A DNA stretch of 64,000 nucleotides, taken from IMG/VR virus record IMGVR_UViG_3300029893_000001, positions 124,001 to 188,000 of that record. One strand, 5' to 3'. Positions 1 to 64,000 of this stretch are shown here, one piece after another (position 1 is the first letter of the stretch; every line of letters begins with the position of its first letter). A program made the position numbers and the translations under genes. The notes under the pieces were generated by a model, which was not told the DNA's origin, did not search any database, and saw only the letters and a list, made by a program, of their open reading frames with translations.

Positions 1-923
1 ACCTTCCGCAGAACCGCGTAGACAGGACCACGAAGCGGATCTACAAAAGCCCGGATTTGCTTCGAAAGCTCCCAAAGCGCCTGAAACCGGGATTTCACGA
101 ATTCGATGAGAGCCTGTGGCTTCTGAATGAAGCCCTGAATAATGCCCTCTTGCATAGTCCTAATCATCAATTCGGCCTTCCGAATTGAGTACGCACTCAC
201 CTCGTCTGGCGCCTTCCCGTCTGCGATTTCCCCATGCGCGTCTACGTTCTGATAGATCGAAAGGGCGAGGTCCGTTACAATCGGCGTCACGTGAATCTCA
301 TACCCATCCACCGAATGACGCTTCACGAGTGTGTTGTAGTAGCTATCCAGAGCGTCAGTAACCAGGTACGCCAGATTCGTCAGATTCTGAGGAAGTGCCT
401 CCAACTCCAAAACAGCGCCCACGAACCGACTCACTGCTTCAGCGTTGAACTGAATCTCCACCATTGCACGCTGGAGATTATCGGGATCGAACAAGTCCCG
501 ATTACGGTCCTTCTTGGGACACAAGAGAAGCTCGCCGGGAGTCAGCCGTTCCACAGCCTCACGAATACGATGAATGCCGTCCTGCATGCCGCCCATGATT
601 GAAATCACAAGGCGAATGAAGTTGTTACCAGTCACCGCCGACAATTCCGAAAACGGATCGCTATCGAACTCCTGTGTCGATGCGAATGGATTCCGCCTGC
701 GCTGCGAGTTATGCAACTCTTCAGTAAGAGCCCTCCCCAACTGCTTGAGGGTGTGTACGTCATCGTCGAAATCATCGACGGTCTTATTGAGAACGATGCT
801 AATGTCCTCAAGCTGAGGGCCGAGTTCACCGTTCGTCAACAAGCCTTGCATCAGGTCTGCAAGAGCGTAAAAATCGGTGGGACGAATGTGGACCGTGCTC
901 GGATCTTTCAAGTTCTGAAGCAT
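1..923 (-). CDS. hypothetical protein, runs off the left edge of the window (>307 aa, MLQNLKDPSTVHIRPTDF...)
   Basis: Hand translation from the ATG at 923 stays open to position 1. Absent from the ORF track because no stop lies in the window. Confidence 0.75.
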   Translation of the reverse strand, partial: MLQNLKDPSTVHIRPTDFYALADLMQGLLTNGELGPQLEDISIVLNKTVDDFDDDVHTLKQLGRALTEELHNSQRRRNPFASTQEFDSDPFSELSAVTGNNFIRLVISIMGGMQDGIHRIREAVERLTPGELLLCPKKDRNRDLFDPDNLQRAMVEIQFNAEAVSRFVGAVLELEALPQNLTNLAYLVTDALDSYYNTLVKRHSVDGYEIHVTPIVTDLALSIYQNVDAHGEIADGKAPDEVSAYSIRKAELMIRTMQEGIIQGFIQKPQALIEFVKSRFQALWELSKQIRAFVDPLRGPVYAVLRK

Positions 924-967
924 TGAACCTAGCCTTCTTCTGAGTCTGAATTTTGAAGGACTGAAAA

Positions 968-1042
968 CGAGGGCGATGGGATTTGAACCCACGATCTCCG
1001 GCGTGACAGGCCGGTGTCCACTCCAGGCTGGACCGCGCCCCC
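968..1042 (-). tRNA. tRNA-Asp(GTC)
   Basis: Cloverleaf GGGGGCG/CGCCCTC, anticodon loop CTGTCAC, T-loop GGTTCAAATCC; no CCA encoded. Confidence 0.95.
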
Positions 1043-1280
1043 AGAACCGAGGAGTAGAAGCCCGCTGCCTAGGATGAGCGTCGCTCCTCGTGTAGTTGGA
1101 TTAGTCGGTTAGCCCCACACACGCTACCGACCACAGCTCCCCTACCATGGAGCTTTACCATCCTCACCAGCTCAAACAAAAGGCCGCATGCTGGATTGCG
1201 AATCCAGCCCTTCTATTTGAGTGCCAGCTATGGAACGTCTCTACATTCTACCGGCCGGATAGTGTAGAGTTCAAAACGAA

Positions 1281-1466
1281 GCGGTGACAGGTTTTCGACC
1301 GAGTCTTATGTGGCCTCTCTTACTGTGCCTAAAACATCGTAGGTTAACAGCAGTGAGCATGGGTGTTTTGTTACCTACGCACCCTGGCTAGTCCACCTTT
1401 CCGAAGAAAGGGAGGAACATCGCTGTCTTAGGGCCGTTAGTGTAGACCGCAGTCTGCATTCACCGC
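1281..1466 (-). ncRNA. Y RNA-like ncRNA (Ro-binding-type terminal stem plus a non-tRNA structured payload)
   Basis: GCGGTGA-ATGC-AGACTG(C)GGTCT-ACA ... AGACT-CGGTCG-AAAACCTG-TCACCGC, the same bulged stem as 2367-2430 and 2728-2876. Confidence 0.65.
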
Positions 1467-1477
1467 GAGATATGATC

Positions 1478-1628
1478 TCAGTCTTATAGGTAACTGCTGC
1501 TTTATGCGGGGAGCTTTCACGATTTGCCCTTGGCTTTCACGGTTGCCCGTAAACACGAGTCCAGCGCGCTAGACATGGTGCCGCTCCCTCACAAGGGCCG
1601 CCTAAAACATAGTTACCTATAAGACTGA
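1478..1628 (-). ncRNA. orphan structured RNA closed by a perfect 18-bp helix
   Basis: Inverted repeat 1478-1495/1611-1628; internal GCCCTTG/CAAGGGC and GGGAGC/GCTCCC pairings; GCAA tetraloop. Confidence 0.5.
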
Positions 1629-1637
1629 AACCAGATC

Positions 1638-1883
1638 TCAACCTTTCCTAACATGTATTTCAGCGTCGGCGTCACCATCTATTACGTGATAGTGGGTAAC
1701 AGCGGTCACACAGAACTTCTTAGGTTCATCCCGCTGGGGATGTGTTGCAGCCCCAGAGTTGGGGAGAACGACAAACTCACCCACACAAGGTACACGACTG
1801 AAACAGATAGGAACTGAATCCCACTTGCGTAAGCTTAGTTCGTCCTCAACAACAACCAAAATCTTAGCACCGATTTTACTCAT
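1638..1883 (-). CDS. hypothetical protein
   Basis: 81-aa ORF in the dominant orientation. Confidence 0.6.
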   Translation of the reverse strand: MSKIGAKILVVVEDELSLRKWDSVPICFSRVPCVGEFVVLPNSGAATHPQRDEPKKFCVTAVTHYHVIDGDADAEIHVRKG

Positions 1884-1900
1884 CCTGTTTGCTCTTTACA

Positions 1901-1973
1901 CTCCGACTCCTGGATTCGAACCAGGGACCCGCGAGTTAACAGCTCGCCGCTCTGACCGCTGAGCTAAGTCGGA
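1901..1973 (-). tRNA. tRNA-Asn(GTT)
   Basis: TCCGACT/AGTCGGA acceptor, CTGTTAA anticodon loop, GGTTCGAATCC. Confidence 0.95.
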
Positions 1974-2311
1974 ACAACACCTACTAAACCTGCATGAACT
2001 TCTGCATGACAATTTGAGCAGAGTAATACGCATTTGTCTAGTTCATCCTTCACCTTACTCCAAGCTCTGCACGCACCAACGGCAGAAACGCCAAAGTCCT
2101 TCTCCTCTGGGTCCAAGTGATGGAATACTAAGGCGCCGTAACAACGAGAATACCCACACAGTTGACATTTGCCTCCTTTGTAGGAAACTGCTCGTTCCTT
2201 ACGCCTTCTTCGAAAGAGAATGATATTACATCCACTGCACACTGTTCTGCGGTGGCCCTTCGCGCGATCGTATTCATATCTTCTACCACAATTCTTACAT
2301 GTGCTCGACAT
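1964..2311 (-). CDS. HNH endonuclease
   Basis: CxxC pairs, FHHLDP...CVLLCSNCHAEVH; stop codon lies inside tRNA-Asn. Confidence 0.85.
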   Translation of the reverse strand: MSSTCKNCGRRYEYDRAKGHRRTVCSGCNIILFRRRRKERAVSYKGGKCQLCGYSRCYGALVFHHLDPEEKDFGVSAVGACRAWSKVKDELDKCVLLCSNCHAEVHAGLVGVVPT

Positions 2312-2366
2312 GTAAGATAGGTAAGCTGCGGTTATCGACTGTTGATAACCGCTACCTCGGAAAAGT

Positions 2367-2430
2367 GCGGCGACAGGTTTACATCGAGAGGTTACAGTTT
2401 GCGGATGTACTCCCGAATGGCATTCGCCGC
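2367..2430 (-). ncRNA. minimal Y RNA-like ncRNA (stem only)
   Basis: GCGGCGA-ATGC-CAT(T)CGGGAG-TACAT ... CTCTCG-ATG-TAAACCTG-TCGCCGC; matches the GNCGAAN(0-1)G motif. Confidence 0.65.
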
Positions 2431-2437
2431 GAAAGTT

Positions 2438-2480
2438 GCCGGTGGGCAGGAGCGCTGGGTAGCGTCCTTTCCCTTCGACC
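2438..2480 (-). ncRNA. possible fourth minimal Y RNA-like hairpin
   Basis: GGTCGAAGGG-AA-AGGA-CGCT-ACCC-AGCG-C-TCCT-G-CCC-A-CCGGC; GTCGAAGG fits GNCGAANG. Confidence 0.35.
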
Positions 2481-2594
2481 GAAATCAGGCGTCCGGCACA
2501 CCTTGGGACTCGTCTTTAAAATAGACACAGGCAGCGCAAGTCATTCTGCGTCACACCCGCGCACGGGTGTCTGTGAATGGACGTAGTTCTTAAA

Positions 2595-2727
2595 TTTGTG
2601 GACTGCTGGGATACCACGGCCATCTACCCAACCAGCCCCTAGCAACCACTAGATGGTACGTACGTTATTACGCCCGCACGCTGGCGGAGGGAGTATTGTT
2701 GGAGGGAACTCCCACAGAACCCACAAA
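2595..2727 (-). ncRNA. orphan structured RNA
   Basis: Closing helix TTTGTGG..CTG.GGGA/TCCC.GCAG.CCACAAA; internal GGGAGT/ACTCCC and CCATCTA/TAGATGG helices. Confidence 0.4.
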
Positions 2728-2876
2728 GTGACGACAGGATTTGTCAGGGACGCTTTTGAGGTGCGACCGTATCACTACAGTTGTGTCTACCAATTTCCAC
2801 CACAGCAGCCAAGTGGCTGCTGACGGGATTCGAACCCGCATGCACTTGTATGTAGTCCCGTGACAGCATTCGTCAC
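2728..2876 (-). ncRNA. YrlA-type Y RNA (Ro-binding stem plus circularly permuted tRNA mimic)
   Basis: GTGACGA-ATGC-TGTCA(C)GGGAC-TACAT stem encloses a T-arm GCGGGTTCGAATCCCGT, a looped acceptor CAGCAGCCA/TGGCTGCTG and a D-arm TGGTGGAAATTGGTAGACAC, in T-acceptor-D order. Confidence 0.8.
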
Positions 2877-2917
2877 GAATTTGGCTTTCCGTATTCAGTT
2901 GTCAATCAACCACCCCT

Positions 2918-2933
2918 AGTATCGGGAGGGTTC
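2918..2933 (-). promoter_or_regulatory. phage promoter-like motif GAACCCTCCCGATACT
   Basis: 1 of 10 copies; directly upstream of the Y RNA-like cluster. Confidence 0.7.
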
Positions 2934-3094
2934 GACAACTGGGTCGGGGTCAGCCCAGCGTCCCCTGCCGCTCCATCAGCGAGCAGGCGCCCTCGCGGGA
3001 ATGGCAATTATATCCATTCCCGAGGACGGTATCGCTAATGCTGGCAGGCAGGAGTCGCATGAGAGACCGTAGCGTAGCACGTGCCACAAGGACG

Positions 3095-3946
3095 TCAAGC
3101 ACTTTTCTCTGGGCGCTCTACCAGCTCCCACGGAGGGTGGGGCGAGACGAACGCTGAGGCCCCTTGGTGACCACCCCCACCGAACATCTCTGCAAGTTTG
3201 GCAGCGTCGAAGTTTCCGTTGGATCGTACAGAGTACTTGAACGTCCCGTTCGAGCGCTGAAACCAGCCCACAGCAAAGTAATTCGCCGGGGCTAGTTCAT
3301 TCAAAAGTGAGCTGATATTGATCCCAGAGGCATTCACTACAGGGACGTCATGGTAGCCCGCAAACTTAGCAAGCCTCACATTCTTCTTGCAGTCTGTGAT
3401 TGCAATGCGCTCTGCCCGCAAAACTGCCTCACCAACCGTAAGTACCGATGTCATGTTGTTCTCGATCTGAGAAGCCAGCCATGACCACGTCTGAAAATCC
3501 CCAAGAGGATAACTAAAGATGGCAGCGCTGACGATGTGGGAATTTGGCATGGTCCAACGCCAAATGTCCCGATCTTCAACATAGTCAACGAGCAAAGGTC
3601 TCTTCTGGCCTGGATGAAAGAAATCCCACGCCATACCAGCGCCACTACGATTCATGTCAAAGAGACAGAAGTCCAGACCGTGGCATCTAGCCTCATTTGT
3701 CTTATGGTGATCGATGACGGTGAGCTTTCGAGCCCTGGCCGCGTAATCAACCAACTCGTTGCGAGTTGGACAATAGTCTATGATGTAGACTTCTCGTCCA
3801 TCCACGTCGAAGACATCTGTAGGCCAATAGTTCGCAGGGACATATTCCGCAGCGCCTCCGAACTTGCGCCATGCTGCCCACGCGGCAGTCCATCCGTCAG
3901 CGCAGTCACCGTGGTATACAACCAAAATGTTCTTACGATCAGTCAT
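3095..3946 (-). CDS. DHH/DHHA1 family phosphoesterase
   Basis: YHGDCADG, IID, DHH, SGA and GGGGH motifs. Confidence 0.9.
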   Translation of the reverse strand: MTDRKNILVVYHGDCADGWTAAWAAWRKFGGAAEYVPANYWPTDVFDVDGREVYIIDYCPTRNELVDYAARARKLTVIDHHKTNEARCHGLDFCLFDMNRSGAGMAWDFFHPGQKRPLLVDYVEDRDIWRWTMPNSHIVSAAIFSYPLGDFQTWSWLASQIENNMTSVLTVGEAVLRAERIAITDCKKNVRLAKFAGYHDVPVVNASGINISSLLNELAPANYFAVGWFQRSNGTFKYSVRSNGNFDAAKLAEMFGGGGHQGASAFVSPHPPWELVERPEKSA

Positions 3947-4266
3947 GAACGACTCGATTCCTTCGACTCCAACAACTCCTCAACGACGCACCATCCTTCT
4001 ACCCACGAGACGTACTCATTCCAGGAAAACCCAAGGAATTCGTGCAATGGCTTTGTACTATTTGAGTTGTGCCAAGCGTCGATGGCCGTATCAAGCACTT
4101 CGTCCAAATCTTGACCCTCGAACTCTCCAGCCAACGCACGAGTTACGAAGCTACGAGAGCTAAAGTCGACTCGCGGGCTCCGCACCACAAACATGAGAAG
4201 CTTGAGAACTCTAGGAGTAATCCAAGACAGCATGACGTCCTCTTTAAAAAGAGGCGAGGCCAGCAT
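3943..4266 (-). CDS. hypothetical protein
   Basis: ORF whose stop overlaps the DHH start (ATGA); start uncertain. Confidence 0.6.
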   Translation of the reverse strand: MLASPLFKEDVMLSWITPRVLKLLMFVVRSPRVDFSSRSFVTRALAGEFEGQDLDEVLDTAIDAWHNSNSTKPLHEFLGFSWNEYVSWVEGWCVVEELLESKESSRS

Positions 4267-4344
4267 AGCCTTGCCGGCCCCGCCGAGTTTTGCTGTATTC
4301 TATGAATACGGCATCCTGTCCATTCTATCACACCAACGGCGTTT

Positions 4345-4728
4345 AATCTCGTGTATTAGATCTGAGTGTCTGCGTCATTCTGTTAGACCACCTCTCCGCA
4401 CGTAGCTCAATCCAGGAGGGGATTAGGGGAGGGGTCAAGATTGAGCTACGTGCGGAAAGGGCTGGATTCGCACCAGCATTTCAGACATGTCATCACGAGA
4501 ATTCGAGATGGTGATCGGACAAGACCTCCAAACTTAGGGAATAGCCTCAGCTTTACGTCTAAGTCCGAAGTAGCGCTGCCTCTTCCAGTTGGGCTACCTC
4601 CCCATACTCAGCGGGGAAGGAAGGATTCGAACCTCCACTGTAGCGTCTTCAGATCAGTTTGATTCTGAGTTTGGTCCCTACGGAAATCCCAAGGGAAACC
4701 CGAGTACAAGTCGGAACCCCGGGGAACT
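4345..4728 (-). ncRNA. ncRNA with two circularly permuted tRNA-like domains
   Basis: Domain 1 at 4564-4653 and domain 2 at about 4345-4503, each in T-arm / closed acceptor / D-arm order; G-U pairs only work on the minus strand; own promoter motif at 4736-4751. Confidence 0.75.
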
Positions 4729-4735
4729 GTAACCT

Positions 4736-4751
4736 ACTATCGACAGGGTTC
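4736..4751 (-). promoter_or_regulatory. phage promoter-like motif GAACCCTGTCGATAGT
   Basis: Repeat motif between the 246-aa gene stop and the ncRNA. Confidence 0.7.
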
Positions 4752-4778
4752 GCTGCCCTCAATAGTAGGCGTTAGCTC

Positions 4779-5519
4779 TTACTGGTTGCTCTCAGCAAAC
4801 ACGTAGCCAAAAAGGCTATCAGCAATCTGCTCGCGACGAATCTCGTACGAGTTCGCCTCTTCTCGCGCAAACTTAACTGCGTTTTGAAGCTTCGCAATGC
4901 GGGCCAAAAGGTCGTCCTTGCGATCCTGCGTGAGGGCGGCGGAATAGTGAATCGTTTTCCAGTATCCAACGACCACATCTTCCGAGACCTCCTTCACCTG
5001 AGCGGGATGCTCCTTAGTTGCCTCATAGAGAACAACCGGCTTGATGGTCTTCTTTGTCTTCGCCGACTCAGAGGGCTGAGTGCGGTAAGCAGACTGCCCC
5101 GGATCCCAATCCCACGTTTGTGAAGGGTCAAGAACGGGAAGCTTCGACACGAAAGTGTGCAAGTCTACGAGCTGCTTCTCTAGAAAGAGCAAGTAGGTTA
5201 CCGGAACGTCGGACACAAGGACTTTTCCGTCTACAACGACGTTCGCAGTAGCCTTGAGGTTTGCCTTGTCCTTCGTGAAGGTGATGTCAAACATCTCGGC
5301 CAAACACGTCTGCACGTCATTCAGAACGTTCTTTGCACGTAGCTGAATCTTCTGCGACTCGGGAGGAAAGCGTTCGCCATCCTCGTTGGTTGGCGAGTAA
5401 GTACGCTCGCGTCCTTCATACAGAGAAGGTACCTGAGACTTCTTGTGGAGGTCGGTTAGAGACCGGTTCGAAGATGCCTTCACGCCCTTCTCAATTGCAA
5501 GGATCTGGTTGAGTTTCAT
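4779..5519 (-). CDS. conserved uncharacterised coiled-coil protein (MKLNQILAIEKGVK..; recalled as DUF7873-like)
   Basis: 246 aa, good RBS (GGAG), helical N- and C-termini around a beta-rich insert. The family name is from memory only. Confidence 0.8.
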   Translation of the reverse strand: MKLNQILAIEKGVKASSNRSLTDLHKKSQVPSLYEGRERTYSPTNEDGERFPPESQKIQLRAKNVLNDVQTCLAEMFDITFTKDKANLKATANVVVDGKVLVSDVPVTYLLFLEKQLVDLHTFVSKLPVLDPSQTWDWDPGQSAYRTQPSESAKTKKTIKPVVLYEATKEHPAQVKEVSEDVVVGYWKTIHYSAALTQDRKDDLLARIAKLQNAVKFAREEANSYEIRREQIADSLFGYVFAESNQ

Positions 5520-5633
5520 TTTCAGTCTCCTGGAACTTTAGCAAAAGAAGCAAGTGGCCACTCGAACACGTGAGTGGGCTTAGTGCCCAATTTGGGCAAA
5601 TTTCTACCCAAAGTGGGTAGGAATTTCTACAAG

Positions 5634-5705
5634 CACCCGCGGAGAGGATCGAACTCCCATCCCTGGTTCCGTAGACCAGTGCTCTATCCGTTGAGCTACG
5701 CGGGC
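5634..5705 (-). tRNA. tRNA-Arg(ACG)
   Basis: GCCCGCG/CGCGGGT acceptor, CTACGGA loop. Confidence 0.93.
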
Positions 5706-5848
5706 AACGCCGGGCAGGGGAATTGCGATCGAGCCCCTACCCCACACCAGAAACCCATCTCTGGCACGGTCCTGCGACCGTTTTTGACAGACGACCACCT
5801 TCTGTCGGGTTCTAAGAAGACAAGGAAGAAAGCTAGTTTAGTAAGAAC

Positions 5849-6142
5849 TCAGGAGTTGTCAACAACTCCGATGATCTCTTCCTCAGCGAGGACAAGATGC
5901 TTCTTGCCTCCAAGCTCAATTTCCGTCCCTGCATACTTTGGCAGAAGTACTACATCGCCTCTCTTAACGTGAGGTTCGATGAGTCTGCCATGTTCGGTCA
6001 CCCGACCTGGTCCTACAGCAACCACAGTGCCACGATTCGACTTTTCCTGTGCCATCTGCGGGATGATTAGACCGCTCTCTGTCCTTTCCTGAACTTCGCT
6101 GAGTAGAACAAGGACTCGATCGCCTAACGGACGAAAATTCAT
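5849..6142 (-). CDS. groES: co-chaperonin GroES
   Basis: PLGDRVLV, TESGLIIP, VVAVGPG, VKRGDVVL, KYAGTEI motifs. Confidence 0.97.
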   Translation of the reverse strand: MNFRPLGDRVLVLLSEVQERTESGLIIPQMAQEKSNRGTVVAVGPGRVTEHGRLIEPHVKRGDVVLLPKYAGTEIELGGKKHLVLAEEEIIGVVDNS

Positions 6143-6158
6143 GATATTCTCCTTTTAC

Positions 6159-6632
6159 CTACAACACTTCAGCGTAGGACTGACCACGCCTAATTCTACC
6201 AACGCAACTATGTGCGTGTCCAGTCTGCCGCGCAACTTCGCGATCAGAGAGACCGCGAGATAGTAACGCCCTAATTTTCCTAACCTCAGATGCGAGAAGC
6301 AATCTTCTTCTACTAGGCCGAGAGGATGACAAGGCCTTGTCTATCTGACGTTGCCGTCTCATTCCCATAAGAGGGTACAATCGCTGCATTAGATCAACGG
6401 CAGGAAAACCCTTGACAGTGAAGAAAAACACACGTTTCCATCTTGGGTTCTTCTTGTCCTGGTAGGACCCTACGGTCCCGTGCCCAACAATCAGCCGTAC
6501 CTTTTGTACCACATCTTCATCCGTCATTTGAACAGAAATGCGTGGAGAAGACGGATCGGAAGGAGGCCCCCTCAAAAATGAACCTTCTCCCTCAAGAAGG
6601 CCTGCCAACCAAGATAAATCAGTATCAGTCAT
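6159..6632 (-). CDS. LAGLIDADG homing endonuclease with C-terminal HTH
   Basis: WLAGLLEGEGSF, ISVQMTD, C-terminal GLSDREVARQTG. Confidence 0.85.
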   Translation of the reverse strand: MTDTDLSWLAGLLEGEGSFLRGPPSDPSSPRISVQMTDEDVVQKVRLIVGHGTVGSYQDKKNPRWKRVFFFTVKGFPAVDLMQRLYPLMGMRRQRQIDKALSSSRPSRRRLLLASEVRKIRALLSRGLSDREVARQTGHAHSCVGRIRRGQSYAEVL

Positions 6633-6643
6633 ATGGTGGGTAA

Positions 6644-7041
6644 TGGACCCGCTGGTATCGAAACCAGGTCCTCGAACGCCTAACTGACTCCGCTACGTGT
6701 GTAGTCTCATTTACCCGCAGATTACGCGCTGCAGGAAGCCGAGACAAGCACCGCGAGGGGCACAACGGCCCTCCACCACTAACCCTTTAGACTTAGCTCG
6801 GTCGGGTCAGAAACCGAGGTGCAACCCGAGTCGATGAGCCGCAGAGGACTATCGGGTGTCCTCCCCTGCGACACCTCACGCCGCGAGGGGCAGAGGCTCG
6901 GCGGTGCCATTGTCGTTAGCAACGACATTGCCGAAGAGGGAAACTACGTTGTTCGCAGTTCTTCATGGGCTTTTAACGAGGCCAGCCCACCTCGACACGC
7001 AGAATCAGGTCGGTTCGTCCGAGTCGAAGCCTTTCGGGCCC
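6644..7041 (-). ncRNA. ssrA: tmRNA; tag reading frame 6956-6876 encodes ANNVVSLFGNVVANDNGTAEPLPLAA*
   Basis: Acceptor GGGCCCG/CGGGTCC-A with the G3:U70 pair, GGCTTCGAC, PK1 (GAGG-TGGGC..CCTC..GCCCA), GACTACACACGTAG, tag ending in LAA. Confidence 0.92.
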
Positions 7042-7180
7042 GGACGCTGCCTTTCGGCAGCTAACTGATGGTATGTGTAGAGAAACACATACCAACAGAA
7101 AGGTACAAAGCTAAGCCAGCTATCACTGAGCCAGTGACGAAGAGCGAGAGAAAAGTATCTCTCGCAAAGCTTTATACGGT

Positions 7181-8164
7181 TCACTGACATAGTCCAGAAA
7201 CCGTTTTCACCAAAAGGCCCGGCTCACTAAGATCGTCTTCATACTCAAAGACAGCGCCAGCAGGGCCCAGAGCATCCTTTACAGAGTCGAGAATAGACTG
7301 CATGACACCACCGTCTTTTTCTCTACCGTACACCCTAAAGAGAACCTGAAAGCCCCCGTCCTGTCGGTCAAAGACGTTCCACGTAAGAACGGGACGGTCC
7401 ATGCGTTGGTGCTTCTGAAAAGCAGAGGCTAACATGACTTGAACGCCCTCATCTTGATAAGTGCTAGCCACTTGGTTCGCAATCTGCGCCCCGATGCGCG
7501 CCACGTCATTAAACACGAGATTCTTTGCTAGAATCTCTAGGCGTGATGAAGCCTTTTTCTTGTTGTCATCCCCATACTGGGACTTACCTGGTTCGGACTT
7601 GACTTCTCCGTTTTCTCGTTGCTTCCCAGTATTTTTCAAGTGGTGTTTCCTGCAAAGTAGCCGGCACTTCTTGACTTCTCGTTTGAATTCCGCCTCGGGC
7701 ACGGACCAGAGTTTCGTGATTGTGAAGCTCTTATCACTCGGGTTCTTATGGTCCAATTCCAAGTTCTCGGTAGAGCCGCAAGTCACACACTTGCCCCCGA
7801 GCATCTTGATCGCTTGCTTTTTGCGTTCGTGGTACCGGTTCTTCTGGTACTTACGCTGATACTCATTCCTAGAGGGATCGTGCTTGGCTTCTCTTGGAGG
7901 CTCCGCCTGGAGAGCCTTTTCGACAAGGGCACGGTCCCCAAAGAGATATTCGTAGTTCTTACGACCCGCATGGTGAAAGTCTAGGACGTGGAAGAAATAA
8001 TCCACAGGACTAGCAAACAATCGAAGGGGCTCTCCATTGAAGTCTACGTTTTTACCGCTCCTGAGAACGCGGAGAAGCTGGTTAACGCCGTCAGCAATCA
8101 TCTCTCGCCGCAAGAGTGGATAACGTGCGCAAAGTACTTGAACTAGAGCTTCTGTCCTGGACAT
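7181..8164 (-). CDS. protein with an internal HNH endonuclease domain
   Basis: LGGKCVTCGSTENLELDHKNP...CRLLCRKHH in the middle of a 327-aa protein. Confidence 0.75.
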   Translation of the reverse strand: MSRTEALVQVLCARYPLLRREMIADGVNQLLRVLRSGKNVDFNGEPLRLFASPVDYFFHVLDFHHAGRKNYEYLFGDRALVEKALQAEPPREAKHDPSRNEYQRKYQKNRYHERKKQAIKMLGGKCVTCGSTENLELDHKNPSDKSFTITKLWSVPEAEFKREVKKCRLLCRKHHLKNTGKQRENGEVKSEPGKSQYGDDNKKKASSRLEILAKNLVFNDVARIGAQIANQVASTYQDEGVQVMLASAFQKHQRMDRPVLTWNVFDRQDGGFQVLFRVYGREKDGGVMQSILDSVKDALGPAGAVFEYEDDLSEPGLLVKTVSGLCQ

Positions 8165-8180
8165 ACGTCCATCAGATAAG

Positions 8181-8252
8181 TCGGCGGGACAGGATTTGAA
8201 CCTGCGACCACCGGTGTGTAAAACCGGCGCTCTACCCCTGAGCTACCCGCCG
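8181..8252 (-). tRNA. tRNA-Val(TAC)
   Basis: CGGCGGG/CCCGCCG acceptor, TTTACAC loop. Confidence 0.95.
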
Positions 8253-8274
8253 AAGAAACGTTCCTATTCCGTTT

Positions 8275-8991
8275 TCAACTTTGCTTGCGCTCTAACAACG
8301 CTAGCAAACCTCTATATGCAGCGGAGATTTGCTTGAACTTTTCTGCTGCATCTAATTCTTTACAGCGATCGGGGTGGTACCGAAAAGCCGCTCTTCTGTA
8401 CGCGGCCTTCAGCTCCCTAATCGTCACTCCAGCCCGAACGTTCAAAACCTTATACCACTCTATGGTATTAGGGTCAATTCGCGATTTGCGGGCGGCCTTT
8501 CGGCGTTCCGACTTCTTCTCCCTCTTTTTGGCTTCCCACCATTTCTTAAGACGCTGCCAATCTTGTTCTTCTATTGAGTAGAAATCCCGTCCGCGACGAG
8601 AGTCCAACGGGTCCCAGTTCCAGTAGGAACTAAAGTCCTCCGGAGACTCCTCAAATTCAACAAAGGGGCTTCGAAAGCTCTGAGACGGATTCGGACGTCG
8701 GAACGACGGTTCTCTCTCACTTTCCTCGTCAGTACAAGGCGATCGTCTTGGAGTAAAGGGCCTAATCTTTAGGGCCCACACCATTTTCGCTTCAGGAAGT
8801 AGAATCTCGTAGGGATCGGGGTTGAGCCGATTCATCACCTTGAACCAGCGACCCCGAACCTCCAAAATTAAGGAACGAACTGGCTCTCCAGACGCAGCAG
8901 ACTCCAGGAATACGATATCGCCTACAGTTAGGCGGTGTGCAGGAATTCGTACAACTCCTGAAGGAAGAGAACCGGGAAAAGGCGGAAGCAC
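8275..8991 (-). CDS. DnaJ-domain protein (C-terminal J domain)
   Basis: WYKVLNV...LKAAYRRAAFRYHPD...EKFKQISAAY. Confidence 0.88.
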   Translation of the reverse strand: MLPPFPGSLPSGVVRIPAHRLTVGDIVFLESAASGEPVRSLILEVRGRWFKVMNRLNPDPYEILLPEAKMVWALKIRPFTPRRSPCTDEESEREPSFRRPNPSQSFRSPFVEFEESPEDFSSYWNWDPLDSRRGRDFYSIEEQDWQRLKKWWEAKKREKKSERRKAARKSRIDPNTIEWYKVLNVRAGVTIRELKAAYRRAAFRYHPDRCKELDAAEKFKQISAAYRGLLALLERKQS

Positions 8992-9000
8992 TCAACTAAT

Positions 9001-9495
9001 CTAGCGACGTTTGGCCGCAAGTCGAAGCGAATTCGACTTTTTCTTCTTGGAAGACTTCTTCCATTCTGCCCAGCGTTGCCAGCTACGGAAAATCTTCCAG
9101 AGTCTCTTTTGTTCGAATTCGATGGCTCGTCTGTAATCGGGGTGCTTCTGCTCCATGCACATGAAACGGATGCTATGAGGATGCCCATAACCATCTTCGC
9201 TGAACTGCTGTGGCCCATGCTGGAGATGGAGCATTTCATGATAGACCACGAAATCCAAATACCACAAAGGAACCCTGGAGTCATCCATTATCGAGCTTAC
9301 CTTAATCAGTCGCTCATCAAAGACGCACACAGCTTGAAGGGGCTGATACGAAGCGTCTATCTCTTTCTTGCTCAAAGGAAATGTCCGCCAGCCAATTCCG
9401 CCGCAAACAAGCCCGCCGAAGTACTCTAGATTTATCTTGTCAAACCTCTTCAGGAGGTTCGTTTTGCGCGTTTTGGGTTCCCTGGGCTTCCGCAT
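9001..9495 (-). CDS. SprT-like zinc metalloprotease domain protein
   Basis: FDKINLEYF, HEMLH...H motif; GGAGGAGG RBS before ATG 9495. Confidence 0.75.
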   Translation of the reverse strand: MRKPREPKTRKTNLLKRFDKINLEYFGGLVCGGIGWRTFPLSKKEIDASYQPLQAVCVFDERLIKVSSIMDDSRVPLWYLDFVVYHEMLHLQHGPQQFSEDGYGHPHSIRFMCMEQKHPDYRRAIEFEQKRLWKIFRSWQRWAEWKKSSKKKKSNSLRLAAKRR

Positions 9496-9612
9496 TCGAC
9501 AACCTCCTCCGTATCTCAGATAAGGCGGTCTATGCCAGAATTTGACCCGGCCAAGGTCGCACAAAACGTAACGATATCAATACGTTACAAACAGGTACAA
9601 AATTGCCACAGA

Positions 9613-9684
9613 TGGGTCGTGCAGGGATCGAACCTGCGACCGTCGGGTTAAAAGCCCGCTGCTCTACCGCTGAGCTAACGACCC
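9613..9684 (-). tRNA. tRNA-Lys(TTT)
   Basis: GGGTCGT/ACGACCC acceptor, CTTTTAA loop. Confidence 0.96.
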
Positions 9685-9688
9685 GGCT

Positions 9689-9895
9689 TCAAGCCCCGCA
9701 TTGTGTTACACACAACAGCAGGACTAAGAAGGCAAGGATTGCCGAAGCCACAAAGATTCGCGAAGGCCAAATAGGACGAGACGCCAACATTGCATCGTAC
9801 TCTGCCTGAAGCTCTGGATTATCCAGAAGCTCGTCGTAGGAGTACTGCTGCCAATTCAACGTTTGGGTTTGAGTCTCATCTTGGTCCATCTTCAT
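9689..9895 (-). CDS. small membrane protein
   Basis: C-terminal hydrophobic helix; coupled to the upstream gene. Confidence 0.6.
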   Translation of the reverse strand: MKMDQDETQTQTLNWQQYSYDELLDNPELQAEYDAMLASRPIWPSRIFVASAILAFLVLLLCVTQCGA

Positions 9896-10203
9896 CCTAC
9901 CTGTGCCAGCATAAGTAACTGGTAGCGGTAGGAGTTCGATTCTCGGTGAGTCTTACGCTTGTGACAGTTAGAGCATAGAACTTGGCACTTGTCAAGTTCT
10001 AAGCTGAGCTGCTCCCACGTGCAGTTTGATTGGATCAGCTTTGAGATGTCAGCCCGTTTGCTGTGAAGGTGGTCGAATTCGAGAACCAGGGGATCGTCTT
10101 CTCCGCATATCGCGCATTCTCGCTCGCAGAGGTAGGAGAAGATTTGTTGCTTTTTGTCATATACCTGACGCTTCCGATCAGCTCTCGTTTTACCCACGCT
10201 CAC
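9892..10203 (-). CDS. HNH endonuclease
   Basis: CAICGEDDPLVLEFDH...CQVLCSNCH. Confidence 0.85.
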   Translation of the reverse strand: MSVGKTRADRKRQVYDKKQQIFSYLCERECAICGEDDPLVLEFDHLHSKRADISKLIQSNCTWEQLSLELDKCQVLCSNCHKRKTHRESNSYRYQLLMLAQVG

Positions 10204-10277
10204 TCCTTCGAGTGGGACACAAAGTAGATAAGTGGCCTTTCTACTTTCGTATTTGTGGGTCGAACGAAAATACGGGG

Positions 10278-10607
10278 TCAGGTAGCTGCGGAAGAGGCTC
10301 TAAGTGCGGCGGCCTTTTCGCGCTCCTGCCGAGCCTGGCGGTCGCGCAAGATTTCAACTCCTTTGGGAGTTAGTTCCACGGAGGCAGGCTTTACAAGCTG
10401 CACACCACCACCGGTTGCGTCCACGGGCTTTACGAACTTCGTCTTGAAGACCTTCTTGATGTGCCTGCATGGCTCGTCGCGATTGTCCTTGAAAAAGAAA
10501 TCAAGACAAGTGCACTCAAACCGACTTCCTCTACGGATGACGATGTGACGCTTTGTCCGATCACGTGTCGAATCGACATACGCAACAGTCGTACGCTTCA
10601 TGTTCAA
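10278..10607 (-). CDS. SWIM zinc-finger protein
   Basis: CTCLDF...PCRHI (CxC..CxH). Confidence 0.75.
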   Translation of the reverse strand: MNMKRTTVAYVDSTRDRTKRHIVIRRGSRFECTCLDFFFKDNRDEPCRHIKKVFKTKFVKPVDATGGGVQLVKPASVELTPKGVEILRDRQARQEREKAAALRASSAAT

Positions 10608-10813
10608 ATCCTCCTCGAACGGGCAAGAGCAGTAATAGCTAGGTCCAAATGTGCTTTGGCTTCGCTGAGGTCATAAAGCTCTTCGTCCAAGCCATAGTTC
10701 TCCAGAAGCGAAATCTGTGAAGCCATTTCCTCAGCCGCTTCTCTTAGCTTGTGCTTCGTTGGTTTAAGAGCGTCACGCACGAGATGTTTTACTGCAAGAC
10801 TCACTGCCTCCAC
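10604..10813 (-). CDS. hypothetical protein
   Basis: Small helical ORF coupled to the next gene. Confidence 0.55.
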   Translation of the reverse strand: MEAVSLAVKHLVRDALKPTKHKLREAAEEMASQISLLENYGLDEELYDLSEAKAHLDLAITALARSRRI

Positions 10814-10822
10814 CCTTAAACT

Positions 10823-10861
10823 AAGAAGGGCACCCCTCTTTTACAGAAGGGCGCCCTTCTT
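10823..10861 (-). terminator. hairpin, probable terminator
   Basis: AAGAAGGGCGCCC/GGGTGCCCTTCTT after the ParB-like gene. Confidence 0.55.
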
Positions 10862-10877
10862 ACGATCCTACAGCCTA

Positions 10878-11804
10878 TCAGATGGCCTTAGGGACATCTC
10901 CACGCTTGTAGTAGCGGATGTGCTTGATGTCACGGCCCTCACGGTACGCGTTCCAGGCGTGAATGCAGCGCACGACGGTCTCACGACGAATCGCGTGGCC
11001 TCCACCGTTGTGGTGGTTGTTGATCAGCCAGTCCGCCAAGAGCTTGAGCTGCGGAACGATCTGGCTGTTGATGTCGTAGCGGTTCTGAAGAACCGCGTTG
11101 AAGAACCCGAACGCATCGGGGCGAGCGTTCGGCACGCGCATGCAGCGAATAGCCGCCGCAATGACAGGCGTCGAGGCGATCTTGACGCCACGACGCGGCT
11201 GCGAAAGCTCGATCACCTCATCGAGGAACGGGTGATTGTCGACGATCTCGTTACGCTGCAGCTTCGAGATATTGGCCTTCGCATCGAAGTCACGGAACTC
11301 GTAGAGAATTCCTCCGATCGCCTTCGCAGGCACCTGACGACGTCCCGTCATCTTGCGCAGGTCATTCACCGTGCGGCTCTTGCCGGTGTCGACCACGTCC
11401 AGCGCAGCGCGATCCTTCAGAACAACGATGGTCATATCGCGAAGTACGAACGTCTTCGCCGTGGTCGAAGTGACGTAAGCAGTCAACCGATGCTGCCCAT
11501 CGACCAGCGTTCCGACCTGGGTCAGGCGAATGGGGTCGCCGGTGTTGAGCCACTTACCGGCCTCGATGTCAGCACGGATCTCCGCAACACGGCTTGCGGA
11601 AATCCGACGCTGCTGAGCGTCTCGATGCCCGAGAAGCATCTCAGCGAATTCGCGATCGACGTCGACCGTATACTCGAAACGACCGTCGAGATCACGGCTG
11701 TCATTCGCCGCCTTCATGAGCGCGGCGATGACATCGGGTAGGCGGTTCGTCATAGGCATGACATCCCCCGCAAGAGTCGAAAGCTGAGTAACAGGGCTGT
11801 TCAT
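10878..11804 (-). CDS. ParB/Srx-like N-terminal domain protein
   Basis: QRRIS..RV, GKW...GDPI, LVDGQHRL, DTGKSRT motifs. Confidence 0.75.
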   Translation of the reverse strand: MNSPVTQLSTLAGDVMPMTNRLPDVIAALMKAANDSRDLDGRFEYTVDVDREFAEMLLGHRDAQQRRISASRVAEIRADIEAGKWLNTGDPIRLTQVGTLVDGQHRLTAYVTSTTAKTFVLRDMTIVVLKDRAALDVVDTGKSRTVNDLRKMTGRRQVPAKAIGGILYEFRDFDAKANISKLQRNEIVDNHPFLDEVIELSQPRRGVKIASTPVIAAAIRCMRVPNARPDAFGFFNAVLQNRYDINSQIVPQLKLLADWLINNHHNGGGHAIRRETVVRCIHAWNAYREGRDIKHIRYYKRGDVPKAI

Positions 11805-11857
11805 GTTTGGGATTTTCCTTTCGCTCGAACAAGCAACTTGCACTAAGGCAAGTCAAC

Positions 11858-11873
11858 ACTATCGAGAGGGTTC
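11858..11873 (-). promoter_or_regulatory. phage promoter-like motif GAACCCTCTCGATAGT
   Basis: Copy of the repeat motif upstream of a gene start. Confidence 0.7.
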
Positions 11874-13091
11874 GGGGTGGAGAGGCCGGACCATTCCAGC
11901 CAGATTTGTCTCGACCAACCAAACGTCTCCAACGTTGTATTGATTGAATGTCCGTAGAGTATCGGGCCGATAACTCCAGGTCTCGCCGTCCTGCGAGAAC
12001 ACTACAGTATAGTCCTCTGACGTCACGATTCGCTGGGGAATAGATCTATCTGCGCGCAAACGCGTACCCCATCGCACAGAGTGGTCATTTCCTGAGGTAA
12101 CCTCGCGGTCTCTTCTTTCCCACTCATGGTAGTTGTACGTGCACCAATTGTCGTAAACCGGACACGTATCGTAGCAGGTGTCGTATTCGGTACGGTAACA
12201 GGTTTCGTAACAGGTATCGCAAGTTTCAGAACAAGATGCGTACCCATTGTTGAGATTCCTGCAGGACGTTCGGCACCGACAATCATGCGGCCGACAATCG
12301 TAAGAAACTTGATGAGGGTTACAATCATGAGGGTTACAATTTCTCGTCCCCCGTTGTCTTGACTCACAATGAGTGTTAAACGCACCAGGGGGCGCTCCCC
12401 ACCCACTTCCGCTTCGAGTAAAGCGTTGTTCGAGGGTTCTCGTGTACTGCCAGCGAATTGAAGATACTCGTGCCTCGTGTTCATGAGGCATGAAAACCCA
12501 AATAAGGACTCCGACAGCACCCAACACAAGAAGAACAACCAACGAAATCGTGAGTGTCTTTGTCCACGAACGCTGTACGTACACCTCCCCCTGAAGGTCT
12601 TCCCACGATTCCGCCCTGGGCTTCGGAGGGGGAGGACGAACAGTCTCTTTTACCTGGGGAGCATTCCGATAATCTCCTCCAGTGAACTCCCGTTCGATTT
12701 GGGACTCAGGTGTATTTTCAGGGAAAAATACACACCCATGAAGCAAGTCAGTCGCAGCCGGACAGGTAGTCAAGCCACACGTCGCACAACGTGGAGGACC
12801 GTCCTCCAACGCATCGGGATTGCTTGCACCACACTGTTTACACGAAGCAAAAACTTCGCGATTGTGATACGCACAGTAGTCGCACTCCCAATTAGGACCT
12901 GCTTTGGCTTGGGCCAGCAGACCAGGATCCGTTACTGCCGCCGCGCTAGTTGCGCGCGACATGTCGTACTTCTCGCTATTGTCTTTAGGATTACCGCATT
13001 CGACGCACTTCATGTCGCGTCCGCGATTTTCCTTGCCGCAAGATGAACACTTCCAACTAACTTCAACAGTCCACGAACGCCGTCCCGCCAT
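11859..13091 (-). CDS. RanBP2-type zinc-finger, single-pass membrane protein with a Cys-rich external domain
   Basis: WKCSSC..KCVECG and WECDYC..SCKQCG, a TM helix, then many Cys. Confidence 0.75.
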   Translation of the reverse strand: MAGRRSWTVEVSWKCSSCGKENRGRDMKCVECGNPKDNSEKYDMSRATSAAAVTDPGLLAQAKAGPNWECDYCAYHNREVFASCKQCGASNPDALEDGPPRCATCGLTTCPAATDLLHGCVFFPENTPESQIEREFTGGDYRNAPQVKETVRPPPPKPRAESWEDLQGEVYVQRSWTKTLTISLVVLLVLGAVGVLIWVFMPHEHEARVSSIRWQYTRTLEQRFTRSGSGWGAPPGAFNTHCESRQRGTRNCNPHDCNPHQVSYDCRPHDCRCRTSCRNLNNGYASCSETCDTCYETCYRTEYDTCYDTCPVYDNWCTYNYHEWERRDREVTSGNDHSVRWGTRLRADRSIPQRIVTSEDYTVVFSQDGETWSYRPDTLRTFNQYNVGDVWLVETNLAGMVRPLHPEPSR

Positions 13092-13101
13092 GGTGGTCCC
13101 C

Positions 13102-13117
13102 ACTATCGACAGGGTTC
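13102..13117 (-). promoter_or_regulatory. phage promoter-like motif GAACCCTGTCGATAGT
   Basis: Motif copy 10 nt upstream of ATG 13091. Confidence 0.7.
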
Positions 13118-13616
13118 ACTTCTTACGCTTTCGAAGCACTTTCTCAATAAAGCGCCGCTTATGCCGACTAAGGTGGTCTATCATCAACTTACCGTCCAGG
13201 TGCTCTCCTTCATGCTGAACGCATTGAGATGCAAGTCCTGTGTAGTGAAAGTTGAAGGCATTCCCGTTTCGGTCTAAAGCCTTCCCGGTCACCCATTCAT
13301 ACCGTGGAATAGACTCCACGATTCCCGGAAACGACAAACACCCCTCGTCGCGCATCAAGACCAACTTCTCAGGAGTTTGAAGAACTTCGTGGTTAACCAG
13401 GACTTCCAGTTTCGACTGGTCTGAAGATGTGTCCATTACGAATACACGAAGAGGTATTCCCACCTGAGTGGCTGCCAGCCCAGCTCCGCGATGAGCGTAC
13501 ATGGTCTCAGCCATGTCGTCCACGATACGCTGAAAATCAGCCCCAAACTCACTCACTGGGCTGGCAACGACGCGCAGCTCGGGATCGGGCCAAATCCTAA
13601 TTCGAAGCCGTGTCAT
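13116..13616 (-). CDS. def: peptide deformylase
   Basis: GAGLAATQ, EGCLS, QHEGEHLDG motifs. Confidence 0.95.
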   Translation of the reverse strand: MTRLRIRIWPDPELRVVASPVSEFGADFQRIVDDMAETMYAHRGAGLAATQVGIPLRVFVMDTSSDQSKLEVLVNHEVLQTPEKLVLMRDEGCLSFPGIVESIPRYEWVTGKALDRNGNAFNFHYTGLASQCVQHEGEHLDGKLMIDHLSRHKRRFIEKVLRKRKK

Positions 13617-13672
13617 ACCCATTAAACGAAAAGGGCCGAGCCTCACCGCTCGGCCCTTTTCGTTTAATGGGT
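13617..13672. repeat. perfect 25-bp inverted repeat (hairpin/terminator)
   Basis: 13617-13641 is the reverse complement of 13648-13672. Confidence 0.85.
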
Positions 13673-14422
13673 TCAGCTCTTCGAAGGAGTGTCGGAAGAC
13701 GTCTGATTATCTGTATTAGGTGTCACGGACGACTTCAGACGCTCCGCAAAGTCAACATCCTTTAGATCGTCGACATGTGCAGAGCAGAAGAAGTCATAGG
13801 ACGCATCCTGAGCATCCAGACCACGTACAGCACCAAGCCCACGACTCACCACGTTATACGCCGCGCCGATCCCCTTCGACGAAGCAGTGTAGCCGATGGC
13901 GTTCGACGAACGGATTCCGATAGCCGAAGACTCGGCAAACGCGTCAACATTTGCACCCAAGTAGAGGAAGTTCCACTTATAGACCTCCTCCTGATGCTTG
14001 ATCATTTCGGCGATCTTTGCCTTGCTCCACTCTCGCGAGGAGTTCTCCTCCCCATCCGTGATCACGAGGAACAAAACCTTCCCAGGTCTCTTGTCCTCGG
14101 GGAGCCGCTGAAGATCGTTTTTGAGATCCGTGATACACTTCCCCATTGCGTCCAAAAGAGCCGTTCCACCTCCAGGACGGTATGAGATAGAGGTGAGAGG
14201 CTCCACAGAGCTGATATCCAGCATCGAACAAAGAATCTGGTACCCTGGATACCGTCCATGAGAACTGGAGAATTTGCATACGGTCATCGTGGCTTTGCCG
14301 TCGATGGCTTGCTGCTCCTCTAGGAACGAGTTGAATCCGCCCCTCGTGTCTTCTGCCAAGGAACCCATCGAACCGGATTCGTCCAGAAGAACAGTAATGT
14401 GGGTGTAATTTGCGTCAGTCAT
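13673..14422 (-). CDS. von Willebrand factor A domain protein
   Basis: LLDESGSM MIDAS, TALLDA, ITDGEENSS. Confidence 0.9.
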   Translation of the reverse strand: MTDANYTHITVLLDESGSMGSLAEDTRGGFNSFLEEQQAIDGKATMTVCKFSSSHGRYPGYQILCSMLDISSVEPLTSISYRPGGGTALLDAMGKCITDLKNDLQRLPEDKRPGKVLFLVITDGEENSSREWSKAKIAEMIKHQEEVYKWNFLYLGANVDAFAESSAIGIRSSNAIGYTASSKGIGAAYNVVSRGLGAVRGLDAQDASYDFFCSAHVDDLKDVDFAERLKSSVTPNTDNQTSSDTPSKS

Positions 14423-14439
14423 CTTTCTTTTGCCTTCCT

Positions 14440-15117
14440 CTAGCCCAAAGCTAGGTTGGAAACCTCTACGTTGGTCCGGTCCCCGTCCACGTAGACGATC
14501 GGGGTGGAGTCGCTCAACCGACTTCCCTCCTTTACAGAAAGAAGGTAACGAGCGTATTCCATCTCCCTCTTAGAGGAGGCTCCAGAATGCATGAGTAGAA
14601 CAGTCCAAGCCCTTTTCTTATGGTCCCACCACGGACCACGAAGAAGGTACTGGTCGAAGGGAGGCTCTGCCGCCCTCGTCCGCTTCACATTCTGCGCCGA
14701 CTCCAACCGAACCTTGGGCCAAAGGCTACGGTGTTTGGGGCAGCGCACATAATCTGGCCTCGTATTTACTAAGACCAAAACATCGACGTCACAATGAACG
14801 CAGGGGCGTACGACCTTAGCTGTTCGCGGCACAGCCTTCAAAACACAACTCGGACTACAATAGTCCTTGGGCGTGTTTCGCTTTGTCATCGCTTGAATGG
14901 CATTCCCACAAACAACGCAGCATCGGGCTAGCCCCTGAAGAGCAGAAATCTGGGTGCGCTTGGCTGCAAGCAACTCATCATGCAGAGCCTTAAAGTACGC
15001 GTCGACGCAAGTCGAAGAGCAAAACTCTAGGTCCTCGTCCGAAGTTTCGAAGGAAATATTGCAGCACTTACAAGTGCGCGAAACCTGCTCAGCCAATGGT
15101 CCAAACCTTTCTTCCAA
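14440..15117 (-). CDS. Cys-rich zinc-ribbon protein with a degenerate HNH_3-like C-terminus
   Basis: CxxC...FCS repeats; IVYVDGDRTNVEVSNL lacks the catalytic His; start moved outside the tRNA. Confidence 0.6.
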   Translation of the reverse strand: MEERFGPLAEQVSRTCKCCNISFETSDEDLEFCSSTCVDAYFKALHDELLAAKRTQISALQGLARCCVVCGNAIQAMTKRNTPKDYCSPSCVLKAVPRTAKVVRPCVHCDVDVLVLVNTRPDYVRCPKHRSLWPKVRLESAQNVKRTRAAEPPFDQYLLRGPWWDHKKRAWTVLLMHSGASSKREMEYARYLLSVKEGSRLSDSTPIVYVDGDRTNVEVSNLALG

Positions 15118-15190
15118 TATGCCCGGTCGGACTCGAACCGACAACGTCCCGGTTATGAGCCGGAGGCTCTAACCATTGAGCTACGGGCAT
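15118..15190 (-). tRNA. tRNA with CAT anticodon (probably Ile2, otherwise Met)
   Basis: ATGCCCG/CGGGCAT acceptor; CCGGCTCATAACCGG arm resembles Ile2; no initiator GGG/CCC. Confidence 0.85.
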
Positions 15191-15227
15191 ATGTATTCTG
15201 TGGGCACGTAGCCCACCATCACTGTTC

Positions 15228-15255
15228 TAAGATAGAGAACCACCAAGGAAAGTCA
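15228..15255 (-). promoter_or_regulatory. sigma70-like promoter for the tRNA
   Basis: TTGACT-16 nt-TATCTT. Confidence 0.4.
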
Positions 15256-15349
15256 AGAACTACCCTTGATATTTTGGGTTGTGAGGTTCCTCACTTATCG
15301 ATCGCAAGCCAAAACACTGTATTGGCTAGGGACCAACAAGGAGGTTCGA

Positions 15350-15517
15350 GTGGAGAAGATCAGCCCGGAGGATGCTCGCAAGCGACTGGAGAACCGGCGA
15401 GCACGGCTCGCACGCCTAATCGAGCTAGACGCACCCCCGTTCCTCATCGAGAAGGAGCGCGAACTCATCGCCGACGCGATCTATGCCCTGGAAACGGGGC
15501 AGCTCCGTCAACGGTGA
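15350..15517 (+). CDS. small helical protein, the only plus-strand gene
   Basis: AAGGAGG RBS then GTG; 55 aa; followed by a hairpin. Confidence 0.7.
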   Translation: MEKISPEDARKRLENRRARLARLIELDAPPFLIEKERELIADAIYALETGQLRQR

Positions 15518-15520
15518 CAT

Positions 15521-15536
15521 AGTATCGGCAGGGTTC
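15521..15536 (-). promoter_or_regulatory. phage promoter-like motif GAACCCTGCCGATACT
   Basis: Motif copy pointing antisense into the plus-strand gene. Confidence 0.65.
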
Positions 15537-15572
15537 AAGCCCTGGCGTCCCCAAACAGGGACGTCAGGGCTT
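15537..15572. terminator. bidirectional terminator-like hairpin
   Basis: AAGCCCTGGCGTCCC/GGGACGTCAGGGCTT between convergent genes. Confidence 0.7.
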
Positions 15573-15574
15573 GT

Positions 15575-16603
15575 TTACCTGTCCCACTCGTTGAACTCGA
15601 CCTTCTTCGTCATCCAGTGTTCGTCTGTCTGCACGTGATGACTCCGCACGTATTTGCCTACGACGTGCCGAAACTCACTATAACGAAACGAGTCGGCCAC
15701 CCTAACTACGTGGCCTTCGCACTGGTTTCCTTGGAATTCAGCTTCATACAAGCTGCGAATCTGGGTCTCATCCCATTCTCCATCATAGAGTACAGGAACG
15801 GTTTTTAGACCAAGCATATCGCAGTAACTGACTGTGTCGTCCCAAGACAGACACACATTCCACTCGTTCCAGATGCTAAAGACCTGAAAGAAGTGAGGGA
15901 GATTCTTGTAGCGAATCGAATGTACCGCCGATAGATTCTCGCCGCAAATCCTCCAGCGCTCAGGAATCTCGTGCGAAAACTGCTGCCAAAACGCCTTCAT
16001 CATCCCCCTAGACTCATGGGTCGTGTAGCTCAAAGCCCGAGCATGGATGAAGTCGCGGTACAATGATGTGTTCTCTCCGTCCATCTTGACGGTTGCAATT
16101 ACCCGGCGCCCCTCAAAACCTCTCGTAGACGACATAATCTTGTCGTCGCTAGTAGCTCCGGGGGACCAAGGGAGATGAAAGGTTCTCGGGTACTTCACAA
16201 TATGTGTGAAGTCCATCAATACAGGAGCGAGAATCGACTGAACAGACTCCTCATGAAACAGCTCCCCTGGAGTCCTTCGAGACGATTTTTCGTCCAGGTA
16301 TGGGTTGCCCCACTTGTCATAACGACCAGAAGAATCAAGATGGGGAGGAAGTAGAATCTTCTCGATTTTGCAGAGACGCCGAAGCTCCTCACATGAAACT
16401 AGCGTCTGCTCAGCCTTGTAGTGACACGGCTCGCATACCGAAGCCCCGTTGTCAAGATAGTAACCACCATCTGGCCAAAGGCGCCGTTCAATGATGTGAT
16501 GAGCATCGACCGCAGGAGCCCCACAGACGACGCACTTGTACGAATCCCGAGAAAATACAGCCTCTCGGAATTCATCTCGGGTAAGAAGTCTGTGGATTGA
16601 CAT
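15575..16603 (-). CDS. RNA ligase (ATP-dependent, Rnl2-like family) with an N-terminal HNH domain
   Basis: KYPRTFHLPWSPG..DDK, KMDGEN, ICGEN, EGHVVR, KYVR; N-terminal CVVC..DAHH..CEPCH. Confidence 0.85.
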   Translation of the reverse strand: MSIHRLLTRDEFREAVFSRDSYKCVVCGAPAVDAHHIIERRLWPDGGYYLDNGASVCEPCHYKAEQTLVSCEELRRLCKIEKILLPPHLDSSGRYDKWGNPYLDEKSSRRTPGELFHEESVQSILAPVLMDFTHIVKYPRTFHLPWSPGATSDDKIMSSTRGFEGRRVIATVKMDGENTSLYRDFIHARALSYTTHESRGMMKAFWQQFSHEIPERWRICGENLSAVHSIRYKNLPHFFQVFSIWNEWNVCLSWDDTVSYCDMLGLKTVPVLYDGEWDETQIRSLYEAEFQGNQCEGHVVRVADSFRYSEFRHVVGKYVRSHHVQTDEHWMTKKVEFNEWDR

Positions 16604-16606
16604 TGT

Positions 16607-16936
16607 TCACCCCTCAACGTCCTCGTGATAACAGACGTACTCGTCAAATTCAGGAGTCCCCAGAAGAAAGGTATCCCTAATCCCAGCGCTCCAGTGTTCG
16701 ATCACAACTAAGTCCGGGTAAGAAATACGGGGAATCCGCAGCTCAGCCCAACGAAACCGAAGAAACAGCCGAATTTTCTCACAAAACGTGAGGGGCTGCG
16801 TATATGGCCTAGGACGGCGTAGTACGAGTCTCATACCCCGTCTTCCTTCCGTCAACCAGTAGTAATCGTCGCCTTGCTGTAAGTCCACCCCGTTCAAAGA
16901 AACGTAGATGTCTCTTTCCGAAAGAAGGCTGTTCAC
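16607..16936 (-). CDS. hypothetical protein
   Basis: Coupled ORF. Confidence 0.6.
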   Translation of the reverse strand: MNSLLSERDIYVSLNGVDLQQGDDYYWLTEGRRGMRLVLRRPRPYTQPLTFCEKIRLFLRFRWAELRIPRISYPDLVVIEHWSAGIRDTFLLGTPEFDEYVCYHEDVEG

Positions 16937-17238
16937 GAGGCCTTTCCCTTGTACGACTGAGGCCCAGGTACATACGTAATCCCTGGCAAAACGCCATCTG
17001 CAGGAAGAAATCCATGCTGGATGTAGTAGAGCACCTGAGCTTTGCCATAGTGCTCATTCACGATTCGAAGCCAAGATCGGGCTGTCTGATCGTCCCGATA
17101 ACGGCCCTCGCGACGAGAGTACATTGAGTACACAACATTGCAGGTCTCGACGCATTTCTCGTACTCCTCTTGCATCCTAGCTTCCAGCCCGGCGATGCAG
17201 CACTCCAAAACTGCAAGTCTACTTTCAAGGCTTTTCAT
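16933..17238 (-). CDS. hypothetical protein
   Basis: Coupled ORF. Confidence 0.6.
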   Translation of the reverse strand: MKSLESRLAVLECCIAGLEARMQEEYEKCVETCNVVYSMYSRREGRYRDDQTARSWLRIVNEHYGKAQVLYYIQHGFLPADGVLPGITYVPGPQSYKGKAS

Positions 17239-18179
17239 ACAGCCCTCAAGTATTCCTCAACAATCGACACACAAAGCTCGTCTAGCTTGTGGACAGGAGG
17301 TGTATGACGAAGAGTAGAAGTCGCGTAGAGAGTGTCAGCCTGCTTTTCTAGCTTGTCTGCTTCTTCCAAGAGTCGCTCATACGTCCAAGCCCCGTTCCGA
17401 ATTGCCAAAAGCTCGTCAGCATCGGGGCGCTTGACCAGGACACCCTTTCCTTCAAGGATTTCAACGCACATGCGCATTAGACGCATTAAGTGCATGCCGT
17501 GCTTGGTATCGTAACCATACTTCGCCTCCAACGCAGCACGGTCCTTATTCCGGGTCGCCTCCCAATTCTTGTACTGCTTCCAATGCTGGAGGGCTGCAGC
17601 ATATTGCTTTTCTCGCTGAATGGCGGTCATGACTTCTCCACCAAAGGAGTACCCAGACGCCGAAAGCTCGTCAAAAGCTCCCATGATGGAGCCGCTGACT
17701 ACTTTGTTACCCTCATCCGGAAGCCCAAAGTCCGCCCGACTCGGCTTTTCCCTTGGAGGGTTTAGCAACCAACTCCGGTGTGTCCGAATCCTCTTGAGCT
17801 GGGCATGGGCGTAACCGGAAAACGTGAATTTCGCTTTCTTTGAAAGAAAGAGATCCTTGGCCTCCAACAGCCTCTCACCAAGCTTATTCACGAAAACATG
17901 GTCAGACTCATGAGTGTGCAGCACCTCGATGATATTAGGGTTGCAGTCGGCCGCCAGCTTGATGAACTTTCGAATGTCGAACACGACCTTGTCATGAGGG
18001 TGGCCGTTGGACACCAGCTCTTCGGACTGCTCAAAGTTAAAGGCGTACCCCAGGAAATACTGCTTCGGGGGAATAGCCACACCTTTGTAGTCGGTATCCG
18101 AAGTGGGCGTGCTAGTGCCATACGCACGGCTGCCGTGTACGGTTAGGTAGATCGTGTGCTCTTTGATGTTGAATTGCAT
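17235..18179 (-). CDS. DNA polymerase beta-superfamily nucleotidyltransferase (RlaP-like)
   Basis: GSRAYGTSTPTSDTDYKG, NPNIIE, YDTKHGMHLMRL, LLAIRNG. Confidence 0.88.
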   Translation of the reverse strand: MQFNIKEHTIYLTVHGSRAYGTSTPTSDTDYKGVAIPPKQYFLGYAFNFEQSEELVSNGHPHDKVVFDIRKFIKLAADCNPNIIEVLHTHESDHVFVNKLGERLLEAKDLFLSKKAKFTFSGYAHAQLKRIRTHRSWLLNPPREKPSRADFGLPDEGNKVVSGSIMGAFDELSASGYSFGGEVMTAIQREKQYAAALQHWKQYKNWEATRNKDRAALEAKYGYDTKHGMHLMRLMRMCVEILEGKGVLVKRPDADELLAIRNGAWTYERLLEEADKLEKQADTLYATSTLRHTPPVHKLDELCVSIVEEYLRAV

Positions 18180-18186
18180 GTAAGCC

Positions 18187-18651
18187 TCAGAAATCGTAGA
18201 CAGTCACATCAAGCCCCTTCAAGGTGTTCAAAACGATTGGCTCCATGCGGTCCCACGAACCACCAGCTAACCCACAACCCATCCGAGGCATGTGAATCGT
18301 AGCGTCCAACCTCTTGGCGTACTTAGCAACCGACCGCAGCCCAGTCTCGATTGCAGAGTAGCGGATGGGGCTGGGATTAGCCGGGCCTAGAAGACCCTTC
18401 TGGCCAATTAGATTGGCTACAGTGATCTGTTCATCGTGCTCGGATTCAACCGAAACGAATTGAACGTCCCCTAACTTAAGCTGACCCCGTGTAAGAGAGT
18501 CAACGTAAGCCGCCTCGGGCTCGGGCCACCGTCGCGACAGAGCCAAAACGAATCCGGCGCCCCAGGCGCCGAGGTCGTTGCAACAGTGCACGATGATCTT
18601 ATGTCCCTTACCCCGAGGATAAGTAGCGTCACCCTTCACGTAGCGAATCAT
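18187..18651 (-). CDS. macro domain (Appr-1-p processing) protein
   Basis: YVKGDAT, HCCNDLGAWGAGF, MPRMGCGLAGGSW. Confidence 0.92.
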   Translation of the reverse strand: MIRYVKGDATYPRGKGHKIIVHCCNDLGAWGAGFVLALSRRWPEPEAAYVDSLTRGQLKLGDVQFVSVESEHDEQITVANLIGQKGLLGPANPSPIRYSAIETGLRSVAKYAKRLDATIHMPRMGCGLAGGSWDRMEPIVLNTLKGLDVTVYDF

Positions 18652-19069
18652 CCTTGAGTTCTTCTTTCTCTGCTTGGGCTTCGAGCTGAACAATTAGAGA
18701 GGTGAGGTTTTGAATCACAGCCTGAACCTCGGCCACAGTGATCTTCACGACCTTGTCAGCATCCACAGTCCTTTCAATCGTGTGCCGGATAGGAGTCTCG
18801 CTAAACAGCGGAGCGTCCCTTACACGCCGAATTACCAAAAGCGGAGGTAACTCGTCTCCAGGCTTGAAGCCTCGGGCCAACAAAGAGGGATTGTTGAACA
18901 ACTCATGGTCCATCAAGATCCTGGAGTGAAACTCTCGAATCTCGTAGATGTGAGGACGATCTCCGTCAGTGACAAGACAGACAAAATCCCCCTGACGAAT
19001 AGAGGGATCCCAATGTTTTCCCGCTAATGCCTGCGGCGGCCTCTCCAGTCTCTTACGCCTTCGACGCAT
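18629..19069 (-). CDS. hypothetical protein
   Basis: ORF; start trimmed to limit overlap. Confidence 0.6.
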   Translation of the reverse strand: MRRRRKRLERPPQALAGKHWDPSIRQGDFVCLVTDGDRPHIYEIREFHSRILMDHELFNNPSLLARGFKPGDELPPLLVIRRVRDAPLFSETPIRHTIERTVDADKVVKITVAEVQAVIQNLTSLIVQLEAQAEKEELKDDSLREG

Positions 19070-19640
19070 CAACGCCCCGATAAATGCATTGAACCGAAAG
19101 ACCGATGACATTCTTCGCCATATCGGCTCGAATCCGGAAAGGCTGTACAGAAAAGGACGAAAGCTCATCCTTTAGGTCACGTACCACACGTGCTGCAACT
19201 TCCTCTCGTGCCTTGTCGGCCGTAACAGTCCCTGCTCCAGGAGAAATTCGAGCAGTATGAATCCTACCCACCAAGACGAACTTCACCAAAAAGTGACCAC
19301 TGGAGGCAACCTTCGACTCTTTAGAGTGAAAGACGAGCCCAGTAACTTCTTCTAGTATGGGAGCAATCAACCTACTCTTGTCATCCTCTGGGACTGGAGC
19401 CGGGCTGCGCGTCTGGGGTACGTCGGGCGACGTAGGAATTAGCGTGAAGGTATACCGACGAACCTTATTACGGGTCATGGAACGCTTGAGCCGTAATACC
19501 TTTTTCATCGTCGGATGTGAAGAACTATACCCGTGAACGCGGAGAGCCGCCTGGATCGCGAGCAGACAACGTTCTGCATCCGTCTCCATCGTGTAGCTAG
19601 AAAACGTTAGGTTGCCAAAAGGCCTATCCTCCGCAGTCAT
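19053..19640 (-). CDS. hypothetical protein, local paralogue family (GY..H..M..L..L..YTF domain)
   Basis: Shares a ~45-aa N-terminal motif with three neighbours. Confidence 0.7.
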   Translation of the reverse strand: MTAEDRPFGNLTFSSYTMETDAERCLLAIQAALRVHGYSSSHPTMKKVLRLKRSMTRNKVRRYTFTLIPTSPDVPQTRSPAPVPEDDKSRLIAPILEEVTGLVFHSKESKVASSGHFLVKFVLVGRIHTARISPGAGTVTADKAREEVAARVVRDLKDELSSFSVQPFRIRADMAKNVIGLSVQCIYRGVDASKA

Positions 19641-19677
19641 TGCTGTCCCTCAATCCTAATGGCGGCTCGGCAGCGCT

Positions 19678-20130
19678 TTACTTAGCCGGCTGTGCCTGCT
19701 TCAGTTCCTGAACGTATTCGATGATCGCTTGTCGAACACGATTGTCCGTCAACCTCTTGGCATTTGTAGCCACAACAAAATGGCTTCCCTTGTGGGCAAC
19801 AATCTTCGTCTTCCACCCATCGATCTTAGAAAAGACAGACGTGATGACAGTAGAATCGAATTCGTTTCGTGTCCTGAAAGCCCGCACGATGGGTGCATCA
19901 GAAGAATGATCGGTCGCAGTGTCTGCAGCCTTGGTGGAAACCTCGTCCTGGTCGGGGTCGTTCTTCTGAGAACGATCCGTAGTCCCAAACGTGAATCCAT
20001 CATTTTTGAGTGCCTTCAACAGGCGCCGTGCCGTCTTCATAACCTGAGAGTCAGACGGGAAGCCATCTTCCTGAAGCTGATTCTCTAAGTCTCGAAAGTG
20101 ACGCTCTACGTCATTTGCATTCTCAGCCAT
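19678..20130 (-). CDS. hypothetical protein, local paralogue family
   Basis: ERHFRDLENQLQEDGF...RRLLKALKNDGFTF. Confidence 0.7.
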   Translation of the reverse strand: MAENANDVERHFRDLENQLQEDGFPSDSQVMKTARRLLKALKNDGFTFGTTDRSQKNDPDQDEVSTKAADTATDHSSDAPIVRAFRTRNEFDSTVITSVFSKIDGWKTKIVAHKGSHFVVATNAKRLTDNRVRQAIIEYVQELKQAQPAK

Positions 20131-20308
20131 TGCTCGACTCCATCTGTTCAACGGGCCTGAAAGTGTATCCATTCGCCCGCAACGCCTTACGAAGGCGAGC
20201 AAGCTTTTGCAGGGCTGCATGGCTCCTGTCATAGCCTTGCTTCAACATCAGACGACGAAGGCGTTCGAAATGCTTTTCAGTAGCAGTTTGGTAAGTCATG
20301 TTCGTCAC
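20123..20308 (-). CDS. hypothetical protein, local paralogue family (domain only)
   Basis: EKHFERLRRLMLKQGY...ARLRKALRANGYTF. Confidence 0.7.
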   Translation of the reverse strand: MTNMTYQTATEKHFERLRRLMLKQGYDRSHAALQKLARLRKALRANGYTFRPVEQMESSNG

Positions 20309-20496
20309 CTCGTAAGGCCAGAAATGCGCTCTGCTTGAGCCACCAATCGGTCCAAAACAGACTTCTTAGTAGCTACGCTCATGTCCATCAACAACTTGTC
20401 GGAGCTGCGATTCTCCAACTGTGAAAGTACATTGGAAAGAGACTCGAAAAACTTCAAGTCTTCTCCAACAGGACCACCACGGCAACACGTACTCAT
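20305..20496 (-). CDS. hypothetical protein
   Basis: Coupled ORF. Confidence 0.55.
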   Translation of the reverse strand: MSTCCRGGPVGEDLKFFESLSNVLSQLENRSSDKLLMDMSVATKKSVLDRLVAQAERISGLTR

Positions 20497-20912
20497 TTTG
20501 CCTCCGACGTTGGAGGCAACCTCATCTCTCGAAACAGAGAGACCAGCTCCGAAACACTCAAGTCAGTTCGTCGGTATCCGCGACCGGTCTCGTCTCGTCG
20601 CCGCTCAGCAAGCTCAGCATCGTCCAAAAGACGAGACAAGAAAGGCATATACTCACCTGTGAGGTATAGCTGGTCTTCGATTTCTGCAAGCTCCGGAACT
20701 TTGTCAGCAGCCTCATCAATGAGGTCAACAATTCGATTCTTGACTTCTTTGCTCAACAAAAGAGGCCTACGATCGATATAAGGAACAAATTGGACGTTCC
20801 CACAAATGCACGCAGTACACGCCAAAGAAACCTTACAGCATTGGCTACACAACCAATGATGGCGCTGCTCTACGTTCGAAACCGGCAAAGTTAGATCACT
20901 GAGGTCGAACAA
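20493..20912 (-). CDS. hypothetical zinc-binding protein
   Basis: Cys cluster; AAGGAGG RBS. Confidence 0.65.
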   Translation of the reverse strand: MFDLSDLTLPVSNVEQRHHWLCSQCCKVSLACTACICGNVQFVPYIDRRPLLLSKEVKNRIVDLIDEAADKVPELAEIEDQLYLTGEYMPFLSRLLDDAELAERRRDETGRGYRRTDLSVSELVSLFREMRLPPTSEAK

Positions 20913-20938
20913 GGGTCCTCCTTTAGGGTCAGCATTTT

Positions 20939-20954
20939 ACTATCGGCAGGGTTC
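20939..20954 (-). promoter_or_regulatory. phage promoter-like motif GAACCCTGCCGATAGT
   Basis: Motif copy just downstream of a terminator. Confidence 0.72.
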
Positions 20955-20977
20955 GCCGTCTCCAAAAGCAAAAGCAA

Positions 20978-21003
20978 AAAGCCTCCAACAATGTGGAGGC
21001 TTT
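20978..21003 (-). terminator. intrinsic terminator
   Basis: AAAGCCTCCA/TGGAGGCTTT hairpin followed by a U-rich run on the minus strand. Confidence 0.7.
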
Positions 21004-21023
21004 GCTTCTGGAGTCAACGACCG

Positions 21024-21791
21024 TCAGTCGTCCTCGTCATCCCAATCATCGAACGAGTCGTCATCTTCATCGTCGTCCTCAGGCGGAGGAGCTGGCTTCT
21101 TGGCCGGCGAAACAGCGACCTTTTTCTTGGGAGGGGGAGGAAGATCATCCTCGTCCTCCTCGTCCTCATCCTCGTCGTCATCATCGTCGTCGGACGGCGG
21201 GACGGGCTTCTTGGCGGGTTTGGTGGGTGCCTTTTTCTTGGGAGGGGGAGGAAGATCATCCTCGTCCTCATCCTCCTCGTCGTCATCATCGTCGTCATCA
21301 TCGTCAGGCGGAGGAGTAGGCTTTTTAGAAAGCGCAGGCTTCTTTGGCGTGGGTGCCTCGTCCTCGTCATCCTCGTCATCCTCGTCGTCGTCATCGTCGG
21401 GCGGCGGAGGAGGTGCTTTCTTAGGCGCAGCAGTTTTGGGAGGGGGCATCGTTGCCTCCTCGTCGTCATCCTCATCGCCGTTACCAGACTCTTCCGATTC
21501 GGGGGGAGGAACAGGAACTGGATTCTTTCTCGGTCGCCCTGGCCCACGCTTCACAGGAGCGGTCGTTGACGACGTTGTTGTCGGGGTGGGCTCCGCCTTC
21601 GTAGGCTCGCACCCCGGATTCCAACTAATAGTAACAGCGTCAGCGCTGTCCATCTCAAGCGCAATGATCATCCCGCGAATGACATCGTCAGAAACGCCAG
21701 ATCCCTTAACGATTACCTCGCCGGACCTACGCACAAGAATGTCTAGAAGATGCTGCACCAACATCTTCTGCTCGGTCTTAGAAAAAGCCAT
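21024..21791 (-). CDS. AT-hook protein with alternating acidic and Pro/Lys repeats (HMGA/histone-chaperone-like)
   Basis: KRGPGRPRK followed by repeated PPP-D/E(n)-LPPPPKKK blocks. Confidence 0.75.
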   Translation of the reverse strand: MAFSKTEQKMLVQHLLDILVRRSGEVIVKGSGVSDDVIRGMIIALEMDSADAVTISWNPGCEPTKAEPTPTTTSSTTAPVKRGPGRPRKNPVPVPPPESEESGNGDEDDDEEATMPPPKTAAPKKAPPPPPDDDDDEDDEDDEDEAPTPKKPALSKKPTPPPDDDDDDDDDEEDEDEDDLPPPPKKKAPTKPAKKPVPPSDDDDDDEDEDEEDEDDLPPPPKKKVAVSPAKKPAPPPEDDDEDDDSFDDWDDEDD

Positions 21792-21810
21792 AAGCTTCTG
21801 GTCTCCTTGT

Positions 21811-22032
21811 TCAGACTAGGTTATCGAGAGCCTCACTGAAGGTCTCTTCGCTGCCTTTGTCCCTGGAACGAGCCTTTACAGGACTAGCGGCTGTGACCGC
21901 AAAGGAGTAGCCAGAGGCCTCCAAAGAACTGCGGAGTGTCTTAATCAGACGCATTGCACGATGCGTTCCTTTGTACCCGTCTTTGCGAAGCTGTGCTTCA
22001 AGTTCAGCTAATGATGTGACGACCTTGGACAT
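21811..22032 (-). CDS. hypothetical protein, local paralogue family
   Basis: LAELEAQLRKDGYKGTHRAMRLIKTLRSSLEASGYSF. Confidence 0.7.
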   Translation of the reverse strand: MSKVVTSLAELEAQLRKDGYKGTHRAMRLIKTLRSSLEASGYSFAVTAASPVKARSRDKGSEETFSEALDNLV

Positions 22033-22066
22033 GTAATTCTCCCTAAGAACGTTGTTTACAGTCGAT

Positions 22067-22399
22067 TCAGTTCATTTGAACTGTACCGCAAGACAAAGCA
22101 AGCAAGGATGCGCAAACCGCCTCGACCTTGCTCTCATCGTATACTACTGCAAGATCGCACACGCTCATGAGCGCTTCGTATAGCGTGGCTAATTCAGCTT
22201 CAGGCGTCGGAAGGTCGTCAAACTTATCCCTGACCGCCAAGAAAGTAACAGAATCAGCCTCTGACGTCAAAAGAGCGTCTATCGTCATTGACAGTGTGAT
22301 GATAGATCCCCTCTCAATTCCAGAGAGAAATCGAATAGCCAACTCTCCAGTAGAAAGAGAGATTCTGCGCAAAAGTTCTCTCTGGTTGGAATCAAGCAC
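22067..22399 (-). CDS. hypothetical protein
   Basis: Start moved to GTG 22399, outside tRNA-Pro. Confidence 0.55.
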   Translation of the reverse strand: MLDSNQRELLRRISLSTGELAIRFLSGIERGSIITLSMTIDALLTSEADSVTFLAVRDKFDDLPTPEAELATLYEALMSVCDLAVVYDESKVEAVCASLLALSCGTVQMN

Positions 22400-22416
22400 C
22401 CCTATACATAACGTAG

Positions 22417-22490
22417 TCAGCGTGGAGGGATTTGAACCCCCGACATCGAGCACCCAAAGCTCGTGCACTACCAGACTGTGCTACACGCTG
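22417..22490 (-). tRNA. tRNA-Pro(TGG)
   Basis: Cloverleaf, TTTGGGT loop. Confidence 0.95.
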
Positions 22491-22493
22491 AAA

Positions 22494-22568
22494 TCGGTGT
22501 GGCGGGATTCGAACCCACGACCCCCAGACCCCCAGTCTGGTGCGCTAACCAGGCTGCGCTACACACCG
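22494..22568 (-). tRNA. tRNA-Pro(GGG)
   Basis: Cloverleaf, CTGGGGG loop. Confidence 0.95.
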
Positions 22569-22584
22569 TTGTGTTTTCAATTAA

Positions 22585-22659
22585 TCGGGGTAGCAGGATT
22601 TGAACCTGCGGACCTCTCGGTCCCGAACCGAACGCTCTACCAAACTGAGCTATACCCCG
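22585..22659 (-). tRNA. tRNA-Pro(CGG)
   Basis: Cloverleaf, TTCGGGA loop. Confidence 0.95.
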
Positions 22660-22675
22660 CTCTTTGTCAAGCGGA

Positions 22676-22748
22676 TGACCCCAACGGGATTTGAACCCGT
22701 GTTCTCGGCGTGAAAGGCCGGCGTCCTGGGCCGCTAGACGATGGGGCC
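22676..22748 (-). tRNA. tRNA-Glu(TTC)
   Basis: GGCCCCA/TGGGGTC acceptor, CTTTCAC loop. Confidence 0.95.
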
Positions 22749-22755
22749 GAAGGAA

Positions 22756-23043
22756 TCAACTGTACACTACTTCGAGAGTTAAGTCCAGCGCCGGACCATG
22801 TGTCGCGTCCACTATTTCAGTTTTACCCGTCACCCGGACAAACGTATAGCGACACAAGTGAGGAAAAGGTTCCTCTGGAAACATGTCGAGAAAGACCAGA
22901 ATCCCAGGGTCGTCGGAGTCCGGAGTAAAAGATCCCCTAAATACTGGGCGTCCTCGTGAGTCGGTCACTGCCGACATTTTCAGTAATGACCGACTCACGA
23001 ATACCCGCGTTTCGCTCCCAAGGAGCTTCTTCCGAGTTGACAT
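22756..23043 (-). CDS. hypothetical protein
   Basis: ORF in the dominant orientation. Confidence 0.6.
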   Translation of the reverse strand: MSTRKKLLGSETRVFVSRSLLKMSAVTDSRGRPVFRGSFTPDSDDPGILVFLDMFPEEPFPHLCRYTFVRVTGKTEIVDATHGPALDLTLEVVYS

Positions 23044-23046
23044 GCC

Positions 23047-24150
23047 CTAATTATACTCCGTACCGTCCTTACGCAGCAAATAATCCGCACTGACGGATTT
23101 GAGCTGAACACGTCCGATCTCGTTGGACCGGCGCTCCTTCAAAGGCCGAACAATTACTCCCTCACGAATGTGCATCTGCTTACCAGAGACCGATTCCTTA
23201 CCGTCCGTCCACTGTGCCAAGATTTCCTTGCTAAATGGCCCTCGATATAGGACAGGAACTCTGGGAAGATCAAGAAGGTTCAAGAAAGCGTCCAGCTCAT
23301 CATCGTCCAAATACCGGGCCTCAGGAGAGCCGGGCCGTCCTACAAAGACATCGAACACGCGAAACCCTAAGGTGTTATCCTGACCACTGCTTGCACCGTA
23401 GGCCAAATCTTGAACTCCTCTACCGAAAACCTCTCCAAGAACGTACACGGGGTAGCCGTCAAGAAGATAGCCTGCGCCGCTGCAATGCTCACGAAGTTTC
23501 TCAATAACACGGTTTGCCCGAGCAGCCCGCATGTACAGATTTTTCTCGTTCTTCTCATTAGGCTTAAGTGCGAGCCCCTGGGAACTCATGCCTTTTGAGG
23601 AGATGAGAATATCTCCGTACTTTTCATGAGCCATCGTGGACGGCAAAACACCTATCATGCACCAAGTACCGTGAATTTTCTCAGTGAAAACAACGGGCTC
23701 ACCTTCTCGGATAATCTCTGGGTATCGCTTGAAGTTCTCGATATCGTATTTCAAGCACTTATCCTGCCCCGCTGCGTACACCTCACCTGAGAGGTGAGCG
23801 GGTACGGGAGGAACGTACTTGATGACTCCGAGTTCCTCAACAACATTTTGGCCTTCCGTCCAATGTGGACGACAAGGATAGCAAAGCCCCTGAGACAGAA
23901 TTCCACGCAGGCGGACTGCCTTTACACGGTCATGATTTGACCCCGCGAGCCGTCCCTCCAAACCCATCTCCCGAATCAAATCGATCGGAAGTATGGACTG
24001 CTCTGGAATGTAAGCAGCGAGATCGCCAGTCTTGTATTGACCCTTGCGAACGATTGAGAGATAGTCGCCGATCCGTGCAAGTTCTAATGCATCAGCATTA
24101 GGGTGTTCCTCGATCGTAAGGCGAACTACTTCGACCTTGTGCTCAGACAT
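23047..24150 (-). CDS. RNA ligase, DRB0094/Rnl5-like, with an N-terminal OB fold
   Basis: HPNADALEL, EKIHGT, LGEVFG, FRVFDV, REGVIVR, LKSVSADYL; GGAGG RBS before ATG 24150. Confidence 0.9.
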   Translation of the reverse strand: MSEHKVEVVRLTIEEHPNADALELARIGDYLSIVRKGQYKTGDLAAYIPEQSILPIDLIREMGLEGRLAGSNHDRVKAVRLRGILSQGLCYPCRPHWTEGQNVVEELGVIKYVPPVPAHLSGEVYAAGQDKCLKYDIENFKRYPEIIREGEPVVFTEKIHGTWCMIGVLPSTMAHEKYGDILISSKGMSSQGLALKPNEKNEKNLYMRAARANRVIEKLREHCSGAGYLLDGYPVYVLGEVFGRGVQDLAYGASSGQDNTLGFRVFDVFVGRPGSPEARYLDDDELDAFLNLLDLPRVPVLYRGPFSKEILAQWTDGKESVSGKQMHIREGVIVRPLKERRSNEIGRVQLKSVSADYLLRKDGTEYN

Positions 24151-24177
24151 GGTAAGCCTCCAAGTTTGGAGTGCATC

Positions 24178-24193
24178 ACTATCGTTAGGGTTC
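24178..24193 (-). promoter_or_regulatory. phage promoter-like motif GAACCCTAACGATAGT
   Basis: Motif copy upstream of the RNA ligase. Confidence 0.7.
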
Positions 24194-24202
24194 AGCGGTC
24201 CG

Positions 24203-24784
24203 TTATTGTCCGTCAAAAGGCAAGGTCAACTCGTAAAACCTACGTAGAAATCTATACCTCGCCACTTCAGGCGTCCACGGCTCAATACCTAGTTCACTAT
24301 TCCAAATGTGGAGGCCCTCAGGAGGCTCGACATTGATCTGCTCAAATTTGGGCTCTCCAAATGGAGCCAGGAGATCACGAGCTTCAGCCTTAAGAACAGC
24401 TAAGTCAGCCCACCTAACAGAAGACGGCAGCTCGAATTCCAGTTCAAACTTATCGCATATGGTACGCCATACCTCTTCCTCCAGGCTCTCAAAATCCCGA
24501 AGGTACTTTTTGATTGGCGTAATGACATCCCCTACGTATGCTTCAGTGGCATCGTGCATTAGGGCAGCGAACGCAAACTCCTCAGGAACTACCTCAGAAC
24601 AGTGTACCGAGTGCTCTGCCACAGAGTAGAACTTGTGGCAGTGTCCGCTAAACCGACACAGGTTAGACAGAGACAATGCGATATCTTCGATATGAATGTC
24701 CTCAACGCGTGGAGCAAATGGTCGAAACCTTCGTCCGCTTGCCAGCGTAAACCAACTTTCAGCGCGAGTGTCGAGGATACTCAT
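24203..24784 (-). CDS. HD-domain phosphohydrolase (YfdR/5'-deoxynucleotidase-like)
   Basis: IEDIA..LS..CRF.GH, YSVAEHS, LMHDATEAY.GD. Confidence 0.9.
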   Translation of the reverse strand: MSILDTRAESWFTLASGRRFRPFAPRVEDIHIEDIALSLSNLCRFSGHCHKFYSVAEHSVHCSEVVPEEFAFAALMHDATEAYVGDVITPIKKYLRDFESLEEEVWRTICDKFELEFELPSSVRWADLAVLKAEARDLLAPFGEPKFEQINVEPPEGLHIWNSELGIEPWTPEVARYRFLRRFYELTLPFDGQ

Positions 24785-24799
24785 ACCGACCTTCCTTCT

Positions 24800-26083
24800 T
24801 CATTCCAACTCTTCAGGCCATTTTGCGTAGTCAAACACAAAAGCCATCGGCTTGTACTTCAACACAGTCTGAAGTTGTGGAAGGGACGCATCGAACTTCG
24901 CTGCTGCTTCAGCAGGTGTTACTCCGACATAGTAGGAGTAGTAACAAAACGCCTTCCAAATAGCCTGACTCGTTGGGTCTTCTCGGATGAAGCGGCTTAC
25001 AGCCACCACATCCTTCTTCACTGCTCCTTGGTTTACAGACTGACGGCGTGCCCCACCAAAAACCTTACCATCTACCAAGCCACACAGGTACGCACACGCA
25101 ATTCGAGAAAAGTCGGTTGAGCCTGTGCTCTTATCAATCTTGGATAAGACACCGTCTAGGTCGAATCCCGAATCGTCTAGCTTAGCCATTTCTTTCTCCA
25201 ACTCTTCTCCCGCAATCCCAGAGATAGTCATCGAACTACCCTGAGGAACCATCTTCTTGAGCCTGCGGACTTTACGCTTCTTTTTGAAGACCAGTGGCTT
25301 CTCTCGTGGGTCCCTAACATACTTTAGTCCCTTTTTGGCTCCAATGTGCGAGACAAGGAACCCTAGGTCTTGTTCGTCCGCTTCAAACTGGGCGGCGGCG
25401 TCTTTCAGGGGAACGCCCCCTTCAGCGTGCTCAAAGTACGCTCTCCACAGCATTTCTGCGGAAGGTGAGGTCTCGATGAATTTCTCCAACTCCGCCATTC
25501 GCTCGACGCTAATTCCAGCGTTGAGTGCGGGCTTTTGCACCCTAGAGACCCACGAACGTTTTTGTAACGCCCCTACTGCGTACAGACAGATGTTGGAAAC
25601 AAAATCCTCGTCAGAGAGATCTCTATCAGCCACAACCGTCTGAACTAACTCCCTTAGCGTCACGTCATCCCTAAGAGATGCCATCGCTTCAAGCGCCTGT
25701 GGAGTGAAGGAAAACGAGCCCCTCTTAAGGAGAGCGGCATTCAACGTTTCCGGGCGAATCATCACCTTTCGAAAGCCAGCATACTTAGGGTCCGGTTCGG
25801 CATCCAATAGATTGACCCCGTTGATTTCGGATAGAACCCGAGGATCTTCAGAGAGAATAAATGAATGCACTCCCTCTACATCCGAGATTCGCATCAAGTC
25901 TGCAGCCGAGTCTACGAGTACAACAGGCAGACGCTCGTCTGCCTCCTGCAGAAAGGCATGAAGTTCAGATGGCTTGTTTTGGTAGAAATGCACTCTAAAT
26001 CTAGTGCGATCGATTACCATCACAGCGATAGGAGGCGAAGTAAACGCCAAGCCAACGAGATTAGTCATATTTCTATCAACCAT
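24800..26083 (-). CDS. hypothetical protein with a duplicated ~100-aa helical/HTH-like domain
   Basis: Two LW(R/K)A...G....AAA.F.A repeats. Confidence 0.7.
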   Translation of the reverse strand: MVDRNMTNLVGLAFTSPPIAVMVIDRTRFRVHFYQNKPSELHAFLQEADERLPVVLVDSAADLMRISDVEGVHSFILSEDPRVLSEINGVNLLDAEPDPKYAGFRKVMIRPETLNAALLKRGSFSFTPQALEAMASLRDDVTLRELVQTVVADRDLSDEDFVSNICLYAVGALQKRSWVSRVQKPALNAGISVERMAELEKFIETSPSAEMLWRAYFEHAEGGVPLKDAAAQFEADEQDLGFLVSHIGAKKGLKYVRDPREKPLVFKKKRKVRRLKKMVPQGSSMTISGIAGEELEKEMAKLDDSGFDLDGVLSKIDKSTGSTDFSRIACAYLCGLVDGKVFGGARRQSVNQGAVKKDVVAVSRFIREDPTSQAIWKAFCYYSYYVGVTPAEAAAKFDASLPQLQTVLKYKPMAFVFDYAKWPEELE

Positions 26084-28358
26084 CGAGGTAAAGGCGGCTC
26101 GTATGATTTAGCATCCGCACAGTCCAAACTTGATCGTACTTCTTGGGCGCGTTCATGTCCTGGTCGTGAGAGGTGACCAAGATCGTCCCCATGTCAAAGT
26201 CCCGCAATAGTTCAAAACAAGCCTCGCGGCCTTTCCGATCCAAGTCTCTGAAAGGCTCATCGCAGATCAAAAGATTTGTCGTGTTGCGACCCATCTTAGC
26301 AAACGAAAAAACGATGGCGATTCCTACTCTCTTGGCCTGCCCGCCGCTAATCAACGTTAGCGGTATCGACTTCCCACCCTTGTTGAACATCAAGTCAAAG
26401 CCATCCAAATCATCGGTCGCTGAGAGCTTAATCGACCCATCTGGGAATAATTGATCGAGGTACAGAGGCAATACATTACTCAAGAGCTGCGTGGATTCTC
26501 TGAGAGACATCTTCTTCAGCTCTTCCAAAGTTACTGTCAGATAGCGAAGGACGCGATGCCGCTGCTTCTCCAAAGAAGTCGAGTTGAGTGTTGCAGAAAG
26601 GTCAGATTTCTGCTTCTTCAAGGCTCGAAATCGCGTAAGCTTTTCTTGCGCAGAGAGAAGCTTTTGGTTTAGTTCTTCGAGCTGAGTTGAAAACAGAGTG
26701 ACGCTTCCTTGTACACGCTGTAACGCGTGTGGGTCAAACTGAAGGTCGCCGTGCTGCAGCATCCATTGATAAGCCTCCTCTAGAATTTCGAGCTTGGACT
26801 CTTGGCGTTCCAACAACTCCTCAAGGTCTTCTGCCAAACCTGGAGGCTCCGGAATCTCCGCTAACTGCTCACGAATCGCCTGAACACGTCCTACCTGTGC
26901 GCTCAACTTCTGCACCCGAAGCTGCTCTCGGCGCACTGAGTCAATATTTTCCTGGAGTTCTGTGGGAGATCCCTCCGGGAGGAGTTCCATTTGAGACAGG
27001 ATATCCGTGCGCTTCTGCAAAATCTGCAAGCGTTGAGAATAATGGTCTAGAGCCTCCTGAGCCTTCTCTAGCATGCCTCGGAGACGTTCCATCGCCTCCT
27101 CACGTTCAGAGAGCATCTCTTCTTTCTCATGAGAAGCGATGGGTCGAAGGCAGGTATAACAGACGTCTCCTACACTTCTGAGCTTTTTGACCTCCGACCT
27201 GACGGCCGAAAGACGATTTCGGACTTCATCTAGTTTTCCTTTCCACTTTTCAGTCCGAGCTTCCAGGACTTCTAGGACTTCGTGCTCTTCGTCAAGAGAC
27301 TGCAATTGCTTGGATAGCTTCTCTCTCCGCTCTACTCCAGGCAATTCCCGCTCAAGACGAGAAAGCTTACGAGACAAGGTCTCCAAAAGCGTGTCCAAGT
27401 CCTCTGGCAGCTCTGGAAGCTCGCCCTCGGCAGAAAGTTTGGCTTCTAGACTCGCACGCTTCTGGGCAGCGCTTAGATTCTCTCGAAGAGATGAAACAGT
27501 CTTTCGCTTCTTCCGAAGCGCATCCTTAACCTGATCCAGCTCGAATTCCAATCCAAGCTTTGATTCCAGCATCCTGGCCCATCGCCGTCGCTCCGCATCT
27601 GCTCCTCGGGCCGCCTCCTGCTGAGAAAGCTCCACCTTAAGGTCAACTAGTTTTTGCTGCAAGGCGGATTGACTAGTCGTCAATGAATCGAATTCCGACT
27701 CCAAGGCGGACTCGTCCCCTAACGCCTCCAGATCTTGTTCAACCCCATCCAAAAGGCCTCGAAGCTGAGTTTCATCAGGCAGGGGAATGCCGTTCAGCCG
27801 TTTTGTTGTTTCCTTCACCATCACGTCTAGCGTACCCCACCCAAAACAACGACTTAAGTAGTCTCGTTTTTGTGCCGGAGTACCGTCAATCATCATGTGA
27901 AGGTGGCGCTGACTAAGATAAACTCGGCCTAGATACTCGTTCCAACTCAACCCAACGAGGCGTGACAACTCTTTCCGAACTTCTCGGGGGTCGTCTGGCG
28001 TAATGTTTACTCCTGCCCTAGAAATGGAAAGACCCGTTCCTCGCTTTGAGTGAGCGCGGAATTCATCTGCCTGGTAATCTTCGCCTTCTGAACTAAAGTC
28101 GAGGCGTACCAGGAAATCCTTAGGTCGGTAGACGTTCTGGAGGTCTGCCTTCTTGACCCTTCGATCCGTCTTCGTAATCTTCCCGTACAGCAAATGAGCC
28201 ATGAGTTCGAACAAAGTCGACTTGCCCGCTCCGTTCGAGTCTCCTTCGTCCAGGTTTTCTCCTCGGATAAGGACAAGTCCTTGATCGTCGAGCGGCATAT
28301 CAGCCGCTGCGAAGCTCAAGGCATTTTTCACTCTCAAGCGCTTGAACCTGGTTTTCAT
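26076..28358 (-). CDS. SbcC/Rad50-like ATPase (gp46-like)
   Basis: NGAGKST, coiled coil with CYTC zinc hook, ISGGQ, CDEP, SHD. Confidence 0.93.
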   Translation of the reverse strand: MKTRFKRLRVKNALSFAAADMPLDDQGLVLIRGENLDEGDSNGAGKSTLFELMAHLLYGKITKTDRRVKKADLQNVYRPKDFLVRLDFSSEGEDYQADEFRAHSKRGTGLSISRAGVNITPDDPREVRKELSRLVGLSWNEYLGRVYLSQRHLHMMIDGTPAQKRDYLSRCFGWGTLDVMVKETTKRLNGIPLPDETQLRGLLDGVEQDLEALGDESALESEFDSLTTSQSALQQKLVDLKVELSQQEAARGADAERRRWARMLESKLGLEFELDQVKDALRKKRKTVSSLRENLSAAQKRASLEAKLSAEGELPELPEDLDTLLETLSRKLSRLERELPGVERREKLSKQLQSLDEEHEVLEVLEARTEKWKGKLDEVRNRLSAVRSEVKKLRSVGDVCYTCLRPIASHEKEEMLSEREEAMERLRGMLEKAQEALDHYSQRLQILQKRTDILSQMELLPEGSPTELQENIDSVRREQLRVQKLSAQVGRVQAIREQLAEIPEPPGLAEDLEELLERQESKLEILEEAYQWMLQHGDLQFDPHALQRVQGSVTLFSTQLEELNQKLLSAQEKLTRFRALKKQKSDLSATLNSTSLEKQRHRVLRYLTVTLEELKKMSLRESTQLLSNVLPLYLDQLFPDGSIKLSATDDLDGFDLMFNKGGKSIPLTLISGGQAKRVGIAIVFSFAKMGRNTTNLLICDEPFRDLDRKGREACFELLRDFDMGTILVTSHDQDMNAPKKYDQVWTVRMLNHTSRLYLDG

Positions 28359-28711
28359 CTCAACGTCTTGCGGACTTTTCCATACTTCAATGAAGGGGTA
28401 ATTCTAGTGTCTGTCCTGCAGGAGTAAAAGTCGCAGACAAAAGGCTTGTCTTCGTATGTGGAGCACCCTTTTCCGTGTACGTAATAGACGCAGTACCCGT
28501 CTTCAGGGCGTCGCTTTAGGATTTTCTTCACACCCTCAGCAAACGAATAGTCCTCGTGCTCAAAACGCTCAACTTCATCTGGTCGCAGTTCCACCAAAAG
28601 CTGACAGCACGGAGAGCGACAATAACTGCAATCCGTAGCGGCCTCCTCTTTTGTACGGTACATCGTCTTAGGAGACGCCAGCGTCTGAAGTACTGGGAGA
28701 TGAATCGGCAC
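28355..28711 (-). CDS. YkgJ-family cysteine-cluster protein
   Basis: CSYC..PCC...CVYY....CSTYEDKPFVC. Confidence 0.85.
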   Translation of the reverse strand: MPIHLPVLQTLASPKTMYRTKEEAATDCSYCRSPCCQLLVELRPDEVERFEHEDYSFAEGVKKILKRRPEDGYCVYYVHGKGCSTYEDKPFVCDFYSCRTDTRITPSLKYGKVRKTLR

Positions 28712-28712
28712 G

Positions 28713-29807
28713 TCAGCCCCCTAGAACCTTCACCGATTTCAAGATAGCCAAGTCTAGAGCATCCAACGGATCGGTAGACCGCGTCTTCACTCGTTCCTGG
28801 GCGTCTAGATGGATCTCGAAGATTGAGGTTAAAACGTCGGGAGTGACCTTCTTCTTGAACTGAGTTCCTTTGGCAAAACTAGCAAGGGCACTGTTGTCTA
28901 CCATCTTAGGTTCGATGAAGTAGATCGTCAGCTCCTTCAAGAATTTCAGAATTAGAGACAAGAAGTACTCTGGGTTCTCCACCTTTCGGAGGTAAACCAT
29001 CGGGACTATCGTCCCGTCCAACAGCTTGTGGACGTACTTAGGAACCATTACGTCGGGAGCTGCACCCAAAATGCCCTCGGCAATTTCGGGGAGAGCCTCC
29101 TTAGCTTCCTCCAACGACATGGAAGAGGAAGACGCACCTAATTGCTCCAACATAGTGAGAGCGTCACGGGCATGCCCTCCGGACATTTCTGCAATATAGA
29201 GCAGGACTTCCTTTGGAAAGGAAAGTCCCTCTGCCTTGCAAACCCGATATAGGAGTCGGGCTGTGTCTCTCGGGGGAAGCTCCGCAAGTTTAACCCAGGC
29301 GCTACGACTGCGAATCGTGGGAAGAAGCTTGTATGGCTCAGTGGTGCACAAGATGAACGACGTCTTCTTTGGCGGTTCCTCTAACGCTTTAAGGAAAGCC
29401 TGAGCGGCAGGCCCGGTAAGCTGATGAAGCTCATCGAGAATGAACACACGTGCTTTGTAACGAGCGCTGAGCTTGGATACGTCCAAGAGCGTCCGAACGT
29501 CTTCGATACCACGCGAATCTGCGGCGTTGATTTCCTTGATGTCAGGATGACTGTCTATGCTAAGCTTGCAGCTAGGACATTCGCCACACGGGTCAATGCC
29601 CCCGACAGAGCAGTTCACCGCCCTAGCCAAAATCCGTCCGATGGACGTCTTTCCTGTCCCAAAGGGACCAGAAAGAAGAATTGTGTTCCCCATCACTTTT
29701 CCGTTCTGGAGAAGTCCAGTCAACTGCGAGACAGCCTTGTTCTGCCCGTGAACATCAGCGAGCTTTTGAGGCCTATATCGGTCAACAAAACGTTCAGACG
29801 TAGACAT
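28713..29807 (-). CDS. dnaX: DNA polymerase III gamma/tau clamp-loader subunit
   Basis: YRPQ, GPFGTGKTS, zinc module, DELH, LKALEEPP, TIRSR. Confidence 0.92.
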   Translation of the reverse strand: MSTSERFVDRYRPQKLADVHGQNKAVSQLTGLLQNGKVMGNTILLSGPFGTGKTSIGRILARAVNCSVGGIDPCGECPSCKLSIDSHPDIKEINAADSRGIEDVRTLLDVSKLSARYKARVFILDELHQLTGPAAQAFLKALEEPPKKTSFILCTTEPYKLLPTIRSRSAWVKLAELPPRDTARLLYRVCKAEGLSFPKEVLLYIAEMSGGHARDALTMLEQLGASSSSMSLEEAKEALPEIAEGILGAAPDVMVPKYVHKLLDGTIVPMVYLRKVENPEYFLSLILKFLKELTIYFIEPKMVDNSALASFAKGTQFKKKVTPDVLTSIFEIHLDAQERVKTRSTDPLDALDLAILKSVKVLGG

Positions 29808-29815
29808 GCGTCTCC

Positions 29816-30880
29816 TCAGGCAACCTGATTCTTGTACGACTTGTAGCGCTCTCGAAGATGGTCAGAGACCTGCTTTGTCGAGAGATCTAAGTACTTGCAC
29901 AGCAGCTTTACAAGACGTCTGGGATTCTCAACTAGCGAGTCAGCACTCACACTGTGTTGCTCCGCCAACCAAGCCTCGAACTCATCGTCGGTACCTACTC
30001 CGAACACGAAGTCAACGACGCGCTGGACCTCCGGGCTGGCTCCCTCTCTGAGGGAGTCAAGAAGGCTCTGATTCGCAATGCGATCTTCGGCTTCTGACTT
30101 GACCTTTCCGAGTGATCCCAGGGCAAGCCCTTCCATGCTCAGAGTAGTCACTCTGTAATCGGCGACCGCCTGAGGACACCGCTGCGGCTTCTCAGTGAGG
30201 CAGAATATGCAAGTACCACAACCAACTGTTGCATTCTTCACGCAGGCCCTGGCCTCACTCGTAAAATGTTGGATGAGGTTAATGGCGTGGTTCTGAATCG
30301 ACGCCTTTGCGTAGTTTTCGATCATTTTCAGGTCCTTCGTGTGTTCATACAACCGAACTACCTGAATTCCATGAGCTAACAATTCTGCCCGCAGATCAGC
30401 CAAATCAAACGAATTATCGTTGTCGCTGAGGAACCGCAGCTTAAGATAGCTCACCTTTCCGCAGTACTTGTCCAACTTTCCAACGAGGTCCCTCATTTCC
30501 TCTTTGGAAAGAAAGCCGTACTCGTCTTCTTTTGAAGATGCTTCAATGTGTTGCTTATCACCTTCGCTAAGCGCGGCCCAAACGAGTGTCATACCCTCCA
30601 GATCTGCAGTGAACTTGGTAGCAGATTCCTGGAAATTCGTTCCCGTATTCAACGAATACCGCACTGCGCGCCAAATCTTCCGACACTCAAAAGAAGCCTT
30701 CACGAAGTTTCGAACTTCTTTGTAGAAGAGGTCATACGCAGGCTTGCTAAGGGCCTTAATCCGGTCGCGATACTCCTTATACTCGTTGGCCAGGATAAAG
30801 TGGGAGACAGCACGAAGGGCAATTCGCTTCTCCTCACGGGAAAGGTTCTTGAAGAAAGGTTTCAGGCTCTCGCGAAGCAT
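29816..30880 (-). CDS. hypothetical protein, candidate divergent sigma factor
   Basis: Region 2-like DLRAEL...NYAKASIQNHAINLI; C-terminal HTH-like CKYLDLSTKQV. Confidence 0.45.
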   Translation of the reverse strand: MLRESLKPFFKNLSREEKRIALRAVSHFILANEYKEYRDRIKALSKPAYDLFYKEVRNFVKASFECRKIWRAVRYSLNTGTNFQESATKFTADLEGMTLVWAALSEGDKQHIEASSKEDEYGFLSKEEMRDLVGKLDKYCGKVSYLKLRFLSDNDNSFDLADLRAELLAHGIQVVRLYEHTKDLKMIENYAKASIQNHAINLIQHFTSEARACVKNATVGCGTCIFCLTEKPQRCPQAVADYRVTTLSMEGLALGSLGKVKSEAEDRIANQSLLDSLREGASPEVQRVVDFVFGVGTDDEFEAWLAEQHSVSADSLVENPRRLVKLLCKYLDLSTKQVSDHLRERYKSYKNQVA

Positions 30881-31420
30881 CTAGGACTCCTTCGAAAGAA
30901 GTTGGCTATAGTCTACGACGTAGAGAGGATTTCCATTCTGGTCGGTTCCTCGTTTCGAACAAAACGCCGTAGGAACCGAAGACAAGAAAAGACTGCCCGT
31001 CAGCCCAACTGCAGAAAAATCTGCAACTGTAGGCGCAGCAATCACATGGGTAAAGCGATAGGACGAGGGCAGCGCCAGAGACGCTGAAGAAAATATGAAG
31101 TGCAAGCCTTGTTTCGAGTAGCTTGACTTCAGCGCAGGCAGCATCAACCTCGCTGATTCAACGGGCCAAGCTCCAAGAGTCCTAACTCGGTCTCTATAGA
31201 ATTCGACAGCGAGTCGAGGCCCCTCGCCTTTCTTGGCTGAGAGTACCAGGACAACGTGAACTTGCGTAAAAGGAGCGTAAGGTAGGGGCTGCCATGCAAC
31301 AATCGCCGACCCGATATTTTGCTGCAGGTCAGTTTCAGAAATAGCCAGAAACAGCCCCTGACCGCGATTCGCGCGGCGAGCGCTATTCAGCGCCTTCAAG
31401 TCTGGACTGGACAGTAACAA
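30881..31420 (-). CDS. hypothetical protein
   Basis: Abutting ORF. Confidence 0.6.
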   Translation of the reverse strand: MLLSSPDLKALNSARRANRGQGLFLAISETDLQQNIGSAIVAWQPLPYAPFTQVHVVLVLSAKKGEGPRLAVEFYRDRVRTLGAWPVESARLMLPALKSSYSKQGLHFIFSSASLALPSSYRFTHVIAAPTVADFSAVGLTGSLFLSSVPTAFCSKRGTDQNGNPLYVVDYSQLLSKES

Positions 31421-31426
31421 GGTGAC

Positions 31427-32701
31427 TTAAACGTCGAGTATCTCGTCGACTTCAAAATGAGCCGATAGGGGCTCGCTTGTCAGTAAGCATTGCAAGTACG
31501 TCTTCAGTTCCACACGGTCCCAGGTTACAGGAACCAATCGAGCGTCACTCTCGTCTGCCGCAAGGGATAGATACTGCACAACTCCCTCCGCAACGAGGGC
31601 TGAATATGTGTCGCTGTCAAGTTTCCCCTCGCTGTGCATTTCGACAAGACGAGAAAGAAAAGAATAGACTTCCGATGCCTCGGTGCATGTCTGGATCCTG
31701 CTCTTTACAGTACCAAGCCAAGCGTGCCTGTCGAGTACTTTTGAGTTCAAGAGAGGCAGAAGTCCGGATGTGGTGACCAGGGGGTCACCCAACCTGAACC
31801 CAGACAGAGTCCGTGTGATGTGGCTCTGTACCACAGAATCGCTGATCGTCGATCGGCACATCCCGGACAATTCGGGAAGTAGTGACATCAATAGAGAAGT
31901 CTTCATTTTCTCAGTGAACTTCAGCGAAGGCTCTACTCGACACAACGCTTCGCACGCCAAAAGCAACCGCACCATAGCGCGCCCCTGCCGGGCCGACACA
32001 TGCACAGGAGGATGAGGCTCCGTACGTAGGGTTAGCATGAGGCTACGCACGACGCCACGGACTTTCGCCTGGTCTTCTTCAGAGAACGTATAGCTGCGAG
32101 CCGCGTCGATCGTTTGCCTAAAGCGGAGTAGTGCCTCGGGACAGACCCGCTCGTCTAAACCGTCGGGCAAAGAGAGTACGGTGTCAAGGTCAGGGCCGGA
32201 CAGGCAATCTGGAACTCGAACAATCGAAAATCGAGATGCAACTGCTGGATCTAGATAAACTGTGTCGTACACTCCTCCTGGAGGATTTGCAGACGCAAAG
32301 ACTAACTCCAAAACGAGAGAGCGCCCCATTACCTTCTTCGTACGGACTATTTCCATCGTCTTGGACGCGATGAAAGGATTCACTCGATTGAATTCGTCCA
32401 GAAGAACGCTTTTTGCGCCCCAAATTGAAATCTCAGTATGAGCATAAGTTACCAAACCACCCTCCCGAAGGGAGGCCGGATTCGCATACCCCAAAAGGTC
32501 ATCCTGATGAATAAGTCGTGTGTCATACGACTGAAATCGGGCATCTCTTCCAAGGGTCGCATACGTCAAGATCTCTGCGCCTTCTGTCTTATTGGCGCCG
32601 TGACTTCCGACAAGCATCAAAGGATATCGTGCAACGAGAGCGGAAAGAACAGTTGCTTCGATATCCCTCCAGCCGATGATTCCGATGTTTTCGAGCATCA
32701 A
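31427..32701 (-). CDS. MoxR-type AAA+ ATPase
   Basis: GSHGANKT, LLDEFNR, ASANP, LDPAVASRF. Confidence 0.85.
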   Translation of the reverse strand: MMLENIGIIGWRDIEATVLSALVARYPLMLVGSHGANKTEGAEILTYATLGRDARFQSYDTRLIHQDDLLGYANPASLREGGLVTYAHTEISIWGAKSVLLDEFNRVNPFIASKTMEIVRTKKVMGRSLVLELVFASANPPGGVYDTVYLDPAVASRFSIVRVPDCLSGPDLDTVLSLPDGLDERVCPEALLRFRQTIDAARSYTFSEEDQAKVRGVVRSLMLTLRTEPHPPVHVSARQGRAMVRLLLACEALCRVEPSLKFTEKMKTSLLMSLLPELSGMCRSTISDSVVQSHITRTLSGFRLGDPLVTTSGLLPLLNSKVLDRHAWLGTVKSRIQTCTEASEVYSFLSRLVEMHSEGKLDSDTYSALVAEGVVQYLSLAADESDARLVPVTWDRVELKTYLQCLLTSEPLSAHFEVDEILDV

Positions 32702-34218
32702 TCCCCCAGAGTCGGGATCGTAATTACCTTTGTCGCGAGAGCGTTAAATCCACGCTTGACGCCCTCTTGTGTTTGAATCAAGTACAGATACTGCAACTGC
32801 TTCTTCAGCTTGGAGATGAGTGCTGAACTAAGCGTGTCAGTGTTATCGGTGAGGACAATAGCCTCCTTGCATCCCGAACGCAGCATGTGCTCCCCTACTG
32901 CATGATAATTCGTTCCTCCGGTGCTGAAGATGTAATCCTCATCCGGATTCACAACGACGACCGTATCCGAAAACTGAAGATGCTCGTCGACAAATTCAGC
33001 AAGGTAACGATGGATAAGCAGCATGACATGCATGAAACTCCACATCGAACCAGAAACGTCAACGTACAACTTTAGAGTATGTTTTGTAACCGGTAGGTCC
33101 ACAGTCCAAAGAGTCACGTCATAGCCTGAAGCTACCAAAAACATGTCTCTGCGATGCAAGCCTTGAAACTGTGCGCTCTTGCCTTGATACACCTCGTCGC
33201 CCTGTTTTCTCGCCAGGACATCACCTACCAAATCAGCGACGATGGTATCTTCAATCTCCATCTTCAAGTTCATCTCCGCAAAGAGAGACTGGAATTCCGG
33301 AGGGCATTCGTTGGGGGAAAACGACTGAAGTACCTGCCGAAGCGCTGGTGGTAATTCTTTGGGCGAGCTTACCCTGTGCCCAGGAACGGCCTCTCCGTTG
33401 ACATCACAACGAGAGACGCCAGTACCATAATCTATTTCGATCAAGTCACCTAGAGGTGAGACTTGAGTACGAATTGGACAAGAAGGGGCGTCACGATCGT
33501 CGATGAGATCCCCCAGCAGATCACCAGAAACTATTGAACCTAAAACATCAGCCCGTTCAGTATCCGAAAGCAGCCCTTTTTCCACAAGGATCCCGATTTC
33601 CATCCACTCCGAATACGTGATCTTTTGAGTGAAAAACTCGGCTCCTAGTGCTACTTCGCGAAGTAAGTGCATCCAACGAGGACCCACATAAAACCGTAGC
33701 CATTCATGATTTTCGGCCACCCAACGCGTGAATTGCTGACATAAAAGCGAACGGAAGAACTTGTGCGAGTCACTATACACTCGCTCACACAGGTCAGAAT
33801 TCATCAGGAACAAAATCGTGTTGTTGATGTAGACGTCCTCCCAAAGGTTCGCAAATTTGCGTTCCTTGAACGCAGGCATCTGCGAGCCATACACCAGTGA
33901 AATGAGTACGTGACCTCGCTCGTGAAGAAGTATGAAAAGCAAATCGCCAAAGCTTTCCGCGGCACTCAGAAAAAACTCAGTGCCTATCGTGAGCACGCGA
34001 TTTTCAAGATTTACGTGCGCTGTCTTTTCGGCAGTATCAAATCTAAGACCGCTTACGAAAGACAACGTGTGATGAACGGTCCGTGCGGACGGCAGCCGTA
34101 CAATTTCGGCCCAATAGTCAAGCGCTTCGCTGCAGTACAACGAATCCAACAGCGCCTGTTGGGCTCGTTGGAGGTCGCCAGACCTAAGCGCCTCCCGAAT
34201 CGGTTCTAGAAGAGTCAC
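32698..34218 (-). CDS. HExxH metallopeptidase-like plus C-terminal vWA protein (MoxR partner)
   Basis: LLHERGH, YVDVSGSM, GGTN, VLTD. Confidence 0.8.
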   Translation of the reverse strand: MTLLEPIREALRSGDLQRAQQALLDSLYCSEALDYWAEIVRLPSARTVHHTLSFVSGLRFDTAEKTAHVNLENRVLTIGTEFFLSAAESFGDLLFILLHERGHVLISLVYGSQMPAFKERKFANLWEDVYINNTILFLMNSDLCERVYSDSHKFFRSLLCQQFTRWVAENHEWLRFYVGPRWMHLLREVALGAEFFTQKITYSEWMEIGILVEKGLLSDTERADVLGSIVSGDLLGDLIDDRDAPSCPIRTQVSPLGDLIEIDYGTGVSRCDVNGEAVPGHRVSSPKELPPALRQVLQSFSPNECPPEFQSLFAEMNLKMEIEDTIVADLVGDVLARKQGDEVYQGKSAQFQGLHRRDMFLVASGYDVTLWTVDLPVTKHTLKLYVDVSGSMWSFMHVMLLIHRYLAEFVDEHLQFSDTVVVVNPDEDYIFSTGGTNYHAVGEHMLRSGCKEAIVLTDNTDTLSSALISKLKKQLQYLYLIQTQEGVKRGFNALATKVITIPTLGD

Positions 34219-34780
34219 TTACGTACGCACTATCAGAAGGGTTCGAGAACACCGGGCAAAAAAACAGCGACAGCCCCAAAAGGCGAGAAGGTGAAGTATC
34301 CTGGGTTGTCAGGTCATATATCAGGTCCATGCCCTGCTTGAACCGCGAAAGCTCAGAAGAGTCCACCGAATGCATCGTCCAGTCATCGTAAATAGGAACC
34401 CGACCCGGGCCCAACAAATCGTAGGCGCATCTAAGCGTACGCCCTCCCGGGGTCTGGACTTCTGCCGCGAGTAAAGCAGCGTCACCAGGAGAAGCCACGG
34501 AGTTTACTTCGGACAGCAAAACAGCCCGTCGTGCCTGCAAATGCCTTACCTCGTACTTAACCTGCTCCAGGAAAGCACCAGGTGTGGGGTGCGAAAACCC
34601 AAGAACAAAAGACCCCTCCGTCTCCCCGAAAACAAATGCACACGGAGGTACTGCCGCCTGCTTTTGGTTGTGGTACTGCCAAGCAAATTCACGAAGACGA
34701 GGATCCAGATAATCCAACACGTCGTCTTCGTGAAATTTGTGGATATTGCGGAAGGGGGATTCTACGAGCAGGAAACGCAT
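34184..34780 (-). CDS. hypothetical protein
   Basis: ORF. Confidence 0.6.
   Translation of the reverse strand: MRFLLVESPFRNIHKFHEDDVLDYLDPRLREFAWQYHNQKQAAVPPCAFVFGETEGSFVLGFSHPTPGAFLEQVKYEVRHLQARRAVLLSEVNSVASPGDAALLAAEVQTPGGRTLRCAYDLLGPGRVPIYDDWTMHSVDSSELSRFKQGMDLIYDLTTQDTSPSRLLGLSLFFCPVFSNPSDSAYVSDSSRTDSGGA
34229..34244 (-). promoter_or_regulatory. phage promoter-like motif GAACCCTTCTGATAGT
   Basis: Motif copy 10 nt upstream of GTG 34218. Confidence 0.65.
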
Positions 34781-35092
34781 TTAGCGGATCTTTACCATCC
34801 TGAACAAGGACCCGCCAGACAACTTCCGACGCAGCTTCTTCTGAACCTCGTTAGGAAAAACGAAGTTGTCTCCGAACCCTTGATTTCTGGCAAAAACAGT
34901 GTATCGAAGATTCCTAAACTGCTGAAGTTTACGATCCCAAAGAATTGAAGAGACTGCTTTTCCGTTCAGGTAAATTCGAAAAAAGTTGTTCCCGCGCTCA
35001 TCGTCGCCAAGATACAATGCGGCGTAATGGCGCTGATCGATTGTAGCTTGCACAGCCACAATATTCAAAGTGAGTCGCCTAATATCCGCCAT
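34781..35092 (-). CDS. hypothetical protein
   Basis: ORF. Confidence 0.65.
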   Translation of the reverse strand: MADIRRLTLNIVAVQATIDQRHYAALYLGDDERGNNFFRIYLNGKAVSSILWDRKLQQFRNLRYTVFARNQGFGDNFVFPNEVQKKLRRKLSGGSLFRMVKIR

Positions 35093-35115
35093 GATTCTTT
35101 CGTAGATAACGACGC

Positions 35116-35586
35116 TTACGGAACGTGTTTATGCAAGTGAGCCAGAACGACACGTGCTACGTAGTCCGAAATACTGATGCGCTTTTTGTTTCCAAGGCGA
35201 TACTCAGAAACCAACAGTTTCAGCTTTGCATACTCCTCTCGCGGGATAGGAACTTCAACCGTTATCTCTGCTCGCCCGGCACCGACTTCCTGAGCCTCTA
35301 GCGAAGAGCGGACTTCAGTATTCACGATTTCCATGAATCGCTGCCGCTGGGCCGGGGAGGGATAGGAAATCATAGCCAAGTCAGCCGCCTGGCTCCTTCG
35401 TCCCGCCTTAATCATCTGAGCAGCTCTGTGGACTAACTGGTGAGCATTTGCACTCAACCAAATCAAGTTCGAAGCAGCGTCGGATCCTCCTGCATGTTGA
35501 GGATTTTTATGGTGGATGTGACACGTCGCACGAGGGTATGTCTTACCCTCGATATAGCACACCACCAATTCAGTAGGCTCCGTCAC
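35116..35586 (-). CDS. HNH-like domain plus possible ribbon-helix-helix
   Basis: HIHHKNP..AGGSD..SNLIWLSANAHQLVH. Confidence 0.65.
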   Translation of the reverse strand: MTEPTELVVCYIEGKTYPRATCHIHHKNPQHAGGSDAASNLIWLSANAHQLVHRAAQMIKAGRRSQAADLAMISYPSPAQRQRFMEIVNTEVRSSLEAQEVGAGRAEITVEVPIPREEYAKLKLLVSEYRLGNKKRISISDYVARVVLAHLHKHVP

Positions 35587-35834
35587 CCCTCGTCTACGAT
35601 CTTCAAGTGCCCGTTATTGAATAAGTCCTTTAGATTTGGCGACTTACGAAGCTGAGCAACACTTGCGAACTGCAACAGGTCTACCTTCGAGCCGGGACGA
35701 ACAACAAGGTGCTGCATACGTTTCTTATCGTCTTTCCAATAAACGATCACCTCAGACGTAGAACGGTTGAAGACCGTGCAGTGCCCACTAGCTAACGACT
35801 TGAGAAGCTTTGCCGACATATTCCTTATCCTCAC
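35583..35834 (-). CDS. hypothetical protein
   Basis: Coupled ORF. Confidence 0.6.
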   Translation of the reverse strand: MRIRNMSAKLLKSLASGHCTVFNRSTSEVIVYWKDDKKRMQHLVVRPGSKVDLLQFASVAQLRKSPNLKDLFNNGHLKIVDEG

Positions 35835-38311
35835 CCACCTAGGCCAAACTGGTCTAGAATCCGAGCCTCCGATGAGTTGTGATGGGCAATAACCTCGCCC
35901 ATGTTTTTGATTTTCATTCGAACGGTCATAACTGCCTCTCCTGAAGAGTCAACCGTTACTTCGCCAGACCCCGCCGCCTCCATCTCCCCAGGAGCACCAC
36001 CAACATGCTTCAACTGAGCACGGTCGTACATTGTACGAACGTTTGGCCCAGAGGGCGCCGTAGCGGTTGCTTTCCGGGCCATTTCCACGCCAGCGGTTCG
36101 GCCCTCCTCTCCCTCGTCAGATCCAAACAGACCGCCAAAGGTCTCACTAATACTATCTCCTAGGGCGCTCAATCCGGCAGTAGCGTAGTCACCAATCGTA
36201 GAAATGATGCCCTCACCCTGCTGCTCCGGTTGAGGCACTTTCTTACGGCGCGCAGGAGACTCTTCGCCTCCCCCGGTCAAGCGTTCGTATTGCTCTCGAA
36301 CGCGCTCTAGCTCACCCTGCTTTTTTGAGTTCTCCTCAAGAGCTGCAGCAATTCTGTCCAGGTCGGCTTTCCTACGGTCGCGGGCGCCTTCTGTATCCGC
36401 GTCCACCATCGCCCTCTGAGCTTCAGCAAACTCCTCAATCAGCTTCTTACGCTCTGCCTCAGTTGCTTCCAGCCCAGCCTCAACGGCTGATGTAGCGTAA
36501 TCCTGCTTAAGAGACTCACCTGTCATATCCTCGTAAAGACCGGCAACCCCACCAAGCCCTGGAATGTTTGAGATCATCTTTACGATATTGCTGACGTTCA
36601 ACATGATGCTCTTCAAGAAGTCTTTGATGTTGAAGAGCTGCTGGATTGGGTCTTTGAATGACAGCACCGCTGTCAGCGCGGATGATGTCATTTCCTTCAT
36701 GCCCTCAGCCTTTTCCATGGCTTCCTTTTGAAGCCTAGCAATCTCCTCCGCAGCAGCGCCTGAGCCCTCTTTCATGAGGATATCAGCCATAAGGCGCTTC
36801 TGTGACGTGGTGAGTTCCTCAAAGCCATTGATCGACGAAAGTAGTCTAGACGAAACAGAAGTGTCGTCAATTTTTGAGATGCCCAGTCTATTCATCTGGG
36901 CATCAAGGTCGGCTTTGATAGCGGCCGTGGTACCCGCAAGAAGGTTGCGCATATCAAGAGCGCCCATGCCTTCTCCAAGAGTCGAAATACCCTGCTTCAA
37001 AGCTAACCTATTCTCGTCCATGGCCGTAATGCCCATCGTTCCATAGGCCATGTCCTCTAGCATTCTCTGTTGTTCTTCCGTAGCCTTTTCGTACCGGACC
37101 CCCAATGCCTCTTCCGCATCTTTCAATGCCTTAGAGAGCTGCGCCTGAAGTTGCTGGCCTGACAGGAATCCTGCGGCGTCTTGCCTCTCCTTAAAGAACA
37201 TTCCAGCAAAGGCTTTAGACACCTTTTCAGTTCCTTCTGCACTCAATCCATACTCAGCGGCTTTCTTAGCTGCGTAAGCATACGCAGCACCAACATTCTC
37301 AATCGAAACCACTTGAGAGTCAAGATTTCGAGTAGCGTCTGCAATAGCCCGGACAAAGTCGTCGCGCACAGTAAAGGCGAAGCCCTGAAGAACATTATCC
37401 GTATTGCTGAGGCTTTCACGTAAAATATCAACTTGGGCTGTAACTTGCTCGATGTCCTCAGCGCTATCCTCGAACGAGCGACCCGACTTTCTGGAACGTT
37501 CGACGAGGAGCCCTAGGGCAGTATCCGTTGCAACACCCTGCGCCTCTAAGTACTTCAAAGAGTCGGTTACGGCAGTGATCTGTTTAATCGCACCTGGGGC
37601 TATGACGTCTGTTTTCGATAGATGAATGAACTGCTGCGCCAGCTTTTCGGTCTCCTCAGAAGCGTCAGCATACTTGACCTTCAATCCCTTCAGCTCTGCG
37701 TCCAACTCTACTATCGCAGTCCTATATTCCCAGACGGTGGGTGCTACGTCGACCATTGCGCGGCCAAGATCTTCGGCCGCGCCTGCGCTTCGTTCGATAG
37801 ATCCCGTCACATCATCAAAATCAACTGCCGTCTGCCGGATAGGTTTGGTCACCTGTGGAAGGTTGCCAAACTTCAGCATGTTATCGATACCCGCCTTGAA
37901 AGGCTGGACAATGCTGCCCAGCAAAGTACGAGTGTCGTCAGAATCTTCTTGAATTTCCCGAAGAGCTTGTTTGATTCCCTCGTAGCGCTGCAACAGCGAT
38001 TGCGAGCGTTCCATCTCTTCACGATGGTACCGCTCACGCAATGTATCGAGTTGCTTTAGAGTTGTACCTTGAGCAGAAAGCAAGCCCGATGTGCGCGTCA
38101 GCTCTCGTTCATATGCTGCCGCGTCACGTGAACGGGCTTGCATAGCAGCCGAGTGCGCCGCAGCCAATCCTGCAACTGCACGCTCCTCCCCCTTCATTGT
38201 AGAAATCAGACGCTTCCGAGCCTGCTCGTACGCCCGGACCGCCCGCGCCTGCTCAGCGATGTTCTTGTCGTCGCCGCGCGAACCGATTCCTCCGAAGGGA
38301 TTCGAGGGCAT
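35831..38311 (-). CDS. probable tail tape measure protein
   Basis: 826 aa, Ala-rich and helical; directly follows the frameshifted chaperone pair. Confidence 0.7.
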   Translation of the reverse strand: MPSNPFGGIGSRGDDKNIAEQARAVRAYEQARKRLISTMKGEERAVAGLAAAHSAAMQARSRDAAAYERELTRTSGLLSAQGTTLKQLDTLRERYHREEMERSQSLLQRYEGIKQALREIQEDSDDTRTLLGSIVQPFKAGIDNMLKFGNLPQVTKPIRQTAVDFDDVTGSIERSAGAAEDLGRAMVDVAPTVWEYRTAIVELDAELKGLKVKYADASEETEKLAQQFIHLSKTDVIAPGAIKQITAVTDSLKYLEAQGVATDTALGLLVERSRKSGRSFEDSAEDIEQVTAQVDILRESLSNTDNVLQGFAFTVRDDFVRAIADATRNLDSQVVSIENVGAAYAYAAKKAAEYGLSAEGTEKVSKAFAGMFFKERQDAAGFLSGQQLQAQLSKALKDAEEALGVRYEKATEEQQRMLEDMAYGTMGITAMDENRLALKQGISTLGEGMGALDMRNLLAGTTAAIKADLDAQMNRLGISKIDDTSVSSRLLSSINGFEELTTSQKRLMADILMKEGSGAAAEEIARLQKEAMEKAEGMKEMTSSALTAVLSFKDPIQQLFNIKDFLKSIMLNVSNIVKMISNIPGLGGVAGLYEDMTGESLKQDYATSAVEAGLEATEAERKKLIEEFAEAQRAMVDADTEGARDRRKADLDRIAAALEENSKKQGELERVREQYERLTGGGEESPARRKKVPQPEQQGEGIISTIGDYATAGLSALGDSISETFGGLFGSDEGEEGRTAGVEMARKATATAPSGPNVRTMYDRAQLKHVGGAPGEMEAAGSGEVTVDSSGEAVMTVRMKIKNMGEVIAHHNSSEARILDQFGLGG

Positions 38312-38913
38312 TATCTACGCCGTCCTCCGCCAATCGGCCGCGCACGGCTCTCGGTGAAGCCGCCCTTGGGACGTTGGCTTTGAGCAAAAGGATCCACATT
38401 CGATTTCTCGAAGTCATCCTGAACGGCAGCAGTAGCTCCCATTCGACGTAAGAACTCCTCTTTCGAACTACCGTATAGGCTGGTGGCATCCTTCGGGACG
38501 TGAGACATCCCAAATAGTCCACCCGTAGTCGGCAACGCATGCTCCTGGAGGTTTTTCAGAAGCTCAGGACGCACTAAGAGACTAAGCGGATAGCGTAGCA
38601 CTCGACGAGCTTCGTCCTCCACGGGAGGGGCGTTCTCAAGTTGTTCCGCAGTCATGTTGCCGCTCTGTTGTGCCTCAGATTGTCGTGCAAGAACTTCAAG
38701 ATCTTCCGGGGTCCAAACAAGACCAAGCATTCGTTCCCATCGATAGAACCAATGGTCCTCTTCCCACTGGAGGAAGAGATATGTGATCTCTAATTCAGCA
38801 ACTGAGGCATCAATCAGACGGGGGTCGTTGACTGTAGTGCGGAGCTTAGCGGCGACACTGCCTCTGAGCCAGATTTCCCAATCTAGCTCCCGGAGCCGTT
38901 CTGCGTTAAAGGG
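38311..38913 (-). CDS. tail assembly chaperone, -1 frameshift extension (gpGT-like)
   Basis: The -1 frame is open from CCCTTTA (38913-38907) through ORF 38311-38730. Confidence 0.7.
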   Translation of the reverse strand, partial: PFNAERLRELDWEIWLRGSVAAKLRTTVNDPRLIDASVAELEITYLFLQWEEDHWFYRWERMLGLVWTPEDLEVLARQSEAQQSGNMTAEQLENAPPVEDEARRVLRYPLSLLVRPELLKNLQEHALPTTGGLFGMSHVPKDATSLYGSSKEEFLRRMGATAAVQDDFEKSNVDPFAQSQRPKGGFTESRARPIGGGRRR

Positions 38914-39743
38914 CCAGGGGAGCCCTCCTCATCTTTCTTCTTATCCACCTTCTTCGCTAGGTAATTCGAATCTACCTTCTCCTCGTAGGCAGCGTAAAGG
39001 TGCTCCACAGTGTCAAACAGGGAAGTACGAAGTTCCTCGCAAAAAGCCTCTGCCGCCTGAAATCTCAGGCCAATGTGGGGATACATTGGGTCACGAATAT
39101 GATCCGGATTTTCAGGCTCAAAACCCAGCACCTGCCAAATTGGCTCCTTGTCGATGGCAGCAACGCCCATTGACATGAAAGCAATCTTCCAAGCAAAAGT
39201 AGCCAACGCTGGATTCTGCATCAGCTCTTGGGTCTTCTCTAGAACCCACTGGTAATCCTCGTAGTTGATACCTCGAAGACCAAACACCATCTCAGCGTTC
39301 TGAGTCAAATCATCAGGATCTCGACGAACAAGGGGCGCATCAACCACCTTGATTCGTTGAAGACCAAACACTTCCCGGAAACGACGAAGTGTCTTTGTCT
39401 CTTTTCGGGTGGCTTTTGCAGTGGGAGGAACGGGCCTCACTCCCCTTGGTTCTGGCGGCTTTGCTCCGCTACCGCCCCCGGGGGACTGTGATGTGGGCTG
39501 CGCCTGCCGCTGCGCTTGCTGTGCTTCAGAGAGAGGGTCCCTCAGTGTTCCGTCGGAATTAGGATCGTAGGAAGTCTCAGCTCCCAGACGACGAGTTCCG
39601 GGAGAGGTAGCCGATCCTTGGAATGGCTGATCTACGCCGGAAGCGCTACGCCACGGATCATGAGGATGTGGCAACGAACCTTGGATAGGGGTATCTGAGA
39701 TTTCCGCTACCGACACACGCTCCCCAAATCTATCGTCAGTCAT
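38883..39743 (-). CDS. tail assembly chaperone (gpG-like)
   Basis: Position upstream of the tape measure; slippery heptamer near its 3' end. Confidence 0.7.
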   Translation of the reverse strand: MTDDRFGERVSVAEISDTPIQGSLPHPHDPWRSASGVDQPFQGSATSPGTRRLGAETSYDPNSDGTLRDPLSEAQQAQRQAQPTSQSPGGGSGAKPPEPRGVRPVPPTAKATRKETKTLRRFREVFGLQRIKVVDAPLVRRDPDDLTQNAEMVFGLRGINYEDYQWVLEKTQELMQNPALATFAWKIAFMSMGVAAIDKEPIWQVLGFEPENPDHIRDPMYPHIGLRFQAAEAFCEELRTSLFDTVEHLYAAYEEKVDSNYLAKKVDKKKDEEGSPGPLTQNGSGS

Positions 39744-39818
39744 GCTTTTTTACTCCTAAGTGAGATTTTACTGAGGATTACCCAGTCAGGATAACATAGG
39801 TAGCCCTGACATCAATGT

Positions 39819-39856
39819 ACAGAACCCCGGTAGGAGATATCCTACCGGGGTTCTGT
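39819..39856. terminator. perfect 17-bp hairpin
   Basis: ACAGAACCCCGGTAGGA/TCCTACCGGGGTTCTGT. Confidence 0.7.
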
Positions 39857-39878
39857 CACGTGATCTCGAAAGCGAAGG

Positions 39879-41102
39879 TCACTTCTTGGCGAGCTTAGCT
39901 ACACGAGCAGCAAGGCCCTTCTCGCCCTTAGCCGCAAGCTTTTTGGCAAGAGAGACCATCTTTGCCTTATCCGCTGCCGAGAACTTGAGGCCACCACCCA
40001 TGGGGCCGCTGACCTCAAGGTTCGGGAGAAGGTCCATCCCCTCCATGTCGGAGTCGTCGTCCATCGACATTTCCTCGTCGGACATCTCCTCCTCTTCCTC
40101 GCCCATGGCGGGAGGCATCTCAGACTCCTCATCCAACATTTCCTCTTCCTCGTCCGCCTCGTACATACGGTCCGAGGAAGCCTCCATGTCTTCTGCGTCC
40201 ATGGCCTCCATCATAGCAGCCAGCTCGTCCTCGCCGTCACCTAGATCAAGGCCACTGAGGTCCAAATCGTCAGCGTCCTCGCCGCCTTCATCGGACATCT
40301 CCTCACCCTCGTCTAGACCGCCGAGATCTAGGTCACCGGAGTCCTCGTCAGAGTCCTCAGACTCTTCTGACTCCTCGGCGCCTTCATCTCCCTCCTCAGA
40401 AAGATCCATCTCCTCGTCGGCGTCTTCGGCTCCCTCATCGCCGCCTCCGAGATCCAGCTCCTCTTCCGCGCTGCTCTCATCTTCCTCCATCGCGAGACGG
40501 ATGAGCGAATCAAGCTGCTTATCGAAAGCAGACTGCTTGGGATAACCCTCGCCGTCTTCACCAAAGGGAAGTTCCAGATCTTCCTTCTCTTCGGAATCCA
40601 TCTTCGCATCAGGCTTGTTTGCCTTCTCGCGGTCAAAACGCTTGGAGGCGTCTCCCTTGCTCTCCGGAGAACTGTGCTTGCCAGTGGTCGAGTAGTCGTA
40701 GTCCGAATCAAGGTCCTCAGCGATCTTAAGAACCTCAAGAGCGGCCTTCTTCTCGCCCTCCTTTAGCAGCTCAGCAGCAATATCCTCTAGCTCAGCAACC
40801 TGAGCACGAGCAATCTTACGCATAGCAGAAGCAATTCGTGCACGGCGAGAACCGTAGTTCGTCTCCGCTTCCTTCTTTGCGGGCTTCTTGTTCTTCTTAG
40901 AACGGGCCTTCGCAGAAGGCTTTTCCTTCTTATCTTCCTTCTGCTTCTTCTTGGCAGAAACCCGGCGTCGCTGCGAAGTCATAAGTTCTGCAGAAACCTC
41001 ATCAACAAGGGTTGCGAGATCTGCATTACCGGTCTTCTCCAGCTCCTGGGCGATGTCGTCCAGTTCAGAGACGACGGGGTCATTTACATACGGATGCGCC
41101 AT
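39879..41102 (-). CDS. highly acidic, low-complexity, probably virion-associated protein
   Basis: Long D/E tracts and a repeated (EL)EDIA.EL...G helix; lies in the structural module. Confidence 0.7.
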   Translation of the reverse strand: MAHPYVNDPVVSELDDIAQELEKTGNADLATLVDEVSAELMTSQRRRVSAKKKQKEDKKEKPSAKARSKKNKKPAKKEAETNYGSRRARIASAMRKIARAQVAELEDIAAELLKEGEKKAALEVLKIAEDLDSDYDYSTTGKHSSPESKGDASKRFDREKANKPDAKMDSEEKEDLELPFGEDGEGYPKQSAFDKQLDSLIRLAMEEDESSAEEELDLGGGDEGAEDADEEMDLSEEGDEGAEESEESEDSDEDSGDLDLGGLDEGEEMSDEGGEDADDLDLSGLDLGDGEDELAAMMEAMDAEDMEASSDRMYEADEEEEMLDEESEMPPAMGEEEEEMSDEEMSMDDDSDMEGMDLLPNLEVSGPMGGGLKFSAADKAKMVSLAKKLAAKGEKGLAARVAKLAKK

Positions 41103-41129
41103 GGCTATTGACCTCTTTATAGGTTCTCG

Positions 41130-41462
41130 TTAGGGGTTACTCGGACGCTTCCTCAGCCATTCACGGTTCGCCAAGCGACGAATTGCGCGACGAGCGTCGG
41201 AAAGTGAAGATGCCGCCTGACGAATCAGGCCAGCGTCATCGCTGTCGAAATAAGTCAGGGCAGACGTTGAATTAATATCCTGGAAGACGTGATTTAGCTC
41301 TTCCAGAGCTGTGTAGTAGTCTGCGAGTGCTGTCCGGAGCCGGTCCTTTTGCCTACGTGAGTGAGAAGGTGACACACCCGAGTCACCTGCCTCTGCCTCT
41401 TTAGCACGGGCATGTACAAGAGCCGAAATTTCAGCCAACCGGTCGCGGACTTTTGAGTCCAT
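41130..41462 (-). CDS. hypothetical protein
   Basis: ORF. Confidence 0.65.
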   Translation of the reverse strand: MDSKVRDRLAEISALVHARAKEAEAGDSGVSPSHSRRQKDRLRTALADYYTALEELNHVFQDINSTSALTYFDSDDAGLIRQAASSLSDARRAIRRLANREWLRKRPSNP

Positions 41463-41464
41463 AC

Positions 41465-41983
41465 TTAGACAGCCCTCGTCCGAGAAACGAATGCGATTTG
41501 ACCATCGACAATGGTCTTTGCGTCACCCTCAGCAGTAAATCCTTGCTCGTTACGACCAGTGAACCAGCAACCAGAGTAAAGCCAGACACGGTATACTGCA
41601 GATCCCCTAAAGAGGTATTCCTGCATAGAGAAAGGCCTATTCTGGTCAATCAAGTCCGCCCAAACTGCCGGGTAACCAAGAGCAATTTCAAACTCCTGGC
41701 TCCAAACCTCAACGCGAGAGACGCTGATGTTGTAGTTTGTATTGATGCTGGGGACGTAGTCAACTGGCCGTCCAAACGTCAAGTGATTCAACTCGTAGAC
41801 GTGAGAACCATTACGAGAGTACATCTGGGGATTCCAGGACTGAATACGGCCTACAATCCGTCCGTTCACCACGATCGAAATCCCGTGGTAGGTCTTGATA
41901 GTAGGAGCCCCGGGTGCATCAAAGTCCAGAAGACGGACTCGAACTCCGTGGGGATTAGCTGCATACGGGGTGGGGGATGCCAT
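41465..41983 (-). CDS. tail tube protein
   Basis: 172 aa, beta-rich, VGRIQSW..YEL..YVP..YSGCWF pattern; near the sheath gene. Confidence 0.75.
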   Translation of the reverse strand: MASPTPYAANPHGVRVRLLDFDAPGAPTIKTYHGISIVVNGRIVGRIQSWNPQMYSRNGSHVYELNHLTFGRPVDYVPSINTNYNISVSRVEVWSQEFEIALGYPAVWADLIDQNRPFSMQEYLFRGSAVYRVWLYSGCWFTGRNEQGFTAEGDAKTIVDGQIAFVSRTRAV

Positions 41984-42033
41984 GTATTCTCCTGTTACCG
42001 ATATTTATGCGGAGAGACGTTACAGTCTAATCC

Positions 42034-42510
42034 TTAGTCTACCTTTTCGGCTCCATCCAAGTGATGCGAAGCCGCCTGCTTTAGCTTCAGATAACGCCTA
42101 ACATCCGATTCGGTAATATTGGCTCTAACCGCTCTCGATACATAAGATGTCTCGACTCGCTCCCGAAGCGCCTTTGCTGTAAGCAGTAGGTTGATCCTGG
42201 AGACAGAAGACATCGCCGCTTTGTTGATGAAATATGCGGACTGCTCATCAACACGGTTATCGACTTCTTTGAAAGGAACCGGACGATACTGGTGTTCGGC
42301 CGCGAATTCTGTAATCGAGAGAAACCCAGAAGTTTGTAAGTACCGAATGTACTGCAGAACAAGCCTTTCTGCAGTGTCAAGGTCCTCAACGAGGATACCC
42401 CGCGAAAGGTACTTATGATTTCGGTTGTAGAGAAGAATCTTTCCCTCCTGCTTACGAGCCATGAGGCCAGAAGAGGACAAAAGCTTTCCCAATCGCTTAA
42501 GGTTAGCCAT
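42034..42510 (-). CDS. hypothetical protein
   Basis: ORF. Confidence 0.65.
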   Translation of the reverse strand: MANLKRLGKLLSSSGLMARKQEGKILLYNRNHKYLSRGILVEDLDTAERLVLQYIRYLQTSGFLSITEFAAEHQYRPVPFKEVDNRVDEQSAYFINKAAMSSVSRINLLLTAKALRERVETSYVSRAVRANITESDVRRYLKLKQAASHHLDGAEKVD

Positions 42511-43557
42511 TTACGCAACCTCCTGAAGGCGATCGATGACCTCAGGAAGAATTTCCTTGTACTGCTTGGCCAACTCAGGGTCTTTTGCTTCTAAAGTAGC
42601 CAACAACGCGTCAGGGGAAATCTCTTTCTCTCGAATGAGAGCAACAGATTTCTCAATGAGAGACTTTTTCTCCTGAAGAGAAAGCCGACTCTTCTCCTCA
42701 TGTTCTTGGTCTGCCTCAGAAAGAAGGCGGTCAAAAGCGGCGTAAAGAGCCCCTTCGCTTTTCAAGTACACAGAAGAGTACTTGACATAGATGGTATATT
42801 CTCTGAACTTGGGAAAGTTCCTAGAACTTACTGGAGTCCCTCGCGTAAGTTGGTTAAGAACCAAAGACGCTTCTTCTGCCGACCTGAAGACCGCAGGCCT
42901 GTATGGGTCCAAATCTGGGTTCTTCACAAGTTGCGCGAGGATCTTTGGATTCTCGTAGTAAGCTACCTGCCCGTCTTTGGGCCCGCCATTATGAACGACT
43001 CTCCACGCCCGAGTACCTAGATCTTTATCGTAGGCGTGCTCTATTCTGAATGGTCGATCCGAGAGGTCTCGAACATCTGCAGTAAGTAGCTTTACTTGAG
43101 GTAATACCCCACCGAATACCGCAGTGACAACCTCCTGAAGTTTTTCCAGGGGAAAGAGACCTCTTGTTGGATTTCCAGGAGTGAATACGGTCTTTGAGCT
43201 AATCGCTCCAAGGTCGCCATCTTGTTCCAAGAGGACAAGTGGACCAAAAATGAGGTCTACCCGGATACCGTCACCCTGCCCCGGCACAACCGTTCGGGCA
43301 GCTAGAACCTTCTGAACACTTGGAACCGGGGTACGGCGTGACGACGAACTTCCGGGAGCCGCAGACTCAAAAGGAGTAGAAGTAAAGTACTGAATAAGCT
43401 TCCGAACTCGATTGCCCTGTGCGTGGTCAAGAGCAAGTGTCGCTCTAGCAGGGTCCAGAGGACGCTTGGAAGCCTTCATTACACGAATTGCCAGTTTGTA
43501 GAGTAGACTGGCAATTCGTGTACGGGTCTCCGTATCGAGTGTTTCGAGGCGGGCCAT
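42511..43557 (-). CDS. hypothetical protein (structural module)
   Basis: Start trimmed to ATG 43557. Confidence 0.65.
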   Translation of the reverse strand: MARLETLDTETRTRIASLLYKLAIRVMKASKRPLDPARATLALDHAQGNRVRKLIQYFTSTPFESAAPGSSSSRRTPVPSVQKVLAARTVVPGQGDGIRVDLIFGPLVLLEQDGDLGAISSKTVFTPGNPTRGLFPLEKLQEVVTAVFGGVLPQVKLLTADVRDLSDRPFRIEHAYDKDLGTRAWRVVHNGGPKDGQVAYYENPKILAQLVKNPDLDPYRPAVFRSAEEASLVLNQLTRGTPVSSRNFPKFREYTIYVKYSSVYLKSEGALYAAFDRLLSEADQEHEEKSRLSLQEKKSLIEKSVALIREKEISPDALLATLEAKDPELAKQYKEILPEVIDRLQEVA

Positions 43558-43564
43558 CCAACAG

Positions 43565-44530
43565 TTACAGCGAAATAAGATTCGCTGCCATTCGCATGAG
43601 GTGCTTCGAGCGAGAGAACTCTTCGTCAAGCTTAGAAATCATATGAGCGCCCTGAACCAGGCTAGCATACTTCTCGGAAGAAGCCTGCTTTGCAGACAAT
43701 GTTCCCATCAGCTTCCTAATTGTAGCACCCAAAGGCACAATCTCACCCTTTGTGACTTGTTGAATCTTGGTGAGAAGGAATGCTAACGCACCCTTCACTT
43801 TCTGAAGGTTGTTGCCCATGATGGCGTCCTCCAGCATGTCGTTTGCCTGCTGAAGCTGTTGAGTCATGAGTGGGACAAGCTTCTTTGCTTGTTCCAGAAC
43901 CTGGGCTGCGGGTACACGCTGCTTCTTTGACGCCTGGTCCGTAATGTCCTGAAGATCACTAGACTCTAATTCGGTGGTGTCCAGGTTCTCAATCTCTTCA
44001 CTTGTAAGAGCCTTCTTTAGTTCGGCGATCTTTGCTCTTCGCCAATCTCGCTGCTCTGCGGCAGAAAGCTTTGGCTTGGGTGTCTTCTTGAGGCCCGGCG
44101 TTTCAGACGTAAGCTCTTTGCGCTTTTTGTCTGCGTCGTTTAATGCCTTCTGCTTCGACTTCTTGGAATCGCTCTTGGGTTTTCCGGACCCAATACCGCC
44201 CTGAGTATCCCCTGAAAACGGATAACCAACAGGTTCTGCATCGCCCGTTGACTTATCCAGTTTCGACTCGTCCTTCTTGCCCTTAGGCTTTGGTTGGACT
44301 TTCTTGCGATCATACTTCTCAGAAGCCGTAGCACCTGGCTTCTTGCCCTTGCCGTCGTCCTTGTCCTTTGACTTGGACTTAACTGCCTGCTTCAGCTCTG
44401 CTTCAAGCTCTGCAATCTTCTGTCGACGAGGCGACACTGCATTGCCTTCAAGCTCTGCAATCTTCTTTTTCCGGGCCGCCGCCTGAACTCGACGGATGCG
44501 GCTCGCCATGTTCTTACTAGTCATCGTCAT
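43565..44530 (-). CDS. Lys-rich hypothetical protein (structural module)
   Basis: Repeated R.KIAELE helix; GAGG RBS. Confidence 0.7.
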   Translation of the reverse strand: MTMTSKNMASRIRRVQAAARKKKIAELEGNAVSPRRQKIAELEAELKQAVKSKSKDKDDGKGKKPGATASEKYDRKKVQPKPKGKKDESKLDKSTGDAEPVGYPFSGDTQGGIGSGKPKSDSKKSKQKALNDADKKRKELTSETPGLKKTPKPKLSAAEQRDWRRAKIAELKKALTSEEIENLDTTELESSDLQDITDQASKKQRVPAAQVLEQAKKLVPLMTQQLQQANDMLEDAIMGNNLQKVKGALAFLLTKIQQVTKGEIVPLGATIRKLMGTLSAKQASSEKYASLVQGAHMISKLDEEFSRSKHLMRMAANLISL

Positions 44531-44537
44531 CTACCTC

Positions 44538-47500
44538 TTAGACCTGTTCTCCGAAGAATCTCCGGTCTACAGAGTAGAGACCGAAGAGGCGCTTGATGGG
44601 ATACCTAGCATTCCACCAGTACTGGAAGTTGTAGGCGGTCCGGGAATCCCTAGCCCTGAAAACTCGAACGTCCTCATCAGGGTCAATCGGACGTGCATTT
44701 CCAGATTCATCCGTGTAGGGCCCGATAATGCCCTGAGCAACCAAGTTGGTTAGAATGTCCACAAGGAATGTCTGAATGATGGCGACGCCAGCCTGCTCCG
44801 ATGGGGGCACGATAGAAATCAGTGCGTTGTCCATTTGGTCGCGGATGACACGAGTCGTGTACTCCTTCTGATTGATGGCAACGCTGATTTCGCTGTTGTC
44901 GTCACTGCTGCGATCGACCGTTGTGCTTTCCTCGATTCGGAACACAGGAGCTACATCATCGCCCACGTTAGTGACGTAGACAATACCAGCACCAATTAGC
45001 TGGAGCTGCTCAGGCTCTCCGTAGCCCTCAATCGAATCGAACCCAAAGAGATTCTTCCTAAGAAGAGTCTCACCAGGATCGGAGAAGCTGGCATTCCGGG
45101 CCGCAAATGCACCAGCGATGAAAGAACCATCGAGAGTCACAACGACCTGTGTCCCATCGGTGAGAACGATCGTCTTTGTGGCTTCCGTGTTTCCGATCAA
45201 AACGCGCTTACCATGTGCCGGATTTTCACCGAACACCTGTAGAGTACGGCGAGCAAGGAAGATCAGGGTTCCAGCCGTATTGTCGTCACCAATAGCAGTT
45301 CCAATGGGCGCACCGACCCAAAGTGCCCGCTCACCACGTTCAAAAGGATCGTTCATCTTCTCGTTGTTAGCCAACGCCGCAGAGAGTGCGCCGAAAGTGT
45401 TCAAAACAACGACGTCTGTCAGATTTCGTTCCTCTTCTGTCGCCTCGATAGCGGTGATGACGTCCACATTTGTAATGACGCCGTCACCGTCTGAGTCCGC
45501 AGCTTGGCAGAAGTAAGCCCCCGGCGCGTCGTTGTCCTCCAACGCAATTTGGGCCATGATGAGAAGATCATTCGTGGTCGCACTGGGACCTAGGAGACGA
45601 GCAGCCTCCTCGTACGAGAGGGCACGAATTGGAGTGTTGAACAGCTCAGTAGGACGAACGGTGTTCGCCGTGATGTAGTACAGCGCGGAAGGAGCAGGCT
45701 CCGGACCGATCGTTTCGTAACGAATCTCGATGGGGTTTGTCGGAGCCGTAGTAAACGCAACATAGGGCTGCGTAGTCGACGGGAGTGAGTACGAAGTAAT
45801 TAGTGCGCCTGTGACTGTGTCCCGGATGTATCGCACGTCCGTAGGCACATCGCTTAGTACGACATACTTGAGACCGACAGTACCAGTGATCACACCCAAA
45901 GTGTCTGTATAGACCTGAGTAGGGTCAATCGTCTCTGTCTGAAGAGTAGTCAGCGACCAATCCAACACATCATCATTAACCGTGTCCCAAGTCCACTGGT
46001 CCCCAATTTGATAACGGTTGGCATCCGTAGTAATGGATCCAATGTTCCGGGCCCACAGATTGATAACACCAGGGAAGAAAAGCTGTCCAGCAGGACCCGT
46101 AGACTGGAGTAGGCCGAAGCTGCCCTCCGGGGTACCAGTCTGGTACGAGAAAGTGACCTGGTTGTTACTTCCCGACGTTCCAACTGCTGAAACATCTAGC
46201 ACAAATTCGCGGTCATCCTTTGCGGTAATGAAAGAACGTGCGGCGTTAGCCTGGAACCAGAATGTATCGTTCACCGCGAAGTTAGATGCCCCGAAGCTCA
46301 AGCTGATAAGAACACCGTCTCCTAGGTCGACGCTATCGTTGGTTCCGGTGGCTTCCGAAATCGAGAACGTACGACCAGCGCCATTGTACAACAGGTCTCC
46401 AAACTCTCCCCATGCTTGCCAGACAAACGTAGCAGTACGGGCTCCTGGTGCGCCGACAGAAGCTGTACAAATTAGAGCATAACGCTTGTTAGCCAAACCT
46501 GTGAATTCGGCGTCATCTCTAATAGAGATTGTGCCAGTACCAGCAACTGCACCGCCGACTGTAGTTGAATAGTTCGGAGCGACTGCTGTCTGAGTTACAG
46601 CGCCAGACCCAACCGCAGAGAAGCTGGAATGCTGACGGGTGTTGTTGACGGCAGAGTCAACCTCAATGAAAGAGGGACCCACCTGAGTAACTTCGTAAAC
46701 CTCATCACCAGTGATGACACCACCTGTGTCGTCGACAATGATGGAAATCGTATCCCCAGTAATGTCTGTGAAGTTCACTGGCGTAGACACGCCGGCCGGA
46801 GCATCAAATTCGACACTGACAGCAGGAGAAGTCAAACCAGTGTGGAACGGAAGCTGAGGCTGGGCTCCAGATGCAGTTGAGCCAAACATCTGAGCTGCCG
46901 TAAGAGAAGCGCCGGGGGCAACTTCAGGAAGGGCGGACCCAGAATCCTCAAATACTTCAATCGTCCCAGGAATGGTCAATCCGGGAGCGCCAAAGCTTAC
47001 ACGAATACGACGATTGTATCTGTGATTCGAGCTAGACGTTCCCTGAACACCCACAACGGGAGAGCCGGTACCACTAACCTTTCGAAAGAATCCCGCAGTA
47101 GTATAGGTGGCCGCAACCATGGCAGCCGAAGGGAATTGAAGGCCAGTTGTTCCAAGGATGGCATTGGCAGTGCCTGCCGAAACAAGAACGCGTGAAACAC
47201 CAGGGTCGAAGCTGTTTGAACGAAGAGTGATGAATCCGCCAGAGGTCTCAATAGCAGTTCCCTGCGCAGAGACTACAGCGTTGATTGTAGCCACAACCTG
47301 TGCTGTGGTGAACGTGCCCGCAGTAAAATTCACCGCAAAAGCGGTTCCATTGAACGAGACGTTCAATACTTCACCGCCAGCAAAGATGTATGGTCCAGCA
47401 ATTGTAGAGGTTACCTGTGCCGGCTGAAATCCTCGGGCCGTTGACGCTGAGTAGGCATTTCCTACATCTGCTGTCGGTGTTGTAATGGACACCGGAACGA

Positions 47501-48008
47501 AGTAGTGGACGTACTCTTCGTACCGATCCTGGTTCTCGGTGTCTCCCACGAAGCGCACCTCACGAATGTCATCGAAAGGTAGCGCGTCTCGAATAGTCCT
47601 AGACGTGGACTGATAGTCAAGTTCGTAAGTCACACTGAGATCAAATGCCTCAGGTGCAAGAAGAACAGTGTCGAACGTCCCGCTGCCTGGCGTTGACTCG
47701 ATGAACTGCCACTTGGACGCGGGGACGATAATACCATCCGAACGGAAAAGCCGAGCAACTGTCTGATCATTTAGTGCCGGCTGGGCGAGCGTCACAACGT
47801 GAGGCGCCACGGAAGGAAAGGGAAGGTTGACGTCTGAGAGGTAACTACGCCGAATTGGCTGGTTGAACACCGTTCGAAGACGGCTACCACGGCCTACGTA
47901 GCAAGGAAGACGAACAAAACCAGTAAGACCAGTAGGAGCGACTCGGTTGACACGGCCGATGTATACACCAGGCTTGGTCACACGAGTTGTTACTAATACG
48001 TCAGCCAT
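44538..48008 (-). CDS. contractile tail sheath protein with large inserted domains
   Basis: N-terminal KPGVYI; C-terminal sheath fold (EISV...YPIKRL); 1156 aa. Confidence 0.85.
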   Translation of the reverse strand: MADVLVTTRVTKPGVYIGRVNRVAPTGLTGFVRLPCYVGRGSRLRTVFNQPIRRSYLSDVNLPFPSVAPHVVTLAQPALNDQTVARLFRSDGIIVPASKWQFIESTPGSGTFDTVLLAPEAFDLSVTYELDYQSTSRTIRDALPFDDIREVRFVGDTENQDRYEEYVHYFVPVSITTPTADVGNAYSASTARGFQPAQVTSTIAGPYIFAGGEVLNVSFNGTAFAVNFTAGTFTTAQVVATINAVVSAQGTAIETSGGFITLRSNSFDPGVSRVLVSAGTANAILGTTGLQFPSAAMVAATYTTAGFFRKVSGTGSPVVGVQGTSSSNHRYNRRIRVSFGAPGLTIPGTIEVFEDSGSALPEVAPGASLTAAQMFGSTASGAQPQLPFHTGLTSPAVSVEFDAPAGVSTPVNFTDITGDTISIIVDDTGGVITGDEVYEVTQVGPSFIEVDSAVNNTRQHSSFSAVGSGAVTQTAVAPNYSTTVGGAVAGTGTISIRDDAEFTGLANKRYALICTASVGAPGARTATFVWQAWGEFGDLLYNGAGRTFSISEATGTNDSVDLGDGVLISLSFGASNFAVNDTFWFQANAARSFITAKDDREFVLDVSAVGTSGSNNQVTFSYQTGTPEGSFGLLQSTGPAGQLFFPGVINLWARNIGSITTDANRYQIGDQWTWDTVNDDVLDWSLTTLQTETIDPTQVYTDTLGVITGTVGLKYVVLSDVPTDVRYIRDTVTGALITSYSLPSTTQPYVAFTTAPTNPIEIRYETIGPEPAPSALYYITANTVRPTELFNTPIRALSYEEAARLLGPSATTNDLLIMAQIALEDNDAPGAYFCQAADSDGDGVITNVDVITAIEATEEERNLTDVVVLNTFGALSAALANNEKMNDPFERGERALWVGAPIGTAIGDDNTAGTLIFLARRTLQVFGENPAHGKRVLIGNTEATKTIVLTDGTQVVVTLDGSFIAGAFAARNASFSDPGETLLRKNLFGFDSIEGYGEPEQLQLIGAGIVYVTNVGDDVAPVFRIEESTTVDRSSDDNSEISVAINQKEYTTRVIRDQMDNALISIVPPSEQAGVAIIQTFLVDILTNLVAQGIIGPYTDESGNARPIDPDEDVRVFRARDSRTAYNFQYWWNARYPIKRLFGLYSVDRRFFGEQV

Positions 48009-48083
48009 TTTTCCTCTTCTTCACTCTGTACTCTGATTATTGATTATCAGTAGGCAGAGATTCGATTTATTGGAATTCCAGAA

Positions 48084-48557
48084 TCACTCACCGAGGTCCA
48101 GTGCAATTTCATCCAAGGTCTCATCCTCAGAAGGTGTAGGTGTTGCCGCCGGAGCAGCCTCCTCTTCGCCTTCTGGGGGAAGCTCCTGCCCACCAGCAGC
48201 CGACGGATCCATGTCCATCTTTTGGCTAGCGATATCTCGAAGAGTACGATAGAACTCATGTAAGTCCTTTTCGTGCTTCTCTGCATCGCGAACGAGTTTT
48301 TTGACCAGTCTAACCTGCTCACTGTCCGGGCCATACTGGTCCATAAAAATGTAGATCAGATTTTGGCCACGGTTGTTGTTCCACCAATTGAGGAAGTCCG
48401 GCCAGGACTCAACCTCAATGTTAGACTCTTTCGCGGCCTCACGAATTGAACTCGCCCGAAGTTCCCGAAGGGCTCGTGTGATACCGGCAGATACGCTGTC
48501 CAGGCCCCGTCGTTCTGCAACAGCAGCCATCTTCATGAGGTTGGCTTCGATATCCAT
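48084..48557 (-). CDS. hypothetical protein
   Basis: ORF upstream of the sheath gene. Confidence 0.65.
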   Translation of the reverse strand: MDIEANLMKMAAVAERRGLDSVSAGITRALRELRASSIREAAKESNIEVESWPDFLNWWNNNRGQNLIYIFMDQYGPDSEQVRLVKKLVRDAEKHEKDLHEFYRTLRDIASQKMDMDPSAAGGQELPPEGEEEAAPAATPTPSEDETLDEIALDLGE

Positions 48558-48680
48558 ATTTGGTCGACCTTAGGTTGGTTTCGAAATAAGCAGGCCTTGC
48601 AAAGTTCTGAACTTGAACTTTCGAGCTTTTAGCACGTGGCAATCAGTAGATAAGAGAAGCGGTTGAAGGTTTAAGTGACA

Positions 48681-48711
48681 AAAGGCCCACGAGGACATCC
48701 TCGGGGGCCTT
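48681..48711. terminator. terminator-like hairpin
   Basis: AAAGGCCC.CGAGGA/TCCTCG.GGGCCTTT. Confidence 0.65.
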
Positions 48712-48716
48712 TGAAC

Positions 48717-49304
48717 TTAGCGTTGCTGTTCTCTCCTAGAATCCCAGCTCAGGCCGTCCGACCCGAGATCCGTCTGGGCATAAGCACTGCGCTCGTGCTC
48801 GCTATCACGATAAGCAACTCCCAGAAACAAATCCCGAAAAAACTTCTTCAGCTTTTGGAAGAAGGGGCCTTCAGTAGGCCAGCTCACATGGTGACCGTAA
48901 CGAAGCATTGCCATCACGAAATTGGGAAGTTGCCACATCCCTCCGGATGCCCACAGCAAAAACCCCAACAACACGTTTCCAGTACTGATTGCAACAACAA
49001 TCCCTATGGTAAGACTGAGAAACATGAGATCCTCAATTTGATCCAGGTGGATTTGCTCATGGCGCTCACTGGAGGCCTTATGACCAGGGAGCCAGATAAT
49101 CGCACGACCTATGGTTGTGGAAAACGGGTATACCTTCCGCACCCAGGGTCTCCACTCAGATGTGAGGACTCCAGCTCCGTGAAATCTAAGCTTTCGAATG
49201 TCCGCCAGGAAAAGAAGGCAACAGCAAACACACCAAAGCCAGCCAACTAGAGACCAAGGCGCCGTAAAGGCAAACCTTACCCAAGCAAGTACTGTCTTCA
49301 ACAT
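48717..49304 (-). CDS. membrane protein with an HExxH motif
   Basis: TM segments, RHEQIH, E..AY. Confidence 0.65.
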   Translation of the reverse strand: MLKTVLAWVRFAFTAPWSLVGWLWCVCCCLLFLADIRKLRFHGAGVLTSEWRPWVRKVYPFSTTIGRAIIWLPGHKASSERHEQIHLDQIEDLMFLSLTIGIVVAISTGNVLLGFLLWASGGMWQLPNFVMAMLRYGHHVSWPTEGPFFQKLKKFFRDLFLGVAYRDSEHERSAYAQTDLGSDGLSWDSRREQQR

Positions 49305-50182
49305 TAACGACTCCTGTTGACTGGGCGTACAAAACGGATGTCATGCCCAGAATCACGATAAGGCGTGAACCGCTTTTTCATTACTCGGGCAGCGTCAGGA
49401 TTGTTGTCGATCAGTATAAATCTTCGACCAAGGCGAAGAGCTGCTTCACCTGTAGTACCGCTCCCGGCAAAGCAGTCCAAAACTAATCCCTCCAGAGGAC
49501 TTGAAGCTCGAACTATACGCTCCAGTACCGAAATCGGCTTCTGCGTCGGATAGCCTGTTTTTTCCTTCCCAGTTGGAGACACAATTGTGTGCCACCAGAC
49601 GTCAGTGGGCAATTTCCCTCTGGCTGCTTTTTCCTTGCTTACCATCCCAGGAGCCATGTAGGGCTCCCGATCAATATCGTCGACGTTGAATACATGCACC
49701 CCGTTCTGCTTTGCCCAGACCAAAATGTTGTCGTGCTTAGCAGGCCATCGATTCTTTGGTTTGGCTCCATAATCGTAAGCCCAAATGATCTCGTTCAGAA
49801 AGTTGTCCCTGCCAAAGATCTGGTCGCCGATAAATCTGGCGTAGTGGACTTCACGATAGTCGAGGTGCAAGTAGAGAGACCCGGAAGGCTTTAACACTCG
49901 ATGTAAGTGAAGGAGTCGCATACGCAGAAAACTCAAGTATGCCCGCTCTTCAAACGTGTCCTCGTAAGAAAAGAGGTCCCCCAGACCTTCCGTAACATAC
50001 TGATTGCCCCCAAATCCCTGACGGTCACCGTCCCTCTCAACCTTGCGCATTTTTGCATTTTGTCTTGTGCGCTTCCTACCGGTATTAAACGGCGGGTCTA
50101 TATAGACCAAGTCTACTGACTCGTCGGGAATCTTGGACAGGATCTCAAGATTGTCCGCTAAATACACTTTGCTATGTGACAT
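49304..50182 (-). CDS. DNA methyltransferase (N6-A/N4-C, beta class)
   Basis: YIDPPF, YPTQKP, DCFAGSGTTG. Confidence 0.95.
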   Translation of the reverse strand: MSHSKVYLADNLEILSKIPDESVDLVYIDPPFNTGRKRTRQNAKMRKVERDGDRQGFGGNQYVTEGLGDLFSYEDTFEERAYLSFLRMRLLHLHRVLKPSGSLYLHLDYREVHYARFIGDQIFGRDNFLNEIIWAYDYGAKPKNRWPAKHDNILVWAKQNGVHVFNVDDIDREPYMAPGMVSKEKAARGKLPTDVWWHTIVSPTGKEKTGYPTQKPISVLERIVRASSPLEGLVLDCFAGSGTTGEAALRLGRRFILIDNNPDAARVMKKRFTPYRDSGHDIRFVRPVNRSR

Positions 50183-51234
50183 CAGGAAGGAATAACCTTG
50201 ACGTTCCAGGTCCCCAGAATTTTGGGGCCATTACTCGCGCCAGGCGTCTCCTCGATGAGTTTTACAGCAAAAGTACCCAGTCTCTTCGGGACAATCGCAC
50301 ACGTTCTAGGATCGATCAGGGCCACGCGCGGATTGTCAGAGATAAATGAAGCACGCGCAGGAATCCATGGCGCCTCAATTAGTGCGTGCTGTGAAAGCCG
50401 GACTGTCTGTGGAACCCGAATGTTGTCCACCGAAGGAGCGGTAGACAAAGGAACCGCCTGCCCCGTGTCTAGGCGAAACCCAATCGGTACTCTACTGTCA
50501 AACGCACTCTCAACCTTGTGCAAGTCAGGATGAACTTGATTGTCAAACCCGACACGGATCAAACCCTCAAAAACTGGAGTAAGAGAAATCGTTGTCATCC
50601 AGAGGCTGTCCTTCTGGTCCTCTGGAAGGTTACGTCGCTCCAATCCAGATGACTGCAGGTCTAATGGCAGCCGAACTTCCCATTTGTCTTCTGGGCGTTT
50701 GCTTCGAATGACGTGCCCCTTGTTAGCGTGAGACAGGGGCCCGAGAATGTAGACCAAAATGTCGCGAATATCGCCACAAGTAGTTTCATCCATAGCAGCA
50801 ATTCGAAGCTCAAGAGGAATGTTCGCCAGCATTGTGAGCTGAATGGACGACGTATTGATATTAATAGGCCACGAGTCCGTTATTCCACCAAGTCCAGGAT
50901 TTTCGTATTCGAATCCGCTATCAATGATCAGGATGCAAGGCAATCTCTGACGTAGTTCTGTCCAGTACTTCTGAAGCTGAACCTCGAAGATCGTCGGGTC
51001 GTCCTCGTCACGAGCACCCTTGATTCGGGTCTCAAATTGAACCGAAAAGTGAGCAGTCAAATTCAACAGTCGACGATGAATGCCGTCAGGAGCCAGAAAT
51101 AGACTAAGATAGGACTGGATTGCGCTCTTAACGGTTTCAGTTACACGAGCTTCCGCATCCCTCGCAACGGCTTCGCGCTTCGAGCGCGGGACCGCGTTGT
51201 AGATGAAGTCCTCTGGCTTCTGCTCTTCTGCCAT
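50182..51234 (-). CDS. probable virion structural (neck/tail-completion-like) protein
   Basis: RLPCILI motif and an Ig-like C-terminus; function inferred. Confidence 0.5.
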   Translation of the reverse strand: MAEEQKPEDFIYNAVPRSKREAVARDAEARVTETVKSAIQSYLSLFLAPDGIHRRLLNLTAHFSVQFETRIKGARDEDDPTIFEVQLQKYWTELRQRLPCILIIDSGFEYENPGLGGITDSWPININTSSIQLTMLANIPLELRIAAMDETTCGDIRDILVYILGPLSHANKGHVIRSKRPEDKWEVRLPLDLQSSGLERRNLPEDQKDSLWMTTISLTPVFEGLIRVGFDNQVHPDLHKVESAFDSRVPIGFRLDTGQAVPLSTAPSVDNIRVPQTVRLSQHALIEAPWIPARASFISDNPRVALIDPRTCAIVPKRLGTFAVKLIEETPGASNGPKILGTWNVKVIPS

Positions 51235-51269
51235 GCCAGAGCCAGATAAGCGGACTGAAGGCCAGAGTT

Positions 51270-51314
51270 AAAGCAAAAGGGCTCGGAGCAGCCAGCCCCG
51301 AGCCCTTTTGCTTT
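51270..51314. terminator. terminator-like hairpin
   Basis: AAAGCAAAAGGGCTCGG/CCGAGCCCTTTTGCTTT. Confidence 0.7.
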
Positions 51315-51340
51315 TGTGGGAAGGTAACCTTCGCCTAATT

Positions 51341-51823
51341 TTAGTCGTCCTCGATGGAGTCGAGGAAGTTACGCAAGTCTGTCGCAGACTTAACGTTCTT
51401 CGGCACCGGTTTCCTGCCCAGGTAGGCCATGTCCTCTACAGACAAGTACATCGCGGGGCCGCGTGTTCCGGGGTGATCAATCACAAAGTGTGTGATCTCC
51501 TCCATCTTGCTCACCAGAATACGACGAGCGATTTTGAGGAGGCCAACCTGAAGGACCTCCACACGCCCGTTCGCATCCTTATGCGTTCTCCGCGGTAGCT
51601 GATATAGATTCTTGACCGCCTCAGGATTCCGCATGTAGCAGTATTTCATTGCGGATTCCTTAGACGTCCAAATGAGGACAACGTACTTGCCCGTCGTGAT
51701 GTCCAGCTCTACAGCAGGGATTCCAACGTCACTTCGTTCGTTGATCGCCCAAAAATACTGGGCGTTCAGATCGAGCTTGACTTGCTTCTCATCGGCACTT
51801 TCCGGTGCGTCGGCTACTGTCAT
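51341..51823 (-). CDS. hypothetical protein
   Basis: GAGGAG RBS; coupled ORF. Confidence 0.65.
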   Translation of the reverse strand: MTVADAPESADEKQVKLDLNAQYFWAINERSDVGIPAVELDITTGKYVVLIWTSKESAMKYCYMRNPEAVKNLYQLPRRTHKDANGRVEVLQVGLLKIARRILVSKMEEITHFVIDHPGTRGPAMYLSVEDMAYLGRKPVPKNVKSATDLRNFLDSIEDD

Positions 51824-52617
51824 GATGGCTCCTCTTCACTGGAAGGTGATGAGGGTACAGCCAGGCTACGAAGCCTGTCACGCCAACGCACAACGTTACG
51901 ATAGTAACGGTAGTTGAAGCGTTGAGGACTGTTGTGCTGCACCCAGTAACCCTCCAAACAGGGGATAGAATAACGCACCGTGCGAACGGTGCCATCCCTT
52001 CTATTTACCAAGTGCACGCCCCGAAATTCACGAACAGTGTCACAAATCGTCCGATAACGTCGCATCGAAACGGCCAGCATGTGAATGCTTGTACGAGCAT
52101 CCAACAGATCACCAGCATCCTCTAGGCCTACCCGGGCAGCAACGACACCAGGCCAACGAAACTGGACCAAGCCCGCGTCGAATGACGTAGACACTCCCAT
52201 GCGAGAGCGCCATGCACGATTTCGAAGCAGCCGAACCAAGTCGGCCTCGCGAGGCTCATGACCGTACTGCTGAACAAAATGCTCGGTGAAAAGATTCCGG
52301 GCCCCACGAGAAATGGCGCACCTATTGAAGCTGCTCTCTTGCATGGCAATTGATGCTCCAATCCATGGGTTAAACCCGGGATCACTCGCATGCTCTGCAG
52401 TCAAGAAACGAGCGTATTCCTGAGAACGCAGAAGAGCCTCGTCAGCACTTAGATAGCTACCGCATTCGCGCCAGCGCAGAGTGCCCCTTTCTCCGGTCTT
52501 CAACCTGTGAATAGCCCTTGCCAACCCTTCTTCGTCCGGAGACATGGTTTGCGCAAGCGCAGGACACACGCCTAGAGTCGCGAGAAGAATGAGCAGAATG
52601 GAAAAAATCTTGTCCAT
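51820..52617 (-). CDS. secreted lytic transglycosylase-like protein
   Basis: Signal peptide, IAMQESSF, DAGLVQ, HN..Y pattern. Confidence 0.6.
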   Translation of the reverse strand: MDKIFSILLILLATLGVCPALAQTMSPDEEGLARAIHRLKTGERGTLRWRECGSYLSADEALLRSQEYARFLTAEHASDPGFNPWIGASIAMQESSFNRCAISRGARNLFTEHFVQQYGHEPREADLVRLLRNRAWRSRMGVSTSFDAGLVQFRWPGVVAARVGLEDAGDLLDARTSIHMLAVSMRRYRTICDTVREFRGVHLVNRRDGTVRTVRYSIPCLEGYWVQHNSPQRFNYRYYRNVVRWRDRLRSLAVPSSPSSEEEPS

Positions 52618-52797
52618 AAAAACGCCTAAGGGGCAAGCCGAGAAGCTCGCCCCACATTGGTTGGTTTGTTGTCGGTTCAGTGAGGCAGGATTTCCTGCCT
52701 AGGACTGCACCACGAGTTTACTTCATCTCGTCGTACATTTAGCTGATCGAGTGTGTTTTTCTTTCTCTTGCCTTCCCTAAAAGGATGACCGCTAAAA

Positions 52798-53457
52798 TTA
52801 GCGGTGAAGAATCTCCTCCATCACTTGGTCCAAACATAGGAACAGGTGCTCCTTAGAGGAGTTGTTGTCGATAACGAAATCAAACGACTCCAGAGGAATT
52901 CCTTCTAGCTCTAGTTCCGAAGGATGGGTCGACGTTCTTTCTCCACGGAGAAGTCGAATGACTACACCCCCAGCACCCTGAATCGAGGTCAACTCATTTA
53001 CGAACCTCACATCAGGGATCGCGTGACGGTCATCGCCTGTTTGGCGAATGTAGTTCAAACACGCCGCTACCCAAATGTTGGGGCAAATCCGACGCCCCCA
53101 TTCGGTGCCGAGTGACTGCAAGGCGAGCCTTGGGCTAATAAACTGAGGAAAAAACTCCCCGTCTGAGCCCCGCTGCCAAAACCTGGAGGTGTCGAGGGCC
53201 ACCTTATCTAAAGGCATGCCATCGACAGGATCAAGTCCTGAAAATGGGTACCTCTCGTCTGGACGCTCCCTAAGCTCGCTGGGCCCCCACAGGTGGTCCT
53301 TGGGGAAGGCAAAGATCTCGTGGCAAACCCTCTTGATAGGGTCTGCAAGCGACACCTTAGCGTATCCATACTTGGATACGAGGTAGTCCGCGGCCGTGTC
53401 TTTGCCTGAGCCCTTAAATCCGCAAAGGCCTACTGTTCGAGTTAGAGAATCCAGCAT
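52798..53457 (-). CDS. deoxynucleoside monophosphate kinase
   Basis: GFKGSGKDT, LADPIK, PRLALQSLGTE, DVRFVNE, HPSE. Confidence 0.92.
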   Translation of the reverse strand: MLDSLTRTVGLCGFKGSGKDTAADYLVSKYGYAKVSLADPIKRVCHEIFAFPKDHLWGPSELRERPDERYPFSGLDPVDGMPLDKVALDTSRFWQRGSDGEFFPQFISPRLALQSLGTEWGRRICPNIWVAACLNYIRQTGDDRHAIPDVRFVNELTSIQGAGGVVIRLLRGERTSTHPSELELEGIPLESFDFVIDNNSSKEHLFLCLDQVMEEILHR

Positions 53458-55628
53458 CCTTTCAGCTCTCCGTTCTTAAGAAGACCGACTGCGTCATCAA
53501 ACGAGACGATGTCGCGACGGTCGTCCTTTACAAGAACGAAGTTCTGTTCGCCAATGGCGAAGAAGCTGGGCTTTCCCTCGAAATATTCGTAGCCATCACA
53601 GGTGACGCAGCGACCTTTCGAATCAAAAAGCTCCGCGCCAGGAGGCAACGAGAAGAGATTAGTGATTTTATCCTTGGCGCTCCCATACTCCGCAGTCGGG
53701 AAGAGCTTCTTACCTCGAACAAACGCACGTGATGTTTCTAGTGTGTCAACGTGCAAAAGCCTTCCGCGTCCGCTAGGGGAGACAAGCGCAAGATACCCGC
53801 CAGGCACAACGCCGACAGCCGATACCAACCCAGTCGCACCCCGCATGACGTTGAAACTCGGACGTGAAGGCGGAGATACAAGTACAATCTTACCTTGAAG
53901 GTCGACCGCAGCGAGCACAACCGCAGCGTCGCTAATAAGCCCTACGGGGGTATGCGAACAAGATTCCTCGGTTAAGAAAGACAACGATAGTGTCTTGGCC
54001 TCGTTGTTTGACAGGACCGCGATAACAGAAGAGGTGCCTCGGGCAATCAATTCAAACTTGTGCCGTCTGCTGGGCTCCTTGTCCTGACGAGAGACCTTAT
54101 TACTTTGGACGATCACATACTTCTCAGACTCCTTAACTGCGAGCTTAGGAGTCGAAACGTCTGAAGCCAGTTTCATTTTTCTCTCATCGGAGAAACGTAC
54201 CAGCTCCTTCAAGTGACGGACGATTACCTGATCGATATTGTTTAGATCCTCCTTGATCGTCGCAATCTCAGAACGAATCTCAGCAATATTGCCTAGCTGA
54301 GACTGTTCATTCATCCTGGAAAGCTGGTGCACTTTCATATCCAATACAATCTGAGCTTGCTTCTCGGACACAGAAAGCGCTTCTGCCATACGCACTCGCA
54401 TGGCATCAAGATTCAGGTGTTTTTCCCTAAGTACCTCATACACCTTGTCTAGGTTCCGGATGGCCGCAAGGATCGCCTTGGCGCGAATAAGCTTGGCTTT
54501 CGAGAGCTTCAGTTCCCGGTGTAGACGGGCTGACTCGATTTCCCTACGGAAATCAAGGAATTCCTGAAACATCCGAAAGAGGCCACCCGCAAATAGGTTG
54601 TCCTCACCAATATCTGCCTCGTCGTCCGTGTTCCGCTTGACAACGTAGAATTGGTAGCTCTGGCTGGTATGCAGTTCCGGTAAGACTCTGTCTTTGATGA
54701 CAGTAGCATCTTTGATACCGATATAGATTCGAATGCCTTGTGCATTCGTCGCGTCAGAACAGTACTCGATTAGCCCCTCTTCCTGCAGCTTCCTCATCTT
54801 CGTGAGGAAATTAGCCATGTTAAATCCAGGAGCGAGGCTCTTGACGACTAAGACACTGCCCTTCTTTTTGTTGGTGTCAAATTCGTACTCACACCTAAAC
54901 TGAAGAGACCCCGCCCCGGATTCATAGAGGGCTTTTACTTCTTCGGGCGGCGATAGTAGAACACCATACCCATAGTCAGGACCGGGGAGGTGCTTAAGGA
55001 CAACGTCTAAGCTCGGATTCTCCCGAGTAATGTAGTAAATCAGAACCTTGATCAATTCGCGCAGATTATGCGGAGGAATCGATGTCCGTAAACCTACGCC
55101 AATTCCCGAAGACCCGTTTAGGAGCAAAAGCGGAATACGGGACGGCAAGACAAGAGGCTCTTGCCGATCGCCCGAATAGTTCGAGACAAATGTCGCAACA
55201 TCAATGTCCTGAAACAAGCCCTCAGCCAGCGGAGCCAGTCGCGCCTCGGTGTAGCGCATTGAAGCCGCTGAGTCCATAGCGGACCCAAAGTTACCGTGGC
55301 CTTCGATCAAGGGGTAGCGGTCGCTAGCCACCATGTTTACGAGAGCGTCATAAATCGCCTTGTCACCATGGGGGTGGAAGTTACCCATGGTGTCTCCGAC
55401 GATCTTTGCGCTCTTCTTAAATCCAGTCCCTTGTTTTCTTAGGGCGTGCAGCGCCCACAAAATACGCCGCTGCACTGGCTTAAGGCCGTCCCGCACATCC
55501 GGGACAGCACGATCCATTAACACGAAGGTGCCATACGTATGCATGGCACGACGAGAATACTCACCGAGAAGAATGTTTGTGATGGGGCCTAGAGAAGAGG
55601 AGGAAGTTCGCTTCTTCTTCACGATCAA
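53442..55628 (-). CDS. gyrA: type IIA topoisomerase subunit A (GyrA/ParC-like)
   Basis: RAVPDVRDGLKPVQRR, HPHGD, ASMRYTE, PPHNL. Confidence 0.9.
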   Translation of the reverse strand: MIVKKKRTSSSSLGPITNILLGEYSRRAMHTYGTFVLMDRAVPDVRDGLKPVQRRILWALHALRKQGTGFKKSAKIVGDTMGNFHPHGDKAIYDALVNMVASDRYPLIEGHGNFGSAMDSAASMRYTEARLAPLAEGLFQDIDVATFVSNYSGDRQEPLVLPSRIPLLLLNGSSGIGVGLRTSIPPHNLRELIKVLIYYITRENPSLDVVLKHLPGPDYGYGVLLSPPEEVKALYESGAGSLQFRCEYEFDTNKKKGSVLVVKSLAPGFNMANFLTKMRKLQEEGLIEYCSDATNAQGIRIYIGIKDATVIKDRVLPELHTSQSYQFYVVKRNTDDEADIGEDNLFAGGLFRMFQEFLDFRREIESARLHRELKLSKAKLIRAKAILAAIRNLDKVYEVLREKHLNLDAMRVRMAEALSVSEKQAQIVLDMKVHQLSRMNEQSQLGNIAEIRSEIATIKEDLNNIDQVIVRHLKELVRFSDERKMKLASDVSTPKLAVKESEKYVIVQSNKVSRQDKEPSRRHKFELIARGTSSVIAVLSNNEAKTLSLSFLTEESCSHTPVGLISDAAVVLAAVDLQGKIVLVSPPSRPSFNVMRGATGLVSAVGVVPGGYLALVSPSGRGRLLHVDTLETSRAFVRGKKLFPTAEYGSAKDKITNLFSLPPGAELFDSKGRCVTCDGYEYFEGKPSFFAIGEQNFVLVKDDRRDIVSFDDAVGLLKNGELKGCWIL

Positions 55629-55645
55629 GACCTTTGGGTAAAACG

Positions 55646-55718
55646 CGCGCCTGGGAGGATTCGAACCTCCGACCGTCAGCTTAGAAGGCTGCTGCTCTAT
55701 CCACTGAGCTACAGGCGC
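55646..55718 (-). tRNA. tRNA-Arg(TCT)
   Basis: GCGCCTG/CAGGCGC acceptor, CTTCTAA loop. Confidence 0.96.
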
Positions 55719-55759
55719 TTAATTTCTAAGTAGTCAAGGGAAGCAGAAATCTTGTCGCT

Positions 55760-56455
55760 TTACTGTTTCACCTGACGCGTAAGGCGATGTGCCTTGATTG
55801 CATCCAAGGTGTAGAAATCCTTGCTGATTCCTGAAGCTACCAAGAAGCAATCCACGTACGGCAGAAATTCCTCAACATTCTCAGGAGTGATGCCAGAAGC
55901 GACAGCAAGTCGAGCATGAGGACCGATAGCCTCTCGAATAATCCGAACCTTCTCAACAGCAGGAGCAGTTCCGGTCGCGATTCCTGACGTAGTCAAGACA
56001 TCAACGTGAGGAACAGCTAAACAAGCTTCTTGTGCAAGAGCGTCCCCGCGGAGGCCCTCCTCCGGCTGATGCTTGAACGCAACTCCACCAAACAACACCA
56101 AGCCTTCGTGTAGCCGATCCTTGAAGTCCTTCACCACCTCGGGGATGCTTTGGTCAGGATGCGTGTTTTTGTAATTGTCGGCCCAAATCATGGGAACCGC
56201 TAACCCTTCACGCTTCCCAAGCGTGTACGCCTGAGAAATACAGGTGCTTGTCGGATAGGCGAGCTGATTTATGCCCAGACTTAAGTGGGTCGCTCTCCTC
56301 ATTTGGAAGTAGATTTCCCACAATGTCTGTGGGGCCACTTCGCCGTGAGAAATCAGGAAAGCACCATCACACCCGGTCTCTTCCGCAATGCGAAGATTGT
56401 GCTCAGCTTGTGGGGCTGTCCTAACGTGAACAACGGCGAAGACTTGCTTGACCAC
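55760..56455 (-). CDS. BtpA/SgcQ-family TIM-barrel protein
   Basis: VVH, GVAFKH, TTSG.ATG, VASGITPENV; start GTG 56455 after GGAGG. Confidence 0.8.
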   Translation of the reverse strand: MVKQVFAVVHVRTAPQAEHNLRIAEETGCDGAFLISHGEVAPQTLWEIYFQMRRATHLSLGINQLAYPTSTCISQAYTLGKREGLAVPMIWADNYKNTHPDQSIPEVVKDFKDRLHEGLVLFGGVAFKHQPEEGLRGDALAQEACLAVPHVDVLTTSGIATGTAPAVEKVRIIREAIGPHARLAVASGITPENVEEFLPYVDCFLVASGISKDFYTLDAIKAHRLTRQVKQ

Positions 56456-56466
56456 GCTTTCCTCCA

Positions 56467-56538
56467 AGCCGACGGTGGGAATTGAACCCACGACCTCCGG
56501 TTTACGAAACCGATGCTCTACCTCTGAGCTACGTCGGC
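56467..56538 (-). tRNA. tRNA-Thr(CGT)
   Basis: GCCGACG/CGTCGGC acceptor, TTCGTAA loop. Confidence 0.95.
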
Positions 56539-56546
56539 TAGTTAAA

Positions 56547-56618
56547 AGCCTGTGGAGGGATTCGAACCCCCGACCGACTGCTTACAAGGCAGTTGCTCTA
56601 CCCCTGAGCTACACAGGC
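56547..56618 (-). tRNA. tRNA-Thr(TGT)
   Basis: GCCTGTG/CACAGGC acceptor, CTTGTAA loop. Confidence 0.95.
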
Positions 56619-56625
56619 AAACTGG

Positions 56626-56991
56626 TCAGCCGTCAACAGGCTCAAACCAGGAATAGTCAAAATCATCTGGAAGTACCTTCCGCTCAAACCAAAACTCATG
56701 CATAGCATGAATGAGGGCCGGTGTCATCTCATAACCGGAGGCATCTCCGATTACCGAATCAATCCCGCACTTTGGGCACAGCGCAGTCTCCTCCGGAATC
56801 GCGTTACGCCTCAACGGCTTGCCTTGGCGACCGTTGACCACCCAGTTCTTGATCTCCCCAGAGGAGAACTCTTCCTTGCAGTAAATACAATAGCAAGCCT
56901 GGCTGCGTTCGATCTCTGCCTTGTTATCGAAGGAATGCTTGTAAATCTCGTTGAGGGCTCCCTTAACAAGGACATAGGAATCCACGGTCAT
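56626..56991 (-). CDS. conserved small zinc-ribbon protein
   Basis: CYCIYC...TALCPKCGIDSVIGDASG. Confidence 0.75.
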   Translation of the reverse strand: MTVDSYVLVKGALNEIYKHSFDNKAEIERSQACYCIYCKEEFSSGEIKNWVVNGRQGKPLRRNAIPEETALCPKCGIDSVIGDASGYEMTPALIHAMHEFWFERKVLPDDFDYSWFEPVDG

Positions 56992-57010
56992 TTCGATACC
57001 TCCGGTCCTT

Positions 57011-57026
57011 AGTATCGACAGGGTTC
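57011..57026 (-). promoter_or_regulatory. phage promoter-like motif GAACCCTGTCGATACT
   Basis: Motif copy upstream of RBS and ATG 56991. Confidence 0.72.
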
Positions 57027-57669
57027 AGTTGTACAGTTCGCGCAGTAGATTTCGGTCTGCGTCTGTGAGACGCGGACGCGTGAGGCGATCCCCGTCTGGA
57101 CGCAACTCCCTGTACATAGCTGAATCGGCAAAATCATCGTGGGCCAATCCTAAGCAATGCCCTAGCTCGTGGACCAAAACCTTGTCGACCATTTCTGCCG
57201 TGCCGTTATTCCAAGTACGAATGACACAAGACAAGCGTCCGTGTTCTCGACGATGTGACGCGTCCCCACCTACGTCACTCATATTGGGATCACCAACAAC
57301 CTGAGTGGTCTCGAAATCAATCCTAATCTCCGAAGAAGGATCGCTGGACACCCTTAGTGCAGTAAACCCGACTCTGGAGTTAATTAGATCTACGGCACTC
57401 TGCGCTGCCTGATGGGGATTTGTTGGAGGATTGGGGTTACTGCTCACCACAAAGACGTCAAGGGGAAGCTGTGAACGCTCCCACTCAACAGGATAACACT
57501 CACCCTGATAGTTCAGGACTCCTGATGGAGTATCACACGCTGTCAGCAACCCAGACTCTCGATGAGTCAGAATCCCGATAGGCAAAAGGACAGCGACCGC
57601 AAGAAAGAGCAAAGCAAGTCCAACGATCATTACTTTGCCTCCGGTGTCAAGCTTCTTATACCATTCCAT
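57025..57669 (-). CDS. membrane-anchored matrixin (M10) metalloprotease
   Basis: HELGHCLGLAH plus SAMY Met-turn; N-terminal TM helix. Confidence 0.88.
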   Translation of the reverse strand: MEWYKKLDTGGKVMIVGLALLFLAVAVLLPIGILTHRESGLLTACDTPSGVLNYQGECYPVEWERSQLPLDVFVVSSNPNPPTNPHQAAQSAVDLINSRVGFTALRVSSDPSSEIRIDFETTQVVGDPNMSDVGGDASHRREHGRLSCVIRTWNNGTAEMVDKVLVHELGHCLGLAHDDFADSAMYRELRPDGDRLTRPRLTDADRNLLRELYN

Positions 57670-57677
57670 ATGTCCTC

Positions 57678-59525
57678 CTAAGACAGGCCAAGCAAGGTCT
57701 TTCTTGCTGACGAGTCAGATCCCATCAGTGACAAAATGATCTCTTTGTCGTTAGGACCCAGCGAAATCTTCCACAGTTTACGACTAGCTGGATCCATAGC
57801 ATAATAGCGAAGTTCTTCAGCACTTGCTTCCCCGTGTCCCTTCAGGCGGGAAACCTGAAGCTGAGAAGCCGGCCTTCCGGAAAGAGACTCCAACTCCTGA
57901 AGGTTGTGGGCGTACCATCTCTGGTCCTTGTACACTCCTACGTACAAAGGACTGTTTACGACATAAAGGTATCCCTTCCGAACGAAATCTGTCAGCCAAG
58001 TGCAGAAGAATGTCAAAACCAAACTAGCAATGTGCGATCCATCCGGGTCGGCGTCCATCAGAAGAAGAACCTTACCAACTCGAACGTTCGACAGGTCAAC
58101 GTCCTTACCTCGGGGGCCCAACTGCACGCCAGTAGCCTTCAAGACCGCAGCGAATTCAGTATTCTGAAGCAGCTTGTCTGGTGAGGACTGAACGGCGTTA
58201 GGGATTTTCCCCTTCAAGGGCAACACTTCTTGATAATCGGGGTCCCTAGCCACCTTGGCGTTACCGCCCGCGGAATCTCCCTCGACAATAAAAAGCTCCC
58301 GATCCTCGGGACGGCAATGCATCGCCTCCACCAATTTGTCAGGTAAAACGCCTCTGGCATCCTTCTTCGTCGAAGTTTGATTGATGACACTACGTAGCTT
58401 TTTATAGCTGTCTCGGGCCTTCTTGATCTGAATAGCGCGAGCGACGATTTTCTCTGCAAGCTTTTTGTTCTGGTCAAAGAATGACTTGAGCTGTGGGTAC
58501 ACGACACCGTATACTTCGTCGCGTACCTCTGCGTTCAGGAGCTTGTCTTTCGTCTGGCTCTTAAATTGAGGCTCAGTTACGAGGACTTGAACTGCAGCGT
58601 AGAGACCATCGACCAGGTCTCTCACATCAACTGCCTTCTTCTTCGCGTAAGGACCGAGTACGTCCGATATCGCGCGCATGGCGCCATCGACATGCTTACC
58701 GCCTTCAGGCGTGGAGCTAGCATTACAGGCGCTAAACCAATTCTCGCCCTCTTCTTCTGTCCAGAGGAAGGCTGCAGATACCTTCCTGTCCTTACTCTCC
58801 AACACAATAGGTTCATGAAGAACCTTAGCTGCGTGCGCCCGGACTTGAACAAGACGCGATAAGCCCTTACTCTCGAAGCAATGATCCTTCCCATCCACTA
58901 AAAGGCGGATTTTGAGACCGGGACAAAGATGACTGGTCTCTTCAAGCCACTGCTTCGTTCGGTCTAGATCGATTTTGTGGCTACCGAAAATTTGAGGGTC
59001 CGGACGAAAGCAAACCTCTGTTCCCGTACGCCCTCGCTTGTTCAGAGCCTTGTTAATTTTAGGCTCCTTTGTCTGAATCTGACCGCGTTCAAATCTCTGC
59101 TCGTAACAAATTCCTGAACGCCACACCCGCGCAAGAAGCCACTCACTCAGTGCGTTCGTTGCCTTCAGTCCTACACCATGAAGGCCAGCAGACACTGCAT
59201 ACGATTGCTTCTCAAATTTGCCTCCGGCCTGAAGATTGGTGAAAACCGTAATGAGCGTGCTCTCGCCGGTTTTCTTGTGTCTTTCTACAGGAATTCCGCG
59301 TCCGTCATCCAACACACGAAACGTATTCTCTTTCGTATCAACCTCGACCTCAATTAGGGTCGCATGACCTGCAAGCCACTCGTCGATTGAATTATCGACG
59401 ACTTCCTTGAGGATATGCCTAATTCCGTCCGAATCCTGGCTTCCGATGTACATTCCAGGACGCTTCCGTACATGCTCCAGATCTTCCAGGACCTGGATTG
59501 CATCGGCTCCGTAAGACTTCGTCAT
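57678..59525 (-). CDS. gyrB: type IIA topoisomerase subunit B (GyrB/ParE-like)
   Basis: HVRKRPGMYIG, EVVDNSIDE, DDGRGIP, GLHGVG, VEGDSA, PLKGK, DADPDG. Confidence 0.92.
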   Translation of the reverse strand: MTKSYGADAIQVLEDLEHVRKRPGMYIGSQDSDGIRHILKEVVDNSIDEWLAGHATLIEVEVDTKENTFRVLDDGRGIPVERHKKTGESTLITVFTNLQAGGKFEKQSYAVSAGLHGVGLKATNALSEWLLARVWRSGICYEQRFERGQIQTKEPKINKALNKRGRTGTEVCFRPDPQIFGSHKIDLDRTKQWLEETSHLCPGLKIRLLVDGKDHCFESKGLSRLVQVRAHAAKVLHEPIVLESKDRKVSAAFLWTEEEGENWFSACNASSTPEGGKHVDGAMRAISDVLGPYAKKKAVDVRDLVDGLYAAVQVLVTEPQFKSQTKDKLLNAEVRDEVYGVVYPQLKSFFDQNKKLAEKIVARAIQIKKARDSYKKLRSVINQTSTKKDARGVLPDKLVEAMHCRPEDRELFIVEGDSAGGNAKVARDPDYQEVLPLKGKIPNAVQSSPDKLLQNTEFAAVLKATGVQLGPRGKDVDLSNVRVGKVLLLMDADPDGSHIASLVLTFFCTWLTDFVRKGYLYVVNSPLYVGVYKDQRWYAHNLQELESLSGRPASQLQVSRLKGHGEASAEELRYYAMDPASRKLWKISLGPNDKEIILSLMGSDSSARKTLLGLS

Positions 59526-59533
59526 CGAAACTC

Positions 59534-60103
59534 CTAGAGGTGGGCCTTTATACGCTCAAGAACCCGTTCAGCCCAAATGCGATACGAATAAAACCTGAAA
59601 TGCACGCCGTCAGGGGCATGCAAAAGATCCTCAGTATCGACACGGCTGTTTACCCACTCGACAGTAAGAGGCAACAGCATGGCTTGTCCGTGAGAAGCGA
59701 GTCGATGTCGCTCGTCTACCGCAGGGTGCCTAGAAACTGGAGGACCTAGCCAAACAACGTCGGCAGAACCTACCTGTTGTAGAATCCATTCCAACTCGTC
59801 CAGGTACGAGGAAGAGCGAGTCACTCTCGATCGATCATTACCACCAAGCGAAACTATTACCAAATCGGCTCCCTGAATTCGACGCCGCAAAAGCGAACCC
59901 GAACGTCTGTACGACCGACACGACCATCCCCGTCGTGCGACAACGTGTACAGTGTGACCCTGAGAAGTCAAGGCAGAACGTAGATAAGGCGCCAGTCCTT
60001 CCATATGAGAGTCACCTACCAACGCGATGTCCAAAGCAACAGCACGAACAGGAGCCAACAACAGCGCGAGAGCAATAAGTAGCGAGGACAACGGAGACCA
60101 CAT
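59534..60103 (-). CDS. secreted SGNH/GDSL hydrolase
   Basis: Signal peptide, GDSH, GGND, DGVH. Confidence 0.85.
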   Translation of the reverse strand: MWSPLSSLLIALALLLAPVRAVALDIALVGDSHMEGLAPYLRSALTSQGHTVHVVARRGWSCRSYRRSGSLLRRRIQGADLVIVSLGGNDRSRVTRSSSYLDELEWILQQVGSADVVWLGPPVSRHPAVDERHRLASHGQAMLLPLTVEWVNSRVDTEDLLHAPDGVHFRFYSYRIWAERVLERIKAHL

Positions 60104-60104
60104 T

Positions 60105-60120
60105 ACTATCAGCAGGGTTC
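60105..60120 (-). promoter_or_regulatory. phage promoter-like motif GAACCCTGCTGATAGT
   Basis: Motif copy at a gene junction. Confidence 0.6.
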
Positions 60121-60499
60121 AAGCGGTGAAGACATTTTTGCTGCGGAGGCCCAAGATGTCTCGTAAATACTGAATGTGCAAAAGACCAAATCCCGGCTCT
60201 GATTCATATGACAATACTCCCTTCACGTCAGAAAGGAAACAGTCAGCGAAATTAAGGTCTTTGGGGTCTATGGTGTCCAGCAAAATCAGAAGAGCTGTGA
60301 CAACGCTGAGAGGATGGCATTCTCTATGAAACGTCACCCAAATTTGGGAAGGCTCATCGGAGTACAAAACAGCACAATTAGGGGCAATCCCCACAATGAG
60401 TTTGTCATCCTCTATCGTGATCTGATAATCCGATCTCGCACGAAGTTGCTCCGCAAAGGTCAACAGCCTAGGATCAAGTTCTAGCTCGGGAGTGCTCAT
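60119..60499 (-). CDS. hypothetical protein
   Basis: GGAGG RBS; ORF. Confidence 0.65.
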   Translation of the reverse strand: MSTPELELDPRLLTFAEQLRARSDYQITIEDDKLIVGIAPNCAVLYSDEPSQIWVTFHRECHPLSVVTALLILLDTIDPKDLNFADCFLSDVKGVLSYESEPGFGLLHIQYLRDILGLRSKNVFTA

Positions 60500-60526
60500 C
60501 GGTCTTCCTCCCCTCTAGATAGGGCA

Positions 60527-63412
60527 TCAGGCAGCATTTGCTAGCAACTCTGGATTCTGGAAGCAGGTCTCGCGCCGAGCAATTGCGTTCCATGGCGTAC
60601 CAGATTTTAGCTCCTTATCCCACGAAGCACACTTTTCGACAATTCCAGGAAGTTTTGCTTCAACACCATCAAACCCGAGCATGTGTCCCCACCGAACACC
60701 GAGATCAAAGTCGATCTCCATCGGAACAATCATATCGATTCCAAACTCCTGCTTCAAGAAATCAGGAATTGAATCGACCATCATCTCCTTGAATAACCAG
60801 ATTGCTTCTTGGATCATCTCGAAATCTAGAGGAACCTCAAGAGTGATTGCGTCGTGAACACAGTTGATGACGTAAAAGGGTCGCCCATTCTCCTCAATCC
60901 AATTTTGGATTCGCCAGGCTGCCAACGCCGTAGTGTCCGATGACACCGCCTGAATCGGTGAATTTCGCGCCCTGCGGCGGCCGGCACCCTCATCCAACTC
61001 AAACAAGTCACTAAGGTGACGCCGCCGACCCATCGGGGTCTGCACTATTCCTGTAAGGAGAGCCTGCTTTTCGATTTCCGTGAGCCACTTTCCAGCCTTC
61101 GGGAATTCCTTTACGAACGTCTCCTGGAGAGCAAGTGCCTCGTCTGGGTCGATACCAAGAATTGAAGCGAGCGTCTTGTAGTGCTGCCCATAAATAGATC
61201 CGAAGCAGAGGGCCTTCGCCTTCTGCCGGATATCCTTCGTTACGTCGGCCAACGCCAAGCGGAACATCAGGGAGGCGACCTTCTTGTGAATATCACACTC
61301 CAATTTCACACGCTTGCCTAGATCTGCGTCGCCAGTACGCTGATACTCCTCTCGCAAAGCCTTCATCTCAGCAAAAAGCTTGGCGTATTGCTTGTCGCCG
61401 GATATTTGGGCCCACCACCTAACTTCTGCCTGACCGTAATCGCACTCGATCAAAACATATCCGGGACGTGCTCCATACATCGAACGAATGAAGGCTTTAG
61501 CCGTCCACGGGTCGCCTTTAGGAAGCTGCTGCAGATTCGGGTCAGAACTCGATAGCCGTCCAGTAACAGTTCGAATGGCGTGGAAACCAGCATGAATACG
61601 CCCGTCGGCAGAGTTATCAGGCTTCGAATAGAGAATGTCATCAATACTGTTGAGGTACGAGGTTTGTAGCTTGTACAGACCGCTGTACTCCTGATATAGT
61701 GAAACTAGGTTATGACCCTTGTACTCCTCAAAGTACTGCTTGTTGATAGAAGCTTTCCCGTCCTTACCCCGGTTTAGAGGCTCTAGCCTACAGCTATCAA
61801 CGAATAAATGGATCCGGTGAAGCCTCTTATTGATGTCCAACACCCAGGGCTTCTTCCCGAACAAGGGCCTCATGCCCTTAGTTCGAGAATCCTCGCCTAA
61901 CAAAATGTCGTTGGCCTTCTTTGCTTCTGCGCTTGCATAGATTTGAGTTGGTATCTCCTCCAGGCGAGAAATGATGGGAGACTCGTCTGACTGAAGATAA
62001 GCAAGCTGATCCGGATCCACGGCAAAACCGTTCATTGACATCTTGGTCAAGAGCGGAGAAATCCGGCCATACCACCGAAGTGCGAACCGAAGAGCGCCAT
62101 CGTAGCCCTGTCGCTCTAACCAACGCCTGTAGAAGTAAAACAAGCGGAAGGTGATGTAAGCATCAGTTCCACCGTATTCAGCCAAACGGTCGAGAGACAG
62201 CTCCCAAAGACTGCCTCCGTTCGCGCCGTGGCGGGCCGCCATGGCATCAGAAAGCTCTGTATCATAGAGATAGAACCCTAAGTGCTCTCGGGCCAAATCC
62301 TTGAGACGAAAAGCATTGAAGTCCTTCTTGCCCTTAGAGCCGTCGTCCTCGCCGGCCTGGTTCTCATCCTGCAGGTACGCCAAGAACTGAGTGTCAATGA
62401 CAGGCTTTCCGAATGTCTTGACTCGCAGAAATTTCAGAGCAATTGATATATCGAACTGAGAGTTGTGCGCGATCCAAAAAGGGAACTTAGATGCCCTGGA
62501 GGAGAACAGCTTGAACAGCGCCTTCTTGACGTGCCTCTTCTCTTCTTTGGTAGTCCACGGAGCACCCCAGTGGTCTACGGGAAAAACGTAAGCAAGATCA
62601 GAATCTGCCGAAAGCTGCAGAGTGGCGATTTTGTTCTTTGCCACCCTATTCAAGTTTCTGGTTTCAAAGTCGAACGCAACCGGATGTGTGCACTCGTTCA
62701 TGAAATAGTTGACTGCTTTGTCAACCTTCTCCAGAGTATCACATACGACTACGCGACCCTTACGAGACCACTTCGTCTCCTCTCCCGTTAAAAGCCTGTG
62801 GACGGACTTGATATGGCGAAAGAATCTCCGCTTCTCAGGGCCGTTGTTCGATCGGAGGTAGGCACCGTTGTTCGATCGGAGGTAGGCAGAAGGATGGACC
62901 GTAGCAAGATGAATTCGACCGTTTTTCTCGTAAATCTGGCCCTTGATGGAGCCGATCTTCTTGCCCTTCCATTCAGGGTTGGTAGAAAGCGCCTGAACGG
63001 CTTGATTTCCAACAAAAACTACAATCTTAGGATTGAGTTGCTCAATGTCTTTCTTTATGTAATTCGAGCAGGCTGCCACCTCTTCAATTGTTGGTGGTCG
63101 ATTATTGCCGCTGTCATCCACGGGCCGACAACGAACGGTATTGCCAATAGCATAGGAGTCTGAAACTCCAGCCTTAGAGAGCGCAGCTCGTAGCTCCGCA
63201 CCCGACTCGCCAGCAAAAGGGTAGCCAACTTGGTCTTCTGTTCGTCCTGGAGCCTCCCCTACGAACAGGATATCGACTTTGGGTGTCTCACCGTCTTCGC
63301 CGACGTCGTTGTAGACGACATCAGTAGGCACGTAAGTAGTACGGTGGCGTTTATCGCGGAAGAGGGGACAGCCTTGGCAGAAGTCCTGCTCTTGACGTAG
63401 CAGAGCACGCAT
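60527..63412 (-). CDS. polA: family A DNA polymerase with N-terminal family-4 uracil-DNA glycosylase and 3'-5' exonuclease (SPO1-type architecture)
   Basis: GEAPG, VRCRP, HPS (UDG); FDFET (exonuclease); TGRLSS.PNLQ, DYGQAE, R..AK...FG..YG, VHDA. Confidence 0.95.
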   Translation of the reverse strand: MRALLRQEQDFCQGCPLFRDKRHRTTYVPTDVVYNDVGEDGETPKVDILFVGEAPGRTEDQVGYPFAGESGAELRAALSKAGVSDSYAIGNTVRCRPVDDSGNNRPPTIEEVAACSNYIKKDIEQLNPKIVVFVGNQAVQALSTNPEWKGKKIGSIKGQIYEKNGRIHLATVHPSAYLRSNNGAYLRSNNGPEKRRFFRHIKSVHRLLTGEETKWSRKGRVVVCDTLEKVDKAVNYFMNECTHPVAFDFETRNLNRVAKNKIATLQLSADSDLAYVFPVDHWGAPWTTKEEKRHVKKALFKLFSSRASKFPFWIAHNSQFDISIALKFLRVKTFGKPVIDTQFLAYLQDENQAGEDDGSKGKKDFNAFRLKDLAREHLGFYLYDTELSDAMAARHGANGGSLWELSLDRLAEYGGTDAYITFRLFYFYRRWLERQGYDGALRFALRWYGRISPLLTKMSMNGFAVDPDQLAYLQSDESPIISRLEEIPTQIYASAEAKKANDILLGEDSRTKGMRPLFGKKPWVLDINKRLHRIHLFVDSCRLEPLNRGKDGKASINKQYFEEYKGHNLVSLYQEYSGLYKLQTSYLNSIDDILYSKPDNSADGRIHAGFHAIRTVTGRLSSSDPNLQQLPKGDPWTAKAFIRSMYGARPGYVLIECDYGQAEVRWWAQISGDKQYAKLFAEMKALREEYQRTGDADLGKRVKLECDIHKKVASLMFRLALADVTKDIRQKAKALCFGSIYGQHYKTLASILGIDPDEALALQETFVKEFPKAGKWLTEIEKQALLTGIVQTPMGRRRHLSDLFELDEGAGRRRARNSPIQAVSSDTTALAAWRIQNWIEENGRPFYVINCVHDAITLEVPLDFEMIQEAIWLFKEMMVDSIPDFLKQEFGIDMIVPMEIDFDLGVRWGHMLGFDGVEAKLPGIVEKCASWDKELKSGTPWNAIARRETCFQNPELLANAA
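62841..62888. repeat. 24-bp perfect tandem duplication (AYLRSNNG x2)
   Basis: ccgttgttcgatcggaggtaggca occurs twice in tandem. Confidence 0.9.
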
Positions 63413-63430
63413 CGCGTGACCTTTACATGG

Positions 63431-63796
63431 TCAGAATCCGCGCAATATTTCGCGAAGGAAGCCAAGCTTTATGTTCGACGAAGGTAATGCGGCCTGAAAT
63501 CGAGCCCGCGTTGCCGGCGACAAGAAGATACTCATTAACTTCGTGTTTGCAGCAACAATTGCCTGAGAAAAAGGCCCGCGACAACCAGAGCTGGAGAGAA
63601 GCGACACTACAGGAATATCCGAGCTACGAGGGGCTGTTAGGTACAGCCTACCGTCAGGGCTCACTCGAATAGTAAGGTTATTCCCGTCCGCTTCCACGTT
63701 CGCGCAAAGCGAGCGCGATGCAGTTGTTGTCACAACAGGTTCAACGAAGGCCTTTGGAGAGGCCTTGCGGACTCCCCCACGGCACCCACAACCCAT
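63431..63796 (-). CDS. hypothetical protein
   Basis: MGCGC start; GAGG RBS. Confidence 0.65.
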   Translation of the reverse strand: MGCGCRGGVRKASPKAFVEPVVTTTASRSLCANVEADGNNLTIRVSPDGRLYLTAPRSSDIPVVSLLSSSGCRGPFSQAIVAANTKLMSIFLSPATRARFQAALPSSNIKLGFLREILRGF

Positions 63797-63805
63797 ACTT
63801 ACCTC

Positions 63806-63997
63806 TCAATTTGAGTTGTAGACGAATTGCGTCAGCTCTCTATACTCTGGGTATTTACGGAGTAGCTGTGCCATTCGGACCATGGCCGTGATTTCTTCCT
63901 TAGGGAAGACCTTCTCAATTTCAGCATCAGTAAACCCGACGTCCCGCAGCATCGAAATGTACTCATCAGGATTTCCAATCGTGTACCACGTGTACAC
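63806..63997 (-). CDS. hypothetical protein (may extend beyond the window)
   Basis: ORF at the right edge. Confidence 0.55.
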   Translation of the reverse strand: MYTWYTIGNPDEYISMLRDVGFTDAEIEKVFPKEEITAMVRMAQLLRKYPEYRELTQFVYNSN

Positions 63998-64000
63998 GAT

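What the first reader, a model, noticed from the sequence alone, without database searches (positions are those of the whole stretch)
4345..5519. Candidate new ribonucleoprotein system: coiled-coil protein gene plus an ncRNA made of two circularly permuted tRNA mimics
SEEN: right after the 246-aa gene, and behind its own promoter motif (4736-4751), the minus strand folds into two tRNA-like domains in permuted order (T-arm, acceptor stem closed by a loop, D-arm), with no anticodon loop and no free CCA end. Domain 1 (4653->4564): CGCT-ACAGT-GGAGG[TTCGAAT]CCTTC-CTTCCCCG[CTGAGTA]TGGGGAGG-TA-GCCC[AACTGGAA]GAGGC-AGCG, mounted on TCTGAAG/CTTCGGA and TAGGGA/TCCCTA helices. Domain 2 (~4503->4345): TGTCTG-AAAT-GCTGG[TGCGAAT]CCAGC, a 22-bp extended acceptor arm, TG-GTC[TAACAGAAT]GAC-G-CAGACA, closed by TCTCGTG/CACGAGA. 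In domain 2 the T-loop has G at position 55 and the D-loop has AG in place of GG, which looks like a compensated elbow. KNOWN: this permuted topology is that of bacterial YrlA Y RNAs, but here there is no GNCGAANG Ro60 stem. INFERENCE: the adjacent uncharacterised protein is the partner, and the complex displays tRNA elbows as decoys or tethers, for example against tRNA-targeting defences. From memory and unverified, homologues of this protein in other bacteria and phages are followed by similar sequence.
Basis: partly seen in the sequence, partly recalled or inferred. Interest (0 to 1): 0.92.

Follow-up and report, generated by a model that had tools for sequence, protein, structure and literature searches.

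The report
Twin tRNA-mimic RNA with partner protein
A conserved protein of unknown function (DUF7873) is followed, in hundreds of bacteria and phages, by a large non-coding RNA carrying two rearranged tRNA look-alikes; neither Rfam nor the searched literature describes the pair, which is probably a new RNA-protein particle that plugs into the cell's tRNA machinery.

Summary
The ORF at 4779-5519(-) is a full-length DUF7873 protein. The ~485 nt after it (about 4730 to 4245, minus strand) is a structured RNA gene with a phage promoter-like motif and an intrinsic terminator.

The RNA has two circularly permuted tRNA-like heads (T-arm, 7-bp acceptor stem closed by a loop, U8, D-arm) on helical stalks.

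In 145 non-identical homologous loci, 95% have a T-arm hairpin within 500 nt downstream on the same strand. On 122 aligned heads the T, acceptor and D stems are 98-100% paired with heavy compensatory change.

Head 1 copies the tRNA-Leu D-arm. The acceptor loops begin with a discriminator-like base and often an encoded CCA, which suggests RNase P and CCA processing.

There is no Rfam family and no Ro60 gene. The Ro60-binding motif is not enriched. The protein has no known fold, and I found no paper on it.

Physical binding and the decoy function remain untested. The best reading is a Ro60/YrlA-like particle with a new protein partner.

The parts
4779..5519 (-). DUF7873 protein gene (246 aa)
   Evidence: Pfam PF25283, E 8e-101, full length. 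7498 homologues and 2648 clusters at 50% identity, almost all about 245 aa with no fusions. AF2 pLDDT 90.5 with no PDB fold match.
4733..4769 (-). Hairpin after the ORF containing the phage promoter-like motif GAACCCTGTCGATAGT (4751-4736)
   Evidence: The motif occurs 10 times on the minus strand only, against 0.37 expected. It lies after terminators and before RBS/ATG. No sigma-70 consensus is present.
4245..4730 (-). Whole ncRNA gene (about 485 nt). The 5' end is inferred from the promoter-like motif and the 3' end from the terminator.
   Evidence: The homologous RNA lies downstream of DUF7873 in about 95% of loci.
4642..4680 (-). 5' strand of stalk 1, with hexamer-periodic NNCUSA repeats (TAGGGA, CUCA, CUGA, TCTGAAG, CGCT)
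   Evidence: It pairs with 4577-4535. The repeats and their complements are seen in all clades. Cognate flanks pair better than permuted partners.
4578..4641 (-). Head 1: permuted tRNA-Leu-like domain (variable ACAGT, T-arm, 7-bp acceptor stem closed by loop GCUGAGUAU, U8-A9, 3-bp D-stem with 11-nt loop)
   Evidence: R1 77 bits. Covariation on 122 heads. Tertiary nucleotides conserved. The D-arm motif is otherwise found in real tRNA-Leu genes.
4535..4577 (-). 3' strand of stalk 1 (AGCG, CTTCGGA, UUAG, UGAG, TCCCTA)
   Evidence: Complement of 4680-4642. In other clades a CUSA change on one strand is matched on the other, as in L010 and L020.
4482..4519 (-). 5' strands of the core enclosing head 2: UCC, CACCA (closing helix), AUCUCGAAU loop, TCTCGTG, TGTCTG
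   Evidence: The homologous helices covary (26 of 28 pairs have compensatory changes).
4373..4481 (-). Head 2: permuted class-I tRNA-like domain (T-arm with G55, 22-bp extended acceptor arm, U8-G9, D-arm with A18)
   Evidence: R1 30.5 bits. Found by the MFE fold. G55 with non-G18 covariation. The equivalent domain of L015 scores 35.4 bits on Rfam YrlA.
4314..4372 (-). 3' strands of the core: CAGACA, CACGAGA, near-invariant UUAAACG loop (4346-4340), UGGUG, GGA
Evidence: Conserved from the phage to Streptomyces, Acidobacteria and Chloroflexi.
4245..4284 (-). Intrinsic terminator (13-bp GC-rich hairpin plus U tract)
   Evidence: A GC-rich terminator hairpin ends the RNA in the bacterial loci too.

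Best explanation
The ORF at 4779-5519(-) and the RNA gene at about 4730-4245(-) form a self-contained two-gene module that occurs in many bacteria and large phages.

Shown:
- The RNA is a conserved structured ncRNA with two stalks, each capped by a circularly permuted tRNA-like head.
- Each head keeps the full set of nucleotides that build the tRNA L-shape.
- Head 1 carries a tRNA-Leu D-arm. Head 2 is a generic class-I mimic.
- A non-tRNA core (repeat-bearing stalk, closing helix, UUAAACG/AUCGA internal loop) is conserved at least as well as the heads.

Inferred:
- The protein binds this core and makes a stable particle, in the way Ro60 binds the stem of YrlA Y RNAs.
- The two heads are handled as tRNAs by host enzymes. 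RNase P and the 3'-end/CCA machinery open the acceptor loops, and the elbows and acceptor ends then tether or occupy tRNA-binding factors.
- The particle serves tRNA or translation-linked RNA quality control. Large phages carry their own copy next to their tRNAs, tmRNA, chaperone and RNA-repair genes to keep that function running during infection.
For: Linkage:
- 138 of 145 non-identical loci have a T-arm hairpin within 500 nt downstream on the gene's strand, and 114 have two. This compares with 21 in the upstream control and 2 on the opposite strand.
- CM hits lie at fixed distance and strand, including isolated phages Racecar, Ronaldo and phiRSL1.
- No other protein is a conserved neighbour in 166 loci.

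Structure:
- T stem 99.7%, acceptor 98.6% and D stem 98% paired. Covariation score is 0.725 against 0.18 for shuffles and at most 0.14 for slid partners.
- U8 in 122/122, A14, G18G19, A21, T54-U55-C56 and A58 are conserved. The 15-48 pair covaries as A-U or G-C.
- All 12 scorable G55 heads have A or C at position 18, whereas U55 goes with GG in 209 of 215.
- The core helices covary.

tRNA-Leu mimicry:
- The head-1 D-arm motif falls in ARAGORN-called tRNA-Leu genes in about 75 of 95 other viral matches.

Processing:
- The acceptor stem is 7 bp in essentially all parsed heads.
- The next base is A in 81% of head 1 and U or G in head 2.
- N-CCA is encoded in 43/121 and 28/116 loops, against about 1.6% expected. 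The base before the stem is most often U.
- M. smegmatis YrlA, the one YrlA with a 7-bp acceptor stem, is cut by RNase P and receives CCA in vivo (PMC4201824).

Core as the protein site:
- Head 1 was replaced by a plain hairpin at least twice in Streptomyces, while the stalk, core, head 2 and the protein stayed intact.

Context in the window:
- tRNA-Arg, GroES, tmRNA, DnaJ, peptide deformylase, two RNA ligases, RlaP and a Macro-domain protein.
Against: - No direct evidence that the protein touches the RNA.
- The protein is near neutral (median pI 6.5) and has only two short basic patches.
- It carries invariant acidic and His residues that would also fit an enzyme.
- Permuted heads also occur without DUF7873 nearby: window 2766-2859, and 11 viral loci such as L176. 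The heads therefore do not strictly need this protein.
- In this window head 2 has a fully paired 22-bp arm with no single-stranded discriminator or CCA, and head 1 has G-C-U-G rather than N-CCA. Processing is less obvious here than in most relatives.
- The biological role (quality control) is argued by analogy and gene neighbourhood only.
Confidence: 0.45

Rival explanations
1. tRNA decoy or sponge. The heads, with or without the protein, soak up enzymes that attack or modify tRNA, such as toxins or defence nucleases acting on the acceptor end, elbow or class-II tRNAs. This would protect real tRNAs, chiefly during phage infection. It is the reader's proposal.
For: - Faithful elbow and acceptor mimicry, with tRNA-Leu specificity in head 1.
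- Frequent location in phage tRNA islands and beside RNA-repair genes.
- Extra stand-alone heads in phage tRNA arrays.
Against: - There is no anticodon arm, so anticodon nucleases, the best-known tRNA-targeting defences, would not be decoyed.
- The module sits in chromosomes of Streptomyces, myxobacteria and Chloroflexi in ordinary, non-mobile contexts, and follows taxonomy within families.
- It is rare on plasmids.
- No PADLOC hit.
- The protein is far more conserved (over 50% identity across phyla) than arms-race genes usually are.
Confidence: 0.2
2. Split, chargeable tRNA-like cofactor. After cleavage and CCA completion, head 1 is leucylated by LeuRS, which in E. coli needs A73 and tertiary structure but not the anticodon (established knowledge, cited from memory). 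DUF7873 would be an enzyme that uses the tethered aminoacyl or CCA ends.
For: - A73-like base in 81% of head 1, A15-U48, G18G19 and the tRNA-Leu D-arm.
- Encoded CCA.
- Invariant Asp, Glu, His and Lys residues and a neutral pI in the protein.
- Two acceptor ends held on one scaffold.
Against: - The discriminator is G in this window and its closest relatives.
- Head 1 is dispensable in several Streptomyces.
- Head 2 resembles many isotypes whose synthetases need an anticodon.
- No catalytic fold is recognisable.
Confidence: 0.12
3. The RNA works without the protein. The adjacency would reflect co-transcription (a 3'-UTR-derived stable RNA) or cis control of DUF7873 expression rather than a particle.
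For: - In bacteria the RNA starts within about 30-60 nt of the stop codon, with hairpins and no visible promoter.
- Heads exist elsewhere without the gene.
- L058 has three RNA copies, none directly abutting the gene.
Against: - The linkage survives from Actinomycetota to phages of Proteobacteria at 30-33% protein identity. That is hard to explain without a shared function.
- In this phage the RNA has its own promoter-like motif and terminator.
- The downstream genes vary, so it is not a leader.
Confidence: 0.1
4. It is an ordinary YrlA-type Y RNA that serves a Ro60 (Rsr) protein encoded elsewhere in the genome.
For: - Same permuted topology.
- Rfam YrlA gives sub-threshold full-length matches: 16.2 bits in the window and 35.4 bits, E 3.5e-6, on L015 head 2.
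Against: - The scores are far below the gathering score of 69 bits.
- GNCGAAN0-1G occurs in 47 loci against 38 after shuffling, at inconsistent positions.
- No TROVE protein among the scanned ORFs of the window or in the Pfam-annotated bacterial loci.
- The constant neighbour is DUF7873.
Confidence: 0.07
5. It is decayed or tandem tRNA genes read across a gene boundary, that is, an artefact.
For: The model R1 does give such artefacts on adjacent real tRNAs (window 56494-56593 and 22446-22540; L085).
Against: - No tRNA is called at these sites in the window or in 14 bacterial loci.
- There are no anticodon arms.
- The two strands of each acceptor stem covary with each other.
- The order and the core are conserved across phyla.
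Confidence: 0.01

Closest known systems
YrlA-type bacterial Y RNAs with Ro60/Rsr (Rfam RF02553; Chen et al. 2014, PMC4201824)
   Same: - Permuted tRNA-like domain in the order T-arm, acceptor-like stem-loop, D-arm, mounted on a stem formed by distal sequences.
- tRNA tertiary nucleotides conserved.
- Found in bacteria and phages.
- A 7-bp acceptor stem as in M. smegmatis YrlA, which is cut by RNase P and given CCA.
- Weak but full-length CM similarity.
   Different: - Two heads in one 330-480-nt RNA, plus a distinct conserved core.
- No GNCGAAN0-1G Ro60 site.
- No Ro60 gene nearby.
- The constant partner gene is DUF7873, a protein of a different, unknown fold.
- Head 1 is specifically tRNA-Leu-like.
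Two-piece tmRNA from circularly permuted ssrA genes, with SmpB
   Same: - A permuted gene order in which the T-arm and 3' acceptor strand (with CCA) precede the 5' acceptor strand.
- Maturation by excising the intervening loop.
- A dedicated small protein partner.
- Also carried by phages.
   Different: - No tag reading frame or pseudoknots.
- No G3:U70 alanine identity (3 of 122).
- A full D-arm is present.
- Two heads.
- The window already has a standard tmRNA at 6644-7041.
Permuted tRNA genes (Cyanidioschyzon merolae and some other algae and archaea)
   Same: The 3' half is encoded before the 5' half, with the acceptor ends joined by a short linker that is later removed.
   Different: Those genes yield complete tRNAs with an anticodon loop through a circular intermediate. 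Here the anticodon arm is replaced by long stalks that continue into the rest of the RNA.
Other tRNA mimics: viral 3' tRNA-like structures, mascRNA
   Same: They use the tRNA shape to engage RNase P, the CCA-adding enzyme or synthetases.
   Different: Different topology (not permuted), a single domain, eukaryotic or plant-virus context, and no dedicated partner gene.

Membership tests
YrlA Y RNA / Ro60 system | Permuted tRNA-like module (T stem-loop, acceptor-like stem-loop, D stem-loop) with tRNA tertiary nucleotides | tested here: met
YrlA Y RNA / Ro60 system | Reaches the Rfam RF02553 gathering score (69 bits) | tested here: not met
   16.2 bits in the window. 35.4 and 19.8 bits in L015. 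No gathering-level hit in 14 loci.
YrlA Y RNA / Ro60 system | Ro60-binding helix with the conserved GNCGAAN0-1G motif | tested here: not met
   The motif is in 47 of 166 downstream regions against 38 after shuffling, at inconsistent positions. It is absent from the window RNA.
YrlA Y RNA / Ro60 system | Encoded within a few kb of a Ro60 (TROVE-domain) gene | tested here: not met
   No TROVE hit among the window ORFs scanned, which included every ORF of 350 aa or more. None in the Pfam-annotated bacterial and phage loci. Ro60 elsewhere in those genomes was not examined.
YrlA Y RNA / Ro60 system | RNA is bound by Ro60 in vivo | not testable with these tools
   Needs immunoprecipitation.
Canonical tRNA | Cloverleaf in standard order with an anticodon arm, detected by ARAGORN or Rfam RF00005 | tested here: not met
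   No call at 4245-4730 or in 14 bacterial loci. The order is permuted and the anticodon arm is replaced by stalks.
Two-piece (permuted) tmRNA | Tag-peptide reading frame with resume codon, G3:U70 alanine identity, detection by ARAGORN or Rfam tmRNA models | tested here: not met
   The only tmRNA call is at 6644-7041. The G3:U70 configuration occurs in 3 of 122 heads. I saw no conserved frame in the linker when I compared the window with L002 by eye; this was not tested systematically.
Type III toxin-antitoxin (ToxIN-like) | Tandem array of short identical RNA repeats upstream of an endoribonuclease toxin gene | tested here: not met
   The RNA lies downstream and is not a tandem array of identical units. 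No PADLOC hit.
Pfam DUF7873 (protein) | Full-length match above the gathering score | tested here: met
   337 bits against a cut-off of 27, residues 2-242.

The most novel reading that the evidence does not exclude
The module is a new class of processed, split double-tRNA particle. RNase P and 3'-end enzymes cut both acceptor loops, leaving three base-paired RNA pieces with two CCA ends on one scaffold. Head 1 is charged by LeuRS. DUF7873 is an enzyme of a new fold that acts on or with these tethered ends, for example in aminoacyl transfer or surveillance of tRNA ends. This would be a tRNA-derived cofactor system unrelated to Ro60 or tmRNA.
Probability: 0.12. Interest if true: 0.95.

Novelty: new variant of a known kind. 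Interest (0 to 1): 0.85.

Why it matters
- DUF7873 is a large family: 7498 sequences, at least 586 species genomes, 380 viral stretches and 50 isolated phage records. It is strongly conserved and nothing is known about it.
- Showing that it always travels with a twin tRNA-mimic RNA gives it a first, directly testable functional handle.
- It extends the Y-RNA idea (a protein-binding stem plus a tRNA-like effector module) to a second, unrelated protein partner. This suggests that tRNA mimicry is a general way for bacteria and phages to couple proteins to the tRNA machinery.
- It also supplies a well-defined new RNA family for Rfam and for genome annotation. Small ORFs are currently called over it in phage records, for example Ronaldo gp124 and gp125.
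- Culturable systems are available for experiments: Gordonia, Arthrobacter and Ralstonia phages, Streptomyces and Myxococcus.

Tried and rejected
- Rfam at gathering and E-value thresholds gave only sub-threshold YrlA matches plus chance miRNA hits on the long hairpin.
- PHROGs, NCBIfam, PADLOC and PDB sequence search gave nothing for the protein.
- Foldseek against PDB and BFVD, and the ESM Atlas, found no meaningful fold relative.
- The exhaustive profile search found only more standalone proteins of about 245 aa.
- Megablast against phage genomes found no close relative of the window.
- Seven literature searches (DUF7873, PF25283, YrlA plus Streptomyces, tRNA-like plus phage or anti-defence, permuted or two-piece, T-loop plus Actinobacteria) found no description of this pair.
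- A conserved-neighbour search found none. The SNF2/SWIM genes next to one locus are not syntenic elsewhere.
- I considered that the RNA's hexamer repeats mimic the gene's first codons (AAG-CUG-AAC-CAG). I dropped this because codon choice and repeat sequence do not co-vary.
- A sigma-70 promoter before the RNA was not found.
- RNAalifold on the segment alignment did not recover stalk 1. Support for it is limited to direct complementarity, individual compensations and a modest cognate-versus-permuted energy gap.
- The head-2 D-arm is not isotype-specific.
Full report
**Where the window comes from**

The window is part of a 392-kb IMG/VR viral contig. All genes lie on the minus strand. ARAGORN tRNAs and a tmRNA. 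The window also encodes GroES, a DnaJ-domain protein, peptide deformylase, two RNA ligases, RlaP, a Macro-domain protein, a DHH/DHHA1 phosphoesterase, DNA polymerase A, gyrase A and B and a clamp-loader subunit. This is the content of a very large phage.

**The observation**

Domain 1:
- Variable-like ACAGT at 4641-4637.
- T-arm at 4636-4620.
- A 7-bp acceptor-like stem (4619-4613 with 4603-4597) closed by 9 nt.
- TA, then a D-arm at 4594-4578.
- The domain sits on a stalk built from 4680-4642 and 4577-4535.

Domain 2:
- T-arm at 4477-4461 with loop TGCGAAT.
- A 22-bp arm at 4460-4391.
- TG, then a D-arm at 4388-4374.
- The domain is closed by TGTCTG/CAGACA and TCTCGTG/CACGAGA.

The region folds better than its shuffles (z = -4.8). 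The single-sequence MFE fold recovers domain 2 but not domain 1.

**The protein**

- The ORF is a full-length member of Pfam DUF7873, E 8e-101.
- It has 7498 homologues in the 5.8-billion-protein set, at 52-56% identity to proteins of Streptomyces, Nonomuraea, Kitasatospora, myxobacteria and Chloroflexi.
- There are 2648 clusters at 50% identity. Nearly all are about 245 aa and unfused.
- PHROGs, NCBIfam, PADLOC and PDB sequences give nothing.
- An AlphaFold model is confident (pLDDT 90.5). It shows four long helices and long beta-hairpins.
- The model has no significant match in PDB or BFVD or in the ESM Atlas outside its own family.
- Median pI is 6.5, with two short basic patches. Invariant residues include several Asp, Glu, His and Lys.

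**The link between gene and RNA**

I fetched 80 species genomes, 80 viral contigs, several metagenome contigs and three isolated phages.

| Region scanned (145 non-identical loci) | Loci with a T-arm-like hairpin |
|---|---|
| 500 nt downstream, same strand, at least one | 138 |
| 500 nt downstream, same strand, at least two | 114 |
| 500 nt upstream (control) | 21 |
| Downstream, opposite strand | 2 |

These counts are; the first sight of the pattern was.

- I built a covariance model (R1) from 46 domain-1 sequences. It finds domain 1 at 55-91 bits and domain 2 at 20-55 bits, at fixed spacing, in nearly every locus.
- The same holds for Arthrobacter phage Racecar, Gordonia phage Ronaldo and Ralstonia phage phiRSL1, the last at 33% protein identity.
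- In those phage records the region is unannotated or covered by small hypothetical ORFs.
- No other protein is a conserved neighbour.
- ARAGORN and Rfam call nothing in 14 bacterial loci.

**Structure and covariation**

On 122 aligned heads:
- The T stem is 99.7% paired, the acceptor stem 98.6% and the D stem 98%.
- 18 of 19 pairs show changes on both sides.
- The covariation score is 0.725, against 0.18 in shuffles and at most 0.14 when partners are slid.

This alignment was fitted to the model, which favours the structure. The margin is nonetheless very large, and the raw parses show the same pattern.

The tRNA tertiary set is conserved:
- U8 in 122/122, plus A14, G18G19, A21, T54-U55-C56 and A58.
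- The 15-48 pair covaries: A-U in 107 heads and G-C in 6.

| T-loop position 55 | D-loop positions 18-19 |
|---|---|
| G (13 heads) | CG in 7, AG in 5, one not scorable, GG in none |
| U | GG in 209 of 215 scorable heads |

- A helix pairs the linker (consensus CGCCGG, and GCC) with the 3' tail (CCGGCG, and GGC). It encloses domain 2.
- Between this helix and the outer stem of domain 2 lies an internal loop with the near-invariant sequences AUCGA and UUAAACG.
- These helices covary: 26 of 28 pairs have compensatory changes.
- In the window they are CACCA 4513-4509 with UGGUG 4335-4331, and UUAAACG at 4346-4340.
- The RNA ends at a terminator, 4284-4253 plus a U tract. The next ORF probably starts at ATG 4233 behind AGAGGA, not at 4266.
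- The 5' leader and the linker carry hexamer-periodic NNCUSA repeats (CUGA or CUCA). They pair with each other to form stalk 1.
- Support for stalk 1 is weaker. It rests on direct complementarity, clade-specific compensation (CUCA with UGAG in L010 and L020), and a modest energy advantage of cognate over permuted flanks.

**What the heads imitate**

- The head-1 D-arm has a 3-bp stem and an 11-nt loop ending GGNAGA. In other viral contigs this motif lies inside ARAGORN-called tRNA-Leu genes in about 75 of 95 matches. Most of the remainder are DUF7873 RNAs or stand-alone permuted heads.
- The head-2 D-arm is shared by many class-I isotypes.
- In Racecar and Ronaldo the head-1 acceptor sequence differs from the phages' own tRNA-Leu genes. 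It is a mimic, not a recent copy.

**Signs of tRNA-type maturation**

| Feature | Head 1 | Head 2 |
|---|---|---|
| Acceptor stem length | 7 bp | 7 bp |
| Next base (discriminator position) | A in 98 of 121 | U in 65, G in 50 of 116 |
| N-CCA encoded at start of loop (about 1.6% expected) | 43 of 121 | 28 of 116 |
| Base before the 5' strand is U | 43% | 59% |

- Position 74 is C in 101 of 122 heads.
- Chen et al. 2014 report that M. smegmatis YrlA is the one YrlA with a 7-bp acceptor stem. It is cleaved by RNase P in vitro and carries CCA in vivo (PMC4201824).
- I therefore infer that these loops are opened in the same way. This would leave base-paired pieces with tRNA-like ends.
- In this window the case is weaker. 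Head 1 has G-C-U-G after the stem, and head 2 continues as a perfect 22-bp helix.

**Which part matters to the protein**

- Eight Streptomyces loci have a plain hairpin in place of head 1. They keep the stalk, the core, head 2 and an almost unchanged protein.
- On the protein tree these loci are scattered within one Streptomyces subclade, which needs at least two losses.
- The constant partner of the protein is therefore the non-tRNA core plus head 2. This is why I place the protein on the core, but that placement is an inference.
- The tree follows taxonomy within Streptomycetaceae and Streptosporangiaceae. It mixes Chloroflexi, Acidobacteria, Armatimonadetes and myxobacteria elsewhere, which indicates some horizontal transfer.
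- The gene is rare on plasmids: 4 of 72,556 records.

**Expression in the phage**

- It typically follows a terminator and precedes an RBS and start codon.
- That behaviour fits a phage-specific promoter. No sigma-70 consensus is present.
- In bacteria the RNA begins 30-60 nt after the stop codon, behind one or two GC-rich hairpins, with no visible promoter. Co-transcription followed by processing is likely there, but this is inferred.

**Comparison with known systems**

The closest known system is the YrlA Y RNA with Ro60.
- Same: the topology and the tRNA mimicry. The Rfam YrlA model also gives full-length sub-threshold matches (16 bits in the window; 35 bits, E 3.5e-6, on head 2 of L015).
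- Membership fails on three tested features. The gathering score is not reached. The GNCGAAN0-1G motif is not enriched. No TROVE gene is present in the window ORFs or in the annotated loci.

Two-piece tmRNA shares the permuted acceptor arrangement and loop excision. It differs in having a tag frame and G3:U70 identity, both absent here.

Tandem or decayed tRNAs are excluded.

Searches of Rfam 15 and of the paper library found no description of this RNA or of DUF7873. Subscription-only literature could not be checked.

**Verdict**

- The gene-RNA partnership is strongly supported by comparative genomics.
- Formation of a particle, processing of the loops and any decoy or quality-control role are inferences of decreasing strength.
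- I file it as a new variant of the Y-RNA kind of tRNA-mimic particle, with a new protein partner and a twin-head architecture.
- It is of high interest because it is widespread, was not found in Rfam or the searched literature, and can be tested directly.

Noticed in passing
window 2766-2859 (-), within the non-coding stretch 2312-3094: A third permuted tRNA-Leu-like head (R1 35.7 bits, E 4.5e-13). It has a 7-bp acceptor stem, the D-arm GUG-GAAAUUGGUAGA-CAC and an ACUACA/UGUAGU stem. It is not next to DUF7873, and no tRNA is called there. A copy of the promoter-like motif lies at 2933-2918, about 60 nt upstream, so this is probably a second independent ncRNA gene.
   Followed up: partly
window 2918-2933, 4736-4751, 11858-11873, 13102-13117, 15521-15536, 20939-20954, 24178-24193, 34229-34244, 57011-57026, 60105-60120 (all minus strand): A 16-nt motif GAACCCTNNCGATAGT occurs 10 times against 0.37 expected. 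It sits after terminators and shortly before RBS/ATG. It is a candidate phage-specific promoter or other transcription signal.
   Followed up: partly
window 13116-24216: A cluster of translation and RNA-repair genes:
- peptide deformylase (13116-13646)
- HNH plus RNA ligase (15575-16603)
- RlaP (17235-18179)
- Macro domain (18187-18693)
- a second RNA ligase with an OB fold (23047-24216)

Nearby are a phage tmRNA (6644-7041), GroES (5849-6142) and a DnaJ-domain protein (8275-8991).
   Followed up: partly
window 3095-3946 (-) and L085 9244-10086: A DHH/DHHA1 phosphoesterase (NrnA-like, weak hits) directly follows the RNA in this phage and in its 70%-identical relatives. It does not do so in bacteria. 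It could act on RNA ends or nanoRNA.
   Followed up: no
window 3943-4266 (-): The mechanical ORF start at 4266 lies inside the RNA's terminator hairpin. The in-frame ATG at 4233, behind AGAGGA, is the more likely start.
   Followed up: partly
L007, L016, L026, L030, L055, L060, L071, L080 (Streptomyces): Variants of the RNA in which tRNA-like head 1 is replaced by a simple hairpin, while the stalk, core and head 2 are kept. They are scattered in the protein tree, which needs at least two losses.
   Followed up: yes
L176 3528-3900; L058 650-1052 and 6193-7019; also L175, L183, L225, L250: - Permuted tRNA-like heads occur without a detectable DUF7873 gene. L176 has an array of three heads separated by a repeated CCGGTGCG...ATACTTC unit.
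- The Ktedonobacterales locus L058 carries three pairs of heads around one DUF7873 gene.
- Together these suggest a wider, unexplored population of permuted tRNA mimics in phage tRNA islands.
   Followed up: partly
window 4642-4680 and equivalent leaders in L002-L085: The leader consists of about four hexamer-periodic repeats of the form NNCU(G/C)A. Complementary repeats lie in the linker. The regular spacing looks like a binding array for an oligomeric protein, but this was not tested.
   Followed up: no
L168 (Gordonia phage Ronaldo) 3720-4189: The annotated small ORFs gp124 and gp125 overlie the conserved RNA and are probably not genes.
   Followed up: no
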